Translations under genes and position numbers: made by a program
Part shown: one piece after another, positions 1 to 64,000 of the stretch
Numbering within the stretch: the stretch's first letter is position 1
Layout: each line of letters starts with the position of its first letter
Notes under the pieces: model-generated
What the model was told of the DNA's origin: nothing
The model's database searches: none
The model's input: only the letters and a program-made list of their open reading frames with translations
Assembly: GCA_951406725.2 (NCBI GenBank)
Contig: OX597817.1
Span: 59,954,001 to 60,018,000, forward strand
Source: Octopus vulgaris
Lineage: Eukaryota
Length of the DNA: 64,000 bases
Reading direction: 5' to 3'

Positions 1-149
1 CATTAATTAATTCAATTAACTAAAACAGTTGGATTCCATTTTCAGCTATTCAGTCAACGAGTTAATAAGAATTTTCAAAATGCTGAAAGTCAAACCAAAA
101 ACTTATCAACCTCAGCGAAACAAACAAAAGAAAAACTGACATGAACAGA

Positions 150-630
150 GGCATAGGTGCGGGGTTGGCTGGGTGGTTAAGCAGCTTGCTTCTCAACCAT
201 GTGGTCTTGGGTTCAGTTTCATTGCATGGCACCTTACTCTCTCTTTACTCTTTTACTTGTTTCAGTCATTTGACTGCGGCCATGCTGGAGCACTGCCTTT
301 AGTCAAGCAAATCGACCCCAGGACTTATTCTTTGTAAGCCCAGTACTTATTCTATTGGTCTCTTTTGCCGAATGGCTAAGTGACGGGGACGTAAACACAC
401 CAGCATCGGTTGTCAAGCAATGCTAGAGGGACAAACAGACACACAAACATTGGTCGGCCCAAGGCTATAGCAGAAGACACTTGCCCAAGATGCCACGCAG
501 TGGGACTGAACCCGGAACCATGTGGTTGGTAAGCAAGCTACTTACCACAAATTGTCTTCTACTAAAGCCCTGGGATGACCAAATCTTAGGAGTGGATTTG
601 GTAAACAGAAACTGTAAGAAGCCCACCATG
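150..630. mobile_element. Nested CORE-like SINEs (minus copy about 236-550 inside a plus copy)
   Basis: The plus-strand head ends at ggcacctt (about 235) and resumes as tgtcttctact at about 553. The interval is an internally deleted reverse copy. Confidence 0.75.
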
Positions 631-2086
631 TATATAATCTATAATATACATATAAGGCCATGTGGTTGAGTAGCATGGTCCCAACCAAATGGTTTCAAGT
701 TCATTTCCACTGCGTGGTACCTTGAGTAATTCTTTTACTACAGCCCCAACACTGACCAAAGCCTTATGAATGGATTTGTGTGTGTGTGTGTTGACCTTTG
801 TATTGACATAATGAGACAAGTGTAAACAAGCGTCCCTGTCATACAAGCAGTGTTGTTCACTTCCAGTTGTCCTTGTAAAGCATGTCTGGCTTGGAAACGA
901 AGATTGACAACAGGAAAGACATCCAGCCATAGAGAATCTGCCTCAACAAATTCTATCTGAGTCATGCAAGCATGCAGAACTGGATGTTTGATGATGACGA
1001 TAATGATCAATCACATGAAAATAAAGCATTAGGATCATAAGACAATCCCTCCATGGCTGAACAGTTGGTATACACATTACCATCAATCGAGCAATTTGCT
1101 ACATTTCGCTGTAATAATGCTGGTAAATTTTCCCAGAGAAACAGCAATTATCTTTTGCCGATTTTCATTTCCTTGCATATTGATTCGTTTCAAATACTGT
1201 AGAAGCTTTCTTTGCAATCACAGGATCTCAGGTTCAGCCCCACTGTGTGGTAGTACACTGAGCAAGCATCCTCTATCATAACCCTTGGTCAACCAATGCC
1301 TTGTGAACAAATTCGGTAGGTGGAAACTGTGTGGAATCCTGATGGGGGGGTCTCTATATACAAACATAACTCATTCTGGAGTCTTGTTCATTAACCAAAC
1401 TGTTTATTGTATGAATATTTGAGACACATGTAAGGGGAATTCATTCTAAGCCATATCCACCCTCCACAGCCTGAAATGATCTGTTGTTTATCCAATCATC
1501 TATAGCAATAAATATATACACACACGCATGTTATTTTTTTTTCCTTGTCTCGATCAACAGTTATGTTTTCTTTTTTAATCAAAAAATAATGAGAAATATT
1601 ATTACTTCCTAGATAAAACATGAAAATTTGCAAGCCACATCAAACTGTATCCATGAACTTCAACCGTTTGTACACCTTCTCTTAGTCCCTTAGAGTTGAC
1701 TTGTGGTTTGTTGCTAAAATGCCTGTTGGCTGAATATAATTTTTCTTCAGAAAACTACTATGCAACTGGTTCCTTTAGCACACCATTTAACTATGCTCTC
1801 CCATAGCCTGCTTGTAGTTCTTAGATCAAATTTCAGTTCATTCTGCAAGTTTTATTTATCGATTGGAAAAAACCCATTCATTATTCAATTTGTTCATTCG
1901 GAGGACCCTTCGTACATGGGTGTCCCACTGTACTTTAAAAGAGATGGTTTTGTATCCTAGAACCAAGGGCAGCTTTATGCAGACTGGCATCAAAAGAGTT
2001 AGAAAATATTTGTAATACATTATCATCTGTAGACAAACAAAATGAAGGAACTTTTGAAGGAAACAGACATTACCAAAACTCAAGTG

Positions 2087-2178
2087 TTAGTCATCATCTT
2101 TGCACTCTAGAGAGTCTCCATCTTTGTCATCAAGACATTTGCCATCTAATTTCTGCATTTTATTTCCATGCTTATTGC
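2087..2178 (-). CDS. ZNF385-like, probable last coding exon
   Basis: tttttttcaatttcctacag acceptor, phase 1 matches the upstream exon. GNKHGNKMQKLDGKCLDDKDGDSLECKDDD then TAA at 2089-2087. AATAAA on the minus strand at about 1851 and 1403. Confidence 0.75.
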
Positions 2179-3838
2179 CTGTAGGAAATTGAAAAAAATC
2201 ATAATATAAAATTAAGAGGAAATAAAAAAAGAAAAAAACAGGGGGAAACGTATAAAGGAAAACCCTTTTGCTAAGTTGATGTATCTTAAGTCCCTTATGA
2301 AAATAGAAGCGAGATATTTTAACAAACTGTAGTTACTTGCCTTAGATTTAAGGCAGGATACTATATTTTAATGCCTGATGAAGCTAGTGACTGCAGTTCA
2401 CAGTCCACCAAAACAGAAACTGATGCCAACAGTCTGGTTTAATTTATTAATTTTAAATTGGTGGTGAACAATAGCAAAATGGTTACAAAGTTCTAACAAG
2501 CTAAGTACAAGTTCACTTCATCGTGAGCACAACAAAGAAATGCCTGTAACTCTAAGATAAAAAAATATTAATATTTGTTTTTATGTTGTGTTATAATAAA
2601 AACAACATTAAACTGAAGAATTAGTCAATTCCTTTGTGTAGAGTACATAATCCATTACACCTTTATAAAACGAGGAGTGGCAGTGACTCTGGAGGTTCCA
2701 ACAGGTAACCTCCTTCATTGGACTTTTGCAGCACTCCACTTCCCACTGAAGGCTAACAGCTTGAAACTTCAAAGTCACAAAGAAAATTATACTCTGAATA
2801 CACTGCAGCTTAAAAATAATCATAGATAATCGTAACTAGAAAGACATTAAGTTATTAAAGATAATCTTTCAAAATAATTTGTCTCCACACAGTGATCATC
2901 AGATTTACTTGTGGATAAGCCCTACCATTTCGTACTTGATTTTTACAAAAAAACACTGGGATGGGACACGTTTGGGGGCAAAATTGAAACTATCAACAGA
3001 AAGGGGTACAACTTATGGGTAAATACAGTAATTAATGAGCACAGCTCTGATTAAAAACGGGGGGAAGGTTGTCAGAAAATGTATTGGCTATACTTACCAC
3101 TCTTATGAGCTTCCAACTGTTGCATAGAGTTCACAGAAATGTTACATAAGCTACAGAAAAACAAACCTAATTTTTTCCCTAAATCTTCTCCTGGGGGGAA
3201 AAAAAGTCAAATGATTATAAACACAGAAAAGCGAAATGTTTTGTTTTATGTTAATAAAATAGGGAGGATACTTAAGACTAAAAACAAACCTATTTTTCAT
3301 AGTTTTCCAAAAGCAGAACCAAATGGCTTTACTAAATGATTAAAGGGGAATAGTTGAGGATAAATACGTCATTAGAAAATATGGTCAGGATTTTGAATAG
3401 GTTTTAACTTTGTGACTAGTATGATTACTAGTATGAAAAATCAGAACTGTGACTTAAATTATACTCATGTTACAATTTGCCAATTAAAATTAAAATTAAA
3501 CGGTTCCATTTTAATTACTAGATTTGATGGCATTTATGACACCCCACTCCCACCTCAATCTCTCAATGTCCTGTATTATAAGTTTTTAATGCACTAAAAC
3601 CTTTTCACCCAATGAATATTTGCTGCATAAATTAGGGTGCATAAAAAAAAAAAAGGCCCATGCATCGTTTATACCACCAAATAGAGTAACATCATTTTAA
3701 ACTTGGGAACTTCATTAACACATGGAAGAGCTTCCTGCTGTAGCACTTCTGCATAAGTTGTCTTACACAGCATTCCACTTGCACACACAGCTGTTAAGGC
3801 CGCCCTTCCTTCCTTTCTATCATCACCTATCCATTCAT

Positions 3839-4100
3839 ATCATCATCGTTTAACGTCCGCTTTCCATGCTAGCATGGGTTGGACGATTTGACTGAGGGCT
3901 GGCAAACCAGATGGCTGCACCAGGCCCCAATCTTGATCTGGCAGAGTTTCTACAGCTGGATGCCCTGCCTAACGCCAACCACTCTGAGAGTGTAGTGGGT
4001 GCTTTTACATGCCACCGGCACAGGGGCCAGTCAGGCAGTACTGGCAACGACCTTGCTCGAATCTTTTTACACGTGCCACCGGCACAGGTGCCAGTGAAGC
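3839..4100 (-). mobile_element. RTE-type SINE-like retroposon
   Basis: Reverse complement of the 26030 family with a (CAT)n start on +. Same-orientation copies at 8796-8980, 9940-10237 and 21110-21255. Confidence 0.85.
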
Positions 4101-4361
4101 GTTCACTAAATTTTCATGATTAACAAATGAAAGGCAGATAATCTTGAGAGATCCTTATTTCTCTGATTTTATCAAAATTAAACTCCATGAGTTATTATTA
4201 TCTTAATTCCAAACAGTAGAATCATTTACTCTAATGTTCCTACAATATTTTAAGAATAGACAAAGTCCATTAACGTTAAAAAAAAATGACATTTATCAAA
4301 ACAAAAAAATTGCAAGGTCAAAAATATGGCCAATGGCATTTTCAAAGCTGTTTCTGCTCAC

Positions 4362-4512
4362 CATTAGTGTCTCTATCAGGAGAATCCTCATCTGTCTCCA
4401 TATTCTTTGTATTCTCCACCATCTTTACTTTCTTTGCATGCCGCAATCCATTATAATGCTGAGCAGCTTGGGCTTCTGAGTTAAAGGTCCGGTTACAATG
4501 GCTGCAAGTTAC
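4362..4512 (-). CDS. ZNF385-like, coding exon 3 (finger 2)
   Basis: ctctctattgcag|VTCSHCNRTFNSEAQAAQHYNGLRHAKKVKMVENTKNMETDEDSPDRDTN G|gtgagc. Resembles the ZNF385 finger ISCNxCQxRFNSxSQAEAHYKGxxHAKKVK. Confidence 0.9.
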
Positions 4513-5394
4513 CTGCAATAGAGAGATACCACAAAACCCATAAATCCAGCATCCCAACAGTTTCACCAGTTTTTTCTTTCACAACTCAAAAAACTGCCAG
4601 GCCTACATCTCTCTCTGGTTCTAATTCACACCAACATAAGGGAAGAGAAGAAAAGAAATCACAGAAATCACAGAACTAATAGCTAAACCTCGATCAAGAA
4701 ATGGAAGACATGCTACGCAATTACATTTTGTAAACTCATCTTGACCTGATTCACAAATGAAATTTCACACACATTTTCCATCTTAATTCTGTTTATCCCT
4801 TATATAATGAAACAGTTGCATATTGTAACTCACTCCTCTCATCTCTTACACACTTAAATGCAACTTTAATAAATAAAGGCTTTTTGGTCAAAACTTCTAT
4901 AAATATTATTAAAAAAAAAAAATTTAAAGAAACACTATATTTCATACTTTATGAAATCAGTGACATGTCTCAGGTGGCTCGTTAGATACCAAAATTATTG
5001 CACAATATAATTATCCATGGCTTGTCAGTCTTCTACAATCGAGGGAACCACAACATCAAGTTGTTTTTCTAAATGACACTATTAAAATAAGCCCCTGATA
5101 ATTTATGCCTGTCAAAAATCTAGCTTTAATCTACAATAATAGCATATTATTAAAGTCCATTTCCAAATTTTATGAATCATTTATCGTTATTCCTACTCGT
5201 TACATACTATCTAGTCATTAATACTGTCTCTAAACAGAACATCCTGCATTTCACGATTCAATTAAATTCTAAAATATCTAAGAACTAAGGCTAATTTCCA
5301 AAAACCAACCTTTTTCCTTCATTTTCCACACAAACATGAACACACCATCATAAACATAGCACGAATGACAGTAATGCTGAGTTTTGTATAAGGA

Positions 5395-5633
5395 GATATA
5401 TATTTTTAGTGCATGTACTGGTATATAATACATATCATATATAACATCACATATATATCATATAATACATATATCATATATATATAATATATATATATCA
5501 TATATGACATATAATACATATTTTATATGTAATATATAAAATATATAATATATATATTAATATAATATTATATTTATAATATATATATATATATATAAAA
5601 TATATATATATATATTATGCATATAATATTATA
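5395..5633. repeat. Degenerate (TA)n low-complexity tract
   Basis: Directly visible. Confidence 0.9.
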
Positions 5634-5676
5634 TGCTGTGTGTGGTGCAAGGTAAACCTTTTTTTCGCCAACACAC

Positions 5677-5769
5677 CTGAGCTGTCGTTGTATTGTCAGA
5701 ATTGTTAACATTTGACTTTTTCTTTTTCCTTCTGCGAAATCTGAAACCGGCCACGTAGATCCATTTTTT
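5677..5769 (-). CDS. ZNF385-like, candidate cassette exon (31 aa, basic NLS-like)
   Basis: Pyrimidine tract + ggacag acceptor, CAG|gtgtgt donor. 93 nt, phase 0-0, open frame KKWIYVAGFRFRRRKKKKSNVNNSDNTTTAQ. Confidence 0.55.
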
Positions 5770-8700
5770 CTGTCCACAGAGAGAAAGAAAAAGATATTTG
5801 TTTACAATTGTCACAATACAGCCATGGCGAGCGACAGCAACATATATATATTATATATATATATAATATTGTTGGCCAACCTGCTAGAAATAGCAGCCAA
5901 ATTTCACCCTACCATCTTAAGCACACATTGGGATAACGTAGTCACCAACAAGAAAGGAAAAAAATCACAACTGGATCATCTTCAATAAACACACACAAAC
6001 ACGCCCACGTGTACACATGTATGTGCATGTGTGTACACGCCCTTTTGTGTGAAGATGCATTTCTGGTCTATTTTGAAAAATAATTGTGCACAAATACATA
6101 TATGCACACACATAATTGTCTATTAGATATATATGCATACACATATATCTATACACATATACACATTTAGTAAAACTTATGTAATAATGATAATGGTAAT
6201 AATAACAAGCATAATATTGCATACATTTGGCAGCTATATATATAAAGTATATGCTGAGCAATGCCTAAGCAGTTGTGTTTTGAATGTAAATGAATTTGGT
6301 GACAAACGGGACAGTAGTTGCGGACATTTCAGTGGAAATAGTGTTGGTTATGGAAAAATAACATATCCACCAAAAGAGTTATGGAAGACCGCACAGACAA
6401 CAATTATTTCAGTTATTAAGAGGCAACTAAGGTAATTTTAGTTCAAAAATTAATACGGTATCAGACTAGTTGTGCACATTAATAGATTTTCATTTTAGCT
6501 TGGAAGCATGTAAGTATATACAATAGTAAAGATAGTACAAGAGAATTTTTTTAAACTGAAGAAAGCCACAAATTAAAATAATCATATCCCTGTCTCTATC
6601 GTCCATCACTAACCCAATGTAAGAGACTAGGTGGAACCATGTGTAGTCCGATACACTCACTCCACCCTTTCTGTACTGCTAGTCATCACTCATTCTCTCC
6701 AGGGTCATTTCTGTGTGTCACCCATCAATTACGCTTGCCTCTTTATCCATCTCTCCTATTATCTTATTACACCTGAACCCCTGCAGTCTATAATCATATT
6801 CCTATGTCTTTCTCTCGTCCATACTTGCCATTTTTAATTATTGTCTTAGAACAGACGTCATTATCATTGTTTTAACATCCACTTTTCTATGGTCAGATGC
6901 TCTTCCTGTCACCAACTCTCACCGTTTGCCATGGCCAAATATGTTTTCACAGAATATAGGAAATGAGTGACACTGCCTGTATGACAATCATGTGACACCA
7001 AGAGAAGGCAACACATGGCAGGCTTCTTTTAGTTTCTGTCAACCAAATCCACTGAAAAGGTTTTGGTAGGCCCAGCAATAGAAGACCGCCACCCCACCCC
7101 AAAGGCACTGGTACCTAATAACAAATGGTCCAGACAACTCATGCCACCATCGAAAGCAGCAGATGTAAAAGATTGTGGGTATGGGTATAAAAATCCATTC
7201 ATAATGAGAAAAAGATTCACTAATTAAGCAGAAAGTGACACTCTCCTTATCTTTAAATTACAAACAACAACAACAACAAAAAATTCTATTTGGTAAAAAA
7301 GTATTTTAAAAATAAATACAAGGATTTATAGGCTCAGGTGTGGACTTGTGGTTAAGAAGCTTGCTTCCCAACCATGCGGTCTTGGGTTCAGTCCCACTGC
7401 ACAACTCCTAACCCTGGCCCAACCAAAGCCTTGTGAGTGAATCTGGTTGATGGAAACCGAAAGAAGCCTGTTGTATGTGTGCATGCTCTTGTCTAGGCAT
7501 CATGTGATGGCTGTGAATGAGCATCATCACCCTCATTATACAAGTGAGGTTTTCATTACCAGTCTTCCATAAAAAAACATGTTTGGCCATGGGAAATATT
7601 ATCTTGCTTGGAAACAGGGGACAGTTGGTAACAGAAAGGTCACCCAGTCTGTAGAGAAATCTGCTTCAACAATTTTGTCCGACTCATGCAAGTATGAATA
7701 ATTACTTCATACTTTTCTCATAGGCAGCCCATTCCGTAAATCTATTCTTGAAGAATACACATCGAGACACTAAACGGTTTCTATAGAACTCCTCCTGGAA
7801 ACCATTTGTATGTTTTCCTGTTATTTTCAGTACACCGTCTTACAACAATCAATATCTTGGAGAAGGTGGTGAGATAGCAGAAACATTACTGCACCAGGCA
7901 AAATGCTTGGCAGCATTTCAAGTTCCACCAAGGACAACTTGGCCTTTCATTATTCCGGGGTTGATAAAATAAGTACCAGTTGTGTACTGGTGTCAATGTA
8001 ATTGACTACCCCTCTCCCCTGAATTGCTGGCCTTGTGCCAATATCTTGTAGAAGATTCAGATAGGATGTTTTATCTAACAGACTATAACACACCTCCTGA
8101 CAGTTATTCTTTTAGTTATATTCGTGTGCCCTCAACTGCATAGTAATATTTTTAGAATTCTAGCCCCCATTTTGTCTGAAGAATAGAATGCCTCCTTACT
8201 ATCATTGTTGTTGTTCCATGCTGGCATGGGTTGAACAGTTTAATCGGAGCCAACAACCCTGACGACTACACCAAGCTCCAATGTCTGCTTTGTAACGGTC
8301 TCTTAACTCCAACCACTTCACAGGGTACTAGATACCTTTTACGTAACACTGATCCTATTGAGGTTACCAAGTAACATTAGAGGAGAGCTTTCCACAGCAA
8401 GATGCCCTTCCTGTTCCCAAGCAGGAAAACAATAATGCCCCAGTTTATCAAACACACAGGTTTTATGTGGAGAACTGGAAACAAATGACTGTCTGAATGA
8501 GCCAAAACATGTCAAGAGGCCCAGGCATGCTCTTGCAAAGGACTGTTGCCATCGGGATACCAGTGATTACAAATCAATGAATGCAAGGGGAAACATCATG
8601 AACTCACAAACAATAAGTACATCTCTAGACAACAGGGCTTCTACACAGCTCCTGCCTACCAAGTCCACTCGTAAGGCATCGTGATAGAATTCTCTTTCCA

Positions 8701-9223
8701 AGGTGCCAATCAATGGGACTGAACCCAAAACCATGTGATAAGGAAACAAACTTCTTAACCACACAGCCATGCTTGCTCCATTAACAAAATAAGATACATC
8801 ATCTTTTAACATCTGTTTCCCATGCTGGCATGGGTTGGAGAGTTTGGCCAGAGCCGGCAAGCCAGAGAGCTGCATCAGATTCCAGTCTGATTTGACTTGG
8901 TTTCTACGGCTGGATGCCCTTCCTAATGCCAACCATTTAACAGTGTGTGCTGGGTGCTTTTAATGTGCCACTGGCACAAGCACTGATATACTAAATATTT
9001 TTTACCTCCTGAAATTTCATGTTATCACTAAGACAGCAACATGGTTTACACAAGAAAACGCAATTGGGTTGGTAATCTAGGATGAAAAGTTATGCAAAGT
9101 GGTGGATTGGGCATGAAACATAGGGGTTATGGTTAATCTCCTTTGCAGCTAGATACCACAACCATTTCAATGAGCAAACCTATTACCAACTATAGTAATA
9201 ATATAAAATGTGGATTAACTTAC

Positions 9224-9327
9224 TGGGGTTGCTTTCCGCTTGGTTGCTAATTTACCCAAAGCATTGTTGACTACAGCCTGTGTAATGGGGTCCATCTCTT
9301 CCTCATCTTTGCCACGAAATCCTCTAC
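9224..9327 (-). CDS. ZNF385-like, coding exon 2
   Basis: ttttcttgcttag|...|gtaagt, phase 1 to 0. Encodes GRGFRGKDEEEMDPITQAVVNNALGKLATKRKATP; MDPITQAVVNNALG resembles the ZNF385 family motif MDPVQKAVINHTFG. Confidence 0.88.
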
Positions 9328-10575
9328 CTAAGCAAGAAAAATAACAGTTATTACAGCCATCCATACAACATGTCATTTCAAACAACCATTACCTCTAATT
9401 GTAATATAATCTGGTCAGGCTTCAAACACAGGAACATGGAACTTGGCAGTCGACTGAATGATTACATACACAAATCCGATACATTGCAGCATTTACAAAC
9501 ACAAGTTCATCAGAAAAGAGAAAACACACACACACAGAACTTAAGGTAAGTGTGAGAGGCCAGATCTGGGTGGTTTGAACACAAAACAAGTAGAATTATG
9601 TGGACCGGACACAGCCAGTTTAAATGCTCGTGGTTAAAGCATGCAGTTTGTGCCATAGAACTATAGGAGCAGTCTCGGGTGAGATGGTATCAAAAGGGTT
9701 CAGCTAGTTTTTCTTTCTTTGCAATCAAATGTAGTGCATAATCATTTCATTACGAGAAACAACCAATAAGTTATAAGATCACAAAGAACTCGAGATTGGT
9801 ACAAGTTGCTTAATGACATTTAATCTGAACTGCTGACATGATAAATCTCATTACAGATAACCAATTTGATAAACTCCTCATGCAGCACACTGCCCAACAA
9901 TTTTGTAATAGAAATTTGTCACCTCAAATTTTTTCAACACCCTATGCTGGCATGGGTTGGACGGTTTGACTAAGGTGTGGAGAGCCAGCGGCTGCACCAG
10001 GCTCCAATCTGATCTAGCAAGGTTTCTACAGCTGGATGCTCTTCCTAACAGCAACCACTCAGAGTGTAGTGGGTGCTTTTTACATGCCATCAGCACAGGA
10101 GCCAGTCACGTTTGGATAATGCTTTTTACATGCCACCAGCACTGGGGCCAGTCAGAGGGTACTGGCATCAGCCAGGTTCAGTTGGTGCCTTTTACATGCC
10201 ACCGGCATAGGAGGCAGTCAGGGGGCACTGGCCATGATATAATAGGTACACACAATGAGCGCTCAATGTCTAAACTGAAGTTAAGTGCAAGGATGATGGA
10301 TCTGTCTATATACAAACTGCCTCTAGCAAATTTATCATTCAAGCTGGTACAGGTATAAAAGTAAAAAAGCATAAACAAGTATTCACCAGGTATCAAATAA
10401 TAAAATATTTATATAACATAGTGAAGAGATTAGGAAACCAGAAAGAGTCTTGAATGTGAAAAGTTCAGAAAGGTTCACAAGTAGATAAGTACACTAGAGG
10501 ATGAGGTAGAAAAGAAATTCATATGACTTAAGTAAGCAGATAAATTTGACATCTAAAAGCACTTCAACAACCCAC

Positions 10576-10723
10576 CTGCTTCATCAGCCGGTAAATCTGA
10601 ACGCATTTTACGTAAATGTGTTTTCCCTGTTCGATGCTGCACCAATTGTACCTCCGAGTTCACAGTAACGTCGCATACCTCACACCGATACGAACCAGTA
10701 TTTTTCTTTGGAAAGAAATCCAT
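10576..10723 (-). CDS. ZNF385-like matrin-type zinc finger protein, first coding exon (finger 1); whole exon 10576-10745
   Basis: MDFFPKKNTGSYRCEVCDVTVNSEVQLVQHRTGKTHLRKMRSDLPADEAG, with C-x2-C-x12-H-x5-H spacing. Acceptor ttgtttgcag before 10745, donor G|gtgggt after 10576. The start ATG at 10723 is inferred. Confidence 0.85.
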
Positions 10724-11025
10724 GTCTGAAGTTTTGATAACCACCCTGCAAACAACCGAAACAAGTCAACATATTTTTAAAAAGTCACATGTATGCTTTC
10801 GAAACTAGTCTTTAAACTCGAAAGAAAATATATTATTCTGACAAAATCATTTGGAAGTATTGTAGAACCACTAGATATACAAACATTCTTAATTTGAAGC
10901 CATGGTCTTGATACATGGGTACAGTAGATGTAGAATTTTTATAACATAACTTTCATTGTAAAAACACCTTTAAGAATAATTATTAAATTATAATTGGGTT
11001 AAAATGAAACAGAAAATTTCCTTAA

Positions 11026-11246
11026 CCCTTTCGTTACTGTATTTATTTTGAGATGCTCTGTGTTTCTTTCAATTACTTTTAAATATAACAAAGAATTTAG
11101 AAAAATAACTTAGTTATCATTAAGTTTGTGTTAGGAACATAAATTGTGATTAAGATTTGGGGGAAGATTTCAATTCAGAACTTTTGAAAGCAAGACATTT
11201 GTACTCAAAGCCAGAGCTGGTTTCAGCCGGGTTGGTAACGAAAGGG
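11026..11246. mobile_element. piggyBac-type MITE, family A (intact)
   Basis: TTAA|CCCTTTCGTTAC ... GTAACGAAAGGG|TTAA: perfect 12-bp TIRs and TTAA target duplication, AT-rich interior. Confidence 0.85.
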
Positions 11247-13044
11247 TTAAGTACAACAATGATGAATGGAATCTACTCAGCAACCAGATGAATAGGGTTA
11301 TATTTTCAAACTCCTTTCAGTGACTTTCCCAAATATATACAAATATTACTGTACATGATTAAATTTTGTTTTTGTTTTTACTTGCTCGTACACTCACTAA
11401 AATCTCACCCCATGACAAAAGGATACATAATTTTAAAATGCATCAATGAGTTTTCTTTAACCTGATGTCCAGTTTCTACAAAATTTAAGAACTAAATCAG
11501 GCTATACCTGGTAATACAAAAACAGCGATGCCATAGATTTAGTCCAGCATTCTGTCTACCTTTACGATTTAATTGTCACTCACCCTGTCTAATCCTCTGT
11601 ACCACTTATACATACACACATACGCATGTGTGTGTGTGTATATAAATATATATATAAAACGCATGCACACAGCTTCCAGTATCCTTAAGGTACACCCTGA
11701 CACATCTTCACTTCCATCTTCTCTCTTTTCCAACAGGGGTAGCCATATATCTCCTCTACAACCAGACCCCCTCTTTCTGTCCCTTAATCCCTTTCGTCAC
11801 CTGACACAAAGCCATCTCTCTCAATTGAAGAGCAGACAGGCATAGAGTTCAAACAGTTAAAACCAATACAAATTAAATACCACAGATTGTAAGATACCTT
11901 ACCAAAAAGATTTTTCTCCTAAAAGTTACTGGAAGGAAAATGTTTACAGCTAGACAAGAAAAGGAACTTGTCTTACATTAAAGCCCTACCTTCTCAGTAA
12001 GTCATCAACAGTCTTCCCACCAGTTTAGTTAGTCGATACCTCTTACAACCTGAAACAATTCAAGACTTTTTATTAATATCTATTCATGCTGTTGTTCTAT
12101 TTACTATGTAATATTCTCGTTTTCTATTGCTATTTCAACTACATACACACAAACAACGTGAAATTATAAAATGCTTTCACTTGCTGCCTATTTTAATTCT
12201 ATATTCATACAGATTCCATGCATACTTCTATAGACATATGTTGGAGGGGAAGATGTTACATGGCACAGGATTGTAATTAATGCAAGGTTTAGTAAAATGG
12301 AATTACCAAAATTGAACCTTTATCTTGTTTCAATTGTTGGATTGCAGCTATCCTGGGGTACTGCCTTGAACATTGCTTATTCTATCAGCTTCTTCCACCA
12401 AATCTAAACTAAGATATGGGGACATAAACAAACCAACACCAGCTGTCAAGCATTAAGGTGAGGAAACAAACACAGACACATAGACACAACAGGCTTCCAC
12501 ACAGTTTCTGTCTCTGAAATTCACTCCCAAGGCATTGGTTAGCTTGGGGGTCACCAAAGACACTTACCCAAGGTGCCATTATGAGGGACTGGACCGAAAA
12601 CCAGACGGTTATAAAGCCAGCTTCTTAAACCATGCCGCAGTCATGCACAAGAGATCTCAATAAAAACAATGGTTCAAAGGGGCATAAAGGTTCAAGATGC
12701 AACAAAACTGTTAATATCTAGGGGGCAACAAAACTGTTAATATCTAGGGGCAAGATTAAATATATATCAGAACCTTTCAGAGATAAACTGAAGGCACAAA
12801 TGATAAATAGGAAGATAAAAAAAACTCAACAAGTAGACACAAATTTCAGGTTGCTGGGTCATTAATGATAGGGCAGAGTTTAAACAACACATTTTGAGAG
12901 AGATTTGATGGAACTCACAGGTATGAGAGGAGGAAGGACTTATAATGCTTTTCAGGCGGAAGTAATGTTAGCAACACCCTGGAATCAAATGGTGGTGAGA
13001 AACCATTTGACAAATTAAGTCAACAATCCAAGTGAAATTGTAGT

Positions 13045-13312
13045 CATGGCCAATGCCAGTGCTGTCTGACTGGTACCCGTACTGGCGGCACATAAAAAGC
13101 ACCGTTCGAGTCATGGCTGATGTTGGTGTCAGGTCAATGGCACTTGTGGTGGTGGCATGTCAAAAACACCCTCTCAGAGTGGTTGGCATTAAGAAGGGCA
13201 TCCAGCCATAGAAACCATGCCAAATCAGATCTGAGCCTAGTGCAGCCTCCCAGCTTACCAGTTTTCAGTCAAACCGTTCAACATGGAAAAAGGACATTAA
13301 ATGACGATGATT
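13045..13312 (+). mobile_element. RTE-type SINE-like retroposon
   Basis: Same core and ggacattaaatgacgatgat tail. Shorter + copies at 19262-19398 and 27195-27305. Confidence 0.75.
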
Positions 13313-15364
13313 ATGAAGAATCCAAAAAAGGAACCATTGTAAGAAATTTCACATTGTGCCACGTATCTTCATCATCATTTAACATCCATTACCCTCAACA
13401 ATTCCATGCACTACTAACATTTGTAGAAATAGTCATGTCAGAAAGACCCAGCAACATTGAAACTAGCAGTAGAGAAAGAAAAAAAAAAGCACTAAATACT
13501 TACCGGTTGAGAATTATAACAATAATTTCATTAAAGATTTGAGCATCTATTCGTTTACTGTAATGAAAAAATAAAATTCAGTTGTTACACACACCAGGAG
13601 AAAATGATATTTGATTTAATTCTTGATTGCTTTTCTCCTATGTTTAAATAAAACATTCTGTGACCACCACATCAGTGACTGCCATAAACCTCACCATGTA
13701 AAAGAAGGGTGAGGCGGTGTCGATTGTTTCAATTCTAAAACAGTATTAAGTCTTTTAACCCTTTTAATATCAACCCACCCAAGACCAACTCTGGATTTGT
13801 AATACAAACTCTGTTTTAAAGTGATCGAAAAATTTTACACGAAAACTTCATAATTTAGGTTCATAAACTAGCTTGATAACAACAAAATTATTTTACAAAA
13901 TTCCTCATTATTTTCAAAATAAGTGAAAAAAGGGCAGTGCATACCAATAGAAATATGGTAACAGAAAGATTAAACTAGCCATATCTGGCCTCTCAGACCT
14001 ACTCCATAATATTCTAAAAATAATTCTGACATTGAAATCTTGTACACTTCAGATAAAGCATTTTCATTGAAACACAACTGTAAATACTGTGAAATTTTCA
14101 ATAGCAGATAGTTTTTTTTCAACATTTGAAGCAGCAATTGATTTGTTTTTGATCTGTATTTCTCAATTTGGCTTCAACTTGGAAGGATTTACAAAGCAGA
14201 GAAGAAAAAGAACAGTGACTTGTCTTTGGATGCAAATATTTCTAAATTCGTCTGACAAGGAAGAAAGTTTTGGGAGCAAAAGTGACGAAGTTCTTCAGGA
14301 TGCCATTCAAAATGTTACAGCGACATCGTCAAACAATACAACAGCAACACATATCATCCTTGATTGGACAGAAAATATGTAATTCTGAATCATTGGTATT
14401 TATACAAAACTTCAATTCTGCACATAGAAAATGAAGTTACAAACATTGTTGATACCTCCCCAGCCCCCACCTTCTTGAACGTGATTAATTCAAAACCATG
14501 TGAATAAATTAAGCATCACATTTGACAGAAGAATGTAAATGCTGAAGGGTTGAACCAAAGGAAATGTCAACTAAGAGACAAATATTAATACATGTTTACT
14601 CTCTGCAAATAGGTTCGTTTTCTAACCATTACAACTTTGCCATAAATATTAAGACTGTTTTGTCAGAGTTATGTTTACAAATTGGTTTCTTCCATCCTCA
14701 GGATTGAAATATTTCATAATTGCTCCTATGAAGTAATACAACAGCAATGTAGCAGAACTGTCATGAAACTGGTGACAAAAGAATTTATACTCAAAATCAC
14801 TGAGTGTCTTGCTTAAATAAGGATTCATAAACATGGATTCTGTGACTGTAAATAAATTATATACTAGTTCTATTTCCTACAAAATCTCATTAGCTAACCT
14901 CTAATTAGCAGTAACAAGGAGAAAGCTATTTCACCTGTGTTTAGTCCCGCTGCATGAAACCTTGGGCAAATGTCTTCTACTAAAGTTTCAGGTCAACCAA
15001 AATCTTGAGAATGGATTTAGCCAACGGAGACTGAAAGAAGCCCATTGTGTGTGTGTGTGTTTCCTTGCTTTGATACTGTGTCACTGTCATACAAGTGGTG
15101 GCTGTTTCCAGTCATCCAAGAGATGTCTGACCACAGGGGAACATTACCTTTCATGGAAACAGACGAAGGTTGGCAACAGAAAGGGCATCTGACTGTAGAG
15201 AAAATACAACAAATTCCATCTGACTCATTGCAAGCATGGAAAAAGTGAATGTGAAAATGATGATGCCTGACTGAAGTGAAAGACCAACTGGTGAGCCATG
15301 ACTAGCTAATCTGATACCAAATGCCATTTAACAATTCGATTTCAATTCAAATACAAAAACTTAC

Positions 15365-15430
15365 CTCAATGACTGTCCCAAACTTCAAGACAACTTCTTT
15401 TGTGGACTTTCAATAAACTTTAATTCATGT
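15365..15430 (-). other. Probable 5' UTR exon of the zinc-finger gene
   Basis: Strong acceptor ttttttcttgtttttttcag and donor GAG|gtaagt. Contains a TGA in frame with the downstream exon and a minimal uORF ATG-AAT-TAA. Confidence 0.65.
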
Positions 15431-16670
15431 CTGAAAAAAACAAGAAAAAAAGCCAAAATCATTTCCCAATTAATACACAGAATTGTTTTAATGTCTGCTT
15501 TTTCCACAGGTGAATTAGACAAGATCTACTGAAGCAGTCTGTTCACAGCCAGATATGCACATCCTATCACCGAACCTTACTCGTTTCAAAAGTTACTTGT
15601 TTTCCTCGTCATTCAAACAACTGTTGAAAGGCTGGGCATGCTTTACAGTAGATATAAACAAGGGCACTACCTATATAGTAACATCAGTTTCCTATGCAGC
15701 ACAAATGCACTCACACACACAACAGGCTTCCATAGTTTCCATTTACCAATTTCATTCACAAGGTAATAATGATCAGTCAAAAGCAAGAACAAACTTAAAA
15801 CCATATGGTTTCTTAAATGAACCTTACACCTACATCTACAAAACAGTCTTGTGTTGTATGATGGTGTTTAGGAGGGATCTGCAAACCAGAAAGGGTTTCA
15901 AGAGGAAAAGGATTGGGGAAAACATTTACTGTAAAGCGATAGTGAGATAATGGTAAGAAAGTTTAAAGGATCTAATCTTCCAATTCAGTGTCTGAATTAT
16001 TTTCAATATAGGGGCAGGCATGACTATGGTTCAGAAACTCACCCTGCAACCAAACAGTTCAATCCCATGGCACAGCACCTTCAGTAAGTTTCTTCTACAA
16101 TAGCCCCATACTGCTACATGAATTCACACACACACACACACTTCCTACTGCCTGACATCCAGTGTTGGTTTCTGTATGTCCTCAGCAACTTAGCAGTTTG
16201 ACAAAAGAGAATGGTGGAATAAGTACTAGATGTAAAAATAAGTACGGGGGTTCATTTGTTCAATTAAACCATTCAAGGTGGTGTCCCAGCGTAGTAGCAG
16301 CTCAATGACCAAACCAAATTTTCCAAGAAGAGAACCAAGGAACTTCTATGAATTGACAAACATCATAGTGTGATTATAATTTTATATTTACAGTGATGAA
16401 CAAAGTATGTATGATATACCTGTACAAAGCAGGTTTATGCTTGCAGGAATAAACTGTTTGTAAAAGGGTCAATCATTGCCAGAATTTCAGGGACCCATTA
16501 AATGATGTCCCCACCAGTACCAAATAAAATATTTGGTAAAGTTTTAAACAAACTTTAAAAAATGTGTCACAGATAATGACTAGAACACTGAGTGGCTGGG
16601 AAGATTTAATACAGCAGGAATTACACAAGAAAATTAGGCTTGAATCTAAGTTGCATCTAACTGGCTTCCT

Positions 16671-16899
16671 TTAACCTTTTAGTATTTAAACCGGCCATAT
16701 CCGGCCCAAATATTTAACCTGTTCTGTATTCAAACTGGCCAGATCTGGCTTTACACACTTATCCTACAATGTCATTCTAAGAATAAGCAACTACATCCTC
16801 AAAATTTTAATGCTATGATGTCTTTGCATGATTGATTCAAAACAATGTGAATAAATAAGCATTACATTTGACAAAATAATCTGAATGCTAAACGATTAA
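16671..16899. mobile_element. TTAA-flanked MITE, family B
   Basis: ttaaccttttagtatttaaaccggcc...ctgaatgctaaacgattaa. Related copies at about 53611-53836, 38686-39265 (interrupted), 9550-9637, and 13972-14060 + 14480-14552. Confidence 0.65.
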
Positions 16900-17791
16900 A
16901 CAGAATACCAGATCCAATGACATATAAGATGCATTTTCTCAAGTCTCAATAAAGTACCCAGGGGTTTTACATATGAAGCTGGACTTGTTTTAAATGCACC
17001 AAAGAGTTTTCTTGCTGAATGTGCACCGTTGAAAGAGAAGTGCATCAAACGTGCTTATGCACCTTTCATGACATCGAACATGGTACATAAAGAACACATA
17101 GTATAGTGGATCTTAGAGTGCTTGTGACTAATGATTAAAAGAGTATTTCACTACAAAACCCATTCTACAAGCCAACAAGATGGTGGCCTGAACAGCTGGA
17201 AGTAACAACCAGATTTCACAATACCAATCTTTGAAAAAGACACATTAACTATCATTGTGTTTGGAAAAGAAAAAAGAAAATTCTGCATGTAAAAGATGGA
17301 AATTATTAAAATACTTTTGAACAGACATCATCATCATCATCACCACCAATCCTCTTCTATTTAACATTTTCCGCACGGCCAGACATCTTTATTTACAGTA
17401 TATTGGAGATGAGTGACACTAGTTTACAATGTCAAGACAAGACCACACGATAGGTTTCTTTCAGTTTCCATCTATGAAATCCACTCACATGGTTTTGGTT
17501 GGCCTGGGGTTACAATAGAAGACACTTGTCCAAGGTGCCATGCAGGGGGACTGAACCCATAACCATGTGGTTGGGAAGCAAACCTCTCAACCACACAGCC
17601 ATACCCACAACATTTGTAGCAGTAAGTGATAAACCAATTGTATTCCACCTGATATCACTTACAATGGATATCAAGTAATTAAGAACAAAATATATATATG
17701 TAAATTCCACTAACTGACTAACTAGATGAGCAAAAGGTCAACAAAGATCCAGATCAAAGAGGCAGAGCTGATTTCACATGGTTTCCATTAA

Positions 17792-17984
17792 CCCTTTCAA
17801 TAACCACCCGGCTGAAACCGTCTCTGGTTCTGTAGTACAAATGTCTTGTTTTCAAAAGTACTGAATTAAAATCTCCCACAAAACTCAAGTTAGAATTTAC
17901 ATTCCCTCACACTAGCTGAATGATAACTAAATTATTTTACTAAATTCTGTTGAGCATCTCAACAGAAATACGGTAACGAAAGGG
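17792..17984. mobile_element. piggyBac-type MITE family A, opposite orientation
   Basis: TTAA-CCCTTTC...GTAACGAAAGGG-TTAA, reverse complement of 11026-11246. Further copies at about 13759-13970, 18685-18885, 50935-51143 and a fragment at 25080-25190. Confidence 0.8.
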
Positions 17985-18339
17985 TTAAGCAGAGGGAAAA
18001 AAAAATTCAACAATAAGTAGAAGACATGCAATCCAAATATTTTTGGAAAAACCATGTATTACACAAGACAAGTGAGAGATGAATGAAAGCCAACATATTG
18101 AAGCTTGCAGCTTGAATTAAATTTATCAAATTGGAAGAGTTCCAATTCTTCCATTGTCTTTTCCAAGAATTTTAGGAGGTTGTTTACATCAACAAATTCA
18201 ACAAGTAATTTGGCATATGGAGTCCTTTGATTCTGCCACCAATTGGTGACCTTTTTTTTAAAAATATATTTTAGTAATTAATAACCATGTTATTGAGGAA
18301 GGAAAATTAGAAGAGAATAATACAAACTCTTTCTTTGTC

Positions 18340-18590
18340 AGCAACAGAGGTTAGAAGAAGCAGAGGCCAGCACCAAGTGTCGACTTAATGGGGACATGCC
18401 ATAAGACTAAGTCCTAAAGTGGAACCCTCAGAAACAACAGCATAGTGGACATCCCAAGATGAACTGGTACCAGACAATCAACAGGAACCGACAACAGGAT
18501 TTGCACTGCAAGTTGTTGCTAACCGATCCTACCGGACTACTTTGACTGCCTCATGAGTCACATGACATGGGCAAGTCTTGGAGTAAATAA
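18340..18590 (+). mobile_element. Old RTE-like LINE 3' relic
   Basis: VLKWNPQKQQHSGHPKMNWYQTI resembles the RTE C-terminal WNPQGKRKRGRPKxTW. Confidence 0.4.
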
Positions 18591-21500
18591 GTTCTTGCTG
18601 AGAAAAGCCCATAAAACTACTTCCACTTTTGGATCACACATGGTCTGAAGGTTTTTTTTTTTACTTAAAAACAAGTTACTTTATCCCTTTTGATGGCAAC
18701 CTGCCTGAGACAACCCTAATTCTAAAATACAAATTGTGTTTCAAAGTGATCTCAATTAAAAACTTTCGTCAAAATTTCAAGTTAATTTACATTGCAGACA
18801 CCAGCTTAATCAGTTATTTTACTAAATTCTTCATTACTTACAAAATAAATAGCAAGTCAGTGGGTTTCACCAGAAATATGGTAAAAAACAAAAATACATG
18901 AATTGGTGTTCACAAGAACTGATAGGGTATAAATCTCAATCTATTTGATTGAAAAGGATGGGCAACCTATTCAAATGAAACAGTCAATATAGGGCTTATC
19001 TACCATCTTTGTACATATTTCCTTGAATCACTAAAAGATCAAGAGTGATACTAATACAAGCAACCAAATTAAGGGATATTATGTATTTGAGCCTTTTGTT
19101 GGCATAATTCTATTGAAATGTACTGCCTTTGTTTCAGTTTTGAAAATAATGAAGAATGTAGTTGAAATAACTCAATAAGATGGTGTTTTGGAACTTTAAC
19201 ATAAAATTTTGATTAAATTTACATCACTCTCAAATAGGAAATTCATATTACAGAACATTCTGTAAAGTGGTTGGCATTAGGAAGGGCATCCAACAGTAAA
19301 AACCATGCCAAAACAGACAGTGAAGCACGACAGGATTCCTCTGGCTTGCCAAGTCATCCAAACAATGCCAGCATGGGAGACAGGTGCTAAATGATGACAA
19401 GACAAACCAGCAGTGGTCCAAGAATAAATTGGAATAAAAATAAAATCTGAAAAAGATCACTGCTTCATTAAACAGCTGTGTGTTTTGCATACTGTGCTAT
19501 GTGGTCAAGAAGTTTGCTTCCCAACCACATGGTTTTGGGTTCAGTCCCACTGCATGGCACCTTGGGCAAACGCCTTCTATTATAGCCCCAGGCTGATCAA
19601 AGCCTTGTGGTAGATGGAAATTGAAAGAAGTCCATTGTGTATGTGCAGGTGAGTTTGTTGGTGTCTCTGTCTTCATACAATTGCTGTTGTAAATGATTGC
19701 CACTGTCATTCATTTCCAAAATAGAGTGAAAACTTGTCTGGCCATGGGGAAATATTACCTTGCTTGGAAACAGGTGAGGGTTGGCAATAGGAAGGGCATC
19801 CAGCCATAATAAACCCTCTCCAGTCCACGCGAGCAGGGGACAGTGGAGGTTCAAAGAATAGACAGACATAGATATAGATACATGACATGCATCAGTAAAG
19901 TTTCTTCTACCTAAACCATTACAATGGATCTGAGTACCGAGAACACAAGCAGAAGATGCTTCTCCATCACAAACTGAAAACATTGATAATACACATTTCA
20001 GAGAAAAATACTGGACGGAAATTGAAATGAAAGTCTTGATTGTATCAAAGGGATTAACTCCAACAAACTCAAATTTCACAAGGGAACTCCTTTAAGCTCT
20101 TCTCAAATTGTCTCAAAAACATTTCTTGGGTACTTATAGCTAGTCAATATATTACAAATACTTTTTGTTTTCTTCCTCTCTGCTCAAATAGTGCTGGCCA
20201 AGCTTCAAATTTTAAACTCTTCATCCAAGTCTCTTTTAAATGGTAGAATACTGATAATTTCCAATTAATAAAAATTGGAAACTATTTCAAATTAATTAGA
20301 TATTCCAACAGTTACCAGATTGTTTCAGTCTTCTAATTTAAAATGCTCAGTCTTAGATACATTGTAATGGTATACATAAAGCACACAATAGAAAATGACA
20401 CAAGTGATCATGGAAACATTTTTTACAAAGGAAAATATTACATAACTAAATGAAATATTATAGAACAGAAAATTTTAAATATTATCTTTATCATGATAGC
20501 TGCTTATTAATTAGTTTGGAGTATGTAACTTTTACTAAAAGAAAGGAAGTATTAAAGTCTACACTGTCAATAAAATCCTTAAAAATTTTAATTTTAATGT
20601 TTTCATCAAAATGTGGTTTACAAGATTCTTTTATTATTGAAGAGTTCGACTACACAATACAATCAGAAAACTAATTTTCATTCATTGTGATCGTATTTTT
20701 CTTTCTAATGTTTCACAACCTTCCCTCTTTGTCTTTTTTCTCTCTGTCATTGACAATGACACAATTTATAAATATTTATATTGTTTATACTTTTAGAAAT
20801 ATAAAAGTTCCCCAAATATTTCCACTGCTACTTCCTACAGACCTATCACTTTCATGATGTTCAGAAATTGTATACAATAAACAAAGGAAAGTATGCACAT
20901 CTTAATCATATTATCACCACCTGCAGGCATGGCTGTGGGGTAAGAAGCTGGCTTCCCAACCACATGGTTCTGGGTTCAGTCCCACTGCATGGCACCTTGG
21001 ACAAGTGTCTTCTACTATAAGCCTTGGGGCAACCAAAGCCTTGTGAGTGAATTCCGTAGACAAAAACTGGAAGAAGCCTGTCGTGTATGTATGTATATAT
21101 ATATATATTTCCATGCTGGTTGGATAGTTTGACAGGATCTGGTGAATTGGAGACTTGCATCAACCTCCAATATCAGCTTTAGCATGGTTTTTCCAGTTGG
21201 CTGCCTTTCCCAACACTAATCTCTTTGCATTGTAACCGGTGCTTTTCCCATGCCATTTTAACCATTATATATATATTATCAAACACAACACGGATGCAAT
21301 AACTCACAAAGAGATACAAAGAATTAAATTTGGTTATCTTGGCTAACAAATCAGTCATCAATTCCAGTGGTACTTATTGATCACATTTAGCTTCAAACCA
21401 ATCTTGGTCAAAGAGATTTCAGCTAGGACCATCTCATTTTTCATTCGTTGTATACCTAATGTTTTGGTTTTTTTTTTTTAAGTGATAAGGTGTAATTTGA

Positions 21501-22264
21501 GAGGTTTGGATATTTTTGGTGGGTTGAGTGACCACAGACAGGCTCCAAAATACTTGGTGAGATTTAGTTACAGCGCTTTAAGGTTCAAATTTTACTGAGA
21601 TCAACTCTCGGACTTCTGGAATTGATTTAATCAACTAACTCCTCATCCAAAATAAGGCCTTGTACCAGCACTTCATTCCAAGGGTCCAACGAATGCAAAA
21701 GAATTTACCATGTCAGAAAATATTTTCCAGTTGAACAAGTCGAAATGTTTTTCTTTGAAAAGAAAAAAAATTGAGGGCAAAAAGGCAAATCTGATGAAAG
21801 CTATAATTTTGCAGTTAAGTAACTTAATCTCCTGCATTTGCTGTTAATCACTTTCTATTCTAGTAACATTCAATACACTTGTTAATTAACAGGAATGCTT
21901 TGTTGACATTAATTAAGAATATGTGATAAAATACTAGGTGGATCCAACTAAAATAAGGAAAACACCTAACAGATACTACTGTCTGTCGATAGGTTTAATT
22001 TCATTTAATAGCTTCATTTTGTAAGAAAACAAAAATCATTTTGTGGCCTGACAAAAAAAAAAAAGGAAACAAAATCACTTGATTTACGGTGCCATGGAAA
22101 CGGAAAGGAGCTTTTGTGTTTACATATTTCAGCTGATAAATGGTGGAAAGATTTTATGCATGAAAACTTAAAGGGTTAACCTAATCAATTGCCACAGGAA
22201 TTTTGAGTTTATGTGTGGGAAGATTCTGCATTTGAACTCATGCATTATTCGATTCTACCGATAA

Positions 22265-22600
22265 GTCTATCGTTGACATGATGTTCACATGGACCAATGA
22301 ACAAGCACCTGACCATGCATGCAATGGCGTAAGAGAAGGACACGAGTTCAGATTGGTGCTGAGGCAAATGTTTGCTACAACTAACATTTTAAATGTGGTG
22401 ACGATTATTTTGGCGCCGGATAAAAGGTGCATCTCCGAGACCAGCATGGGACACATTCATAATACAAAAAGTGGAAAGATGTATAACAATATAGTTCTTT
22501 CGTAAACGAAACCAAGACAAAAATAATAATGCTATTTTCGCAGTGATCTCGTTTACATTTAGCACAGCACACCAAACTGTAAACAAAATTGTTTATCTCG
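22265..22600. promoter_or_regulatory. Copy 1 of a duplicated non-coding module (copy 2 at 28095-28420)
   Basis: Collinear blocks atcgttgacatg / tttgcYRcaactaaca / gtgacRattattttggcgccgg..aaa...gcatStccgag / tgtaaacaaa / ttatctc. Confidence 0.6.
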
Positions 22601-22661
22601 ATACCTTTTTCATGGGGAACAGTGAACGGTACCGGTTCCTAAAAGCGAAGTTGCTATTATA

Positions 22662-22663
<2 letters not shown>

Positions 22664-22714
<51 letters not shown>
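22664..22714. repeat. (AG)n microsatellite
   Basis: About 25 perfect units; another (GA)n at 54443-54507. Confidence 0.95.
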
Positions 22715-22718
<4 letters not shown>

Positions 22719-25700
22719 AAATGGGAATGGAATATCGAAGATACAAATCACAGGAATAAAATAAATCTAGTGATAAAAATTGAAGAGAGAAAGTTCTTGA
22801 TTCATTTTTGAAGAAATACCGATTAATAAAAAAAAAAATGGCAACATGCCAACATACTAAATCAAATGTTAATTGCTTTTTAAAAACCTGAAAAACTCAA
22901 TGTATCTATATCCTTGAAAAAAATCTAATACTTTACGAAGAATTATTATATAAGAATCGAAATTGCAGATTTAACACAGTTCCAGTATTATAGACAGACA
23001 CACGTAACATGAGGTAAAAATTAAGTCATCAACCAAGAATCAAAACAAACATCAATAAAAATGATGAGATTAAATTGAATCGTCAATGGAATTTACCGAT
23101 TGCCATTCTATCGACCCAGGTATGAACTTCGAGGTATGAACTACGTCGTTTGCACAAAATTCCAGTAACACTAATTAAAATAAATAATTACACTTAGAGA
23201 GTCCAGTGTTTTCCAAGACAACATCACATACTTTAAAAGAATAAAATGACGCTGTAAAAAAAACACTTGCCTAAAACAATATCAAACTTCAATATTTCTT
23301 TTAGGCAGCAGTATTCCTTAAACAAATATTATATAAAAGAGATAAAATGGTAAGGAAGCGGCCGCGTAATAAGAATGGGAAAAAAAAAAAAAATAGCATA
23401 AGGGAATGTAAAAAATCTGAATCGTCTTTTCCGAATTACAGAAACGAAGGGAATCCTTTCAAAATGAATTAATCGTGCGCTCCGCTTCCTTGCATTGAGC
23501 TTTGCTCTTCTTTTCAAAACGTTGAGCAAACCTAATTGCTTTATAAAATTACACAAACTGTTGGATTTCATAGGTAAGCATGTAACTTAATAAGACTGCG
23601 TCATACATACAACAACATCTGTGAACCATATTTCGATTATTCCAGCCCGAACAATTTATATAGTAAATAACATTAGGTATAGAGACAAAAGAGGCAAGAC
23701 CAAGCCAAATTCTTTCATAAAATAACAATATCAAAAGACAAATACAATCGCATTTCTAATGACGTAAGCAGAAGCAATTTCCCGGCTGGCTTCAATTTCC
23801 CCACGCCACAAAAAATCCGAAAAACCAAAACAAAATTCGAAGATGTACCCCACCATCACCACAACGTACCAAATATGCTGTCAAAACAACGATTCGACTA
23901 TTGACTGGACTTTTTTAAAACCCCGAGAATTTTTTCACAACGAAGCATTACATATGTGTGTGTTTGGGGAGGGGGTCATTAAAGAACAGGCGGATTCGGG
24001 TGCACAAACTAGAAATTCGAAGAATATTTATGAGAGAGAGAGAGCATTGTTTATCTGCTTTGAAGTATAGATTCATTTCGGCAAATCAAGTAAACCTAGT
24101 TAGAATTCTTATAATCTCCAACTATTGCGCTTATTTTATTTTTATTAAACTGCTTTCTCTTCTACTTCACCATTAAATGTTAAAAAACAAAGAAAGCAGC
24201 AAGCGTCAAAGTAAAGTGAAACCAACAATAATGAAGAATGTATAAAAATAACTTGGCTCTCCTGAATCACTGAAACGAATACGTAAATACTTCAAAATAG
24301 TTATGTGTTTGTGTGTCTGTCAGCCCGTATCCCTCTTAAAGAAGTCCTACAATGGTTACAAAAATAGGAAATCCATAAGATCGGATTCGTTCTTCGAAAA
24401 ATCTCAAATAGGTCTGTTGCAATTATTTTCATTTAATTCTGTCAAAAAGATATGTTTGTTACTGAATGACGCCGATGTTGGAACTGGTCTTACTTTCCGG
24501 GAGAACTGGTGGTGATGGAACCAAGTCCGGCAGAAAAACAGGTGCATTCAAAACAAATTGGTTGAATAAGCCTGCAGAATGTTGGTTAGAAGAAAGAAAT
24601 CCGTTTTTGTTCCCCACACCCCTCAAAGAATTAATACAATATCGAGTTAAACAACGGATACTGGCTTAACCGGTGTTTTTTAAGCTAAAAAAAATGGTAA
24701 CGCCAAATCTCCTGGCTTTCATTCAATAATGGATTCTGCTTGGAACACACTGTACCCGATGGGTGGTGGTTATGGCGATATCGTTAAATACAAAACGCAA
24801 TTTATCAATATTCCGTAATAATAAATACCCAACATTTTATCGATATATCGCCTGATAACGGGATCCATACCTAAAATTGTCGGATGCATGTAGTGAAGAA
24901 GAAACGCGTAAGAATTTACATTTTCGAGTTTCGGTTGGCACGATGAAATAAAATCATTTTGATTGCTATGCCACCTTGTTGTATACTTAAACTCTAGTCC
25001 GAACAGACATCTCCGGTCACAGATTTCTCTTCGAAAGTCTTTCAAATTGATGCTTATGTCAACTTTTCAAACAACGTTAAATTGTTTCAAATGTCAGGTA
25101 ATTAACAATGCATCTTATTAAATTCTTCATTATTTTCAAATTCAAATTGAATAAAGGCATTGTCTTTCAACCGAAATATGGTAAGCGAAGATAGTATTCT
25201 CAGAAATGAAAGTAGAAATCTCTAAACAACTTTTAGGGGCACGCGTGTCTGTGGAGTGCTCAGCCGCTTGCAACAGAATTTCACGAGAAGGCTGTAACCG
25301 TTGATCGGATCAACTGGAACCCTCGTCGTCGTAACCAGTGGACGCCACTTTCATATATTTTACATATATAGTGTGTGTCTACTATACACCCCGATGTGAA
25401 TGATCTGTCCCGTACGCTTGGCAAATTTGTCCTGGTTATGGACCAAGTAAAAAAAGAAGAAAAAGCTTAAGATATTGAAATCAGCAAGGAGCACAACTCA
25501 CAAACAAACAACTAATGCTTATCCCCCAGATTCCAGGATTAAAAATGACTTCTCGAGATACAGATTACGATTTAGAATTTACGAAAGTTTATTTTTTTTA
25601 TCAAACTCTAAAGTTCGGAATCAAATAGGAGAGAAGAGGATGCGGCAAGACTTCCTCTCGCCCCCCATTAGGGTTTTAGGGTTAGTGTTGGGGAAAAAAG

Positions 25701-25956
25701 TCAAAATTGAAGTTGGTGGGAAAGGGAGAAAAAAATTTCACAATGCCGATTTTTGGCAAAAAAAAAAAATTACAAAAATAAATAAATTAGGGATAAAATG
25801 GGGGGAGGGGTCGGAAGTCTTCCCAAGGATGCACGTTGTGGATAGAGAAAATTAAGTTATAAACCTATACAGATACAGTAGAATCTCGATTTTCGACCAA
25901 TTCTGATCACGAATATATCGTACTGTATCTCCTGTCTTTCTCATATTCATTTAATA

Positions 25957-26388
25957 CAGTAGTACCTCGGTTTACGAACGCCTCTGATCACGATTAAATC
26001 GTGCTTTATATATATATATATATATATACATTCGAGCGAGGTCGTTGCCAATGCTGCTGGACTGACTCTTGTGCAGGTGGCACATAAAAAACACCATTTC
26101 GAGCGTGGCCGTTGCCAGTACCGGCAGACTGGCCCTCGTGCCGGTGACACGTAAAAGCACCCACTACACTCTCGGAGTGGTTTGCGTTAGGAAGGGCATC
26201 CAGCTGTAGAAACTCTGCCAGATCAGATTGGAGACTGGTGCAGCCATCTGGTTCGCCAGACCTCAGTCAAATCGCCCAACCCATGCTAGCATGGAAAGCG
26301 GACGTTAAATGATGATGACGATTTTATATATATATATAAAGCACGATTTATTCGCGATCAGAGTTGTTCGAAAACCGAGGTACTACTG
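25957..26388. mobile_element. Tigger/pogo-type palindromic MITE with nested retroposon
   Basis: TA|CAGTAGTACCTCGGTTT...AAACCGAGGTACTACTG|TA, with about 60-bp inverted arms and central (TA)n interrupted by 26030-26322. Confidence 0.85.
26030..26322 (+). mobile_element. RTE-type non-autonomous retroposon (SINE-like) with (GAT)n tail
   Basis: gttaggaagggcatccagctgtagaaac core, ending catgctagcatggaaagcggacgttaaatgatgatg. Recurs many times in the window. Confidence 0.85.
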
Positions 26389-28094
26389 TACCTATAATTT
26401 TAAAGTTGTTCTGGTTTGAGCGTAAGGCACTATGGTAAGACTGAACACAAACATATATACGATATAATATGGAGTTGCCAGTTAATAAGAACATATTTAG
26501 ATCACTTAAAAAGAACGAGGTCCTAATGTTAATGTTTTGCTAAATACATTGATTTCGATGTTCAGTAGAAGGTATCAGATAATATATATTTTAGCACGAA
26601 ACTCTCAGACCTTGAGTCACTCAGTTACTTCTGCTAGATATTATTAATATATATACTCATATTTTGAGTTCCATTTTTCCTGTTTGCGCCAACATACATA
26701 GGTGCTTATGTATTTGAGCCCCCTCGTCAAACAAACGGTGTCCATTTCCAATCTTCCATGGGAAACATGCGGGTGTTAGCGACAGAAAGAGCATCTTTGC
26801 TCGTAAAATATTAGCCTCGACGAATTCCGTCTGACCCATGCATGCAAGGAAAAGTAGATATTAAAACGATGACGATACACAGTATCCCAAATCCTGCAGT
26901 TTAGGTCGCTTCGAATTCGCCACCGTCAATATTTATATTCAAGTTGAAAAAGAACAGTGGTTCTATGAATAAAGAAGCAGCAATTTGTGACAATGAGAAA
27001 CAAATATCAAGACAATGCAATTTACGGTGGATTCAAGAATAAAGATGAATAGAAGGAGAGGGAGAAGATTTTCAGAACTAGATGCAATTTAAAAGTTTTA
27101 CAGCAAAAAGGTCCGAGAATATGCCGAGTCAACAGCCATTGAAAATGATGAGCAATTCCCAAAAAAGAACGTTTCCATATTTCTATAAAAAATGTCTAAG
27201 TGACGGTTTGCGACGGGAAGGGCATCCAGCCGTAGGAAATCCGCCTCCAGAAAATTCCGTCCGACCCATGCTAGCATGGGAAAAGTGGACGTTAAACCGA
27301 TGAGGATTATATACAAGTACCGCAGGGGCTTGTGCGTTTACAGTCGGGTAGTTTAGAAACTTATGCATTAGTATGATTTTTTTTTCAGCGATAAAATAGT
27401 TATGTTTGAATACCAAAGTAAAAAAAAAAAACTTGTGTTTTAAGACTGGCATATTTTTATATTCAGGTCCCGAAGGCGCTAATGGGATAACTATTAAAAG
27501 GCACCAACAAATACGAATACACAAAATAGTTTGAAATTACCACAAATATGTATAAAGATCTGTAATTGTCAATTTATAACCAACTGGAACAGATTTTACA
27601 TAATCCTAATTTTTAAGTCTGTAGAAACAAAATCTCTTAAAAGACACGAATTCACATCAAGAAGGTTGCAAGTCAAATACAAAAACGAAATCACTTTACT
27701 ACGAACCCTAAAATGTCAATTTTCTCTTAGAACCAGGGGTCAGATACAGCATCAATTAATTGCTAGTTACATAGATTGTAGGTACAAGGATTTTGCATTC
27801 CAACTTAATCTAAACTGATATTCTAATATCAGTAATCTTAAAAGGTGAAGAGGGGCCGATTACATAAAGCAAGTGTCCAACAGGTACTTTGCTGTTAGGA
27901 CGAAACGGCAAAGTAAACTTCGGCGGGATTAGAACTTAGAGCATAAAAACAGCCGGAAGAAACACCGCTAAGCATTTTGTCCGGAGTGCTAACGATCCTA
28001 CCAGTTTGCTGTCTTTGAACAAAATCTAAACTGCAATGTAAAACAAGGCCGGTCGGTAGAATCATGCAGGCATTTACTTCCGCTGGTTTCTCTC

Positions 28095-28420
28095 AATCGT
28101 TGACATGGGGAGGTTTTTATATATGTTTCATGTTATTTAATTACATCACAACTATGGAGAGATGTACAAATGCGTGAAAATGCGAAATATTTGTACGGAA
28201 AGATATATTAGTGTCTCAATTTGCCGCAACTAACAATATACGGGACATGGTTAATGTGAAATGTGACAATTATTTTGGCGCCGGGCAAAGCGCGCATGTC
28301 CGAGGCTGAACATGTGACAACATCCAGTGTGAAGATACGCGAAAGACTGTTCGATCCTTTTTCTGTGAAGCTCGGAGGATCAAATCACACGAATTGTAAA
28401 CAAATAGTCCCTTATCTCAT
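28095..28420. promoter_or_regulatory. Copy 2 of the duplicated non-coding module
   Basis: Same blocks in the same order and orientation as 22265-22600; spacers cannot be aligned. Confidence 0.6.
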
Positions 28421-31353
28421 TGATAAGAGAGACTGACTGTGAAGGGCACGGATTCCTTAAAGAAGAGGTTGACAGTAAAGTTGGAAGAGGGGGAAACAAA
28501 AAGCAATCACAATGGAAATGAAATAAAAATCAATGAAACAAGATGAGTTTAGATAAAAACAAAAGAAAAAGGGTTGGCATCTAGTGTGAGAATTGAAACT
28601 GAGGAGAGAAAACGTTCTTGTTTTACAAGAAATATTGCTAACAACTTGATGGCTACGCGCCAAAATAGCAAAAGCAAATTTTTTGATAGATATATCAGAC
28701 CTGTTTTACGGTTAGCTCTGGGAAATATTTTCTTTTGCTAGATTTATCAGCTGCAATGATTAATTCCAACATGAAGAAGGATTAAATTTATAGAGCAGAA
28801 GAGTAACAATGATCGCGTGTGACGACGTCCATAACTTGCTTCAAGGACGTGAAAAGAAAGAAAAATCGGTTACCCTGGAGAATGGAAACTGAAGCTTTTA
28901 AAGACCGGGATTAAACGATTAGATCAAATCCATTTGTCAATCGGATTCACCGGTTCTCATTCGATCGGTACCGACATGCTTAGGAGTCGTTTAAACTAAA
29001 TTAGAATACAACGATGTTTATATTGAGTTGCAATTTACTCGTAAATTTTTTGCTCCTAAAGCAACAATCGTACATCAGATAAATGTCACTGAGAAAACAA
29101 ACCGATATACAATGGGGATGTATATTGATTTCGGTGAACCTTTCTCGAAAGTACCAGCAAATAAATAACACGAAATTCATTATCTCTACATAATGTTCTA
29201 TGACGCAGCGAGTTCTTCACTCAAATACAAGACACATTACGAACAAACAGTGACACACTTTCGCCCAAATTACCTTATCAAAAACACCGAAAAAACAAAA
29301 CGAAATAAGGAACCGATAGTTCTTCCAATATTTCATAATGCCAACACTATCGGATAACACGAAAGAGAAAAAATAGGGTAAATCAAGAACCAAGCAGCAC
29401 CAAAACAAAACTGTTTTCTATGTTACATGCATATATACACCCAGGCGTATATATATATGACATACATACAAGCACGTGAAACAGACATGAGTACACGCCT
29501 AGATAGATATATACACACAGCACGTATCGCGAAATGTTTCATTGCTAACGCAGCCTTCATCCTTTCGCCATATTCTCAATCGCGCCGGTCTTTTAAATCA
29601 TTAGAAGAAGAGATTGAAGAACAAGGGGACATGTCTACGAAATGTCTATTTCCTATACATCAAACAAACCCGTCGCTTTCATATTCCACAATCGTCAGCA
29701 TTAATTTCTTAAAAACTGAATCGAATTAGACTGAAATACATTTGGCCACATTTCCCCCTTTTCCTTCCTCGCGATACGTATATAACGCATAAACAAAGCC
29801 TCAGAGGTGCATGGCTTGTTTTATAAATAAGCCAAGTTAGTGTACCATAAAAGTATGAAACTGTTAGCTCTTTCAGTTCTGTATTAAATTGATACACAGA
29901 CATCTCTTTTCGTTATCCGTAACGATAGAATTTCCTTCCTCTCCAAAGCACCCCGAATTTTCAACCTATATATATGTGTGTGGTTGTTGGAAACTATACA
30001 TTGCTAATACACGAAACTTTCGGCCCTTCACTCATCCACTAACTTTTCCCCCGATTTTATATATATATATATAATTCCAAAATGACGATTATATATGTAA
30101 AAAAAGGTGGAGGAAATACGCGGTCATGCAAAAAAAAAAAAAGAGAGAGAGAGAAGAGGAAGAAGCTGACTTTTTGGTGGCGGTAATCAAGTGTGAAGGA
30201 AATGCGAAATGAGGAAGGAAGTCCATCTAATCAAACAGAAATCACCTATTTTACACCGAAGAAGCATATTTAAATAAACACTGCTATTGTGTTACATAAC
30301 ATGGAATTGGGTTTTAATGGTCAGAAAGACTAAAAGGTGGGCAATTGGAGATGAAGTCTTTGGAGGGGTTTAAATATATCATTCTCCAGCATCTTGATGG
30401 ATACCTAACATACACTCACTCACACAGGTCCTTTCATTAAAGGATTATATTTTAATTGCTTATACGTTTTTACATCCATTATTATTATCGTTAGAAGAAA
30501 AGGTGTTATATCTCTTAAAATTTAGACACTAAAAATATTTTTAATATAATTAACTTCCCCACATTTTTCCTATCTAAAGATTATCAGATAATTCATTGCT
30601 AAGGTAAAAATGGAAACTTATTATTTTCTAAAATGAATAAATATGCAGTTATAAAAAAAAAGGCCACACTGATATTTTTTTTAACAGAAAAGAGATGGCA
30701 AAATAGTATCAACAGAATTATACGGGTTTAAAAATAAAGAAGTGTCACTAAAATGGCAGGCAAGGCCTAGATTGTGAACGAAATTGTAAAAATATGAAGG
30801 GTAGGTTTGTGGAAGATACACGATGAAAGTCAAGTGAAATGGTGGCAGACGTTTAATTAAACCGGCTAAATGCTAATTATAAATGTATATTTTATGCATA
30901 AATGTATATTCCTGATAATGATCGATATTAAAGTATATAAATGTGAAGTGCGTATGATATTTGTGTGGTTAGAAATGCTGTAATGCCGTGTCTCGTTGCT
31001 ACCATGTCTTCTAACAGAGAACATGACGGCAAACCATGGTTATGACGACGACGGCGGCCGGCATTGACGCACACAAATCATTCTGATGTCTTCTAGTGAA
31101 AAAAAAATAGTTGGCTGTTAGAATAATTGTAGGATGTTTCATATACATTACAAATGACACAGAAAAGTGGTGGAGGATGGTGAAGAAAAAAAAAACAATT
31201 AAATTGGAAAGAAAACTACAAAAAATGACGAGGGGGGGGGAGCAACTAAAAATAATGTCAATTTCAATCGGGTATTATTTGTTTTAATTTGATAATTAAC
31301 AATCGACTATTATGACAAACAGACTGCCAAGTCTTGTAATATATACACTCGTC

Positions 31354-31415
31354 CATATATATATGTATATATATACGTATGTATATATATCTATGTATAT
31401 ATATATCTATGTATG

Positions 31416-31446
<31 letters not shown>

Positions 31447-31508
31447 CTATATCTATATATATATATATCTATATATATATCTATATATATATATATCTAT
31501 GTATGTAT

Positions 31509-31541
<33 letters not shown>

Positions 31542-31567
31542 CATATATATACATGTGTATACACACA
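31354..31567. repeat. Compound (TA)n/(TATG)/(TATC) microsatellite
   Basis: Directly visible; source of the YIYIYI ORFs. Confidence 0.95.
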
Positions 31568-32139
31568 GATATGGTCCAAGACAATAAAGCAACCGGCGGA
31601 AATAGGTTTACAGAGATGGTGAGGGGGGGCATCATGTACATTAACCACAAATTGCTCTGAGATCTAAACTGTGCCATTGTATTCAATGTGTTAGCATCTT
31701 ATTTCGACTGTAGAAAAATATATTTCGACAAATATGACGCATTTTGGGAACTAAAAGTGTTTTGGGGGGTTTAACAGAATCAATTAAATATGAAAACAGG
31801 AGGGAAGAAGGGGCGAGCTGAGGGTTCGGGTTTCCATCTTTTTTTTTTTTTCTCACATCACGATTTATCTATCAAGAAAATTTACGTGTTTCTTAATTAC
31901 AACAAAAGGTTACATAATGTAGATTAATTAGGAAAAAGCAGAGGGAAATAATAGTGGAAAAAGAGGAGAAAATATGATGAATTGTTCGACGAGAACAAAC
32001 GATCCCCGACATTGCGACAACTCCATTATGTGGTGGGGAGGGGAGGTCAGAGAACAAAAGAAAGCGATGCGTTGCGCAAAATCTTGAACATGGAAATTAT
32101 TTTAAAAAATTATTTTCAAAAATGTCCAAAATCACCTAC

Positions 32140-32330
32140 CAATTCTATGAATCTAGGGACTTTCTATAGAGTTTTACAGTTTATGGCGAGCAAATCACAT
32201 AGAAATGTCTGGATTTCAATTCCACGAAATATTGGCCGTCCTGAATTGTCTCCCTTGAAGCGACAAACGTGGTTTACGGACATTGTGATTGGTCGAAAGA
32301 GTGCTAGAAAGCGAGGCTCTGATTGGTTCC
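32140..32330 (-). promoter_or_regulatory. Candidate promoter and first exon of the zinc-finger gene (three CCAAT boxes)
   Basis: ATTGG on + (CCAAT on -) at 32231, 32288 and 32322 in CpG-containing, repeat-free sequence. Donor TTG|gtaggt at 32140/32139. Confidence 0.55.
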
Positions 32331-33518
32331 TGTCATTTCTTCTCTTTTCTAATCATGTCTTTCTCTCTCTCGCTATCTATCTGTCTATTTCCCGGCCTTG
32401 CAACCTTTTCTACTATCTATCTATCTCTTTCGTTCTCTCTATATCTATCTATTTATCTGTCTATCTCTCTCTCTCTCTAAGTAAGGGTTTCTGTAAATTA
32501 ACATATCGTTTCTTTGCCATAAAATTAAACTTGGTTGGAAGGAACTGCATGTCTGTGTCAAATGTCTAAAATATCGGCATTTCTCTAAATTATCTTTGTA
32601 TTTACGATCGGCTTGTTATAAAAATATATCTCTGTGTTCAACGGAATCAGACATGCTTCTTTTTTCTTTCTATTTTCGTCCTCAATGTCTTCTCCACACG
32701 AGAAGCTGAGTGTAACCCAAACACTGACTTCTCTTCTATGATAATTCCGTTCACATCTTGGATGCTTTATAAGGAATATTAAATTGACATCAATACTTGC
32801 CTAGTATTTCATTTTATCAATCCGGGAAGAATTATATTTAAAAAATAGACAATTTAAAAAGAAACACCGATTCTTCATGTCATGGCCTTTAAACCCACTA
32901 GAAAAATACCAAGACCGACAAACGTCATTAAATTTTTCGAAACAAATAATAAAGCTTCAAAATTGTATATTTAACTGTTTTAGTATACAATATGTTTTTA
33001 ACTACAATAATGATCCAATATTTTGGTGGTTCCAACAGGAATTCTTGAATGTATATATTTTTATAGTTATCCATTTATGCTTTAAAAAAGTATTAAGTTC
33101 ACACGGGAGAAACATTATTATTTCTTTCGTTAGAACATTTAATGATATTTGTATTTTATTCTGGTTTATGTTTGTGTTTCCAGTTATTTAGCTTTTTAAA
33201 CTTAAGCCATTGGACTGCGGCCATGCTGGGGCATTGCCTTTAATTATCCTATCCGTCTCTTTTACCGACTATCAAGCTATCATTCTATAAGTTCCAACTC
33301 AAATGTGAGAGGGACAGTCATTAATAACCACCTTCACCAAAGCATTGCATCTCTCTCTCTCTCTCTTTCCTTAATAATAACGGATGGTTTCTCTAAGCCA
33401 AATAAACCAGATCTATTTGGGGGTCTATTCTCCTATTATCACTCACCAGTGCACCCTCACTCTTGAGAAATTTGCTAAAAACAGTGCTGCACTTCCACAT
33501 CAGCAAAACAATTGACTG

Positions 33519-33735
33519 TCATCATCATCATCGTTTAACGTCCGCTTTCCATGCTAGCATGGGTTGGACGATTTTGACTGAGGGCTGGCGAACCAGATGG
33601 CTGCATCAGGCTTCAATCTTGATCTGGCAGGGTTTCTACAGCTGGATGCCCTTCCTAACATTAACCACTCCGAGAGTGTAGTGGGTGCTTTTACGTACCA
33701 CTCACAGAGTGGTTGGCACGTAAAAGCACCTGGCA
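33519..33735 (-). mobile_element. RTE-type SINE-like retroposon
   Basis: Near-identical to 3839-4100. Confidence 0.85.
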
Positions 33736-34120
33736 TAGAAATCTCCAATCAATTACTATTGGTGCTATCAATCTCTCATCTTTGAGAATGAAGACTCCAG
33801 TCAGATTGTACCACCATGGCATGTACTGATAAAGGAATCTGATTCACACTATCAACTCTGATGATCCTAGGGTTTGGCTTGGTCTGGTTTCCCTCACTCT
33901 TTCTCTGATGAAGTGGAAACCTAGAAAATTTACCTGGCTTTATTTGCATTAAGTTATCCATAGTCTTCACTGAAACACAGACAAGATGACATAATTCATA
34001 AACCAGTTCTCTACTTTTATTCCTTCTACATGTACGCAGTGATCGTTCTAATCCTGGATATCAGTCAGTTTTCTTCACAGATTTTTTCTTTCAGTTTATA
34101 CAAATGCAAATGGAGTTCAC

Positions 34121-34363
34121 TGGCACGTGTAAAAAGATTCGAGTGTGGCTGTTGCCAGAACCGCCTGACTGGCCTCTGTGCCGGTGGCACGTAAAAAGCA
34201 CCCACTACACTCTTGGAGTGGTTGGCGTTACGAATGGCATCCAGCTGTGGAAACTGCCAGATCAAGATTGGAGCCAGGTGCAGACATCTGGTTCGCCAGC
34301 CCTCAGTCATTCGTCCAACCCATGCTAGCATGAAAAGCGGACGTTAAACGATGGTGATGATGA
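34121..34363 (+). mobile_element. RTE-type SINE-like retroposon
   Basis: Inverted partner of 33519-33735. Confidence 0.85.
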
Positions 34364-34599
34364 GGATAATGATGTCATGCAAGAAACCATGCCAAAGCAG
34401 ACACTGCAGCACAACATGGATCTCTTGGACTCATCAGATCCTGTTTAACTATCTGACCCATACCATTATGGAACCTAGATGTTAAACGATGATGATATCT
34501 CAAAGACCTGCTTGCCATCATTTGCAACAACCCCATCTCCAACACAACCTTTAGTCTTCCTTAATCTTCCTCATCCAAAGCATCATTCAAATGCCACCT

Positions 34600-34970
34600 G
34601 AAAACCTCACACTAAAACTGCACAGACTTCATGAACAAAGGCACGGAAAGCATTCTCAAAATGGAGTCATGCTGATTGTCTTCATCTATCCAATAACACA
34701 ACCACAACGCACGTCCCAAGGAAACAATATCATCCTTATCTCTTAAACAAGAACAACATACATCTAGAACTCACTTGAATGCTAGATCTCACTCAGTACA
34801 GTAATCTCTCATCCTCAAAGTAAGCTGATCTTATGCCACCTCCACTCTCCTTGTCTTGTCATCCATATTGTGCTCTTGCACCTATACTTAACAAAGCAAC
34901 CCTCTCATACAAGAATCTCCTGGCTAAGCTACCTGCCTATGGACTTCATCCAGCTCTTGTTTCTCAACCT
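34600..34970 (+). mobile_element. Degenerate non-LTR reverse transcriptase fragment
   Basis: KNLLAKLPAYGLHPAL resembles the LLxKLxxYG segment after the DLSKAFD motif; heavily decayed, boundaries approximate. Confidence 0.4.
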
Positions 34971-35829
34971 ATTATATAAAGAGCAGTGAGAATTCTGAGT
35001 GAGATCTGGTTGTTATTTGTTACATGGTTGAGCAACCCTGCAGAGGGCTTCCTTGTGTGTAAGAAGAGAGGCAGCTGCATTGAGATGCATTATGCAAATG
35101 GTTGACATCTGCTTGGTGAAAATGTGCTGAGTGTTAACAGTGGAGGGTAATCTGATAACCACATGCCTACAGCAGAAGAAGGTACCCAGATGAAGACTGA
35201 CAATGGAAGAGTTTGATCCAAGAATGCTAGATTGTTTCCTGTTTTAAACAAGCAAGGAAATATTACATGAAAGACCCCTAGATACCCTTAAAACAGGGAT
35301 GGATTGATTTTATCAGAGACTCAATCTCAATTAAAATTAACTTGAGGTTAAACAACAACAATATACCAAGACAAAGTCAAGGGTTTCTTTCGGTTATTTT
35401 TTCCCCCCTTTTAAGCATACATTAGATGTGTGCAAGTCCCAGTCAAGTATTAAGATTGATCTAATTCACATCCTTTTGTGGCCTTGTGTCTCAGTTAGAA
35501 ATCTATTAATAATAGCTATTGAAACACCAGTAACAGTAGCTTACTGATATTTTAAACAGTTCTGTGCAACTGGAACTGGAGATAATTTTAGTCATATTTG
35601 TTGGCAGTGTGGCAAAATTAATTTCATGTTGAAACTGCAAAAAAAGGGAAGAGCTTGCCAAATTGCCAAAATGGCCCAAAATAATAATAATAATAATATG
35701 TAAGCACTGAAATGCTGCTTCTATTGTTTGGATGTTTGCCAAGTGAAAAAATTCCATCTTCTTACAAATGCTTACAGAATTTTCATCTTATTCTGTTATT
35801 CAATTTGCACTAAAATTATATTTATATAA

Positions 35830-36270
35830 TTGGCTGAGTGGTTACGTTGCTTACTTTGCAACCCTGTGGTTTTGGGTTCAGTCCCAGTGTGTGACACCTT
35901 GAGCAAGTGTCTTCTACTATAGCTTTGGGTTGACCAATGCCTAACAAGTGAATTTGGTTGATGGAAACTGAAAGAAGTGTCTTGTGTGTATATGTGTATG
36001 CAAGTGTATGTGTGTGTGTGTATGCAAGTGTATGTGTGTGTCCTTTTCTTGATATTGCATGGTAGTTGTAAATGATTGTCTGTGTTATATAAGCAGTGAC
36101 ATTCATTTCCAATATTCTGTGAAAATATGTCTGACCATGGGGAAATATGACCTTGCTTGAAAATGAGTGGAGGTTGGTGAGAGGAAAGGCACCCAGCAGT
36201 ATAAGACCTGCCTCAACGAATTCCATCTGACCCATGCAGCATGGAAAGGTGGACATTAAAATAATGACAA
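35830..36270 (+). mobile_element. CORE-like SINE head joined to an RTE-type tail
   Basis: Same head as 38020 but ends in acccatgcagcatggaaaggtggacattaaaataatga. Similar copies at 655-1005, 7335-7697, 14935-15265, 19490-19810 (+) and 6860-7090, 17330-17605, 51500-51820 (-). Confidence 0.75.
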
Positions 36271-38019
36271 TAGTGACACCCTGTTAGCAACCCAAGGGTT
36301 CATCACGGTTCTGTATATATTCAAGGGTGTCACTGTGGTGTCCATGGCCAAGACACGACTCTTTCTGGTAAAGTCCACCAAATGAAAGAAAAGATGTTTC
36401 ATGGGTCACTAGAAGACAGCAGACATTAGATGATGACAATGAAGATATGTAGACAGCACGAGCTTCTGTGCAGTTTTCATCTCTTAAAGTCGCTCATTGG
36501 TTGGCCTGTGGTTATAGAAGAAGACATTTTCCTGAAACTAGTTGAGAAATGAACTTCTTCAACACTCAACTACGCTTACACCAGGAAAAGAAAACAAGAA
36601 CACAAAAATAATAACATGGGTCAATAAATAACGTTTTCAGTTTACTAGGTATGGGAGATAACTCTGGGTATAGTTCAGTCTTCTTGCGACTCTGAGAAGC
36701 AGAACCACAACTGTATTTGTCAAAATGGTTACGAAGGAACCAATGAATGAAAATACAAAACTGTAGTGTCTTTTTTTTTCTTTTGACATAGGATAACAAA
36801 ATGGTTTAGGAATTGAATTATTCAGTAATACTACCTGCACGAGAAAAAAATAAACCATGAAGAAATATTTGCTGCTTTCTTTTTGAAATGGAAAGTTTCA
36901 TTCTAAGTGCATAATAATGTTGAGTATTGCATTTTTTTCATGATTAAAGATTAAAGTAATTTATGGACAATGATTGAGACAAAGTCAATTTGGTAAGAAA
37001 GTACTAAAGGACCGACATAGTCAGAGATAGGAATATATTTTGAGGTAAATGCATTCTTTTATGAATAACCGTTAAATATAAAACTTCATAATAAATACAT
37101 AAACATGATAAATTTAAGTATTTTTCCATTTATTGAAAAAAAAAAAATGAACAGCTTTAATCAATTTTTGACCCTTGGTGAGATCTGCTCAGTGACATCT
37201 TACAGCACTTGATGAATCAAAGAGAAACACTCAGCCAAGCTGTTTCTATACACAACAAATCCAGTAGCCCCAGAGAATAGGAGGGACTAATTTGCATACG
37301 ATAAGTGTTTCAGGCTTTATTTGATATCAGCAGCCTATTGACAGGGATCACATCTGACACAATATCAAGGTATGATGTCATATATAAAAGCACGTAGTAG
37401 ACACACACTTACAGCAAATTCAACTGTTTCTCTATGGACTGAAGAAAATAATAAGTTATATGGTAAGCTGTAAGTTTTGTAGATTACCATTATAAACACA
37501 TGGAGTCCCCTGATGAACAGTTAGTATAAGGGAGATAAACATTTCTTCACAATGTTTGGTGGGAATAAATAATATGCATAGGATATACATATTTTTAGTT
37601 TACTTATTATGAAGGTTTTAAATTCTTAGTCTTTGCCAATTATGTATAGCTTCTTGTCATTCTTTTTAGAAATCATCAACATAACCCAAGCTATATAAAT
37701 TAACTGTTTTATAAAATGAGACAATTATTATAGATGGAAAATATTAACAGTCTGGATATAAATTGTATAAGTAACTGACTTGTTTTAAGACCTGTGAAAA
37801 GCTATAAATCGGTAGAGTTATCAGATGGAATGCCTTGCTGCATTTGTACTGAATCACTGTACTCTGAGTTCAAATTCCACCTAAGTCAACTTTGTTTTTA
37901 TCATTTCAGAGTCAATATCAAAGCACCAGCCCAGATAGTGGACTGGCAATACTGTTAGGAGGGATACTTTAACTTGTTAGCATTTAAACTGGCACCAAAA
38001 TTCAAAGTGAATAAACAGG

Positions 38020-38406
38020 TGCAGGAGTGGCTGTGTGGTAAGTAGCTTGCTAACCAACCACATGGTTCCAGGTTCAGTCCCACTGCTTGGCACCTTGGGC
38101 AAGTGTCTTCTACTATAGCCTCAGGCCGACCAAAGCCTTGGGAGTGGATTTGGTAGATGGAAACTGAAAGAAGCCTGTCGTATATATGTATATATATATG
38201 CGTGTGTTTGTCCCCCTAACATTGCTTGACAACCGATGCTGGTGTGTTTATGTCCCTGTCACTTAGTGGTTCGGCAAAAGAGATCGATAGAATAAGTACT
38301 GGGCTTACAAAGAATAAGTCCCGGGGTCGAGTTGCTCGACTAAAGGCGGTGCTCCAGCATGGCCGCAGTCAAATGACTGAAACAAGTAAAAGAGTAAAAG
38401 AGAGTA
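38020..38406 (+). mobile_element. Full-length tRNA-derived CORE-like SINE (octopus OR-type)
   Basis: A-box tggctgtgtgg, B-box ggttcagtccc, CORE-like ggcaccttgggcaagtgtcttct, internal (TA)/(TG) run, tail gaaacaagtaaaagagtaaaagag. Confidence 0.85.
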
Positions 38407-38735
38407 AGCCTTACATCTGAGAAAGTAGTATGAATGTTAAAGTTTTAAGCTTTTGGTACTTAACAAATATCACATTGTACTGACCTTGCTAATTCCTTGG
38501 ACATCGTCTAATATAGGAAGAGGAATTCACATTTATTGGCTACTATTTGTCTCCTGGGATAAACTTTGCCCAAGCCTGCACCTTGGAATGGAACTTTCCA
38601 TTTCTGTATCTTAATTCATGTAAATACATCATTGAAGGTAAATCACTCTGATATTTTGTTCCTTTTTCAATGTATGTGACGTGTTTAACCCTTCAGCATC
38701 TAGATTACTCTGTCAAATACTTATTTATTCACATC

Positions 38736-39121
38736 TCTCTTTCTCTTTCTCTCTTTTACTTGTTTCAGTCATTTGACTGCAGCCATGCTGGAGCACCACC
38801 TTTAATCGAGCAACTCGACCCTGGGACTTATTCTTTTGTAAGTCTAGTACATATTCTATCGGTCTCTTTTGTCGAACCGCTAGGTAACGGGGACATAAAC
38901 ACACCAGCATTGGTTGTCAAGCAATGCTAGGGGGACAAACACAGACACACACTCATACATATATACGACGGGCTTCTTTCAGTTTCCGTCTACCAAATCC
39001 ACTCACAAGGCTTTGGTCGGCCCGAGGCTATAGTAGAAGACACTTGCTCAAGGTGCCATGCAGTGAGACTGAATCCGGAACCATGTGGTTGGTAAACAAG
39101 CTACTTACCACACAGCCACGC
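38736..39121 (-). mobile_element. Same SINE, inverted, inserted in a family-B MITE
   Basis: Reverse complement of 38020-38406; cacatc is repeated at both flanks. Confidence 0.85.
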
Positions 39122-39489
39122 CACATCGTTTCAAATTATCATTTATTATCTTGTAGCTTCAAGATTCTGATGATGTGATTGTTTGTTTTAGAATGACATT
39201 GCAGGGCAGGTGTGAGAGGCCAGATCTGGTCAGTTCTAAAATAAAACAAGTCAAATATTTGGGCCTGGTATGGTTTCTAAAGTGGATGTCCTTCCTAATG
39301 CCAATCATTTTACAGAGTGTATTGGGTGCTTTTTACGTGGCACCAGCACCAATGCTTTTTATGTGACACCAGCGCGACAGAGTCATCAAGTACCTTGCAA
39401 AACAAAAACCCCTCAACTGAGATGCAGGGGAGTAGTATTGAGGGGGTGTGGCACTGTGCCAGTTGAGAGATTTGATATGGGTCTTTGCT

Positions 39490-40340
39490 GCACCCACTTT
39501 CCAAACCCATCTCTTCTCTTTTATGGCCCTACCGATCTCACAGTTCCTCTACCATGTCACCCTTGGTCTGGCAGAAGCTTTGTTCCAGCCACAGATTGGG
39601 CTTTTGCTCTCAGTAGATTGTGCCATAAGAACTTCCAGATGTACTCTATGTCATATGCGTCTGTCTCTTCCTCCTTCTCATCAAAAGTTTCATTAAAAAC
39701 ATCTCTAAATTTCATCCTGTTTGAAGGATCCTTGTGCTTCCATAACCTCCTTTCCTATGCTGAGTTGTTCATTCTTCACCGAGGAGGACTTTGAAATTGT
39801 GCCTGTTTCTGGTGAGAATATAGTCAATCTGGCTAGTGATCAGATGGTTGGTAGGTTTCCTGAAGTTAGTGTTGCAAATCAGTAATTCATTTGCATCACA
39901 GAACTCCAACTGTCTTTTCCCTCTCCTCATTTCTAGAACCAAAGCCGTAACCTCCATGGGATCCATTGGAGTGCTTTCCAACATGACCATTGACATCCCC
40001 TGCCATGATGAGAACGTCGTTGTCTTTCGTTGTTGAAGAAGTCTACAGAAGAGATTCATAGAAATGGTCCTTCTGAACGTCTGTGAGTCTGACATGTGGA
40101 GCAAATGCAGAGATGAATGACCCTGTTACATTGAACAACACCAGACTTAGCTTAATAATTCTATTACTAATCCTGACAACCTTAATCACCTTATCTGCCC
40201 ATTTCTCTGCCAAAAGAGAACCTACACCACCTAAACCCTCATTGCAATTCACCTAGAAATTATTGTGTCTGTGTCTCTTGCCAACAAGCAGTCTGTATGA
40301 GGATCCCCTCAATCATACCTCTTGCACACAACACACATCT
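39490..40340 (-). mobile_element. RTE-clade LINE relic, AP-endonuclease region
   Basis: GGVGSLLAEKWADKVIKVVRISNRIIKLSL...ISAFAP, GDVNGHVG, LEFCDANELLICNTNFRK...SQIDYILTR; frameshifted. Confidence 0.85.
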
Positions 40341-40649
40341 ACATGTCTTCACTTGATTGTTTCAACAATCTCTACTGTCTTACAATTATCATTCAAAAGG
40401 ATACAGCCCAAGGATACAGTTGAAAACATTTGTCCAAGGAGCCACAGAGTAGGATTGAACCTAAAACAAGATGGTTGTGAAACGAACTTCTTAACCACAA
40501 TCCCAATTTATATGGATATCATCAATGTTATAGCTCTCACGTCAGCTTGTGAGGATATATAAGAAGGAACACAGAAGATAGTGTGAAATCTTTTGTTTTA
40601 ATATCTTCTTCAGGTTGAATAAAGTTCTAATGAAAGATGATATTATGTT

Positions 40650-41225
40650 AAGTAACGGTTTGAGCAAATCTTTATTGAAAAATAGAGTGAAAGCATTCAT
40701 TTAATATTTACATTCCATGAAGTACTTTTGAAAGTAGCATTCACAAATGAAAAAAAAAAAATGAAACAAAAAGCAGAACATTTTCAATGATTTTTGTTTT
40801 CCCATTCGGTTTGTGTGTGTGTGTGTGTGTGTATACAGATGAGTGGAAAAACTAAAGAAAGTAGCACTCGACACATTTGGTAGGAGTTACATGTATTTGT
40901 GTTTAAAACAGTTTTAATCAGCCCTTCATGAACTTATACGACAAAAAGCATTTCATCAGACTTCTGAAGAGTTTTCTCAAAACTCTCCCTCAAATGCCTG
41001 AGAAGATGGGTTCATCGTCTCAGCCGACAATCTTTTATTTTATAAGGAACCGTGTCAAACTGATATCAAATCATGTGTGTGTGTGTGTACATATACACAC
41101 ATACACACACGTGTTTGTATGTATATGAAATATACATCTATATAAACATGCATTATATCTAAATAAATATATACATATAAACTATATGGACATGCATCCT
41201 TTTAGTATTTGTACGTGTGTGTGTG

Positions 41226-41263
<38 letters not shown>

Positions 41264-42680
41264 TACACACACACATATATATATACATATGTGCATAAAA
41301 TGTATGTATGTCTGTGTGTGTATATATACACACACATACTTGAAGGATATATGCACATATAGTATACTTGATGGATACAAGTCACATGACAGAATAAGAG
41401 AATTAAATGATTTAGAAAAACAGTAATTCTTTACCAAAGTGTTTCCCTGGGTCTTTGACTGGTGGGAGAAGGCCCCTTCAAAGTTAGGAGCCAATGCCAG
41501 CTGGCATACCTGGTTTCTTTCCCTGTACACACACACACTAATATTTATATATATAAATAAGTCTACATATATATATATGCGTGTGTGTCTATGCACACAC
41601 AGAGATACACACATGTGCATGCACATACACACACATGAATTCACACATTCAGATTTTCTAAATTTTTTGATTACTCAGTTATGTGACATCAATTTTTTAT
41701 TTACTAGAATTCATTTCTTTTATTTAGTTAATTAAAATGTTATTTGCATAAGAGTTTTTATGGGCTACAGAAAAAAAAACAAAACATATGTGATATGAGA
41801 AAATGTATCTTTGCAAGCATGCTTTCACTGAATTGAAATATTTTGAGTTGAAAATTTAAGTTGTCAAATGTTATAGTCTATGTACATAGAAACTTCATTG
41901 CCATGCTACATACAATACTAGGAAATATCATACACACATATGCATATATATATAATATATATACATACACACATATATGCCAACACACATACATATATAC
42001 ACACAAACACATACATACCCTCCACACATACATATATACAAATGCCCATATATATATATATATTATAATTATGTTTATAATTATAAAATATTTTTATAAT
42101 TTTACCTATAAAGGTTATTTTAACGTACTGATCTACTTGGTGAAATTATTAATTAATTGATTGAGTAATTAATTTAATTAATAAATTTTACCCTTTTATT
42201 ATTAATTTAAAATTATATATATATACTTATATCTTCATGTGTACATACATGTATATATGTGATGTGGGTGTATACTGTCTTTATATATGTGTATGTAAAT
42301 ATACATATATATAAATACATGTTTGCATATATATGTGTACAAACACACAAAAGAGTAATATATATATATATATATATACATACATACATATTGGCATATG
42401 TCATGGTGTGTGTGTTTGTGTGTATCTATCTATATCTGTCCATTCACCCATCATTCTCTTTCTGAGAGAGAGTGTATGAATTATACACACACGCATGGAA
42501 ACACACTTATGCATACAGGCATCTTTGTATGCAAGCATGCACACACAAAACGCATTCAGACACTTGTTATAATATATATCAACTTAAACAGTGGCCCATA
42601 CAAAATAATTTAGTTAAACACAAATTTCAGAGTTTGGTGTTTATGGAAATTGGTCATTTGCAGTGGAGAATGCTGCCAAT
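40650..42680 (-). other. Putative RhoGAP 3' UTR, rich in (TA)n/(CA)n microsatellites
   Basis: Follows the stop codon and is free of recognisable SINEs. Several minus-strand AATAAA (about 42135, 41719, 40671); the true end is uncertain. Confidence 0.45.
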
Positions 42681-42766
42681 TCATCTTTTTCTTATCACCC
42701 ATTCAGCACCAGGGTTTATTCGGTGTATTGCTGTTACTGAGGCATTAGACTTAAGACATCGCTCTC
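42681..42766 (-). CDS. RhoGAP last coding exon
   Basis: cctattgcag|GERCLKSNASVTAIHRINPGAEWVIRKR-TGA, matching the family ending ERCL...NPxAEWVIK. Confidence 0.92.
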
Positions 42767-43719
42767 CTGCAATAGGAAATAAAGAAAAGGGGAAAAGTTA
42801 GAATAAATGAGAGGCTTTAAGAGTTCTTTTAAGAAAAGTAAATGTCAGAAATTGTGAACACAAGGAACGAAGACCATGTTTATCACTTGAGCAGAAGAAA
42901 GCAAGTGTAGTGGGCATGGGTTTAAGGATTTGTATGCAGTTAATATCCCTTCATAGTCTGTTGGCCTTCATTCTTTGCCATACATTCTTCCAAAATGGTA
43001 AATATCATTAATGTGCTGAGATAAATTCCCAATCAGCAGAAACACAGCCCTCTGGGTGCTTTTCTGCTAGTACATGTCATCTTCCGTTGTATGAAAATGC
43101 TGCGATGGCCATATTTGCCAATATATATGAAATGTGAAATGAATTTTCTAATTTTGATAAGCTAAATAGAAATAGTGTAAAAACTTTCAGAGATGTTCTT
43201 GAAATATATAAGAGTGTGCTGGGAAAAGATGAACAAAATTAAATAAAATAACAGGGGATGGGGATAGAAATGAAGTTTGTGAGAGAGACAAGGGAGAAAG
43301 ACTGAAGAGAAAAAGGACACTGGAAAAAACATGTGAAGAGTGAAAAAGATAGAGAAATAGAAAGACTAATTAGAATAGAGGTGGTATGCAAAGAAGGGAC
43401 AGAGAGAGCGAGAGCGAGAGGAAGACAAAGAGGGGGAGAGAGGGAGGGAGCATTGCAAAGAAATAGTAAAAAAAAAAAGGATACTAATGTAAGATATAAA
43501 AGTAAAAAAATGTTACGCTGAATAGAAATTAGTTTTCTCGTTAGCGTTCAGTCGAAATCTCCAATAATAATTAATTGGAAACAATGTGAATAAATAAGGA
43601 TTACATTTTACAGAGTAATGAGAATGCTAAAGGAGGGGGTTAGGGGTGGACAAAACAATCAACAAAGTTTCACTTTTACACTTATAAAAACAAATTTAAT
43701 CCAAGTTCTTCATACTCAC

Positions 43720-43835
43720 CAATGTTGCCGCCAACTTCATAAAGGTAAAGTTGAGGAGGCTGCTGTTGCTGATGGTGATGATGATGATGATGATGACTGT
43801 GGTGAAGCTGGTTTTGCCATTTTGGGTAAGAATCA
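43720..43835 (-). CDS. RhoGAP penultimate exon with poly-His/Gln tract
   Basis: ttcttctttctag|SDSYPKWQNQLHHSHHHHHHHHQQQQPPQLYLYEVGGNI G|gtgagt. LYEVGGNIG is the ARHGAP18-family C-terminal motif. Confidence 0.9.
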
Positions 43836-43934
43836 CTAGAAAGAAGAAAATTACAGTCGTAAATTTTACTGTCATCAGAGGTGTACAAAGGGTGCAGGTG
43901 GGGTGTTTAGGCATCTGATAGGACATAAAACCTT

Positions 43935-44310
43935 GCAGGTTGAGTAGCCCATCCCGCTCAAAAGGTCCCTGGATAAGGATTGTTTAAGGATGTTGAACGA
44001 AACACCCATGTTTCCAGAGGTGAATTATCTAAATCCCAAAGAATTCCTCTCAACATATGGCTATGATGCTCCCCCACTACTTCTGCTCGTGATCAGAGAT
44101 GCACATATCATCAGCCACTAAGGGACATGCTCAACTGGTTACGGTCAAACAACTGACAAGCAAATCCATGGTATTGAGCAGAATATTTGCTGTAGACCAA
44201 CTTTTATTCCAAGACAAAACAATGTACATGATAACACTTCCAGTCAGTTAAGATCAGAAGCCACGAGAGCCACTGTCTGGTACTGCATCAGGGCATTTAT
44301 TATTGCTATT
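43935..44310 (+). repeat. Probable interspersed repeat (3' fragment with (TTA)n tail)
   Basis: More GC-rich intronic block ending ggtactgcatcagggcatttattatt. Single copy here; recognised only from memory of octopus repeats. Confidence 0.4.
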
Positions 44311-45189
44311 ATTTCATTTAGCCCTAGGACTTATAAGGCAAGTTACTTAGTTTCTATGGCATTTAAGTGACTGAGAGCATAACATTCCTGCTGAAGAGGT
44401 CACTCGTTCTTTGCAAGGTCCAAGGTCAGCAACTTTTGAGGAGAGGGGATCGATCAATCACAGCATCTCAGTACTTGATTGATATTTCATTTTATTAACC
44501 CCAAAGGGATTAACGGCAAATCTTACCTCAACAGGATTTGAACACAATATAAGGAACCAAAAGAAATGCTAAGCATTTTGCCCAACGTACAAACAGTTCT
44601 TGCAGCTCACAAACTAAAACTCCACTTACAGGAAATATTAAACAATAATTTTAAAAGTTATTAGCAACAATGAGGTACAAATAAATATAAAGACCTGATT
44701 GTTGTTATTTAGATAGATATGTTTAATGAGCCGTAATCCATCAGGCCAGCAACCTTTAATCAAACAGTATATTAATGTTATTGTAGCAATTTGTGAGGCT
44801 GAGAAGGGCTGGAAGTATCAGGTCAATTCTGTTACTTGAACAGCTGAAGGAGACGAATGAGGGGGGGGCATGTGAGCAAAAACAGACCCATGCTTGTTGT
44901 CCTTCAGCTCACATGACCTCTTTTGCTCTTCCCCTTCTAGCAAGGCCCCTTGGCCATTCAAGTGACGTCGCTGACCCTCTACTTCCAGCCCATCTCAGAT
45001 CCACACAGTTGTAGTGATGTATTCAATTGGAACAGTTTGCCATAAATCCTGAAGTTAGCAACTACCCCCGTTAAGGCAAAAAACGAAATTCACTCTGCTC
45101 ACAAACAGCTGACATGAAAAGCAACTCAGCAAAATGACTGCCAGGAGAAATATGAAATCGTGCAGAGGCTTTTATTCCACCACAGCCAA

Positions 45190-45442
45190 CATCATCATCA
45201 TCATCATCGTTTAACATCCATTTTCCATGCTAGCATGGGTTGGACGGTTTGACAGGGGTCTGGGAAGCCAGGAGGCTGCACCAGGCCCCAGTCTGATCTG
45301 GCAGTGTTTCTACAGCTGGATGCCCTTCCTAAAGCCAACCACTTTGTGAGTGTAGTGGGTGTTTTTTATGTGCCAGGGGAGGCTGGCAGCAGCCACGATT
45401 GGTTGGTGCTTTTTACGTGCCACTGGCACAGAAGCCAGTCAA
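45190..45442 (-). mobile_element. RTE-type SINE-like retroposon (gggaagccaggaggctgc subfamily)
   Basis: (CAT)n start on + and family core. Confidence 0.85.
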
Positions 45443-45690
45443 CTGTTATTTACCTGCTCTCCTTCACCTTCTCCTCTTCTGTCCCTATGATTTTGTGTAT
45501 GTGAGTGTGTTTAAGTGTTCTTTTGCCCACTGCCTGCCATCCATGGCCATCCTGCTTTTTTACATGAGCACAATACACCTATTGCTACATTGCCCAATGT
45601 CTAAGGAACTTGTTTTTGGTGATGGAACTGCTAATAACAGCACAAACAATAAATAAATCCAAATAAATCGTTCTGTGCTGGTTGTCTTAC

Positions 45691-45836
45691 CTTTTGTTCT
45701 CATTAAAATGATGTTCCATTTTCTGCACATGGAATAGAATATCTTCCACAACCAAAGCCTCAAAGAGTTGTATTCTTGTTGATTTTGATAAATGAGGCAC
45801 TTGAATGTCAATCATATTATCTAATTGGTCAGGTGA
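45691..45836 (-). CDS. RhoGAP exon (C-terminal ubiquitin-like region)
   Basis: ttttctttttag|SPDQLDNMIDIQVPHLSKSTRIQLFEALVVEDILFHVQKMEHHFNENK AG|gtaaga. Confidence 0.85.
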
Positions 45837-46364
45837 CTAAAAAGAAAAGCAAACAAACAATGAACAACTAATTAGGCCGTACACAAAATTTTAATTGTTA
45901 CACCCCAATGTGCAGGCAACCATGGGGTTTTGAGTTTACTCCCACTGCACAGCATCTTGGGCTGGTGTCTTCTGCTATGGCACCCCCAAGCTGGAACAAT
46001 GCCGTCTGAGTGGATTCGGGAGATGGAAACTGTGTCAAAGCTCATCACATATATATTTATACAACTATGTGTCATGTATGTTAAGTCACATTAGTGTGTG
46101 TATCACATGTATGTACAATGTGCATGTCTTTGCTTGCCTCCCACCCCCACCCCGCCTGACAACTGGTGTTGGTTTGTTTATGTTTCCATAACTTAGTGGT
46201 TGAGCAAAGGAGACTGATAGAATACCAGACTTCAAAAATAACCAATGGGTCGATTTGTGCAGCTAAACACTTGAACACTTCAAGCTGGTGTCCCTGCATT
46301 GCCACAGTTCAATGACTGCAACAAGCAACAGATAGAAGTGGTCATAAATAGCTTTCATTATCCT

Positions 46365-46740
46365 CATTTTTACGTCTGCTTTTCCATGCTGGCATGAGTT
46401 GGATGGCTCCTTTCCAATACTGCAGCTCAACATTTGTGGCATTCCTTTATCTCAAACTTTATCAGGTTCAACATCTTGAGATCAGATTTTATCATTCCTG
46501 CTGTCTTCTTTGGTCTTTCTCTTCCACATTTTCCTTCTTCTTGGATCTCCTGGAACTTCTTTACATGTCTTTTATTAGCCATTTAAGAGGAATCTGGCTG
46601 CTGCTTCATGTAGCTCAAAGATCTATGTAGAGGCTCCTACATGTTGTGTTTGGTGGAAAGATTCTGGTGAAGCATGTCTGCTACTCTTAGTCCAATCCTT
46701 GCTTGTAGTTATTTCCATTACATCACACATTCTTCTTTAG
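46365..46740 (-). mobile_element. Old RTE LINE 3' relic
   Basis: Degenerate GKCGEERPKKT...IKSDLKMLNL, ending in the ccagcatggaaaagcagacgtaaaaatgaggat tail. Confidence 0.5.
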
Positions 46741-46879
46741 ATTTTTAGGGGTCAACAGGGATAATCCTTTATTTATAGATAAGCTGGGTCACAAGAGATC
46801 AAGGGATTGTTTATTGATGTAGGCTTTTGCATAAATGAATATGTGTATGTACACAAACTGAAGCAAACACATCATTTCA

Positions 46880-47160
46880 CATAAACACACTATGCCACAA
46901 TCACATACACACATACATACACACACCACATACAATACACACGTATGCACTCATCGCACAAGACATATACAACACACACTCAACACACTACATATACATG
47001 ATACAACACATATGCACACTCATTTCACACACATACATGTACCACTTCACACGCGCGCGCGCACGCACGCACACACACACACACACACCATATTGGCACA
47101 AACCACAATGCACACACCGCAGCACATACAATACACCCCTCCCCAAACATACACTGCACC
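46880..47160. repeat. Degenerate (CA)n tract with an internal (CG)5 run
   Basis: Directly visible. Confidence 0.9.
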
Positions 47161-47217
47161 AAACCACATTTACAAACAAATATATGTAAATATAAGCTTC
47201 TGTTTTTTAATACTTAC

Positions 47218-47271
47218 CTCAGACAAATGAGTTTTTTTCACTGGTTCTTTCTTGCCAGGTATTTTTAATCT
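47218..47271 (-). CDS. RhoGAP exon
   Basis: atattgcag|RLKIPGKKEPVKKTHLSE|gtaagt, 54 nt, phase 0-0. Confidence 0.75.
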
Positions 47272-47675
47272 CTGCAATATATAAAATAGCCATCTCTATA
47301 TCATAACTAATGTATATACAATAAATTGATAGGCCAGTTACAGCCGTATTTGTCCTGAGACAACATCTCTGTTAAAAATACACATACAGCGAGAGATGGA
47401 AATTCATTTCAGCAATGGCCAGCCAAAAGTGACCAGATGCATTTCAGGCTTTTACTCTTCATTTCAATGGTGTATATTCACAACCAGCCACATGCTTGAA
47501 AGAGCAGATATCATTGTCTCCGATATACAAAAGGTGAATAAAACATTGATAATAATAACGATGACAATGACCTACAGCAAAAACGAAAAGTAACACTGAA
47601 CTGGGCCACATATAGTGTAGAACCCTCCCGTCCCCCAGAAAACAAGAAAAGAAAAAAAGCATGGCTGATAAATAC

Positions 47676-47741
47676 CCTAGATTTTCTGGTTATTTCCAAT
47701 TCATAACGGCGTCTCAATTGCTGGATCATTGATGGAGGGAT
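47676..47741 (-). CDS. RhoGAP exon
   Basis: ttcctcttag|IPPSMIQQLRRRYELEITRKSR|gtattt, phase 0-0. Confidence 0.85.
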
Positions 47742-48082
47742 CTAAGAGGAACAAAGAGAAATATTTACTTTAGTATTCAGAAATAAAGATCAGGGATTTA
47801 TTTCCAACTACAATAAATGGTTTCAAATTTTGGCACAAAACCAGCAGTTTTTTTATGGGGAGGAGGAGGAAGTCAACTATATCAACCCCAGTACACAACT
47901 GGTACTTATTTTATCGACCCTGAAAAGGATGACAGGCAAAGCATTTTGTCAACATGTTAACAATTCTGCTACTATAAATCAGCATGAACTTTCTGGACAA
48001 GATACTATAAATTGGCATGAACTTTCTGGACAACCCAATATAATAGCCACAATTAGAATTGGGTAAAAAGTGAAGAACTTAC

Positions 48083-48289
48083 TGTCCATAAAATATCAAT
48101 ATAATTGACCATCAATTTGATAATGTAGGCAGGCACAGCTATTGAAATTTCCCAGTCTTTGAAATTCTTTAATTTTTTTGATGATGAAGAGAGGAAGAGA
48201 TTTGGTGCCATAATCATTGCAACATTTGACAAAGTCATTTTGTTTTCATTTTGGTAATATATGACGTTCTTCAGGAATCTTAATAAAAT
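48083..48289 (-). CDS. RhoGAP exon (end of GAP domain)
   Basis: ILLRFLKNVIYYQNENKMTLSNVAMIMAPNLF...MVNYIDILWT|gtaagt, containing the NKMxxxNVAMIMAPNLF motif. Confidence 0.95.
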
Positions 48290-48440
48290 CTACAATGGAA
48301 GAAAATTATTTCATTAATCACATTATTTTAACATTCATCAATTTAGGGATAAAAACTAAAAAAAAATGGCTACTTGCTTTGACCACCGGTGTGCAGGATC
48401 AAAGCAGAAGACTTCTTGTAGCATCCTTTATCTGTCCCCA

Positions 48441-48773
48441 TGATACCTGTACCGGTGGCACGTAAAAAGCACCATCCGAACATGGCCGATGCCAGCACCA
48501 CCTTGATTGGCTTCTGTGCCGGTGGCACGTAAAAAGCACCAACCGATCATGGCCACTGTCAGCCTCCCCTGGCACCTGTGCTGGTGGCACATAAAGAGCA
48601 CCCACTACACTCACGGAGTGGTTGGCTTTAGGTAGGGCATCCAGCTGTAGAAACACTGCCAGATCAGACTGTTGCCTGGTGCAGCCTCCTGGCTTCCCAG
48701 GCCCCGGTGGAACCATCCAACCCGTGCTAGCACGGAAAGCGGACGTTAAACGATGATGATGATGATGATGATG
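48441..48773 (+). mobile_element. RTE-type SINE-like retroposon (same subfamily as 45190)
   Basis: Family core and (GAT)7 tail; shares variants with 45190-45442. Confidence 0.85.
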
Positions 48774-50592
48774 TTGCCTGCTTTCCTATCACAACTGGAT
48801 TTTTGAATAAAATGTGATGCTGTTTGATGCTAATGTTTGCTGAACAACCTGTACAATGAAAATTATTATTATATTGGTCATGGTTTGTGCAGAGCCAGTC
48901 TCAATCTCTGTCCTTCAAACTTGCATTGGTCCGGGGCAACAAGTGCCATGAGCCCAGAAGTTAAGAGGATGCAAGATTTCTATGGATTTACCTTCTCTTA
49001 GACGAGCAGTTAAAGAGCTGAAGAGCTTCATCTAATCTGTGTTTGTTGCGGATGTCTGTGAGTGACCTTCTTCAGGAGGCTTATGAGTAAGATAAATGAT
49101 ATTGTGGAAAGAAATCTTAAATATTGAACAGTCATTGAAATATTTATTCATTTATATTTCTTTATCTTAGAAGAGGCAGTGCACCTGACCCTTTAGAGGA
49201 CCTCTGAAAGTGGTGGGAAGGAAATAAAGGGGGAGAGATCTTGACATTGAAGATCAGGCCTGAATACTTGCAGCAGAGTGGCCCCTGCTAAAGGCCCCCA
49301 AGGTGCTACGAGGTGGTGACATAAGTCTATCACTCATACAGGCAATGGTGAGATTTGAACTCAGAATGCAAAGCACTAGACAGAATATGGCATCACGTGT
49401 GATGCTCAAATGGTTCTGATAGATCATCAGTCTAGACTGCTTATCAATCCTGGAAGGAGGAAAGACAAAGTCGACCTTGATATGGTTTGAACCCAGAATA
49501 TAAAGTGTCAGAATAAATACTACAAGGCATTTTGTCCGAGGGTCTGACCCGGCCAGTTCGCTACCTTTGCTGATGTATAAGATGCACCATTATTTTACAG
49601 CTGTATCTTAGGGAAAAATAAAAAGCAAATTTAATGTTTCATCATATATTTGTTGAAAGAGATTTTAAAATGGTTTTATAGAAGAAAATGGATGATTCTG
49701 TGTATGGAAATACAATACTCTGACAGTGTTTTGGAATAAAGTGTGAAACCATAATTTTACCACAACTAAACGTTATACGAATATTGAATCTAATATTCTT
49801 CCAGATCAACTGTGTAGTTGTTTATATTTTGGTCCAGAGAATCATCATAGAGAATGTAAAACTCATATTTCTGGCTATGAGGTTATGTGTTACTGCAATT
49901 GAACCCCAGGGTGGCAGACCACTGCTGTGGTTTTGTTGTCATCCACTCATTGCAAATAGCGGACAGGCAAATGAGACTTTAACATTTTTCTAGGACAATT
50001 TTTTATTTAAATAATTAAAAATTTGTTTCTTAAAGGTAATACTGTCATTAAATAACATAAGATACATATCAGGTGTAGATTATGTCTGCTGGGAAACAAG
50101 GTATAAACGAGATGATGTGATCTCTTCACAATGTAATGGAAGTATTTTTTTATAAGTTTGTCCAAACAACAATATTTTGGTTGGTTTTCTCTATTTTATT
50201 ATTAGTAACAATTATTGTACCTATGACACTGGGTCTCTCATTTGTAATACAGTCACATTAGATGCAGGTCAATTTTCTTTTTATATACATTTGAAAATAG
50301 AAAAAGCATGTCTTACATGCTTGCAAATGTGGCATTTATTTATTGATTCCTGTCCATCAATAAATGTTGATTTCTACTTATTAACCTTATCTTAATTTTT
50401 TTTTAAACAGAGACAGATCCCTCTGAATCACACTGTATATATCTCTCTGTTAGGAATATATTAATGCTGTAAAAAGCAGTAGTGGGATCACTGTAAAACT
50501 AACAAGTGTACAATATAGTTCAACTTCATCTTAAGAACAAAGAAAATGTAAGAAGAAAAAAAAGAAACCCAGAATCCCTATAGAATACTGAC

Positions 50593-50675
50593 CATAAGTG
50601 AGTTTCTGTGAGCATCAGGTAAGACCATGAGCAGGAGATTCAGAGCTTTCAGTTGATCCCGGAGGTTGGGGATGA
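50593..50675 (-). CDS. RhoGAP exon
   Basis: tttttccag|FIPNLRDQLKALNLLLMVLPDAHRNSLM|gtcagt, phase 1 to 0. Confidence 0.92.
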
Positions 50676-51873
50676 CTGGAAAAATATAAAACAGAAAGTT
50701 AGGAAACGGTTTGAGACAAGAGCCACAAATAAATATCAACAGAGAATAATTCAGAGTTTGAAAAAGGCAGACAATGTGTGTGTGTGTGTGAGTGAGAGAG
50801 AGAGAAATCAGAATAGACAAAGTCAACTTGTCTGTATATGTGTGTGTGAGTGTTTGTGTGTATGTTGTAGGGTGTTTGGAAAGTGATTATTGGTTTGACT
50901 ACAATAAATCAGAAGTCAACTAACTAAGGCATGAACCAACCTGGCTGAAACCAGCTCTGGCTCTGAGTACAAATATCTTGTTTTCATAAGTTTTGAATTA
51001 AAATCTTCCACCAAACCTTAGTCACAATTTATGTTCCTAACACTAGCTGAATGATAACTAAGTTATTTTATTAAATTCTTTGTTAAAATTAATTGAAAGA
51101 AACACAGAGCATTTCAACAGAAATACAGAAACGAAAGGGTTTAATGAGGTGGTAAGCCTGCAAAATCCTTAACAAGTCAAACAAAATATTCTGAATTCCA
51201 CTGAGGTCAACTTTGCATTTCATCTGGTCAATAAAATGAAGTAGCGGTCAAGTACTTGAGTCAATCTAGTTAACTTGACTCCTACCCTCAAAATTGCTGG
51301 CCTTGAGCCCTGCAATGGATCAGCATCCCATTCAGAAAATTACTGTATTCTCAGTAACCAGGTTTAGAAGTTCAAGGGCTTGAGAAAAAAAAAGTTTAAA
51401 TGGTAGAAAATGGCATCAAAATTTAGTTTATTGAAGAATTGGTGCAGTAAGAAGAAAAGCACGAGTTGGGACTCCTTCCTTTTTCTCCCACACAACCTGT
51501 CTCATCATCATTGCTCTAACATTCACTTTTCCACGCTTGCATGGTTCAGGCAAAGAATTGGTTGAGGTAGGTTTTAGCAAGGGCCAGACAGGTTTTTGTA
51601 GAAAATTTAAAACAAATAACACCATTTATATTATGGTGATACTTGCTTACAACTAATGTATGATGTCAAAACAAGGAAACACACACAAATACACACACAC
51701 ACACACACATACATACAATGACAGTCTCCTTTCAGTCTCTGTCAACTAAATCCACTCACAAGGCTTTGGCTGGTAGAAAATACTTGCCCAAGGTTATCCC
51801 ACAGTGGGACTGTACCCCAAAGCAAGCCTGAGCTTGATGTTATTAATGCATACATTTCCATATGTTCTCAGTT

Positions 51874-53212
51874 TCGGGGTTGGAACAAAAGTTGATACCA
51901 TTTTTCAGCTGGTCGCATTTAAACATGATTTCATTTCTCACGTAACAGAAACAAAGGACATATTTTCTGAAAGGTCACATTTCCACATGTCTTTCCATAG
52001 CATTACTGTTGTGAATATTTTATGTCTACCATTTTTACATTAAATGTGAAAACGGAGGAAAATAAGATACATTTTTGTCATTCGATGTTCTTTAATTTCT
52101 AGAAAGGAAAAATTATTGTACAAATAACAAAGAAGATCTGTGCCGTTTATGGAGACAGTGCTAGAACTGAGAGGGTTGTTTGGAAGTGGGTTGTTAGGCT
52201 TAGAAGTTAAAATCATCCCGAAGATGAAGGTCAAATTGAAATGCTAATTGAAAAATAATCCAGGTCACATGACATGAGACACTACAGAAATATTCCACAG
52301 ATCTCATATAAGTGTTATAAGGCATTTAAAAGCAGTTGGATATGCAAATTATTATGATGCTTGGATGGTTTAAGTTAATGGAAGAAGAATTTAAAGGACT
52401 GCATTTCCATCAGTGATTCTCTGCTCAAATGCAACAAAAATGATCCATTTTTGAAGAAAATGATTACAGCTGATGAAAAATGGATTCTTTAGAATAATGT
52501 GGAATGAGAAAAGTACCAAAGAAAATGAGATGAATGACCTTTAATCACTCCAAAGTTTGGTTAGTAACCAAAGCTGAATCTATCTATCTGGTGGGATTGG
52601 AAAGGAATTGTGTATTATGAGTTTGCTCTGCAAAATCAGACAATTATTGTTCCCAATTAGAATGGTTAAAGGAGGTAATCAAGGAAAAATGTCCAAAATT
52701 GGTCTCTCAATCAATGTTAGACCTAATGCTTCGTTGCAGACCTACCAAAAATTGGTACAACTTGGCTGGGATGTCCCACCACACCCACCTGATCGTTCAC
52801 CTTCAGATTAGCATTTATTCTGATTCACACAAAATTCTATCAATGAGAAGAACTTCAATTTTTTGGAAGACTGTAAAAACCACTTTGAAAGATGCCAAGT
52901 TCTGAGAGGATAAAAATCATGCAGCTGCCTCAAAGACTGGGGAAGGTAGCAGGACAAAATGGGACATACATGATTAAATATGTGTACAAATATCTAAATA
53001 TTTAAGAAACACACAAAAACCTTTAGATTCACTTCAACATTTAAATTTAATTTGTCAAAATGGCTTATAAACACCTTCCACGCTGCAATTGTTTTCGTTC
53101 CAGCACATAATCTCAGATCAGGTTACTTGCTATGCAAGTACATCTCCGTAATATCTAAATATTGTTTTTGAATTTTATTTAACCAATGGTATGCACTTTT
53201 GATCCAACCTTA
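51874..53212 (+). mobile_element. Decayed mariner DNA transposon
   Basis: Broken transposase motifs KKICAVYGDSA, PFLKKMITADEKWIL, WWDWKGIVYYE, QLGWDVPPHPPDRSPSD. Imperfect TIRs ggttggaacaaaagttgatacca / tggtatgcacttttgatccaacc. Many stops and frameshifts. Confidence 0.85.
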
Positions 53213-53397
53213 TATTTAATAGATATACACAAACATTTATCCTGTATAAAAATTGGTCTAGCATCTAACCTAAAGAAATCAATATTTTTCAAAATTTTCT
53301 TAGTATTATTAAAGTGTATTGAACTATTTTATGAACACACACACACACACACACACACGTGCATGTGAACACAAAGGGAGGTAATTAGCGGTCTTAC

Positions 53398-53557
53398 ATT
53401 GTACATTAACAAAAGATTCCCGATATTTGTTTGTGAGGAGTGGATCTGGTAAATCTCGAAGAAACTGTTTCAGGAGAGCAGAAGCATCATTCGGTAACAT
53501 ATTCCTCCAATCAAATCTCCCTTGATAGAACTGTTCTTCCAAGTCATTCCGAAGAAT
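53398..53557 (-). CDS. RhoGAP exon
   Basis: ctctccag|ILRNDLEEQFYQGRFDWRNMLPNDASALLKQFLRDLPDPLLTNKYRESFVNVQ T|gtaaga, containing the LLKxFLRDLPxPLLT motif. Confidence 0.95.
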
Positions 53558-54188
53558 CTGGAGAGAAGAAATATGTTAAGTGAAAAAAATATAAAGAACT
53601 TCCACAGCGTTTAACCCTTTTGACATTCCCATTACTCTCTGTTAATTGCTAATCTTTATTTATTCCCATTGTTTTCAATTAATCCAGGTTTATGTTGTAG
53701 ATTTGAGATTTCAATGATGTGATTGTTTATTTTTGGAATGGCATTGTAGGGGAAGTGTAAGAGGTTGAATCCAGCCAGTTTGGACATAAAACGGGGAGAC
53801 TATAAGGGCCAAACATGACTGGTTTAAATGCTAAACATTTGAAGTTTTAATATGGTTTTGTAACTTTTTTTTTTACCTATTTGATATCAATTTATTTCTA
53901 TGTTACCAGAGTTTGGTTACTGATTGTTCCTACATATAACATGTTGATTTGTATGGAAATAAAATAATATATTATGGAGAACATTCTTAGGAGAAAACAT
54001 TCATTTGACAGTTATGTTTTCCCCAAGACAACATGGTCGAAGAGCGAGCTTCTTAACTAAACGGCCATGCCGATATCTATGCAGTTTGTTATTTCAAACT
54101 AATACAATCGCTGTACATTATTCTGAAATATTTAGAATGAAACAAAACTTTAAAGACGATACAGCATCATTTTTGAAATATAATTTAC

Positions 54189-54266
54189 CTTAATTCTGCT
54201 GGTGGCTCCTGGTATTCTAAGGATTCCTTCAACATGGACACCATAGATTGTTAGAAAATCTATCAA
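54189..54266 (-). CDS. RhoGAP exon with catalytic arginine finger
   Basis: ttttag|LIDFLTIYGVHVEGILRIPGATSRIK|gtaaat, containing the EGILRIPG motif. Confidence 0.93.
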
Positions 54267-54458
54267 CTAAAAGCAGAAAAAAAAAAAGTAAAAATCACTG
54301 AAAATTATGCAAAGCAGAACAAGAATAGAGAATACGACAGAAAAGAAAATGGTTTCCTTTTTTGCTGCTTTACATCCAGATTCCTGTGACTGCATGGGTT
54401 GGAACACTTCCATTGCAATTGCTTTTACAGCTTGAGATGGGTGAGAGAGAGAGAGGGT

Positions 54459-54510
<52 letters not shown>

Positions 54511-54859
54511 GGAAAAGAGAGATGGATGGATATATGTGAAATTGGAGTCAGGATATAAAATGCCCAAATTTAAACTTGGAAATATATAGTACTACTTCCG
54601 ATAGTACTGGGTAATTCTGAAGGAAGTGGAAGAAAGAAAGACAGATAGCCGCTGGTCATGTGTGAGCAACAAGGGAGTCAAGGAGGGAGAGTAAGAGAGA
54701 GAGAGAGAAATAACAATCCCAGTAATAGACTAGTATCTTGTTTGTCAACTGCCAAAAGAATGAAAGGTGAAGTTGACATTAATGGAATTTGAATCTTGTA
54801 CGCATAAAGGCATTCTGTCAGTCACTTGTACCAATTTCCTGCTGTATTTTGGAACTTAC

Positions 54860-54951
54860 CTGCTGGAAGAATAAAGGCACTGCTAAGTGTGGATATCGCT
54901 TCTGGTCATTTTCCAACTGTGTTTGCAAAGCAACACCAAACACTCCATGAT
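54860..54951 (-). CDS. RhoGAP exon (start of GAP domain)
   Basis: ttcttttcccacag|DHGVFGVALQTQLENDQKRYPHLAVPLFFQQ|gtaagt, containing the FGVxL motif. Confidence 0.92.
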
Positions 54952-57801
54952 CTGTGGGAAAAGAAATTAAGAACTTCATACAAATCCTTCATCCTGATAA
55001 CTACTGGACTGGAGGGGGACTTGTAATTTTCTATGCTTTCATGGGTCAGATGGAATATACTGGGATGGATTTTCTACAGCCAGATACCCTTCCTCACCAG
55101 TTTCCAAGGATCTTAACCATATGTATTCTCTATGCAGATATAATGTTTTTGTTTTTTTTAATACCAAAATCTCAATTAAATCTCGCAGTGTTGTTCTTGA
55201 GCAGTTAAATGATTTGGTGACATTTTTGAAGGTTGCAACGATCATACTTGTACCTGTAAAAGACACGCACTTAGCAGGAGAATGGTGGCTGTAAATTGGA
55301 TAAAATTCTATCTGATGGTGCCGGCATGGTTTCTACAGCTGCATACTCTTCCTAATGCCAACCACCATGCAGAGCTTTTTATGTGGTACCATCACCTGTG
55401 CTTTTTATGTGACATCATCACCTGTGGTTTTTGCATGGTACCATCACTGACAAGATCACCAAGTACCTTGCAGGACAAAACCCTCTCAACTTGGAGGTGG
55501 GGGGTAGTATTGAGCGGGTATGGATTTGTGCCAGTTGAGAGATTTAAGGCATGGAGGAGACAAATATAGGTGTCATGCAGCTGGAAAATAAGAGTAAGAT
55601 GGAGAGTAAGATAAAGGGAGCGGTGGGGAGAGAGATGACGGCAGGGATATGTTGGAATATGCCCTTGAGGGACATTGGAGGTGGTGAGGTGATATAAAGG
55701 CTTGGGCTGAGTGGGTGGGCAGAATGAGGAGACTGTAGCAAATGATGGAGAGAAACATGAGCAGGAAATATGTGAGAGAGTCAAGAGAGGAGTTGGTGAT
55801 GGAGAGCAGAAGGGAAAGAAGGGGCAGAAAAGAGGTGATTGGTAGAAGAAGGTAACAATAGGCAGGGGAAGAAGGTAACTGGGGGTGGGGAGTAAAGGTA
55901 ACTAAGAAAGCCAGTGGGGTGTAGTTTGGGTATATTCTGCTCTCAGGTGATAGAGGAAGTGATGGGTGTTAATGGATGAAATGTGGATGGGGGAGAAGGT
56001 TGATGGAGCAGAGACCCTCATGGACAAGCTTTACTAAGGTGGTTTTAGGCAATACACACATACACACACACTGGGCAAACATTTTTGCTGTTTCACTCTT
56101 TTTTCTTTACTCTTACCTCACCACTCTCAATAAATAATTTCATATCAGTTGAACACAGTCATTCTGACAAATACCTGTACAAGTTAAAGAGGGACCAAAA
56201 TATTTTGGGGCAAGGAAATAGGTTAAGCAGTCTAGCATTCCAAGGCATTATGCAAAATTCAATGATCAATAATATTCTCCATTCTGGAATACAAAATGGA
56301 ACAAGGAACAATATGGATTATGGTCAGTAATGTTTTAGCAACATCAGAAATTCCTTTAATTAAGCAAGACAATTATTGAATGTTGACACACAAGATGCAT
56401 CCTTTAACCCTCTAGCAATAATAAATGTAAAAGGTCATGCTTTTTCCGTCATAAGTCCCCTTGGAAGGATTTGTGAGCTTTACAAACCCAGCACATTTTT
56501 TATTCTGGCATATATAATGTGGGTCTCGAAATCTGACCATATTTATTGGTCATCAATAAAATGGAAAATTTAAACATGTGGTGCTCCCTGATGGCAATTA
56601 TATCAAGGGAGATAATCACTTCTGATAAATCATGACAAGATTAGAAGTTAGAATTTTAAATAGAATGGCAACACTGACGATACACAGAATATGGTTATTA
56701 AATATATTTTTTAATCTTTTACTGGTTTCAAATATCAGACTGTGGCTATGTTGGGTTGTATGATCTCTCCTTTAAATCTAAAAATATTCTCTCCTTTAAA
56801 TCTAAAATGATCTCTCCTTCAATCTAAAAATAATTGTGAAACTTTGAATTTTCTTCAGCACATATAATGCCAAAGAGCTCAAGGGCAGCATGGAATTTGG
56901 GAATCAGAGTATATACTGCTGAGCTACACTTTGGTTCGTTTCAATGTCCAAGATGTAGATATGCCATAGAATAAGATCAAATGTATTTCTAACCATTCTT
57001 TGGGCAATACAGGATCACTCTGGCTTTGTTAGTTTTTTCAATATGAAGCTCTGGGGGATTAACTGTGATAGCCAAAGTTACTGCAACAGCGAATTCAGTC
57101 TCAACTCAAAGATGACAAATAAAATAGAATAAACAGCAAAACCAAATTTATCAAAATTGCTTCTGTGAAGAGAAATTTGTCACCAAAATTAACAGCCAAA
57201 ACATAACATTTCGTTTCTGCAAAGTACTTTTTTTAAAGTCAACTTGAAACACATACAATGACACGTCATTGTTTTAAAACAAGATGCAGGAAATAAGTTT
57301 TTTTACATTCCTTTCTAAATGCTTCTTCTATAAATTAATGGCAGGAAGAGCATGAGTTTGGCTGAGGGAAATAGGTATTTTGTTAGGAAATATTGTGAAT
57401 AAACTTTATGAATAAATATTAAGAAGTCTAAGATTATTTTCTGAACGCTGTATTGTTAGGGAGTAAAGCAAAGTTGTGAGGCTTGAGAAGAAAAAATATG
57501 ATGGATTAGATGACATGGCCATAGCAAATTTTTTCTTTCTGCTTTTTTTGTGGGAAAACTAAAGCAAAAAAAAAAACCTCAACAACAGCCCAAGACTGTT
57601 GTGAGACTAAACAACTAACTTGTAATTTTAAAAATGCACAGAAGCCAAATAAATTTTTAAAAAAAGGGGGTTATCATTTAATATTTTTTTAAAGGGTAGC
57701 TGTGGGGCATCAGTGTATTTTGTGTCAACTAAAAAAACATTCAAGACTGCAGGTATCCATGCAACTGGGTTGTTTCTGCAGAGAAACATGCTCCACACTA
57801 C

Positions 57802-57918
57802 CTGGTATTTCTGGACAAGGTGACAGCATTGTTGCTGGGTGTACAGCAATGAGGTCAATTATACGCTTTTCCCCACTTTGGGTGTTGGGTTTTTTATGAT
57901 GGGTCTGTTTATTTCCAG
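57802..57918 (-). CDS. RhoGAP candidate cassette exon (39 codons)
   Basis: cccttacttccag|...CCAG|gtagtg. 117 nt, phase 1-1, open frame AGNKQTHHKKPNTQSGEKRIIDLIAVHPATMLSPCPEIP. No homology support. Confidence 0.4.
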
Positions 57919-58139
57919 CTGGAAGTAAGGGATTTTTTTTCTTTTAAGACATTACAAACTAAATCTGATTTTTATCTTGTAACAAATTCATTCATTGCCC
58001 TTTGAAATTTCCTAATTCATACAACAATCGTAGAATAATAATAATAGTGGGGCCTTTTACATGTCCTTCATATCAAAATCCACACTTGGAAAAAAATTAA
58101 TGATTTATCTAACTATAAGAATGTGTGTGTGTGTGTGTG

Positions 58140-58339
58140 TGTATTCTTTTATTTGTTTCAGTTGTTTGACTGTGGCCATTTTGGAGCATCGCCTGTAGTC
58201 GAACAAATCAACCCCAGGACTTATTCTTTGTAAGCCTAGTACTTATTCTGTCAGTCTCTTTTGCCAAACCACTGAGTTACGGGGGACGTAAACACACCAA
58301 CATCAGTTGTCAAGTGACGGAGGGTGGACTAACACAAAC

Positions 58340-58370
<31 letters not shown>

Positions 58371-58880
58371 CACACAAAAAAAAAAAAACTGCCTTCTTTC
58401 AGTTTCCCTCAACCAAGTCCACTCACAAGGCTTTGGGACTGAACCTGGAACCATGTGGTTGGGAAGCAAGCTTCTTACCATACACCAACGCCTGCACCCA
58501 TATATATATATATATATATATATACATGCACGCACACACACACACACACACACACATTTATCTTTTACTCTTTCCCCGTTTCAGTCACTGGACTGTGGCC
58601 ATGTTGGGCCACTAACTTGGAGGGTTTAGTCAACAAATTGACCTCAGTACTTTTTACATTCTTAATCAGGTACTTATTCTATTGGTCTCTTTTTGATGAA
58701 CTGCTAAGTTATGGGGACATAAAGAAATCAACACTGGTTCTGAAGCAGTGGTAGGGAACAACACAAAAAGATATATGTATACATTTAATATATATATATA
58801 TATATAGACCCCCCACACACATCCACACAACAGGCTTGTTTCATTTTCTTTGGCTGGTCTAGAGCTGTAGTAGAAGACAC
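58140..58880 (-). mobile_element. Two tandem minus-strand CORE-like SINEs
   Basis: Tail-first copies at 58140-58497 and 58560-58880. Other copies at 12325-12645 (-), 16015-16310 (+), 20924-21110 (+), 45910-46335 (+), 60520-60900 (+), 63745-63930 (-). Confidence 0.75.
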
Positions 58881-59077
58881 TTAGAATTATTTCACATTCT
58901 GTCAAAAGTTTATAAATTCCTACGACTTCAACTATCTATCTTTATACAGGGTGTGGTGGATAAATTGCCAAAGTTTAATACAACGATTTTGCTATGGAAT
59001 GGTGAAACTATTATTTCAATTTCTGAAAAAGCAAAGTTTTGGACTTACAACACTTTTGCATAACGAATGAACAACCG

Positions 59078-59370
59078 CATCATCATCATCATCATCATCA
59101 TCGTTTAACGTCCGCTTTCCATGCTAGCATGGGTTGGAGGGTTCAACTGGGGTCTGGGATGCCCGAAGGCTGCACCAGGCCAGTCAGATCTGGCGGTGTT
59201 TCTACAGCTGGATGCCCTTCCTAACGCCAACCACTCCGTGAGTGTAGTGGGTGCTTTTTACGTGCCACCGGCACGGAGGCCAGGTGAGGCTGGCACAGCC
59301 ACGATCGGATGGTGTTTGTTACGTGCCACCAGCACGGAGGCCAGTCGATGCGGTGTTGGCTACGGCCACA
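59078..59370 (-). mobile_element. RTE-type SINE-like retroposon
   Basis: (CAT)8 start on + and family core. An inverted copy lies at 62728-63020. Confidence 0.85.
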
Positions 59371-59522
59371 ATATGCATACAAATATTTATTAAGGTGTAA
59401 AAGTTTGGTGATTTATTTAAAAATGGTATTAATTAACCATTGACATTCATCAGTATAACAACAGTTATAAAATAAAATATTCAAATGAAAAACAAAAAGG
59501 ATGAAAAAAAACTTGCAGTTAC

Positions 59523-59685
59523 CTCGTGTTGTTTTTTTCCCTTTTCTCTGGCAATCCTGGATGCCATAGTGTTCAAACAGCATGGACAATTCAATGACAG
59601 CAAGACATTGCAATCTTGAAAGATCACCAGAGCTCAGATCACTCAGAGTGGTATGACCTTCTTCACGATTCTCTAGTATAAAGTT
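59523..59685 (-). CDS. RhoGAP ARHGAP18/28/40 (Conundrum-like), first visible exon
   Basis: cccctag|NFILENREEGHTTLSDLSSGDLSRLQCLAVIELSMLFEHYGIQDCQRKGKKTTR G|gtaact. Resembles the pre-GAP segment of ARHGAP18 (GTTRIGDLAPQDMKKVCHLALIELTALYD). Confidence 0.88.
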
Positions 59686-59796
59686 CTAGGGGAATAAAAA
59701 TCAAAAATAATAATTAAAAAAATTAATATGCAACAAAACATAATTATGATAATGATTTATGGATCTTTAATTAATTCTTGGTAGATTCGTGTCGAC

Positions 59797-60277
59797 TTCT
59801 CCTTTACGACAAATTTGTGTTCATAACACTCTTGATTTATTAGCAGAAGGGGACTTTGGGACACCTGGTGTTTTGACATGGTTGTAACTCTTCAGTCAAA
59901 GCTATCTTGGACAAATAGATTTAAGAGATTGTGACCCTTGTATATAACTTCTGCAAACAAATTATCTGCTGATGCAAGCTGATATCTACCAACTAATAAT
60001 AAACCATTATATTCAGAGAGAATGGTGAGAATCAAAATGATGACTTACATATTAATTCAAATATGACTATGCTAATTGCTGGTGTATCTTATTGATGGAG
60101 AACAAGTTTTCCTTTCAGACAAATGTGTCTTCATAACACACTAAACTCATTAATGTAAGGGGACTTTGGGACACCTACTGTTTTGACATTGTTGTGTCCC
60201 CTCAGTTCAAACTATTATGGATGAATGAATCTAACAAGAATTTGTGGCCATTGTTTATAACTTCAGCAAACAAATTA
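59797..60277. repeat. Diverged direct duplication of about 170 bp (59797-59964 and 60108-60277)
   Basis: Shared blocks ttcataacac, aaggggactttgggacacct, tgttttgacat, tataacttc(t/a)gcaaacaaatta. Confidence 0.85.
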
Positions 60278-61521
60278 GAATTAAGTCAAACTAGTGTGAT
60301 TATTTTTGTGTCAGTGAAATTAACTGGTGACACCAGGGTTTGAATGTATGGGAAGTGGCACACTGGAGCAAGAACTGATTATTGATGAGGTTGTAAATAA
60401 AAACAAACACAAAGCGTTGCACCTGGAAGCTTTTTCAAGGGACAACTTTGCACAGAATTATTCTGAAATTCTTAATTCTTTAAAAGTAAAAAAAAATCAT
60501 TTCTCCTTTTCTTTCGCTAGCTTTGCAACCACATGGCTTCAGGTTCTGCCTCACTGCACGACACTTTTGGTGTCTTCTACAATAGATCTAGGCTGACAAA
60601 TGCATTGTGTATGAATTTGGTAGATGGAAACTGTGTGGAATCCTATCGTGTGTGTGCGTTTCAGTGTGTTTGTCATCCCCTGCTACTTGACAGCTGGTGT
60701 TGGTTTGTTTACATCCCCATACTTCAGTGGTTTAGCAAAAAAGACTGGTAGAATAAGTACCAAACTTATAAATAACATAAATACTGGGGTTGATTTGTTT
60801 GACTAAAACCCTTCAAAGTGGTGCCCCAGCATGGCCACAGCCCATGCTGAGGCAAATGTTGGTTTGTTTACATCCTTGTAACTTAGCAGTTCAGCAAAAG
60901 GGAGAGGATGAATATAATGAAGAGCATGTTCTGACAGAGGATAAGCATTTAAGAAAAAAATTGTGATATCATTAATTATAGAGGTTAAAAAAATTTAGTA
61001 GTTCTGCTTTTTTCGGTTAACAAAATCTCTGCTTATTGATCAAAGCAAACCTGGGAAATAATACTTTGTTGATGAGGTGTAATGGTCTAATAAGGCTGAA
61101 ACATGTTTGTAAACCATCATCTCATCTGCTTACAAAGAACTAAGTTTCAGTGAAATTAATTCTTTCTTTCAATTATCTCCCTTGTTCTTTGTTGCCAACA
61201 CTTGCTGCTAAGGTTTTGTTTATTTTCTCAATCTCAAAGTCAAATTTTAAGCCATTTAGAATTATCTTCATACAGTCAGAGTTATTTGCCTTGGTTCACT
61301 TTATATACATCCATATTTACATGTTGATGTATATCAAATTTTAATACCAGATGTAAATACTATTCAATCATAGCAATCAACCAAAGTTGATGGCTAAAGA
61401 AAGGGCGACTTGGTTTCATATAGATAACACACTGACCAGTATCCTTCCTTTTTCCTTCAGATCTTTTCTTGTTTCTTCTCTCTCTCTCTCTCTCTCTCCT
61501 TGTTTTCTATTTTTCCCTTCT

Positions 61522-61740
61522 TAAGGTGGCAAGCTGGCAAAAATGTTTGCAAGCTAGGCGAAATGCTTAGCGATATATTTCATCTGTCTTTACATTCTGA
61601 GTTCAAATTCTGATGAGGTTGCCTTTGCCTTTCATCCTTTTGGGGGTCGATAAATTAAGTACCAGTTGCATACTGGAGTCAATCTAATCGACTGGTCCCT
61701 TCCCCCAAAATTTTGGGCCTTGTGCCTAGAGTAGAAAAGT
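61522..61740 (+). mobile_element. Second tRNA-derived SINE family
   Basis: aaggtggcaagctggca...gagttcaaattc...gcctttcatcctttgggggtcgataaattaagtaccag. Degenerate copies at 7862-8045, 27870-28015, 44460-44610, 47830-47970, 49340-49565 and 51145-51310. Confidence 0.75.
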
Positions 61741-62214
61741 CTATTTTTACTTCTATTTTCTTTCTTCTTTCCTCTTTCCCTATCTTGATGTGCTGGACTC
61801 TGAAGACAATAGCATTTTTAACAGTTGTTCACTATTTTCAGTCGATCAATAGATCAATTGAATAAACTGAACCATGAACGCACCCAAAATGCATACCAGA
61901 AACAGCTGTAAGTCTACAATGCACAAATAAATGTATAATGCCCATTATTTATGACTTTTCTTGCATTCCCATGTGCATGTGCGTGAGTAATCATCTTATG
62001 AGGAGTACAGATTGTTTAAATGAATAATTTCAAATGAGGGAAAACATAATATATGTGGATGGCCATTTTCATTGTTGGTCAATGGCATTGCAAAGGCAGT
62101 AATTCAACCATTTCTGCTGTGCCTGACATGTTTCTGGAAGCAAGGGCCTAACCCCAACTATATTTACCTCCTCTCCACAATCAAAAAATCAGTCAATAGA
62201 TTCACAGCATCCAC

Positions 62215-62632
62215 AGAGCCACAAAGTGATGGCATCACTTTGTCTCCAACAATTCGGTGCGGCACCAGTGCAGAATCACCTCCCTCTGACAAGTCATCCT
62301 AATGAGACATCTGCATTGGCTGGGTCATGCCCTCCGTCGTCAACCAGGAGAATTCATCTACGAAGCAATTGATCCAGCTCTCCTTCAGGGTTGGCGAAAG
62401 CGTCGTGGTGGACAACAAAAAACCTAGCTGATGATGGTCAAGGCTGATCTGGAACCCAACCTAGGCCCCCATATCTACGGCATTCGCCGCTGGAATAAGG
62501 AGTGGTTGGAGATCACGCGGTTGTTAGCCTCAAATCGCCAGGCCTGGTCAGCGTTTGTGAGAGATGCAGCATTGAGGATAAATGAAGCCAGCTCAACCCA
62601 CCCCGGGTGAATGCTGTAAGAAGAAGAAGAAA
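62215..62632 (+). mobile_element. RTE-clade LINE 3' end (5'-truncated)
   Basis: RHLHWLGHALRRQPGE...GWRKRRGGQQKT*...ADLEPNLGPHIYGIRRWNKEW...NRQAWSAFVRD, followed by a (GAA)n tail. Confidence 0.8.
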
Positions 62633-63329
62633 ACAGAGTCACAGGGGAGCCAGATTATGGTCAATTATGGCCATACATATCTGCCACAGGGTCAAAGCAG
62701 AGGCATATCATACTATCACAAATCATACTGCCTGACTGGCACTCGTGCTGGTGCCACGTAATAAGCACTATTCGAGTGTGGATTGATGCCAGTGCCACCT
62801 GACTAGCAGCCATGCCAGTGGCTTGTAAAAAGCACCATTTGAGCTTGGGTAAAAAGCACCCATGACACTCTCGTAGTGGTTGGCATTAGGAAGGGCATCC
62901 AGCTGTAGAAACCTTGCCAGAACAGACCTTGCCAGAACAGACTGGCTTACCAGTTCTCAGTCAAACTTTCAAACCCATGCCAGCATAGAAAGCAGACGTT
63001 AAATGATGATGATGATGATGTTCCTCAGAGTCTAGTTTCAGATGGAGTCAGTCTTTCATTAATTTGTCATTAGTCATTAGTCAGTTTGTTGGGTGTGACA
63101 GAAAAAAAAGTGCATTGTTGCTGATGTTTTAAACCTCAGATCAGTTTCTGACTGAAAAGATCCCTGACCAAAAGTATCCAACCATGACTATTGCTCATGA
63201 GTCAGGCTGATAAATGGACATTTTTAACATATTTAGTTTTATGTATATCACCTGTTGATGGTGAGGAGTGGGGGTGGAGTTCAGATCTGTCACCAGCACT
63301 GCATGGGATCTTGTGTGTGTGTGTGTAAG

Positions 63330-63632
63330 TGCATGGCTTAGTGGTTAGGGCATCCAGCTTATGATCACAAGGTCACAAGTTCAATTCCTGGCAGCACATT
63401 GTGTCCTTGAGCAAGCCACTTTATTTCACATTGCTCCAGTCCACTCAGCGAGCAAAATGGGTAGTAACTATATTCTGTATTTCAAAGGGCCAGGCTTGTC
63501 ACATTAAGACTACATTAAGGGTACGCCTGTGTGTAGAGTACTCAGCCACTTGCAGGTTAATTTCACGAGCAGGCTGTTCCCTTTGATTGGATCAACTGGC
63601 ACTCTGTTGTAACTGATAAAGATGCCAGTTAG
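63330..63632 (+). mobile_element. Third tRNA-derived SINE family
   Basis: tggcttagtggttaggg A-box, agttcaattcc B-box, tgtgtccttgagcaag central domain. Its 3' part also occurs at 25235-25350. Confidence 0.7.
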
Positions 63633-63947
63633 TTTTTTACACACACACACACACACAAGATAAATGCTTGAAAAAATCTTTGCATTTAGGATCCTATAGA
63701 GAATCAAGGATACTCAAAGAGTTTGGAGAAATGCTAGTTTTATGTGTGTGTTTGTTTACACATACATGATGGGCTTCCACACAATTTCCATCTGCCAATT
63801 TCATTCACAAAGTATTTGCTCAGCCTGGAGTTCTGGTTGAAGACACTTGGCCAAGGTGCTGTGCATTGGGACTGAACCAGAGACCATGTGGTTGCAAAAC
63901 AAACTTCTTAACAACTACAGCCATGCCTGTGGCCAAAGGTATTAACA

Positions 63948-64000: not shown

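What the first reader, a model, noticed from the sequence alone, without database searches (positions are those of the whole stretch)
22265..28420. Anciently duplicated non-coding module with island-like conservation upstream of the zinc-finger gene
Seen: two segments of about 330 bp, 5.8 kb apart, share five collinear blocks (atcgttgacatg; tttgcYRcaactaaca; a roughly 60-bp core containing attattttggcgccgg; tgtaaacaaa; ttatctc) while the spacers have diverged beyond alignment. There are no TIRs, tails or other copies in the window. Established motifs: TTTTGGCGCC is E2F-type, TGTAAACA is Forkhead, TTATCT is GATA. Inference: a duplicated promoter/enhancer kept by purifying selection, possibly serving alternative first exons. 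Alternative: a pair of small RNAs, since on + each has an Sm-site-like AUUUUGG followed by a short hairpin (GCGCC/GGUGC; GCGC/GCGC).
Basis: partly seen in the sequence, partly recalled or inferred. Interest (0 to 1): 0.7.

Follow-up and report, generated by a model that had tools for sequence, protein, structure and literature searches.

The report
Old duplicated intronic E2F-type element
Two old copies of a 0.95-kb non-coding stretch lie inside the first intron of an octopus zinc-finger gene; one copy carries a cluster of E2F-type sites and is likely a regulatory element, the other is likely a decaying duplicate, which makes this an ordinary kind of local duplication.

Summary
The duplication is real but differs from the description. 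The unit is about 0.95 kb (A 22240-23200, B 28060-29040), not 330 bp; its spacers still align, and three separate blocks occur as a pair only here in G000. Spliced contigs join an exon at 32140 to one at 15430, so both copies lie inside a 16.7-kb 5' intron of a ZNF346/ZNF385-like gene, not upstream of it; no splice joint into either copy was listed. The 'island-like conservation' is not beyond neutral decay in simulation (1 of 25 tests under P 0.05), so purifying selection is not shown. Positive hints of function: all 4 E2F-type octamers of the 64-kb window lie in the two copies (3 in B; P 0.004 for two or more), both copies sit in CpG-retaining, repeat-free stretches, and the CpG boundary falls at A's edge. 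No Rfam, snRNA-promoter, coding or gag-pol signal. Best reading: B is likely an intronic E2F-type cis-element, A a diverged copy that kept one site (0.5); rival: neutral relic (0.3). A has its own strong sense-strand hairpin, untested. Cross-species conservation and accessibility could not be tested.

The parts
22238..23200 (.). Copy A of the duplicated unit (about 0.95 kb; holds an (AG)n expansion at about 22662-22716)
   Evidence: ends approximate
28062..29040 (.). Copy B of the duplicated unit, 3.1-4.1 kb from the 5'-most exon seen
   Evidence: ends approximate
22269..22280 (+). Block 1 in A (12 nt identical to 28096-28107)
28096..28107 (+). Block 1 in B
22371..22386 (+). Block 2 in A; homologue of a B E2F-type octamer, with CG read as TA
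28220..28235 (+). Block 2 in B; begins with E2F-type octamer TTTGCCGC (28220-28227)
22398..22439 (+). Core block in A with the retained E2F-type octamer at 22409-22416
28263..28304 (+). Core block in B with E2F-type octamer at 28274-28281
28657..28664 (-). Third E2F-type octamer in B; its homologue in A (about 22845) reads CATG for CGCG
22578..22599 (+). Fox-type and GATA-type words in A (labels recalled)
28395..28418 (+). Fox-type and GATA-type words in B (labels recalled)
22619..22645 (+).
22766..22802 (+). Further shared block (with 28580-28623)
23059..23113 (+). Further shared block, 55 nt without gaps (with 28913-28967)
22502..22556 (-). 23-bp hairpin on the host gene's sense strand, in A only; one arm is missing in B
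23258..23319 (-). Second sense-strand hairpin (27 bp) just outside copy A
22245..33000 (.). CpG-retaining domain (observed/expected about 1.0 against 0.28-0.29 on both sides), inferred to be unmethylated; right end between 33000 and 34350
32140..32241 (-). 5'-most exon seen of the ZNF346/ZNF385-like gene, donor G|GTAGGT; 5' end not determined
32231..32326 (-). Three CCAAT words (32231, 32288, 32322) at and beyond the 5'-most exon; likely the promoter
   Evidence: promoter role inferred
15431..32139 (-). 16.7-kb 5' intron that holds both copies
15365..15430 (-). 5' untranslated exon
13504..13557 (-). 5' untranslated exon
2090..10723 (-). Coding exons of the ZNF346/ZNF385-like protein (three zf-met / zf-C2H2_jaz fingers)

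Best explanation
This is an old two-copy local duplication of about 0.95 kb inside the 5' intron of a ZNF346/ZNF385-like gene, in which copy B likely acts as an E2F-type cis-regulatory element and copy A is likely a diverged duplicate that kept one of three E2F-type sites. Shown: the duplication, its size, the two-copy state of three blocks in G000, the intronic position, the octamer counts, CpG retention and the lack of recognised repeats around both copies. Inferred: that the CpG-retaining domain is unmethylated and open; that E2F/DP binds the B cluster and works on the CCAAT-box promoter 3-4 kb away, tying the gene to proliferation; that B is the original and A the copy; that A's remaining E2F, Fox and GATA words give at most a weaker, partly redundant element.
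For: Duplication. Two copies only: patterns from three blocks hit only A and B in G000, apart from one 2-mismatch hit on C27; a gapped pattern gave one further hit (L014) that does not align beyond the pattern. Intronic: 4 of 4 runs join 13557 to 15365 with CT..AC ends, and in 3 of 4 the listed loose end at 15431 maps to 32141 onward. E2F-type octamer TTTSSCGC: 4 sites in 64 kb on both strands, 3 in B and 1 in A, none in 8.8 kb of the same CpG domain; two or more sites in 0.38% of 5000 shuffles of B, three in none; 0 of 66 CpG-rich pieces from other G000 loci hold two. The two B sites that A lacks differ by CG to TA and CGCG to CATG. Setting: CpG o/e about 1 from 22245 on; no window-repeat fragment in 21300-25100 or 28050-33200 against 19 in 11000-21300, and low contig depth in most of 22720-25015 and 28173-31320 at 85% likeness agrees. 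Precedent: duplication signatures in 18.3% of fly and 33.9% of mouse shadow-enhancer sets (PMC13345019 abstract); 7.8% of E2F4 sites intronic and 5 of 10 distal sites active as enhancers (PMC3089461 passages).
Against: No direct functional or cross-species datum. Block-wise conservation between A and B does not exceed neutral simulation. The E2F test is partly after the fact: the motif was named from the core; 14 of 490 degenerate 8-mers drawn from the core also reach three hits in B (4 are versions of this octamer, 8 are A/T-only words), and with three named motifs the P is nearer 0.01. The 66 background pieces come from repeat, Gypsy and U2 loci and are not independent. CpG-type changes are as frequent in the other direction (13 of 22 B-only CpGs, 8 of 14 A-only), so A is not shown to decay faster. 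An unmethylated first third of the gene is a common class in octopus (6545 genes, MP3, PMC9476566 passages), so the CpG setting is not specific. The repeat-free zones are wider than the copies. E2F binds mostly at core promoters. The few variants seen in contigs across A show no dip (2 in the 0.96-kb unit).
Confidence: 0.5

Rival explanations
1. Both copies are a functionless relic of an old local duplication; the blocks are the lucky runs of uniform decay and the motif matches are chance.
For: Neutral simulation reproduces the longest run, the best 42- and 60-column windows, the number of runs and the variance in score-matched replicates (1 of 25 tests under 0.05). Alignment is fairly even along the unit. 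Fox and GATA words are at background density.
Against: Three E2F-type octamers in B. Both copies lack repeat insertions although their divergence exceeds that of the repeat copies in the window.
Confidence: 0.3
2. The two copies are the long terminal repeats of an ancient, fully decayed LTR retrotransposon (0.95-kb direct repeats 5.85 kb apart, 6.8 kb in all), perhaps with promoter-type motifs co-opted.
For: Size and spacing fit a Gypsy-type element (established knowledge); homology stops sharply at both ends; G000 has many Gypsy-type integrase loci (150 scored of 2213 candidates).
Against: No Pfam retroelement hit in six frames of 22200-29100; 77 open frames from 20 G000 integrase loci give nothing above controls (best 22 bits against 22-24); no TGG-type primer site or clear purine tract at the inner ends by eye; no solo copies by three block patterns. 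These tests have low power at this divergence and indel density.
Confidence: 0.07
3. The segment yields or shapes a structured RNA: a microRNA-like or editing-substrate hairpin in the intron, or the reader's pair of Sm-type small RNAs.
For: Copy A has a 23-bp sense-strand hairpin, z -4.2 to -4.9 with 0 of 400 shuffles as stable, with five arm differences that all give G-U on the sense strand (read); a second hairpin lies 700 nt away (z -4.5).
Against: The hairpin is not shared by B (z about 0), so it does not explain the duplication; it has a 5-nt loop and no lower stem; windows were chosen after a scan; no Rfam match at either copy; no RAU4-6GR site at the core and no U2-type upstream motif; no fold of the core is shared by both copies.
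Confidence: 0.07
4. Each copy is an alternative promoter with its own first exon (both have ATGTCAACGAT on the minus strand in block 1, and B has a donor-like AA|GTAAAT at 28077).
For: Shared ATG-containing block and donor-like word; E2F clusters are typical of promoters.
Against: Contigs join 32140 to 15430 across both copies; none of the 14 joints listed has an end in either copy, nor do the 24 loose ends shown (210 not shown); one run has an unspliced 2.6-kb contig through A. A's donor-like word is weak. Contigs drop rare isoforms.
Confidence: 0.06

Closest known systems
Shadow (redundant) enhancers born by local duplication, fly and mouse (PMC13345019; abstract and section 5 read)
   Same: Two non-coding segments at one gene with residual body homology in short identical stretches.
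   Different: Those are defined by shown, overlapping activity; here none is measured. The homology here spans the whole 0.95 kb at about 70%, and no flank homology was found.
Intronic or distal E2F-bound elements (E2F4 ChIP-seq, PMC3089461; passages read)
   Same: Several TTTSSCGC-type octamers in CpG-retaining DNA within a few kb of a CCAAT-box promoter.
   Different: Binding is not shown; most E2F sites are at core promoters; the data are human.
Conserved intronic regulatory sequence of coleoids, e.g. the Quaking B intron element (PMC13652810; passages read)
   Same: Non-repetitive intronic segment in a gene for an RNA-binding-type protein in a cephalopod.
   Different: That element is conserved across species and was knocked out; conservation here is untested, and this one is a within-locus duplicate.
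Octopus gene methylation class MP3 (PMC9476566; passages read)
   Same: [quoted passage not shown]
   Different: Methylation is inferred here from CpG depletion only.
LTR pair of a Ty3/Gypsy retrotransposon (general features recalled)
   Same: Direct repeats of about 1 kb, 5.85 kb apart.
   Different: No gag-pol trace, primer site, purine tract or dispersed copy found.

Membership tests
Duplicated (shadow) enhancer pair | Common ancestry of the two segments | tested here: met
Duplicated (shadow) enhancer pair | Both lie at the same gene, non-exonic | tested here: met
Duplicated (shadow) enhancer pair | Constraint on motif blocks beyond neutral decay | tested here: not met
   paralog comparison only; weak power with two sequences
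Duplicated (shadow) enhancer pair | Clustering of a factor's sites above background | tested here: met
   E2F-type octamer in B only; A has one site
Duplicated (shadow) enhancer pair | Open chromatin and overlapping reporter activity of both | not testable with these tools
   no ATAC, ChIP or reporter data could be laid
Conserved non-coding element | Sequence conservation in other cephalopods | not testable with these tools
   G000 has no relatives here; runs found hold near-identical sequence only
Alternative promoter / first exon | Splice joint from the segment to the next exon | tested here: not met
   contigs join across; rare isoforms not excluded
Alternative promoter / first exon | Capped 5' ends in the segment | not testable with these tools
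   only contigs were laid
Sm-class snRNA | Sm site RAU4-6GR followed by a stem | tested here: not met
   core reads UAUUUUGG; 0 matches at either core; this genome's U2 reads GAUUUUURG
Sm-class snRNA | snRNA-type upstream element | tested here: not met
   ATCAGTS at about -60 in 11 of 14 U2 loci (read by eye); 0 in A, 0 in B
Known Rfam family | Match to a covariance model | tested here: not met
   0 at gathering score in the window; 7 matches at E up to 10 in 21800-28900, none inside either copy
microRNA (hairpin in A) | Stable hairpin of about 55-65 nt | tested here: met
microRNA (hairpin in A) | Loop of 8 nt or more and a lower stem (criteria recalled) | tested here: not met
   5-nt loop, flanks unpaired
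microRNA (hairpin in A) | Reads from both arms with 2-nt offsets | not testable with these tools
   no small-RNA reads served; the miRNA data files of PMC9699675 were not readable
LTR retrotransposon relic | Direct repeats with 4-8 kb between | tested here: met
LTR retrotransposon relic | gag-pol remnant between the repeats | tested here: inconclusive
   none found, low power at this age
LTR retrotransposon relic | Primer site, purine tract, TG..CA ends, target duplication | tested here: inconclusive
   none evident by eye; ends are blurred
Dispersed repeat family | Many copies in the genome | tested here: not met
   three block patterns give the two copies plus one 2-mismatch hit; the DNA searches did not even find the paralog, so copies under about 70% identity are not excluded
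Duplicated coding exons | Shared open frame with third-position bias | tested here: not met
   stops in the frames of both copies; no Pfam hit; mismatches in the two ungapped blocks show no period of three (counted by hand)

The most novel reading that the evidence does not exclude
Both copies are live, tens-of-millions-of-years-old shadow enhancers that put a double-stranded-RNA-binding zinc-finger gene under E2F control; copy A also fixes the edge of gene-body methylation and has grown a sense-strand hairpin that is a small-RNA source or a site through which the encoded protein, or ADAR, regulates its own pre-mRNA.
Probability: 0.06. Interest if true: 0.6.

Novelty: new member of a known kind. 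Interest (0 to 1): 0.22.

Why it matters
Few cis-regulatory elements are mapped in octopus. If B is an E2F-type element and A its diverged copy, the pair is a compact natural experiment on how a duplicated element loses or keeps sites, and a single-copy target for CRISPR or reporter work. As a kind of thing it is ordinary: enhancer duplication is common in fly and mouse. The result also warns that short identical blocks between two old paralogs do not by themselves show selection.

Tried and rejected
Rfam at gathering score and at E up to 10: nothing in the copies. DNA searches of G000 with A, B and the right part of A found only themselves, not even the paralog, so they say nothing on old copies. 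A third copy at L014: a single pattern hit, alignment at shuffle level; L004 matches only over 24 nt. Metagenome scan with the core 20-mer: 3 hits; the 2 read look like microbial coding DNA with no flank likeness, the third was not read. Sequencing runs: no RNA holder listed on record; lack of contig cover over parts of A or B is not used as evidence. at 85% likeness was swamped by repeat contigs (15 of 52 joints, 24 of 1172 loose ends shown). A larger 5.85-kb tandem duplication with a second promoter copy: no homology in 11 of 13 flank windows or in 17 windows at free offset. p53-type response elements: one 3-mismatch pair in each copy, not at homologous places, with 1 to 11 such pairs in every other region scanned. 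Shared RNA fold of the core: none. gag-pol remnants: none. A profile search of G000 with a model of the core could not be run, so a sensitive test for old dispersed copies is missing. Dating: no neutral rate was found in the papers read, so no age in years is given. Literature: short motifs from the hairpins and core found one unrelated paper; none in the readable supplements of PMC9699675 and PMC11701709, whose miRNA sequence files were cut or not held; a search on ZNF385/ZNF346 with intron and enhancer terms listed nothing on this locus. Earlier scan findings: none. The first hairpin scan was too lax and its output cut.
Full report
1. The observation. A local alignment scores 114 against a mean of 34 and a maximum of 54 in 300 shuffles. 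The unit is larger than described. Ungapped blocks on the same diagonal (offset 5817-5865) continue to 23113/28967, and a global alignment of 22240-23200 with 28060-29040 scores 343.5, against 116 +/- 14 in 100 shuffles and at most 155.5 in 54 pieces of the same domain; identity is 571 of 818 aligned columns, flattered by about 53 gaps. Outside the unit there is no homology: 2 of 13 windows of 500 nt stand out (z 11.4 and 4.9), the other 11 have |z| of 1.2 or less, and 17 windows searched at free offset give nothing clearly above controls.

2. Copy number. Patterns from three separate blocks hit only A and B in the 2.8-Gb genome G000, apart from one 2-mismatch hit on another contig. A gapped pattern gave one more place, L014, which aligns no better than shuffles. 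The DNA searches found each query only at its own place and missed the paralog, so very old dispersed copies are not excluded; a profile search of the genome was not available.

3. Gene context. The gene is a minus-strand ZNF346/ZNF385-like gene: one exon is 100% identical over 88% of the query to a cluster labelled zinc finger protein 346 of Octopus bimaculoides, the coding exons run from 10723 to 2090, and Pfam gives three zf-met / zf-C2H2_jaz fingers. A RhoGAP gene lies upstream on the same strand, with exons from about 59.7 to 43.7 kb. No listed run is on record as RNA, but in 4 of 4 runs laid, from four studies, a contig joins 13557 to 15365 with CT..AC ends, and in 3 of 4 the listed loose end at 15431 maps to 32141 onward, next to a G|GTAGGT donor. 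Both copies therefore lie inside a 16.7-kb intron of the 5' untranslated region. None of the 14 joints listed ends in either copy, nor do the 24 loose ends shown (210 not shown). One run has an unspliced 2.6-kb contig through A that starts at 21480, directly beside a T run, as internal priming on minus-strand pre-mRNA would give (inference). CCAAT words lie at 32231, 32288 and 32322; contigs cannot show the start site.

4. Is the conservation island-like? I evolved one copy neutrally along two branches with substitutions and indels (9 settings, 200 replicates each) and kept replicates with a score like the observed one; 5 settings had enough (66-116 replicates). P for the best 42-column window was 0.05-0.39, for the longest run of 16 0.03-0.26, for the best 60 columns 0.24-0.73, for three runs of nine or more 0.50-0.95, for the variance 0.73-0.98: 1 of 25 tests under 0.05. 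The core is at most marginally better kept than chance. The model is simple and two sequences give little power, so selection is not shown rather than excluded. The matching settings imply deep divergence, greater than that among the repeat copies in the window (about 68-93% alike); I found no rate to turn this into years.

5. Hints of function. (a) The E2F-type octamer TTTSSCGC (consensus recalled; the term occurs once in PMC3089461, passage not shown) occurs 4 times in 64 kb: 28220, 28274 and 28657 in B and 22409 in A. Two or more sites arise in 0.38% of 5000 dinucleotide shuffles of B, three in none; the other 8.8 kb of the CpG domain has 0 against 0.6 expected; 0 of 66 CpG-rich pieces from other G000 loci hold two (these pieces are not independent). 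The core site prompted the label, so only the two extra sites count, and with three named motifs P is about 0.01. A's homologues of the two extra sites read TA for CG and CATG for CGCG, but CpG-type differences are as common in the other direction (13 of 22 against 8 of 14). Fox and GATA words are near background; p53-type pairs are not enriched. (b) CpG observed/expected is about 1.0 from 22245 to about 33000 and 0.28-0.29 on both sides; the left change point (range 22055-22255) coincides with A's edge. An unmethylated first third of the gene is a common octopus class (MP3, 6545 genes; PMC9476566 passages), and 22.2 kb is about one third along this gene, so the coincidence may be chance. (c) No window-repeat fragment lies in 21300-25100 or 28050-33200, against 19 in 11000-21300 and 7 in 25100-28050 (fragments from self-comparison of the window plus two added).

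6. RNA readings. Rfam gives nothing in either copy. The core has no fold shared by both copies. Copy A does carry a 23-bp hairpin on the sense strand at 22502-22556 (z -4.2 to -4.9, 0 of 400 shuffles; opposite strand z about -1), and a second lies at 23258-23319 (z -4.5 in the short window, -2.8 in the longer). The first is single-copy and one arm is missing in B, so it arose after, or was lost after, the duplication. It has a 5-nt loop and no lower stem, unlike a typical microRNA precursor (criteria recalled). The miRNA sequence files of PMC9699675 could not be read; unseen supplements may bear on this.

7. LTR reading. Six-frame Pfam gives no retroelement domain; 77 open frames from 20 G000 integrase loci match the inner 4.9 kb no better than controls, and neither copy matches those loci as DNA; no primer site or purine tract is evident. 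Power is low at this age.

8. Verdict. Shown: an old, two-copy, intronic duplication of 0.95 kb. Inferred: B is likely an E2F-type cis-element acting on the CCAAT-box promoter 3-4 kb away, and A is likely a diverged copy with one site left (0.5). Rivals: neutral relic 0.3, LTR pair 0.07, structured RNA 0.07, alternative promoters 0.06. It would work like a duplication-born shadow enhancer (PMC13345019, abstract and section 5) but cannot be filed as one, since activity and cross-species constraint are untested and the paralog test for constraint was not met. I found nothing in print on this locus. Papers seen: PMC9699675 (passages; supplement list, part 1 of the tables, searches of the PDF and of the files held), PMC9476566, PMC13652810, PMC3089461 and 10.1101/2020.08.16.252932 (passages), PMC13345019 (abstract, section 5), PMC11701709 (listing, supplement search); others as listings only. 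New member of a known kind; interest 0.22.

Noticed in passing
window 22251-22261 (-) and 28053-28063 (+): The 11-mer TCGGTAGAATC stands at the left edge of both copies but in opposite orientation, and nowhere else in the window even with one mismatch; it may mark a small inversion at the duplication edge or an orientation-free site.
   Followed up: partly
window 22502-22556 and 23258-23319, minus strand: Two strong non-repeat hairpins on the sense strand of the intron, rich in G-U pairs; among the best non-microsatellite hairpins of the window. Candidates for microRNA or ADAR substrates.
   Followed up: partly
window 43720-59685, minus strand: Exons of a RhoGAP gene with a RHG40-like C-terminal ubiquitin-like domain, head to tail with the zinc-finger gene.
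   Followed up: partly
window 32140-13504, minus strand: The 5' untranslated region spans three exons and 21 kb and holds short upstream frames (MN, MLKSLMKLLL), a possible translational control.
   Followed up: no
window 25868-26396: Nested repeat: inverted ends (25955-26020 and 26325-26390) around a SINE-like copy, with a further partial end at 25868-25928.
   Followed up: no
window 28474-28826: Contigs of two studies cover nearly the same stretch in the right half of copy B (28474-28826 and 28497-28819, depth 9 and 5); a weak hint only, similar to other intron pieces.
   Followed up: no
window 27599-28006: One run has a depth-99 contig matching 27599-27890 closely and then leaving the window sequence inside a repeat; 27626-27691 is a high-copy repeat. 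Unexplained; it begins at a donor-like GTAAAA on the minus strand.
   Followed up: partly
window 5674-5769, minus strand: A 32-codon basic exon (KKWIYVAGFRFRRRKKKK...) is present in the two octopod proteins and absent from the four other homologs found: a possible alternative or lineage-specific exon.
   Followed up: no
L043-L056, 110 nt upstream of U2: U2 genes of G000 (48 scored, several in tandem arrays) fall into at least four upstream classes, most sharing TAATTAART near -90 and ATCAGTS near -60; two loci lack both.
   Followed up: no

What the first reader, a model, noticed from the sequence alone, without database searches (positions are those of the whole stretch)
45190..48773. Inverted same-subfamily retroposons tightly bracket four RhoGAP exons: circRNA / ADAR-substrate architecture
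Seen: copies at 48441-48773 and 45190-45442 are inverted. They sit about 150 nt upstream of the acceptor at 48289 and about 250 nt downstream of the donor at 45691, enclosing four exons (207+66+54+146 = 473 nt). Both carry cctaaagccaacc where most other copies here have cctaacgcc/cctaatgcc, and both have gggaagccaggaggctgc. Established: reverse-complementary intronic repeats promote back-splicing and are ADAR targets, and coleoids edit RNA heavily. Inference: a roughly 250-bp pre-mRNA duplex could give a 473-nt circRNA, or frameshifting skipping of the GAP C-terminus, tunable by editing.
Basis: partly seen in the sequence, partly recalled or inferred. Interest (0 to 1): 0.7.

Follow-up and report, generated by a model that had tools for sequence, protein, structure and literature searches.

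The report
Chance inverted transposon scraps around exons
Two leftover tails of a very common jumping gene sit back-to-back around four exons of an octopus cell-shape regulator gene; they are predicted to pair in the unspliced RNA, but they are ordinary, unrelated copies that likely landed there by chance, and normal splicing is what the RNA data show.

Summary
Observation confirmed; the reading as a tuned circRNA or skipping switch is not supported. Inverted repeats at 48441-48773 and 45187-45442 flank four exons (473 nt) of an ARHGAP18-like gene. They are 5'-truncated 3' ends of an endonuclease + reverse-transcriptase LINE, probably RTE clade. One "diagnostic" motif occurs 7,880 times in the genome. 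The arms are 151/168 identical, a value reached by 144 of 435 sampled subfamily pairs, and they are not sisters in a tree. The shared cctaaag allele is rare (104 vs 19,118), but 43 of 666 sampled pairs share some rare allele. An equally tight, strong bracket arises in about 2.7% of shuffled gene placements. A ~230-bp duplex is predicted, so some ADAR editing is plausible. A third copy 10 kb upstream pairs better with the upstream arm. RNA contigs show the linear joints; back-splicing and editing could not be tested sensitively. Skipping would put a stop codon at the new junction. Published work finds octopus circRNAs low. The scan judged a similar case elsewhere in this genome ordinary (e1-9856754).

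The parts
48441..48773 (+). Upstream arm (in transcript order): 5'-truncated 3' end of a LINE, about 2.5 copies of a ~62-67-nt subrepeat, core, (ATG)n tail
   Evidence: 82-86% identical to the sequence downstream of 976-1057-aa open frames in L202, L205, L207, L208 (EN+RT confirmed by Pfam for L202 and L205); 39 other genomic copies at 91-93%
45187..45442 (-). Downstream arm: shorter 5'-truncated 3' end of the same LINE subfamily, opposite orientation
   Evidence: 86-91% over its core to the same LINE 3' ends; 39 other copies at 91-94%
48083..48289 (-). Exon, 207 nt; end of the RhoGAP domain
   Evidence: joined to upstream exon and to 47741 in RNA contigs
47676..47741 (-). Exon, 66 nt
   Evidence: joints 47741/48083 and 47271/47676 in run X1
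47218..47271 (-). Exon, 54 nt
   Evidence: joint 45836/47218 in run X1
45691..45836 (-). Exon, 146 nt; start of the C-terminal ubiquitin-like domain (PF25442)
   Evidence: followed linearly by exon 43835-43715 in an X6 contig
50593..50675 (-). Exon upstream of the block; its donor would be used in skipping
   Evidence: loose end at 48290 in X1 matches it
43715..43835 (-). Exon downstream of the block; begins TGA when read after a four-exon skip
59077..59370 (-). Third copy of the family in the same gene, inverted relative to the upstream arm: a competing partner
   Evidence: 86.1% over 295 columns, 342 bits against 318 for the reported pair; duplex -499.7 against -463.7 kcal/mol

Best explanation
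The two arms are 5'-truncated 3' ends of an abundant LINE subfamily that likely inserted independently and by chance in opposite orientation in two introns of an ARHGAP18-like gene; in the nascent RNA they are predicted to form a ~230-bp duplex that would likely be edited promiscuously by ADAR and then discarded with the introns, while the four exons are spliced linearly. Any circle or skipped transcript would likely be a low-level, unselected by-product; the skipped form would meet a stop codon at the junction and likely be degraded. Shown: the repeat identity, ordinary divergence, linear joints, stop codon. Predicted: the duplex. Inferred: independent insertion, editing, lack of selection.
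For: Arms match LINE 3' ends directly behind long open frames. Subfamily has at least 7,880 exact 26-nt matches, control 0; 79 family copies in 264 kb here. Pair identity 151/168; 144 of 435 sampled pairs are as close. Partner absent from the 40 scored hits of either arm, which reach 91-94%. Not sisters among 127 cores; ranks 107 and 97 of 126 (58 of the cores were picked for likeness to one arm). 10 and 12 departures from the majority base, only 2 shared. Of 17 non-Watson-Crick columns, 13 are true mismatches. 16 inverted pairs of >=300 bits within 4 kb in 664 kb, this one included; null 2.65% of gene placements. Linear order in contigs of X1, X3 and X6, and an X2 contig running unbroken through the 48289 acceptor; three exact linear joints in X1. 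Octopus circRNAs low, 296 high-confidence (PMC9699675, passages and supplement PDF passages). Ubiquitous editing in squid falls in introns and 3' UTRs over repeats (PMC9068888, passages). Inverted neighbouring repeats are the general hyper-editing substrate (PMC5625713, passages).
Against: Both arms carry a C>A allele seen in only 104 of 19,222 exact-context copies (0.54%). My null for sharing a rare allele (43 of 666 pairs) used a looser cut (<=2.5%), so the chance of sharing one this rare is lower than 6.5% and was not measured. The bracket is tight and is the closest strong inverted pair round exons in this gene. Reverse-complementary matches can drive both circles and skipping (PMC8330042, abstract). 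The subfamily sample was the first 30 matches on one contig, and null placements are not independent.
Confidence: 0.8

Rival explanations
1. One reading: the arms form a selected switch in which the duplex promotes a 473-nt circRNA or four-exon skipping (a decay-coupled dial on GAP level) and ADAR editing tunes it.
For: Predicted 230-bp duplex with helices up to 38 bp; tight placement; 8 A-C mismatches in the core, a context ADAR favours (recalled); skipping gives TGA at the junction 118 nt before the last junction, which fits the recalled 50-55-nt decay rule; mechanism known in other animals (PMC8330042 abstract).
Against: Ordinary identity and no kinship of the arms. Arms are young (Jukes-Cantor 0.062 and 0.075 from the majority base, near the 0.065 / 18-Myr LINE-SINE burst in PMC13282606, part 1 read) while the exons are shared with Argonauta. 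Stronger competing partner. Linear joints shown. Octopus circRNAs low. The circle has no open rolling frame: stop four codons after the junction.
Confidence: 0.05
2. The arms exchanged a short tract by local gene conversion (or one templated repair of the other), which explains the shared rare allele; the pair is otherwise neutral.
For: Shared allele at 0.54%; the arms are 3 kb apart and inverted; cctaaagccaacc is in no other copy in 264 kb.
Against: Only one informative shared change; private differences lie 6 nt to one side and 11 nt to the other, so a tract would be about 16 nt or later overwritten. The site is a CpG. The allele recurs on many haplotypes among the 30 projected copies. 43 of 666 pairs share some rare allele.
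Confidence: 0.1
3. The reported duplex seldom forms: the upstream arm is taken by the earlier-transcribed 59077-59370 copy, or the upstream intron is removed before the downstream arm is made.
For: 59077 copy pairs better (262 bp, -499.7 against 237 bp, -463.7); several inverted pairs enclose exons in this gene (8 hits >=100 bits).
Against: That partner is 10.3 kb away across four exons, against 3.1 kb; duplex energies carry no loop or kinetic term; the local fold pairs the reported arms.
Confidence: 0.15

Closest known systems
Reverse-complementary-match (RCM) driven exonic circRNA loci, e.g. inverted Alu pairs; C. elegans zip-2 (PMC8330042, abstract read)
   Same: Complementary sequences in both flanking introns, close to canonical splice sites, enclosing several exons
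   Different: No circle shown here. The zip-2 match is conserved across nematodes; these arms are young, ordinary transposon copies with a better-pairing competitor in the same gene
Species-specific transposon-associated circRNAs as splicing by-products (PMC8516420, abstract read)
   Same: Young, lineage-specific repeats in flanking introns of conserved constitutive exons; best model for what this locus might do
   Different: Those are detected, RNase R-enriched mammalian circles; here only the DNA arrangement is shown
Hyper-edited inverted repeat pairs in pre-mRNA (PMC5625713, passages; PMC9068888, passages)
   Same: Long, near-perfect predicted duplex from neighbouring inverted repeats; truncated LINE 3' ends behaving like SINEs, as described there for chicken CR1
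   Different: Editing of these two copies not measured; arms are 3 kb apart with exons in the loop
RTE-clade LINEs of octopus (RTE-2_OV, PMC9115989, passages)
   Same: Parent elements have one ~1,050-aa endonuclease + reverse transcriptase frame, a zinc-finger-like hit and a microsatellite tail
   Different: Clade not tested by a tree; identity with RTE-2_OV itself not tested; the arms are only non-coding 3' remnants

Membership tests
RCM-driven exonic circRNA locus | Reverse-complementary sequence in both flanking introns | tested here: met
RCM-driven exonic circRNA locus | Canonical acceptor and donor at the ends of the block | tested here: met
   both ends used in RNA contigs
RCM-driven exonic circRNA locus | Back-splice junction 45691->48289 in RNA | tested here: inconclusive
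   Only assembled contigs were available, which drop rare forms; joint table cut, and mRNA contigs shown for only 1 of 4 runs
RCM-driven exonic circRNA locus | RNase R resistance; loss of circle on deleting one arm | not testable with these tools
   needs experiment
Selected (conserved) pairing element | Arms closer to each other than to other subfamily copies, or compensatory changes | tested here: not met
Selected (conserved) pairing element | Both arms kept at orthologous places in other cephalopods | not tested
ADAR hyper-editing substrate | Long, near-perfect double strand in one pre-mRNA | tested here: met
   Predicted only: 230 pairs, helices to 38 bp
ADAR hyper-editing substrate | Clusters of A-to-G changes in these two copies | tested here: inconclusive
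   Contigs of thousands of other copies piled on the arms; changes seen are subfamily alleles in both directions
5'-truncated LINE fragment | Matches the 3' end of an autonomous endonuclease + reverse transcriptase element | tested here: met
   4 of 8 fetched long-frame loci carry the arm sequence behind the frame at 82-86%; Pfam RVT_1 and Exo_endo_phos for the 2 scanned
5'-truncated LINE fragment | Simple-repeat 3' tail and variable 5' truncation | tested here: met
   (ATG)n tail; many of the 29 closest copies extend further 5' than the upstream arm
5'-truncated LINE fragment | Target-site duplication | tested here: inconclusive
   Only 5-nt chance-level matches
RTE clade | Groups with RTE reverse transcriptases in a tree | not tested
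   Homologue search gave no clade names; assignment rests on architecture and recall
SINE with small-RNA head | tRNA, 5S or 7SL-derived head | tested here: not met
   No such Rfam match in 44500-49500; 5' extensions resemble LINE 3' UTR. A longer SINE sharing this tail is not excluded

The most novel reading that the evidence does not exclude
A young LINE pair has been co-opted as an ADAR-tuned switch in an octopus RhoGAP gene: unedited duplex favours a 473-nt circle and a stop-at-junction skipped mRNA, and editing of A-U pairs versus the eight A-C mismatches sets how much full-length GAP is made, which would tie coleoid editing level (tissue, temperature) to Rho signalling.
Probability: 0.04. 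Interest if true: 0.65.

Novelty: new member of a known kind. Interest (0 to 1): 0.12.

Why it matters
As it stands it matters little: it is one of probably hundreds of inverted transposon pairs round exons in this genome (inference). It is a usable test locus for the published idea that heavy ADAR activity keeps octopus circRNAs low (PMC9699675), because the duplex is long and the junction is well defined. If the switch were real it would be a direct link between coleoid RNA editing and regulated splicing output.

Tried and rejected
1) RNA search: no RNA holder listed on record; all candidate runs are guessed RNA and kept as contigs. 8 run-layings over 6 distinct runs of 24 listed (X1, X2, X3, X6; X1, X2, X4, X7). 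No back-splice or skip joint was shown, but this is not evidence of absence: 15 joints were shown and 198 hidden, all shown ones repeat noise; at 98% likeness the mRNA contigs of X2, X4 and X7 were not shown, and the stretch left out the downstream exon, so skipping could not appear. 2) Editing in the arms: unreadable through pile-up of other copies. Between the arms, 47493 (A>G on the transcript) and 47615 differ at full depth in 4 of 4 runs; read as alleles, no DNA control laid. 3) The list of 296 octopus circRNAs was not found: supplement files 1 and 3 of PMC9699675 gave no hits, and file 1 could not be unpacked, so it may bear on the claim unseen. 4) My recollection that 'CoeSINE' is an octopus family was wrong: it is coelacanth (PMC5786205, passages); its supplement had no match to the motifs or to Octopus. 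A bipartite RTE 5'+3' SINE reading was dropped when the whole arm matched LINE 3' ends. 5) An AAG sub-lineage uniting the arms: not seen; 30 projected copies share no consistent second marker with both arms. 6) Rfam: two microsatellite-driven miRNA hits far below gathering score. 7) Literature searches for an octopus or ARHGAP18 circle of this kind (listings only) showed none; the library is incomplete. 8) Earlier-findings search by words gave nothing.

Full report
Observation. The minus strand holds four exons, 48289-48083, 47741-47676, 47271-47218 and 45836-45691 (473 nt), with AG/GT ends and one open frame. The first carries the end of a RhoGAP domain. The best protein hit is named rho GTPase-activating protein 18 of Octopus sinensis (100% over this exon), and it maps as 16 segments from 73473 to 42684. 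It has RhoGAP at 340-486 and a ubiquitin-like domain at 569-675. The four exons cover residues 453-609. The inverted arms are real: 189 nt at 90% ungapped, 85.2% over 271 columns gapped, 151 and 248 nt from the splice sites.

What the arms are. I fetched 8 loci with long open frames related to an endonuclease fragment in the window. In 4 of them (L202, L205, L207, L208) the arm sequence lies behind the frame on the same strand at 82-86% identity and ends in the same (ATG)n tail. The two frames scanned have RVT_1 and Exo_endo_phos domains. Many of the 29 closest genomic copies extend further 5' than the upstream arm, and no small-RNA head was found. So the arms are 5'-truncated LINE 3' ends. 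RTE clade is likely from the single ~1,050-aa frame and microsatellite tail (PMC9115989, passages) but was not tested; the homologue search gave no clade names. No target-site duplication was found. The family has 79 copies in the 264 kb round the window, and 0, 0, 11 and 1 in four other 100-kb blocks.

Are the two copies special? The motif gggaagccaggaggctgc, in a 26-nt form, occurs 7,880 times exactly, control 0. Over the 168-nt core the arms agree at 151 positions. Among the first 30 listed motif carriers (one contig), 144 of 435 pairs are as close; 11 of 30 are closer to the downstream arm, and 5 of 30 closer to the upstream arm, than the arms are to each other. Each arm has 39 other scored hits at 91-94%, and the partner is not among them. 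In a tree of 127 cores the arms are not sisters, ranking 107 and 97 of 126 (58 cores had been picked for likeness to an arm). They depart from the majority base at 10 and 12 sites and share 2 departures. One is a common CpG change (37.5% of 95 copies). The other is the cctaaag allele, which is rare: 104 copies against 19,118 with another base in the same 35-nt context. Among 37 copies, 43 of 666 pairs share an allele of <=2.5% frequency; that cut is looser than 0.54%, so the coincidence is mild to moderate, and a very short conversion tract cannot be excluded.

Is the placement special? In 664 kb there are 16 inverted pairs of >=300 bits within 4 kb, this one included. Sliding the gene's exon map over these blocks, with the real pair removed, some exon block was bracketed within 300 nt in 2.65% of 510,055 placements at >=300 bits and 7.1% at >=200 bits; per block 0-6.9%. 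This exact block was bracketed in 0 placements at the strict setting. Placements are not independent. The inference is that the arrangement is uncommon per gene but expected in hundreds of genes.

Structure. The arms give a predicted 237-bp duplex (-463.7 kcal/mol), and 230 arm-to-arm pairs appear in the fold of the 3.8-kb pre-mRNA. The core has 151 Watson-Crick pairs, 4 G-U pairs and 13 mismatches, 8 of them A-C: no sign of compensation. A third copy at 59077-59370 pairs better with the upstream arm (262 bp, -499.7) from 10.3 kb away.

Products. The circle would not hold a rolling frame; translation stops four codons after the junction. Skipping joins a phase-0 donor at 50593 to 43835, which begins TGA, 118 nt before the last junction. 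By the recalled decay rule that mRNA would be degraded; any protein would end at about residue 452, inside the GAP domain.

RNA. Only contigs of guessed-RNA runs were available. An X3 contig of 2,573 nt and an X6 contig of 2,944 nt hold the exons in linear order with 120 nt between first and fourth, and X1 and X2 contigs run through the acceptor into upstream sequence. X1 shows three exact linear joints and the upstream exon at 48290. These show normal splicing. They cannot show absence of a rare circle, and editing in the arms was unreadable (see Tried and rejected).

Literature. PMC9699675 (passages and supplement PDF passages): octopus circRNAs are low, 296 high-confidence, most editing in introns and 3' UTRs; the list was not seen. 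PMC5625713 (passages): hyper-editing arises mainly from neighbouring inverted repeats and is very high in octopus. PMC9068888 (passages): ubiquitous edits overlap repeats in introns and UTRs. PMC8330042 (abstract): complementary matches drive both circles and skipping. PMC8516420 (abstract): many circles are by-products of young transposons. PMC13282606 (part 1 of 3): a LINE-SINE burst at Jukes-Cantor 0.065, about 18 Myr; the arms lie at 0.062 and 0.075 from their majority base, so they are likely young, whereas the exons are shared with Argonauta.

Verdict. It works like, at most, a standard repeat-driven duplex: a likely ADAR substrate with possible trace circularisation. It is not shown to be a circRNA locus, and it fails the test for a specially related pair. 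Best explanation 0.8; regulated switch about 0.04-0.05; interest 0.12.

Noticed in passing
window 38024-38403 and 38742-39122: Inverted pair of another repeat family, 90% over 381 columns, 338 nt apart; the strongest predicted duplex examined (-655.9 kcal/mol, 359 bp). It lies about 3.6 kb past the gene's stop codon, so it would be a better ADAR substrate if the 3' UTR reaches it (not tested).
   Followed up: partly
window 33519-33709 and 34121-34374: Another inverted pair of the same LINE-tail family, 88% over 194 columns, about 400 nt apart.
   Followed up: partly
window 57919-57770, minus strand: Segment present in the O. bimaculoides isoform P0002 and absent from P0001: a probable alternative exon before the GAP domain.
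   Followed up: no
window 43835-43715, minus strand: A His/Gln tract encoded by a (CAT)n run interrupts the ubiquitin-like domain; His/Gln-rich tracts also stand there in P0002 and P0003.
   Followed up: no
window 40252-39560, minus strand: Broken endonuclease-like frames of a LINE fragment; relatives with frames up to 1,061 aa exist elsewhere in G000.
   Followed up: partly
L072-L073 (about 14.9-22.1 kb before the window start): Tandem duplication of 3.6 kb at 99.8% identity; recent duplication or assembly artefact.
   Followed up: no
window 10765-10556, minus strand: Open stretch with a Cys2-His2 zinc-finger-like pattern, probably an exon of another gene (pattern recognised from recall).
   Followed up: no
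L202 2063-5197 (+) and L205 1175-4345 (-): The parent LINE frames carry a weak PHD-finger hit just after the reverse transcriptase, below Pfam's cut-off; many unnamed homologues list it too.
   Followed up: no
G000 blocks on C4, C1, C10, C7, C18: Family density is very uneven: 79 copies in 264 kb here against 0, 0, 11 and 1 per 100 kb elsewhere.
   Followed up: partly
window 47493 and 47615: Two intronic differences from the assembly at full depth in 4 of 4 runs; 47493 reads A>G on the transcript. Probably alleles; no DNA control.
   Followed up: no
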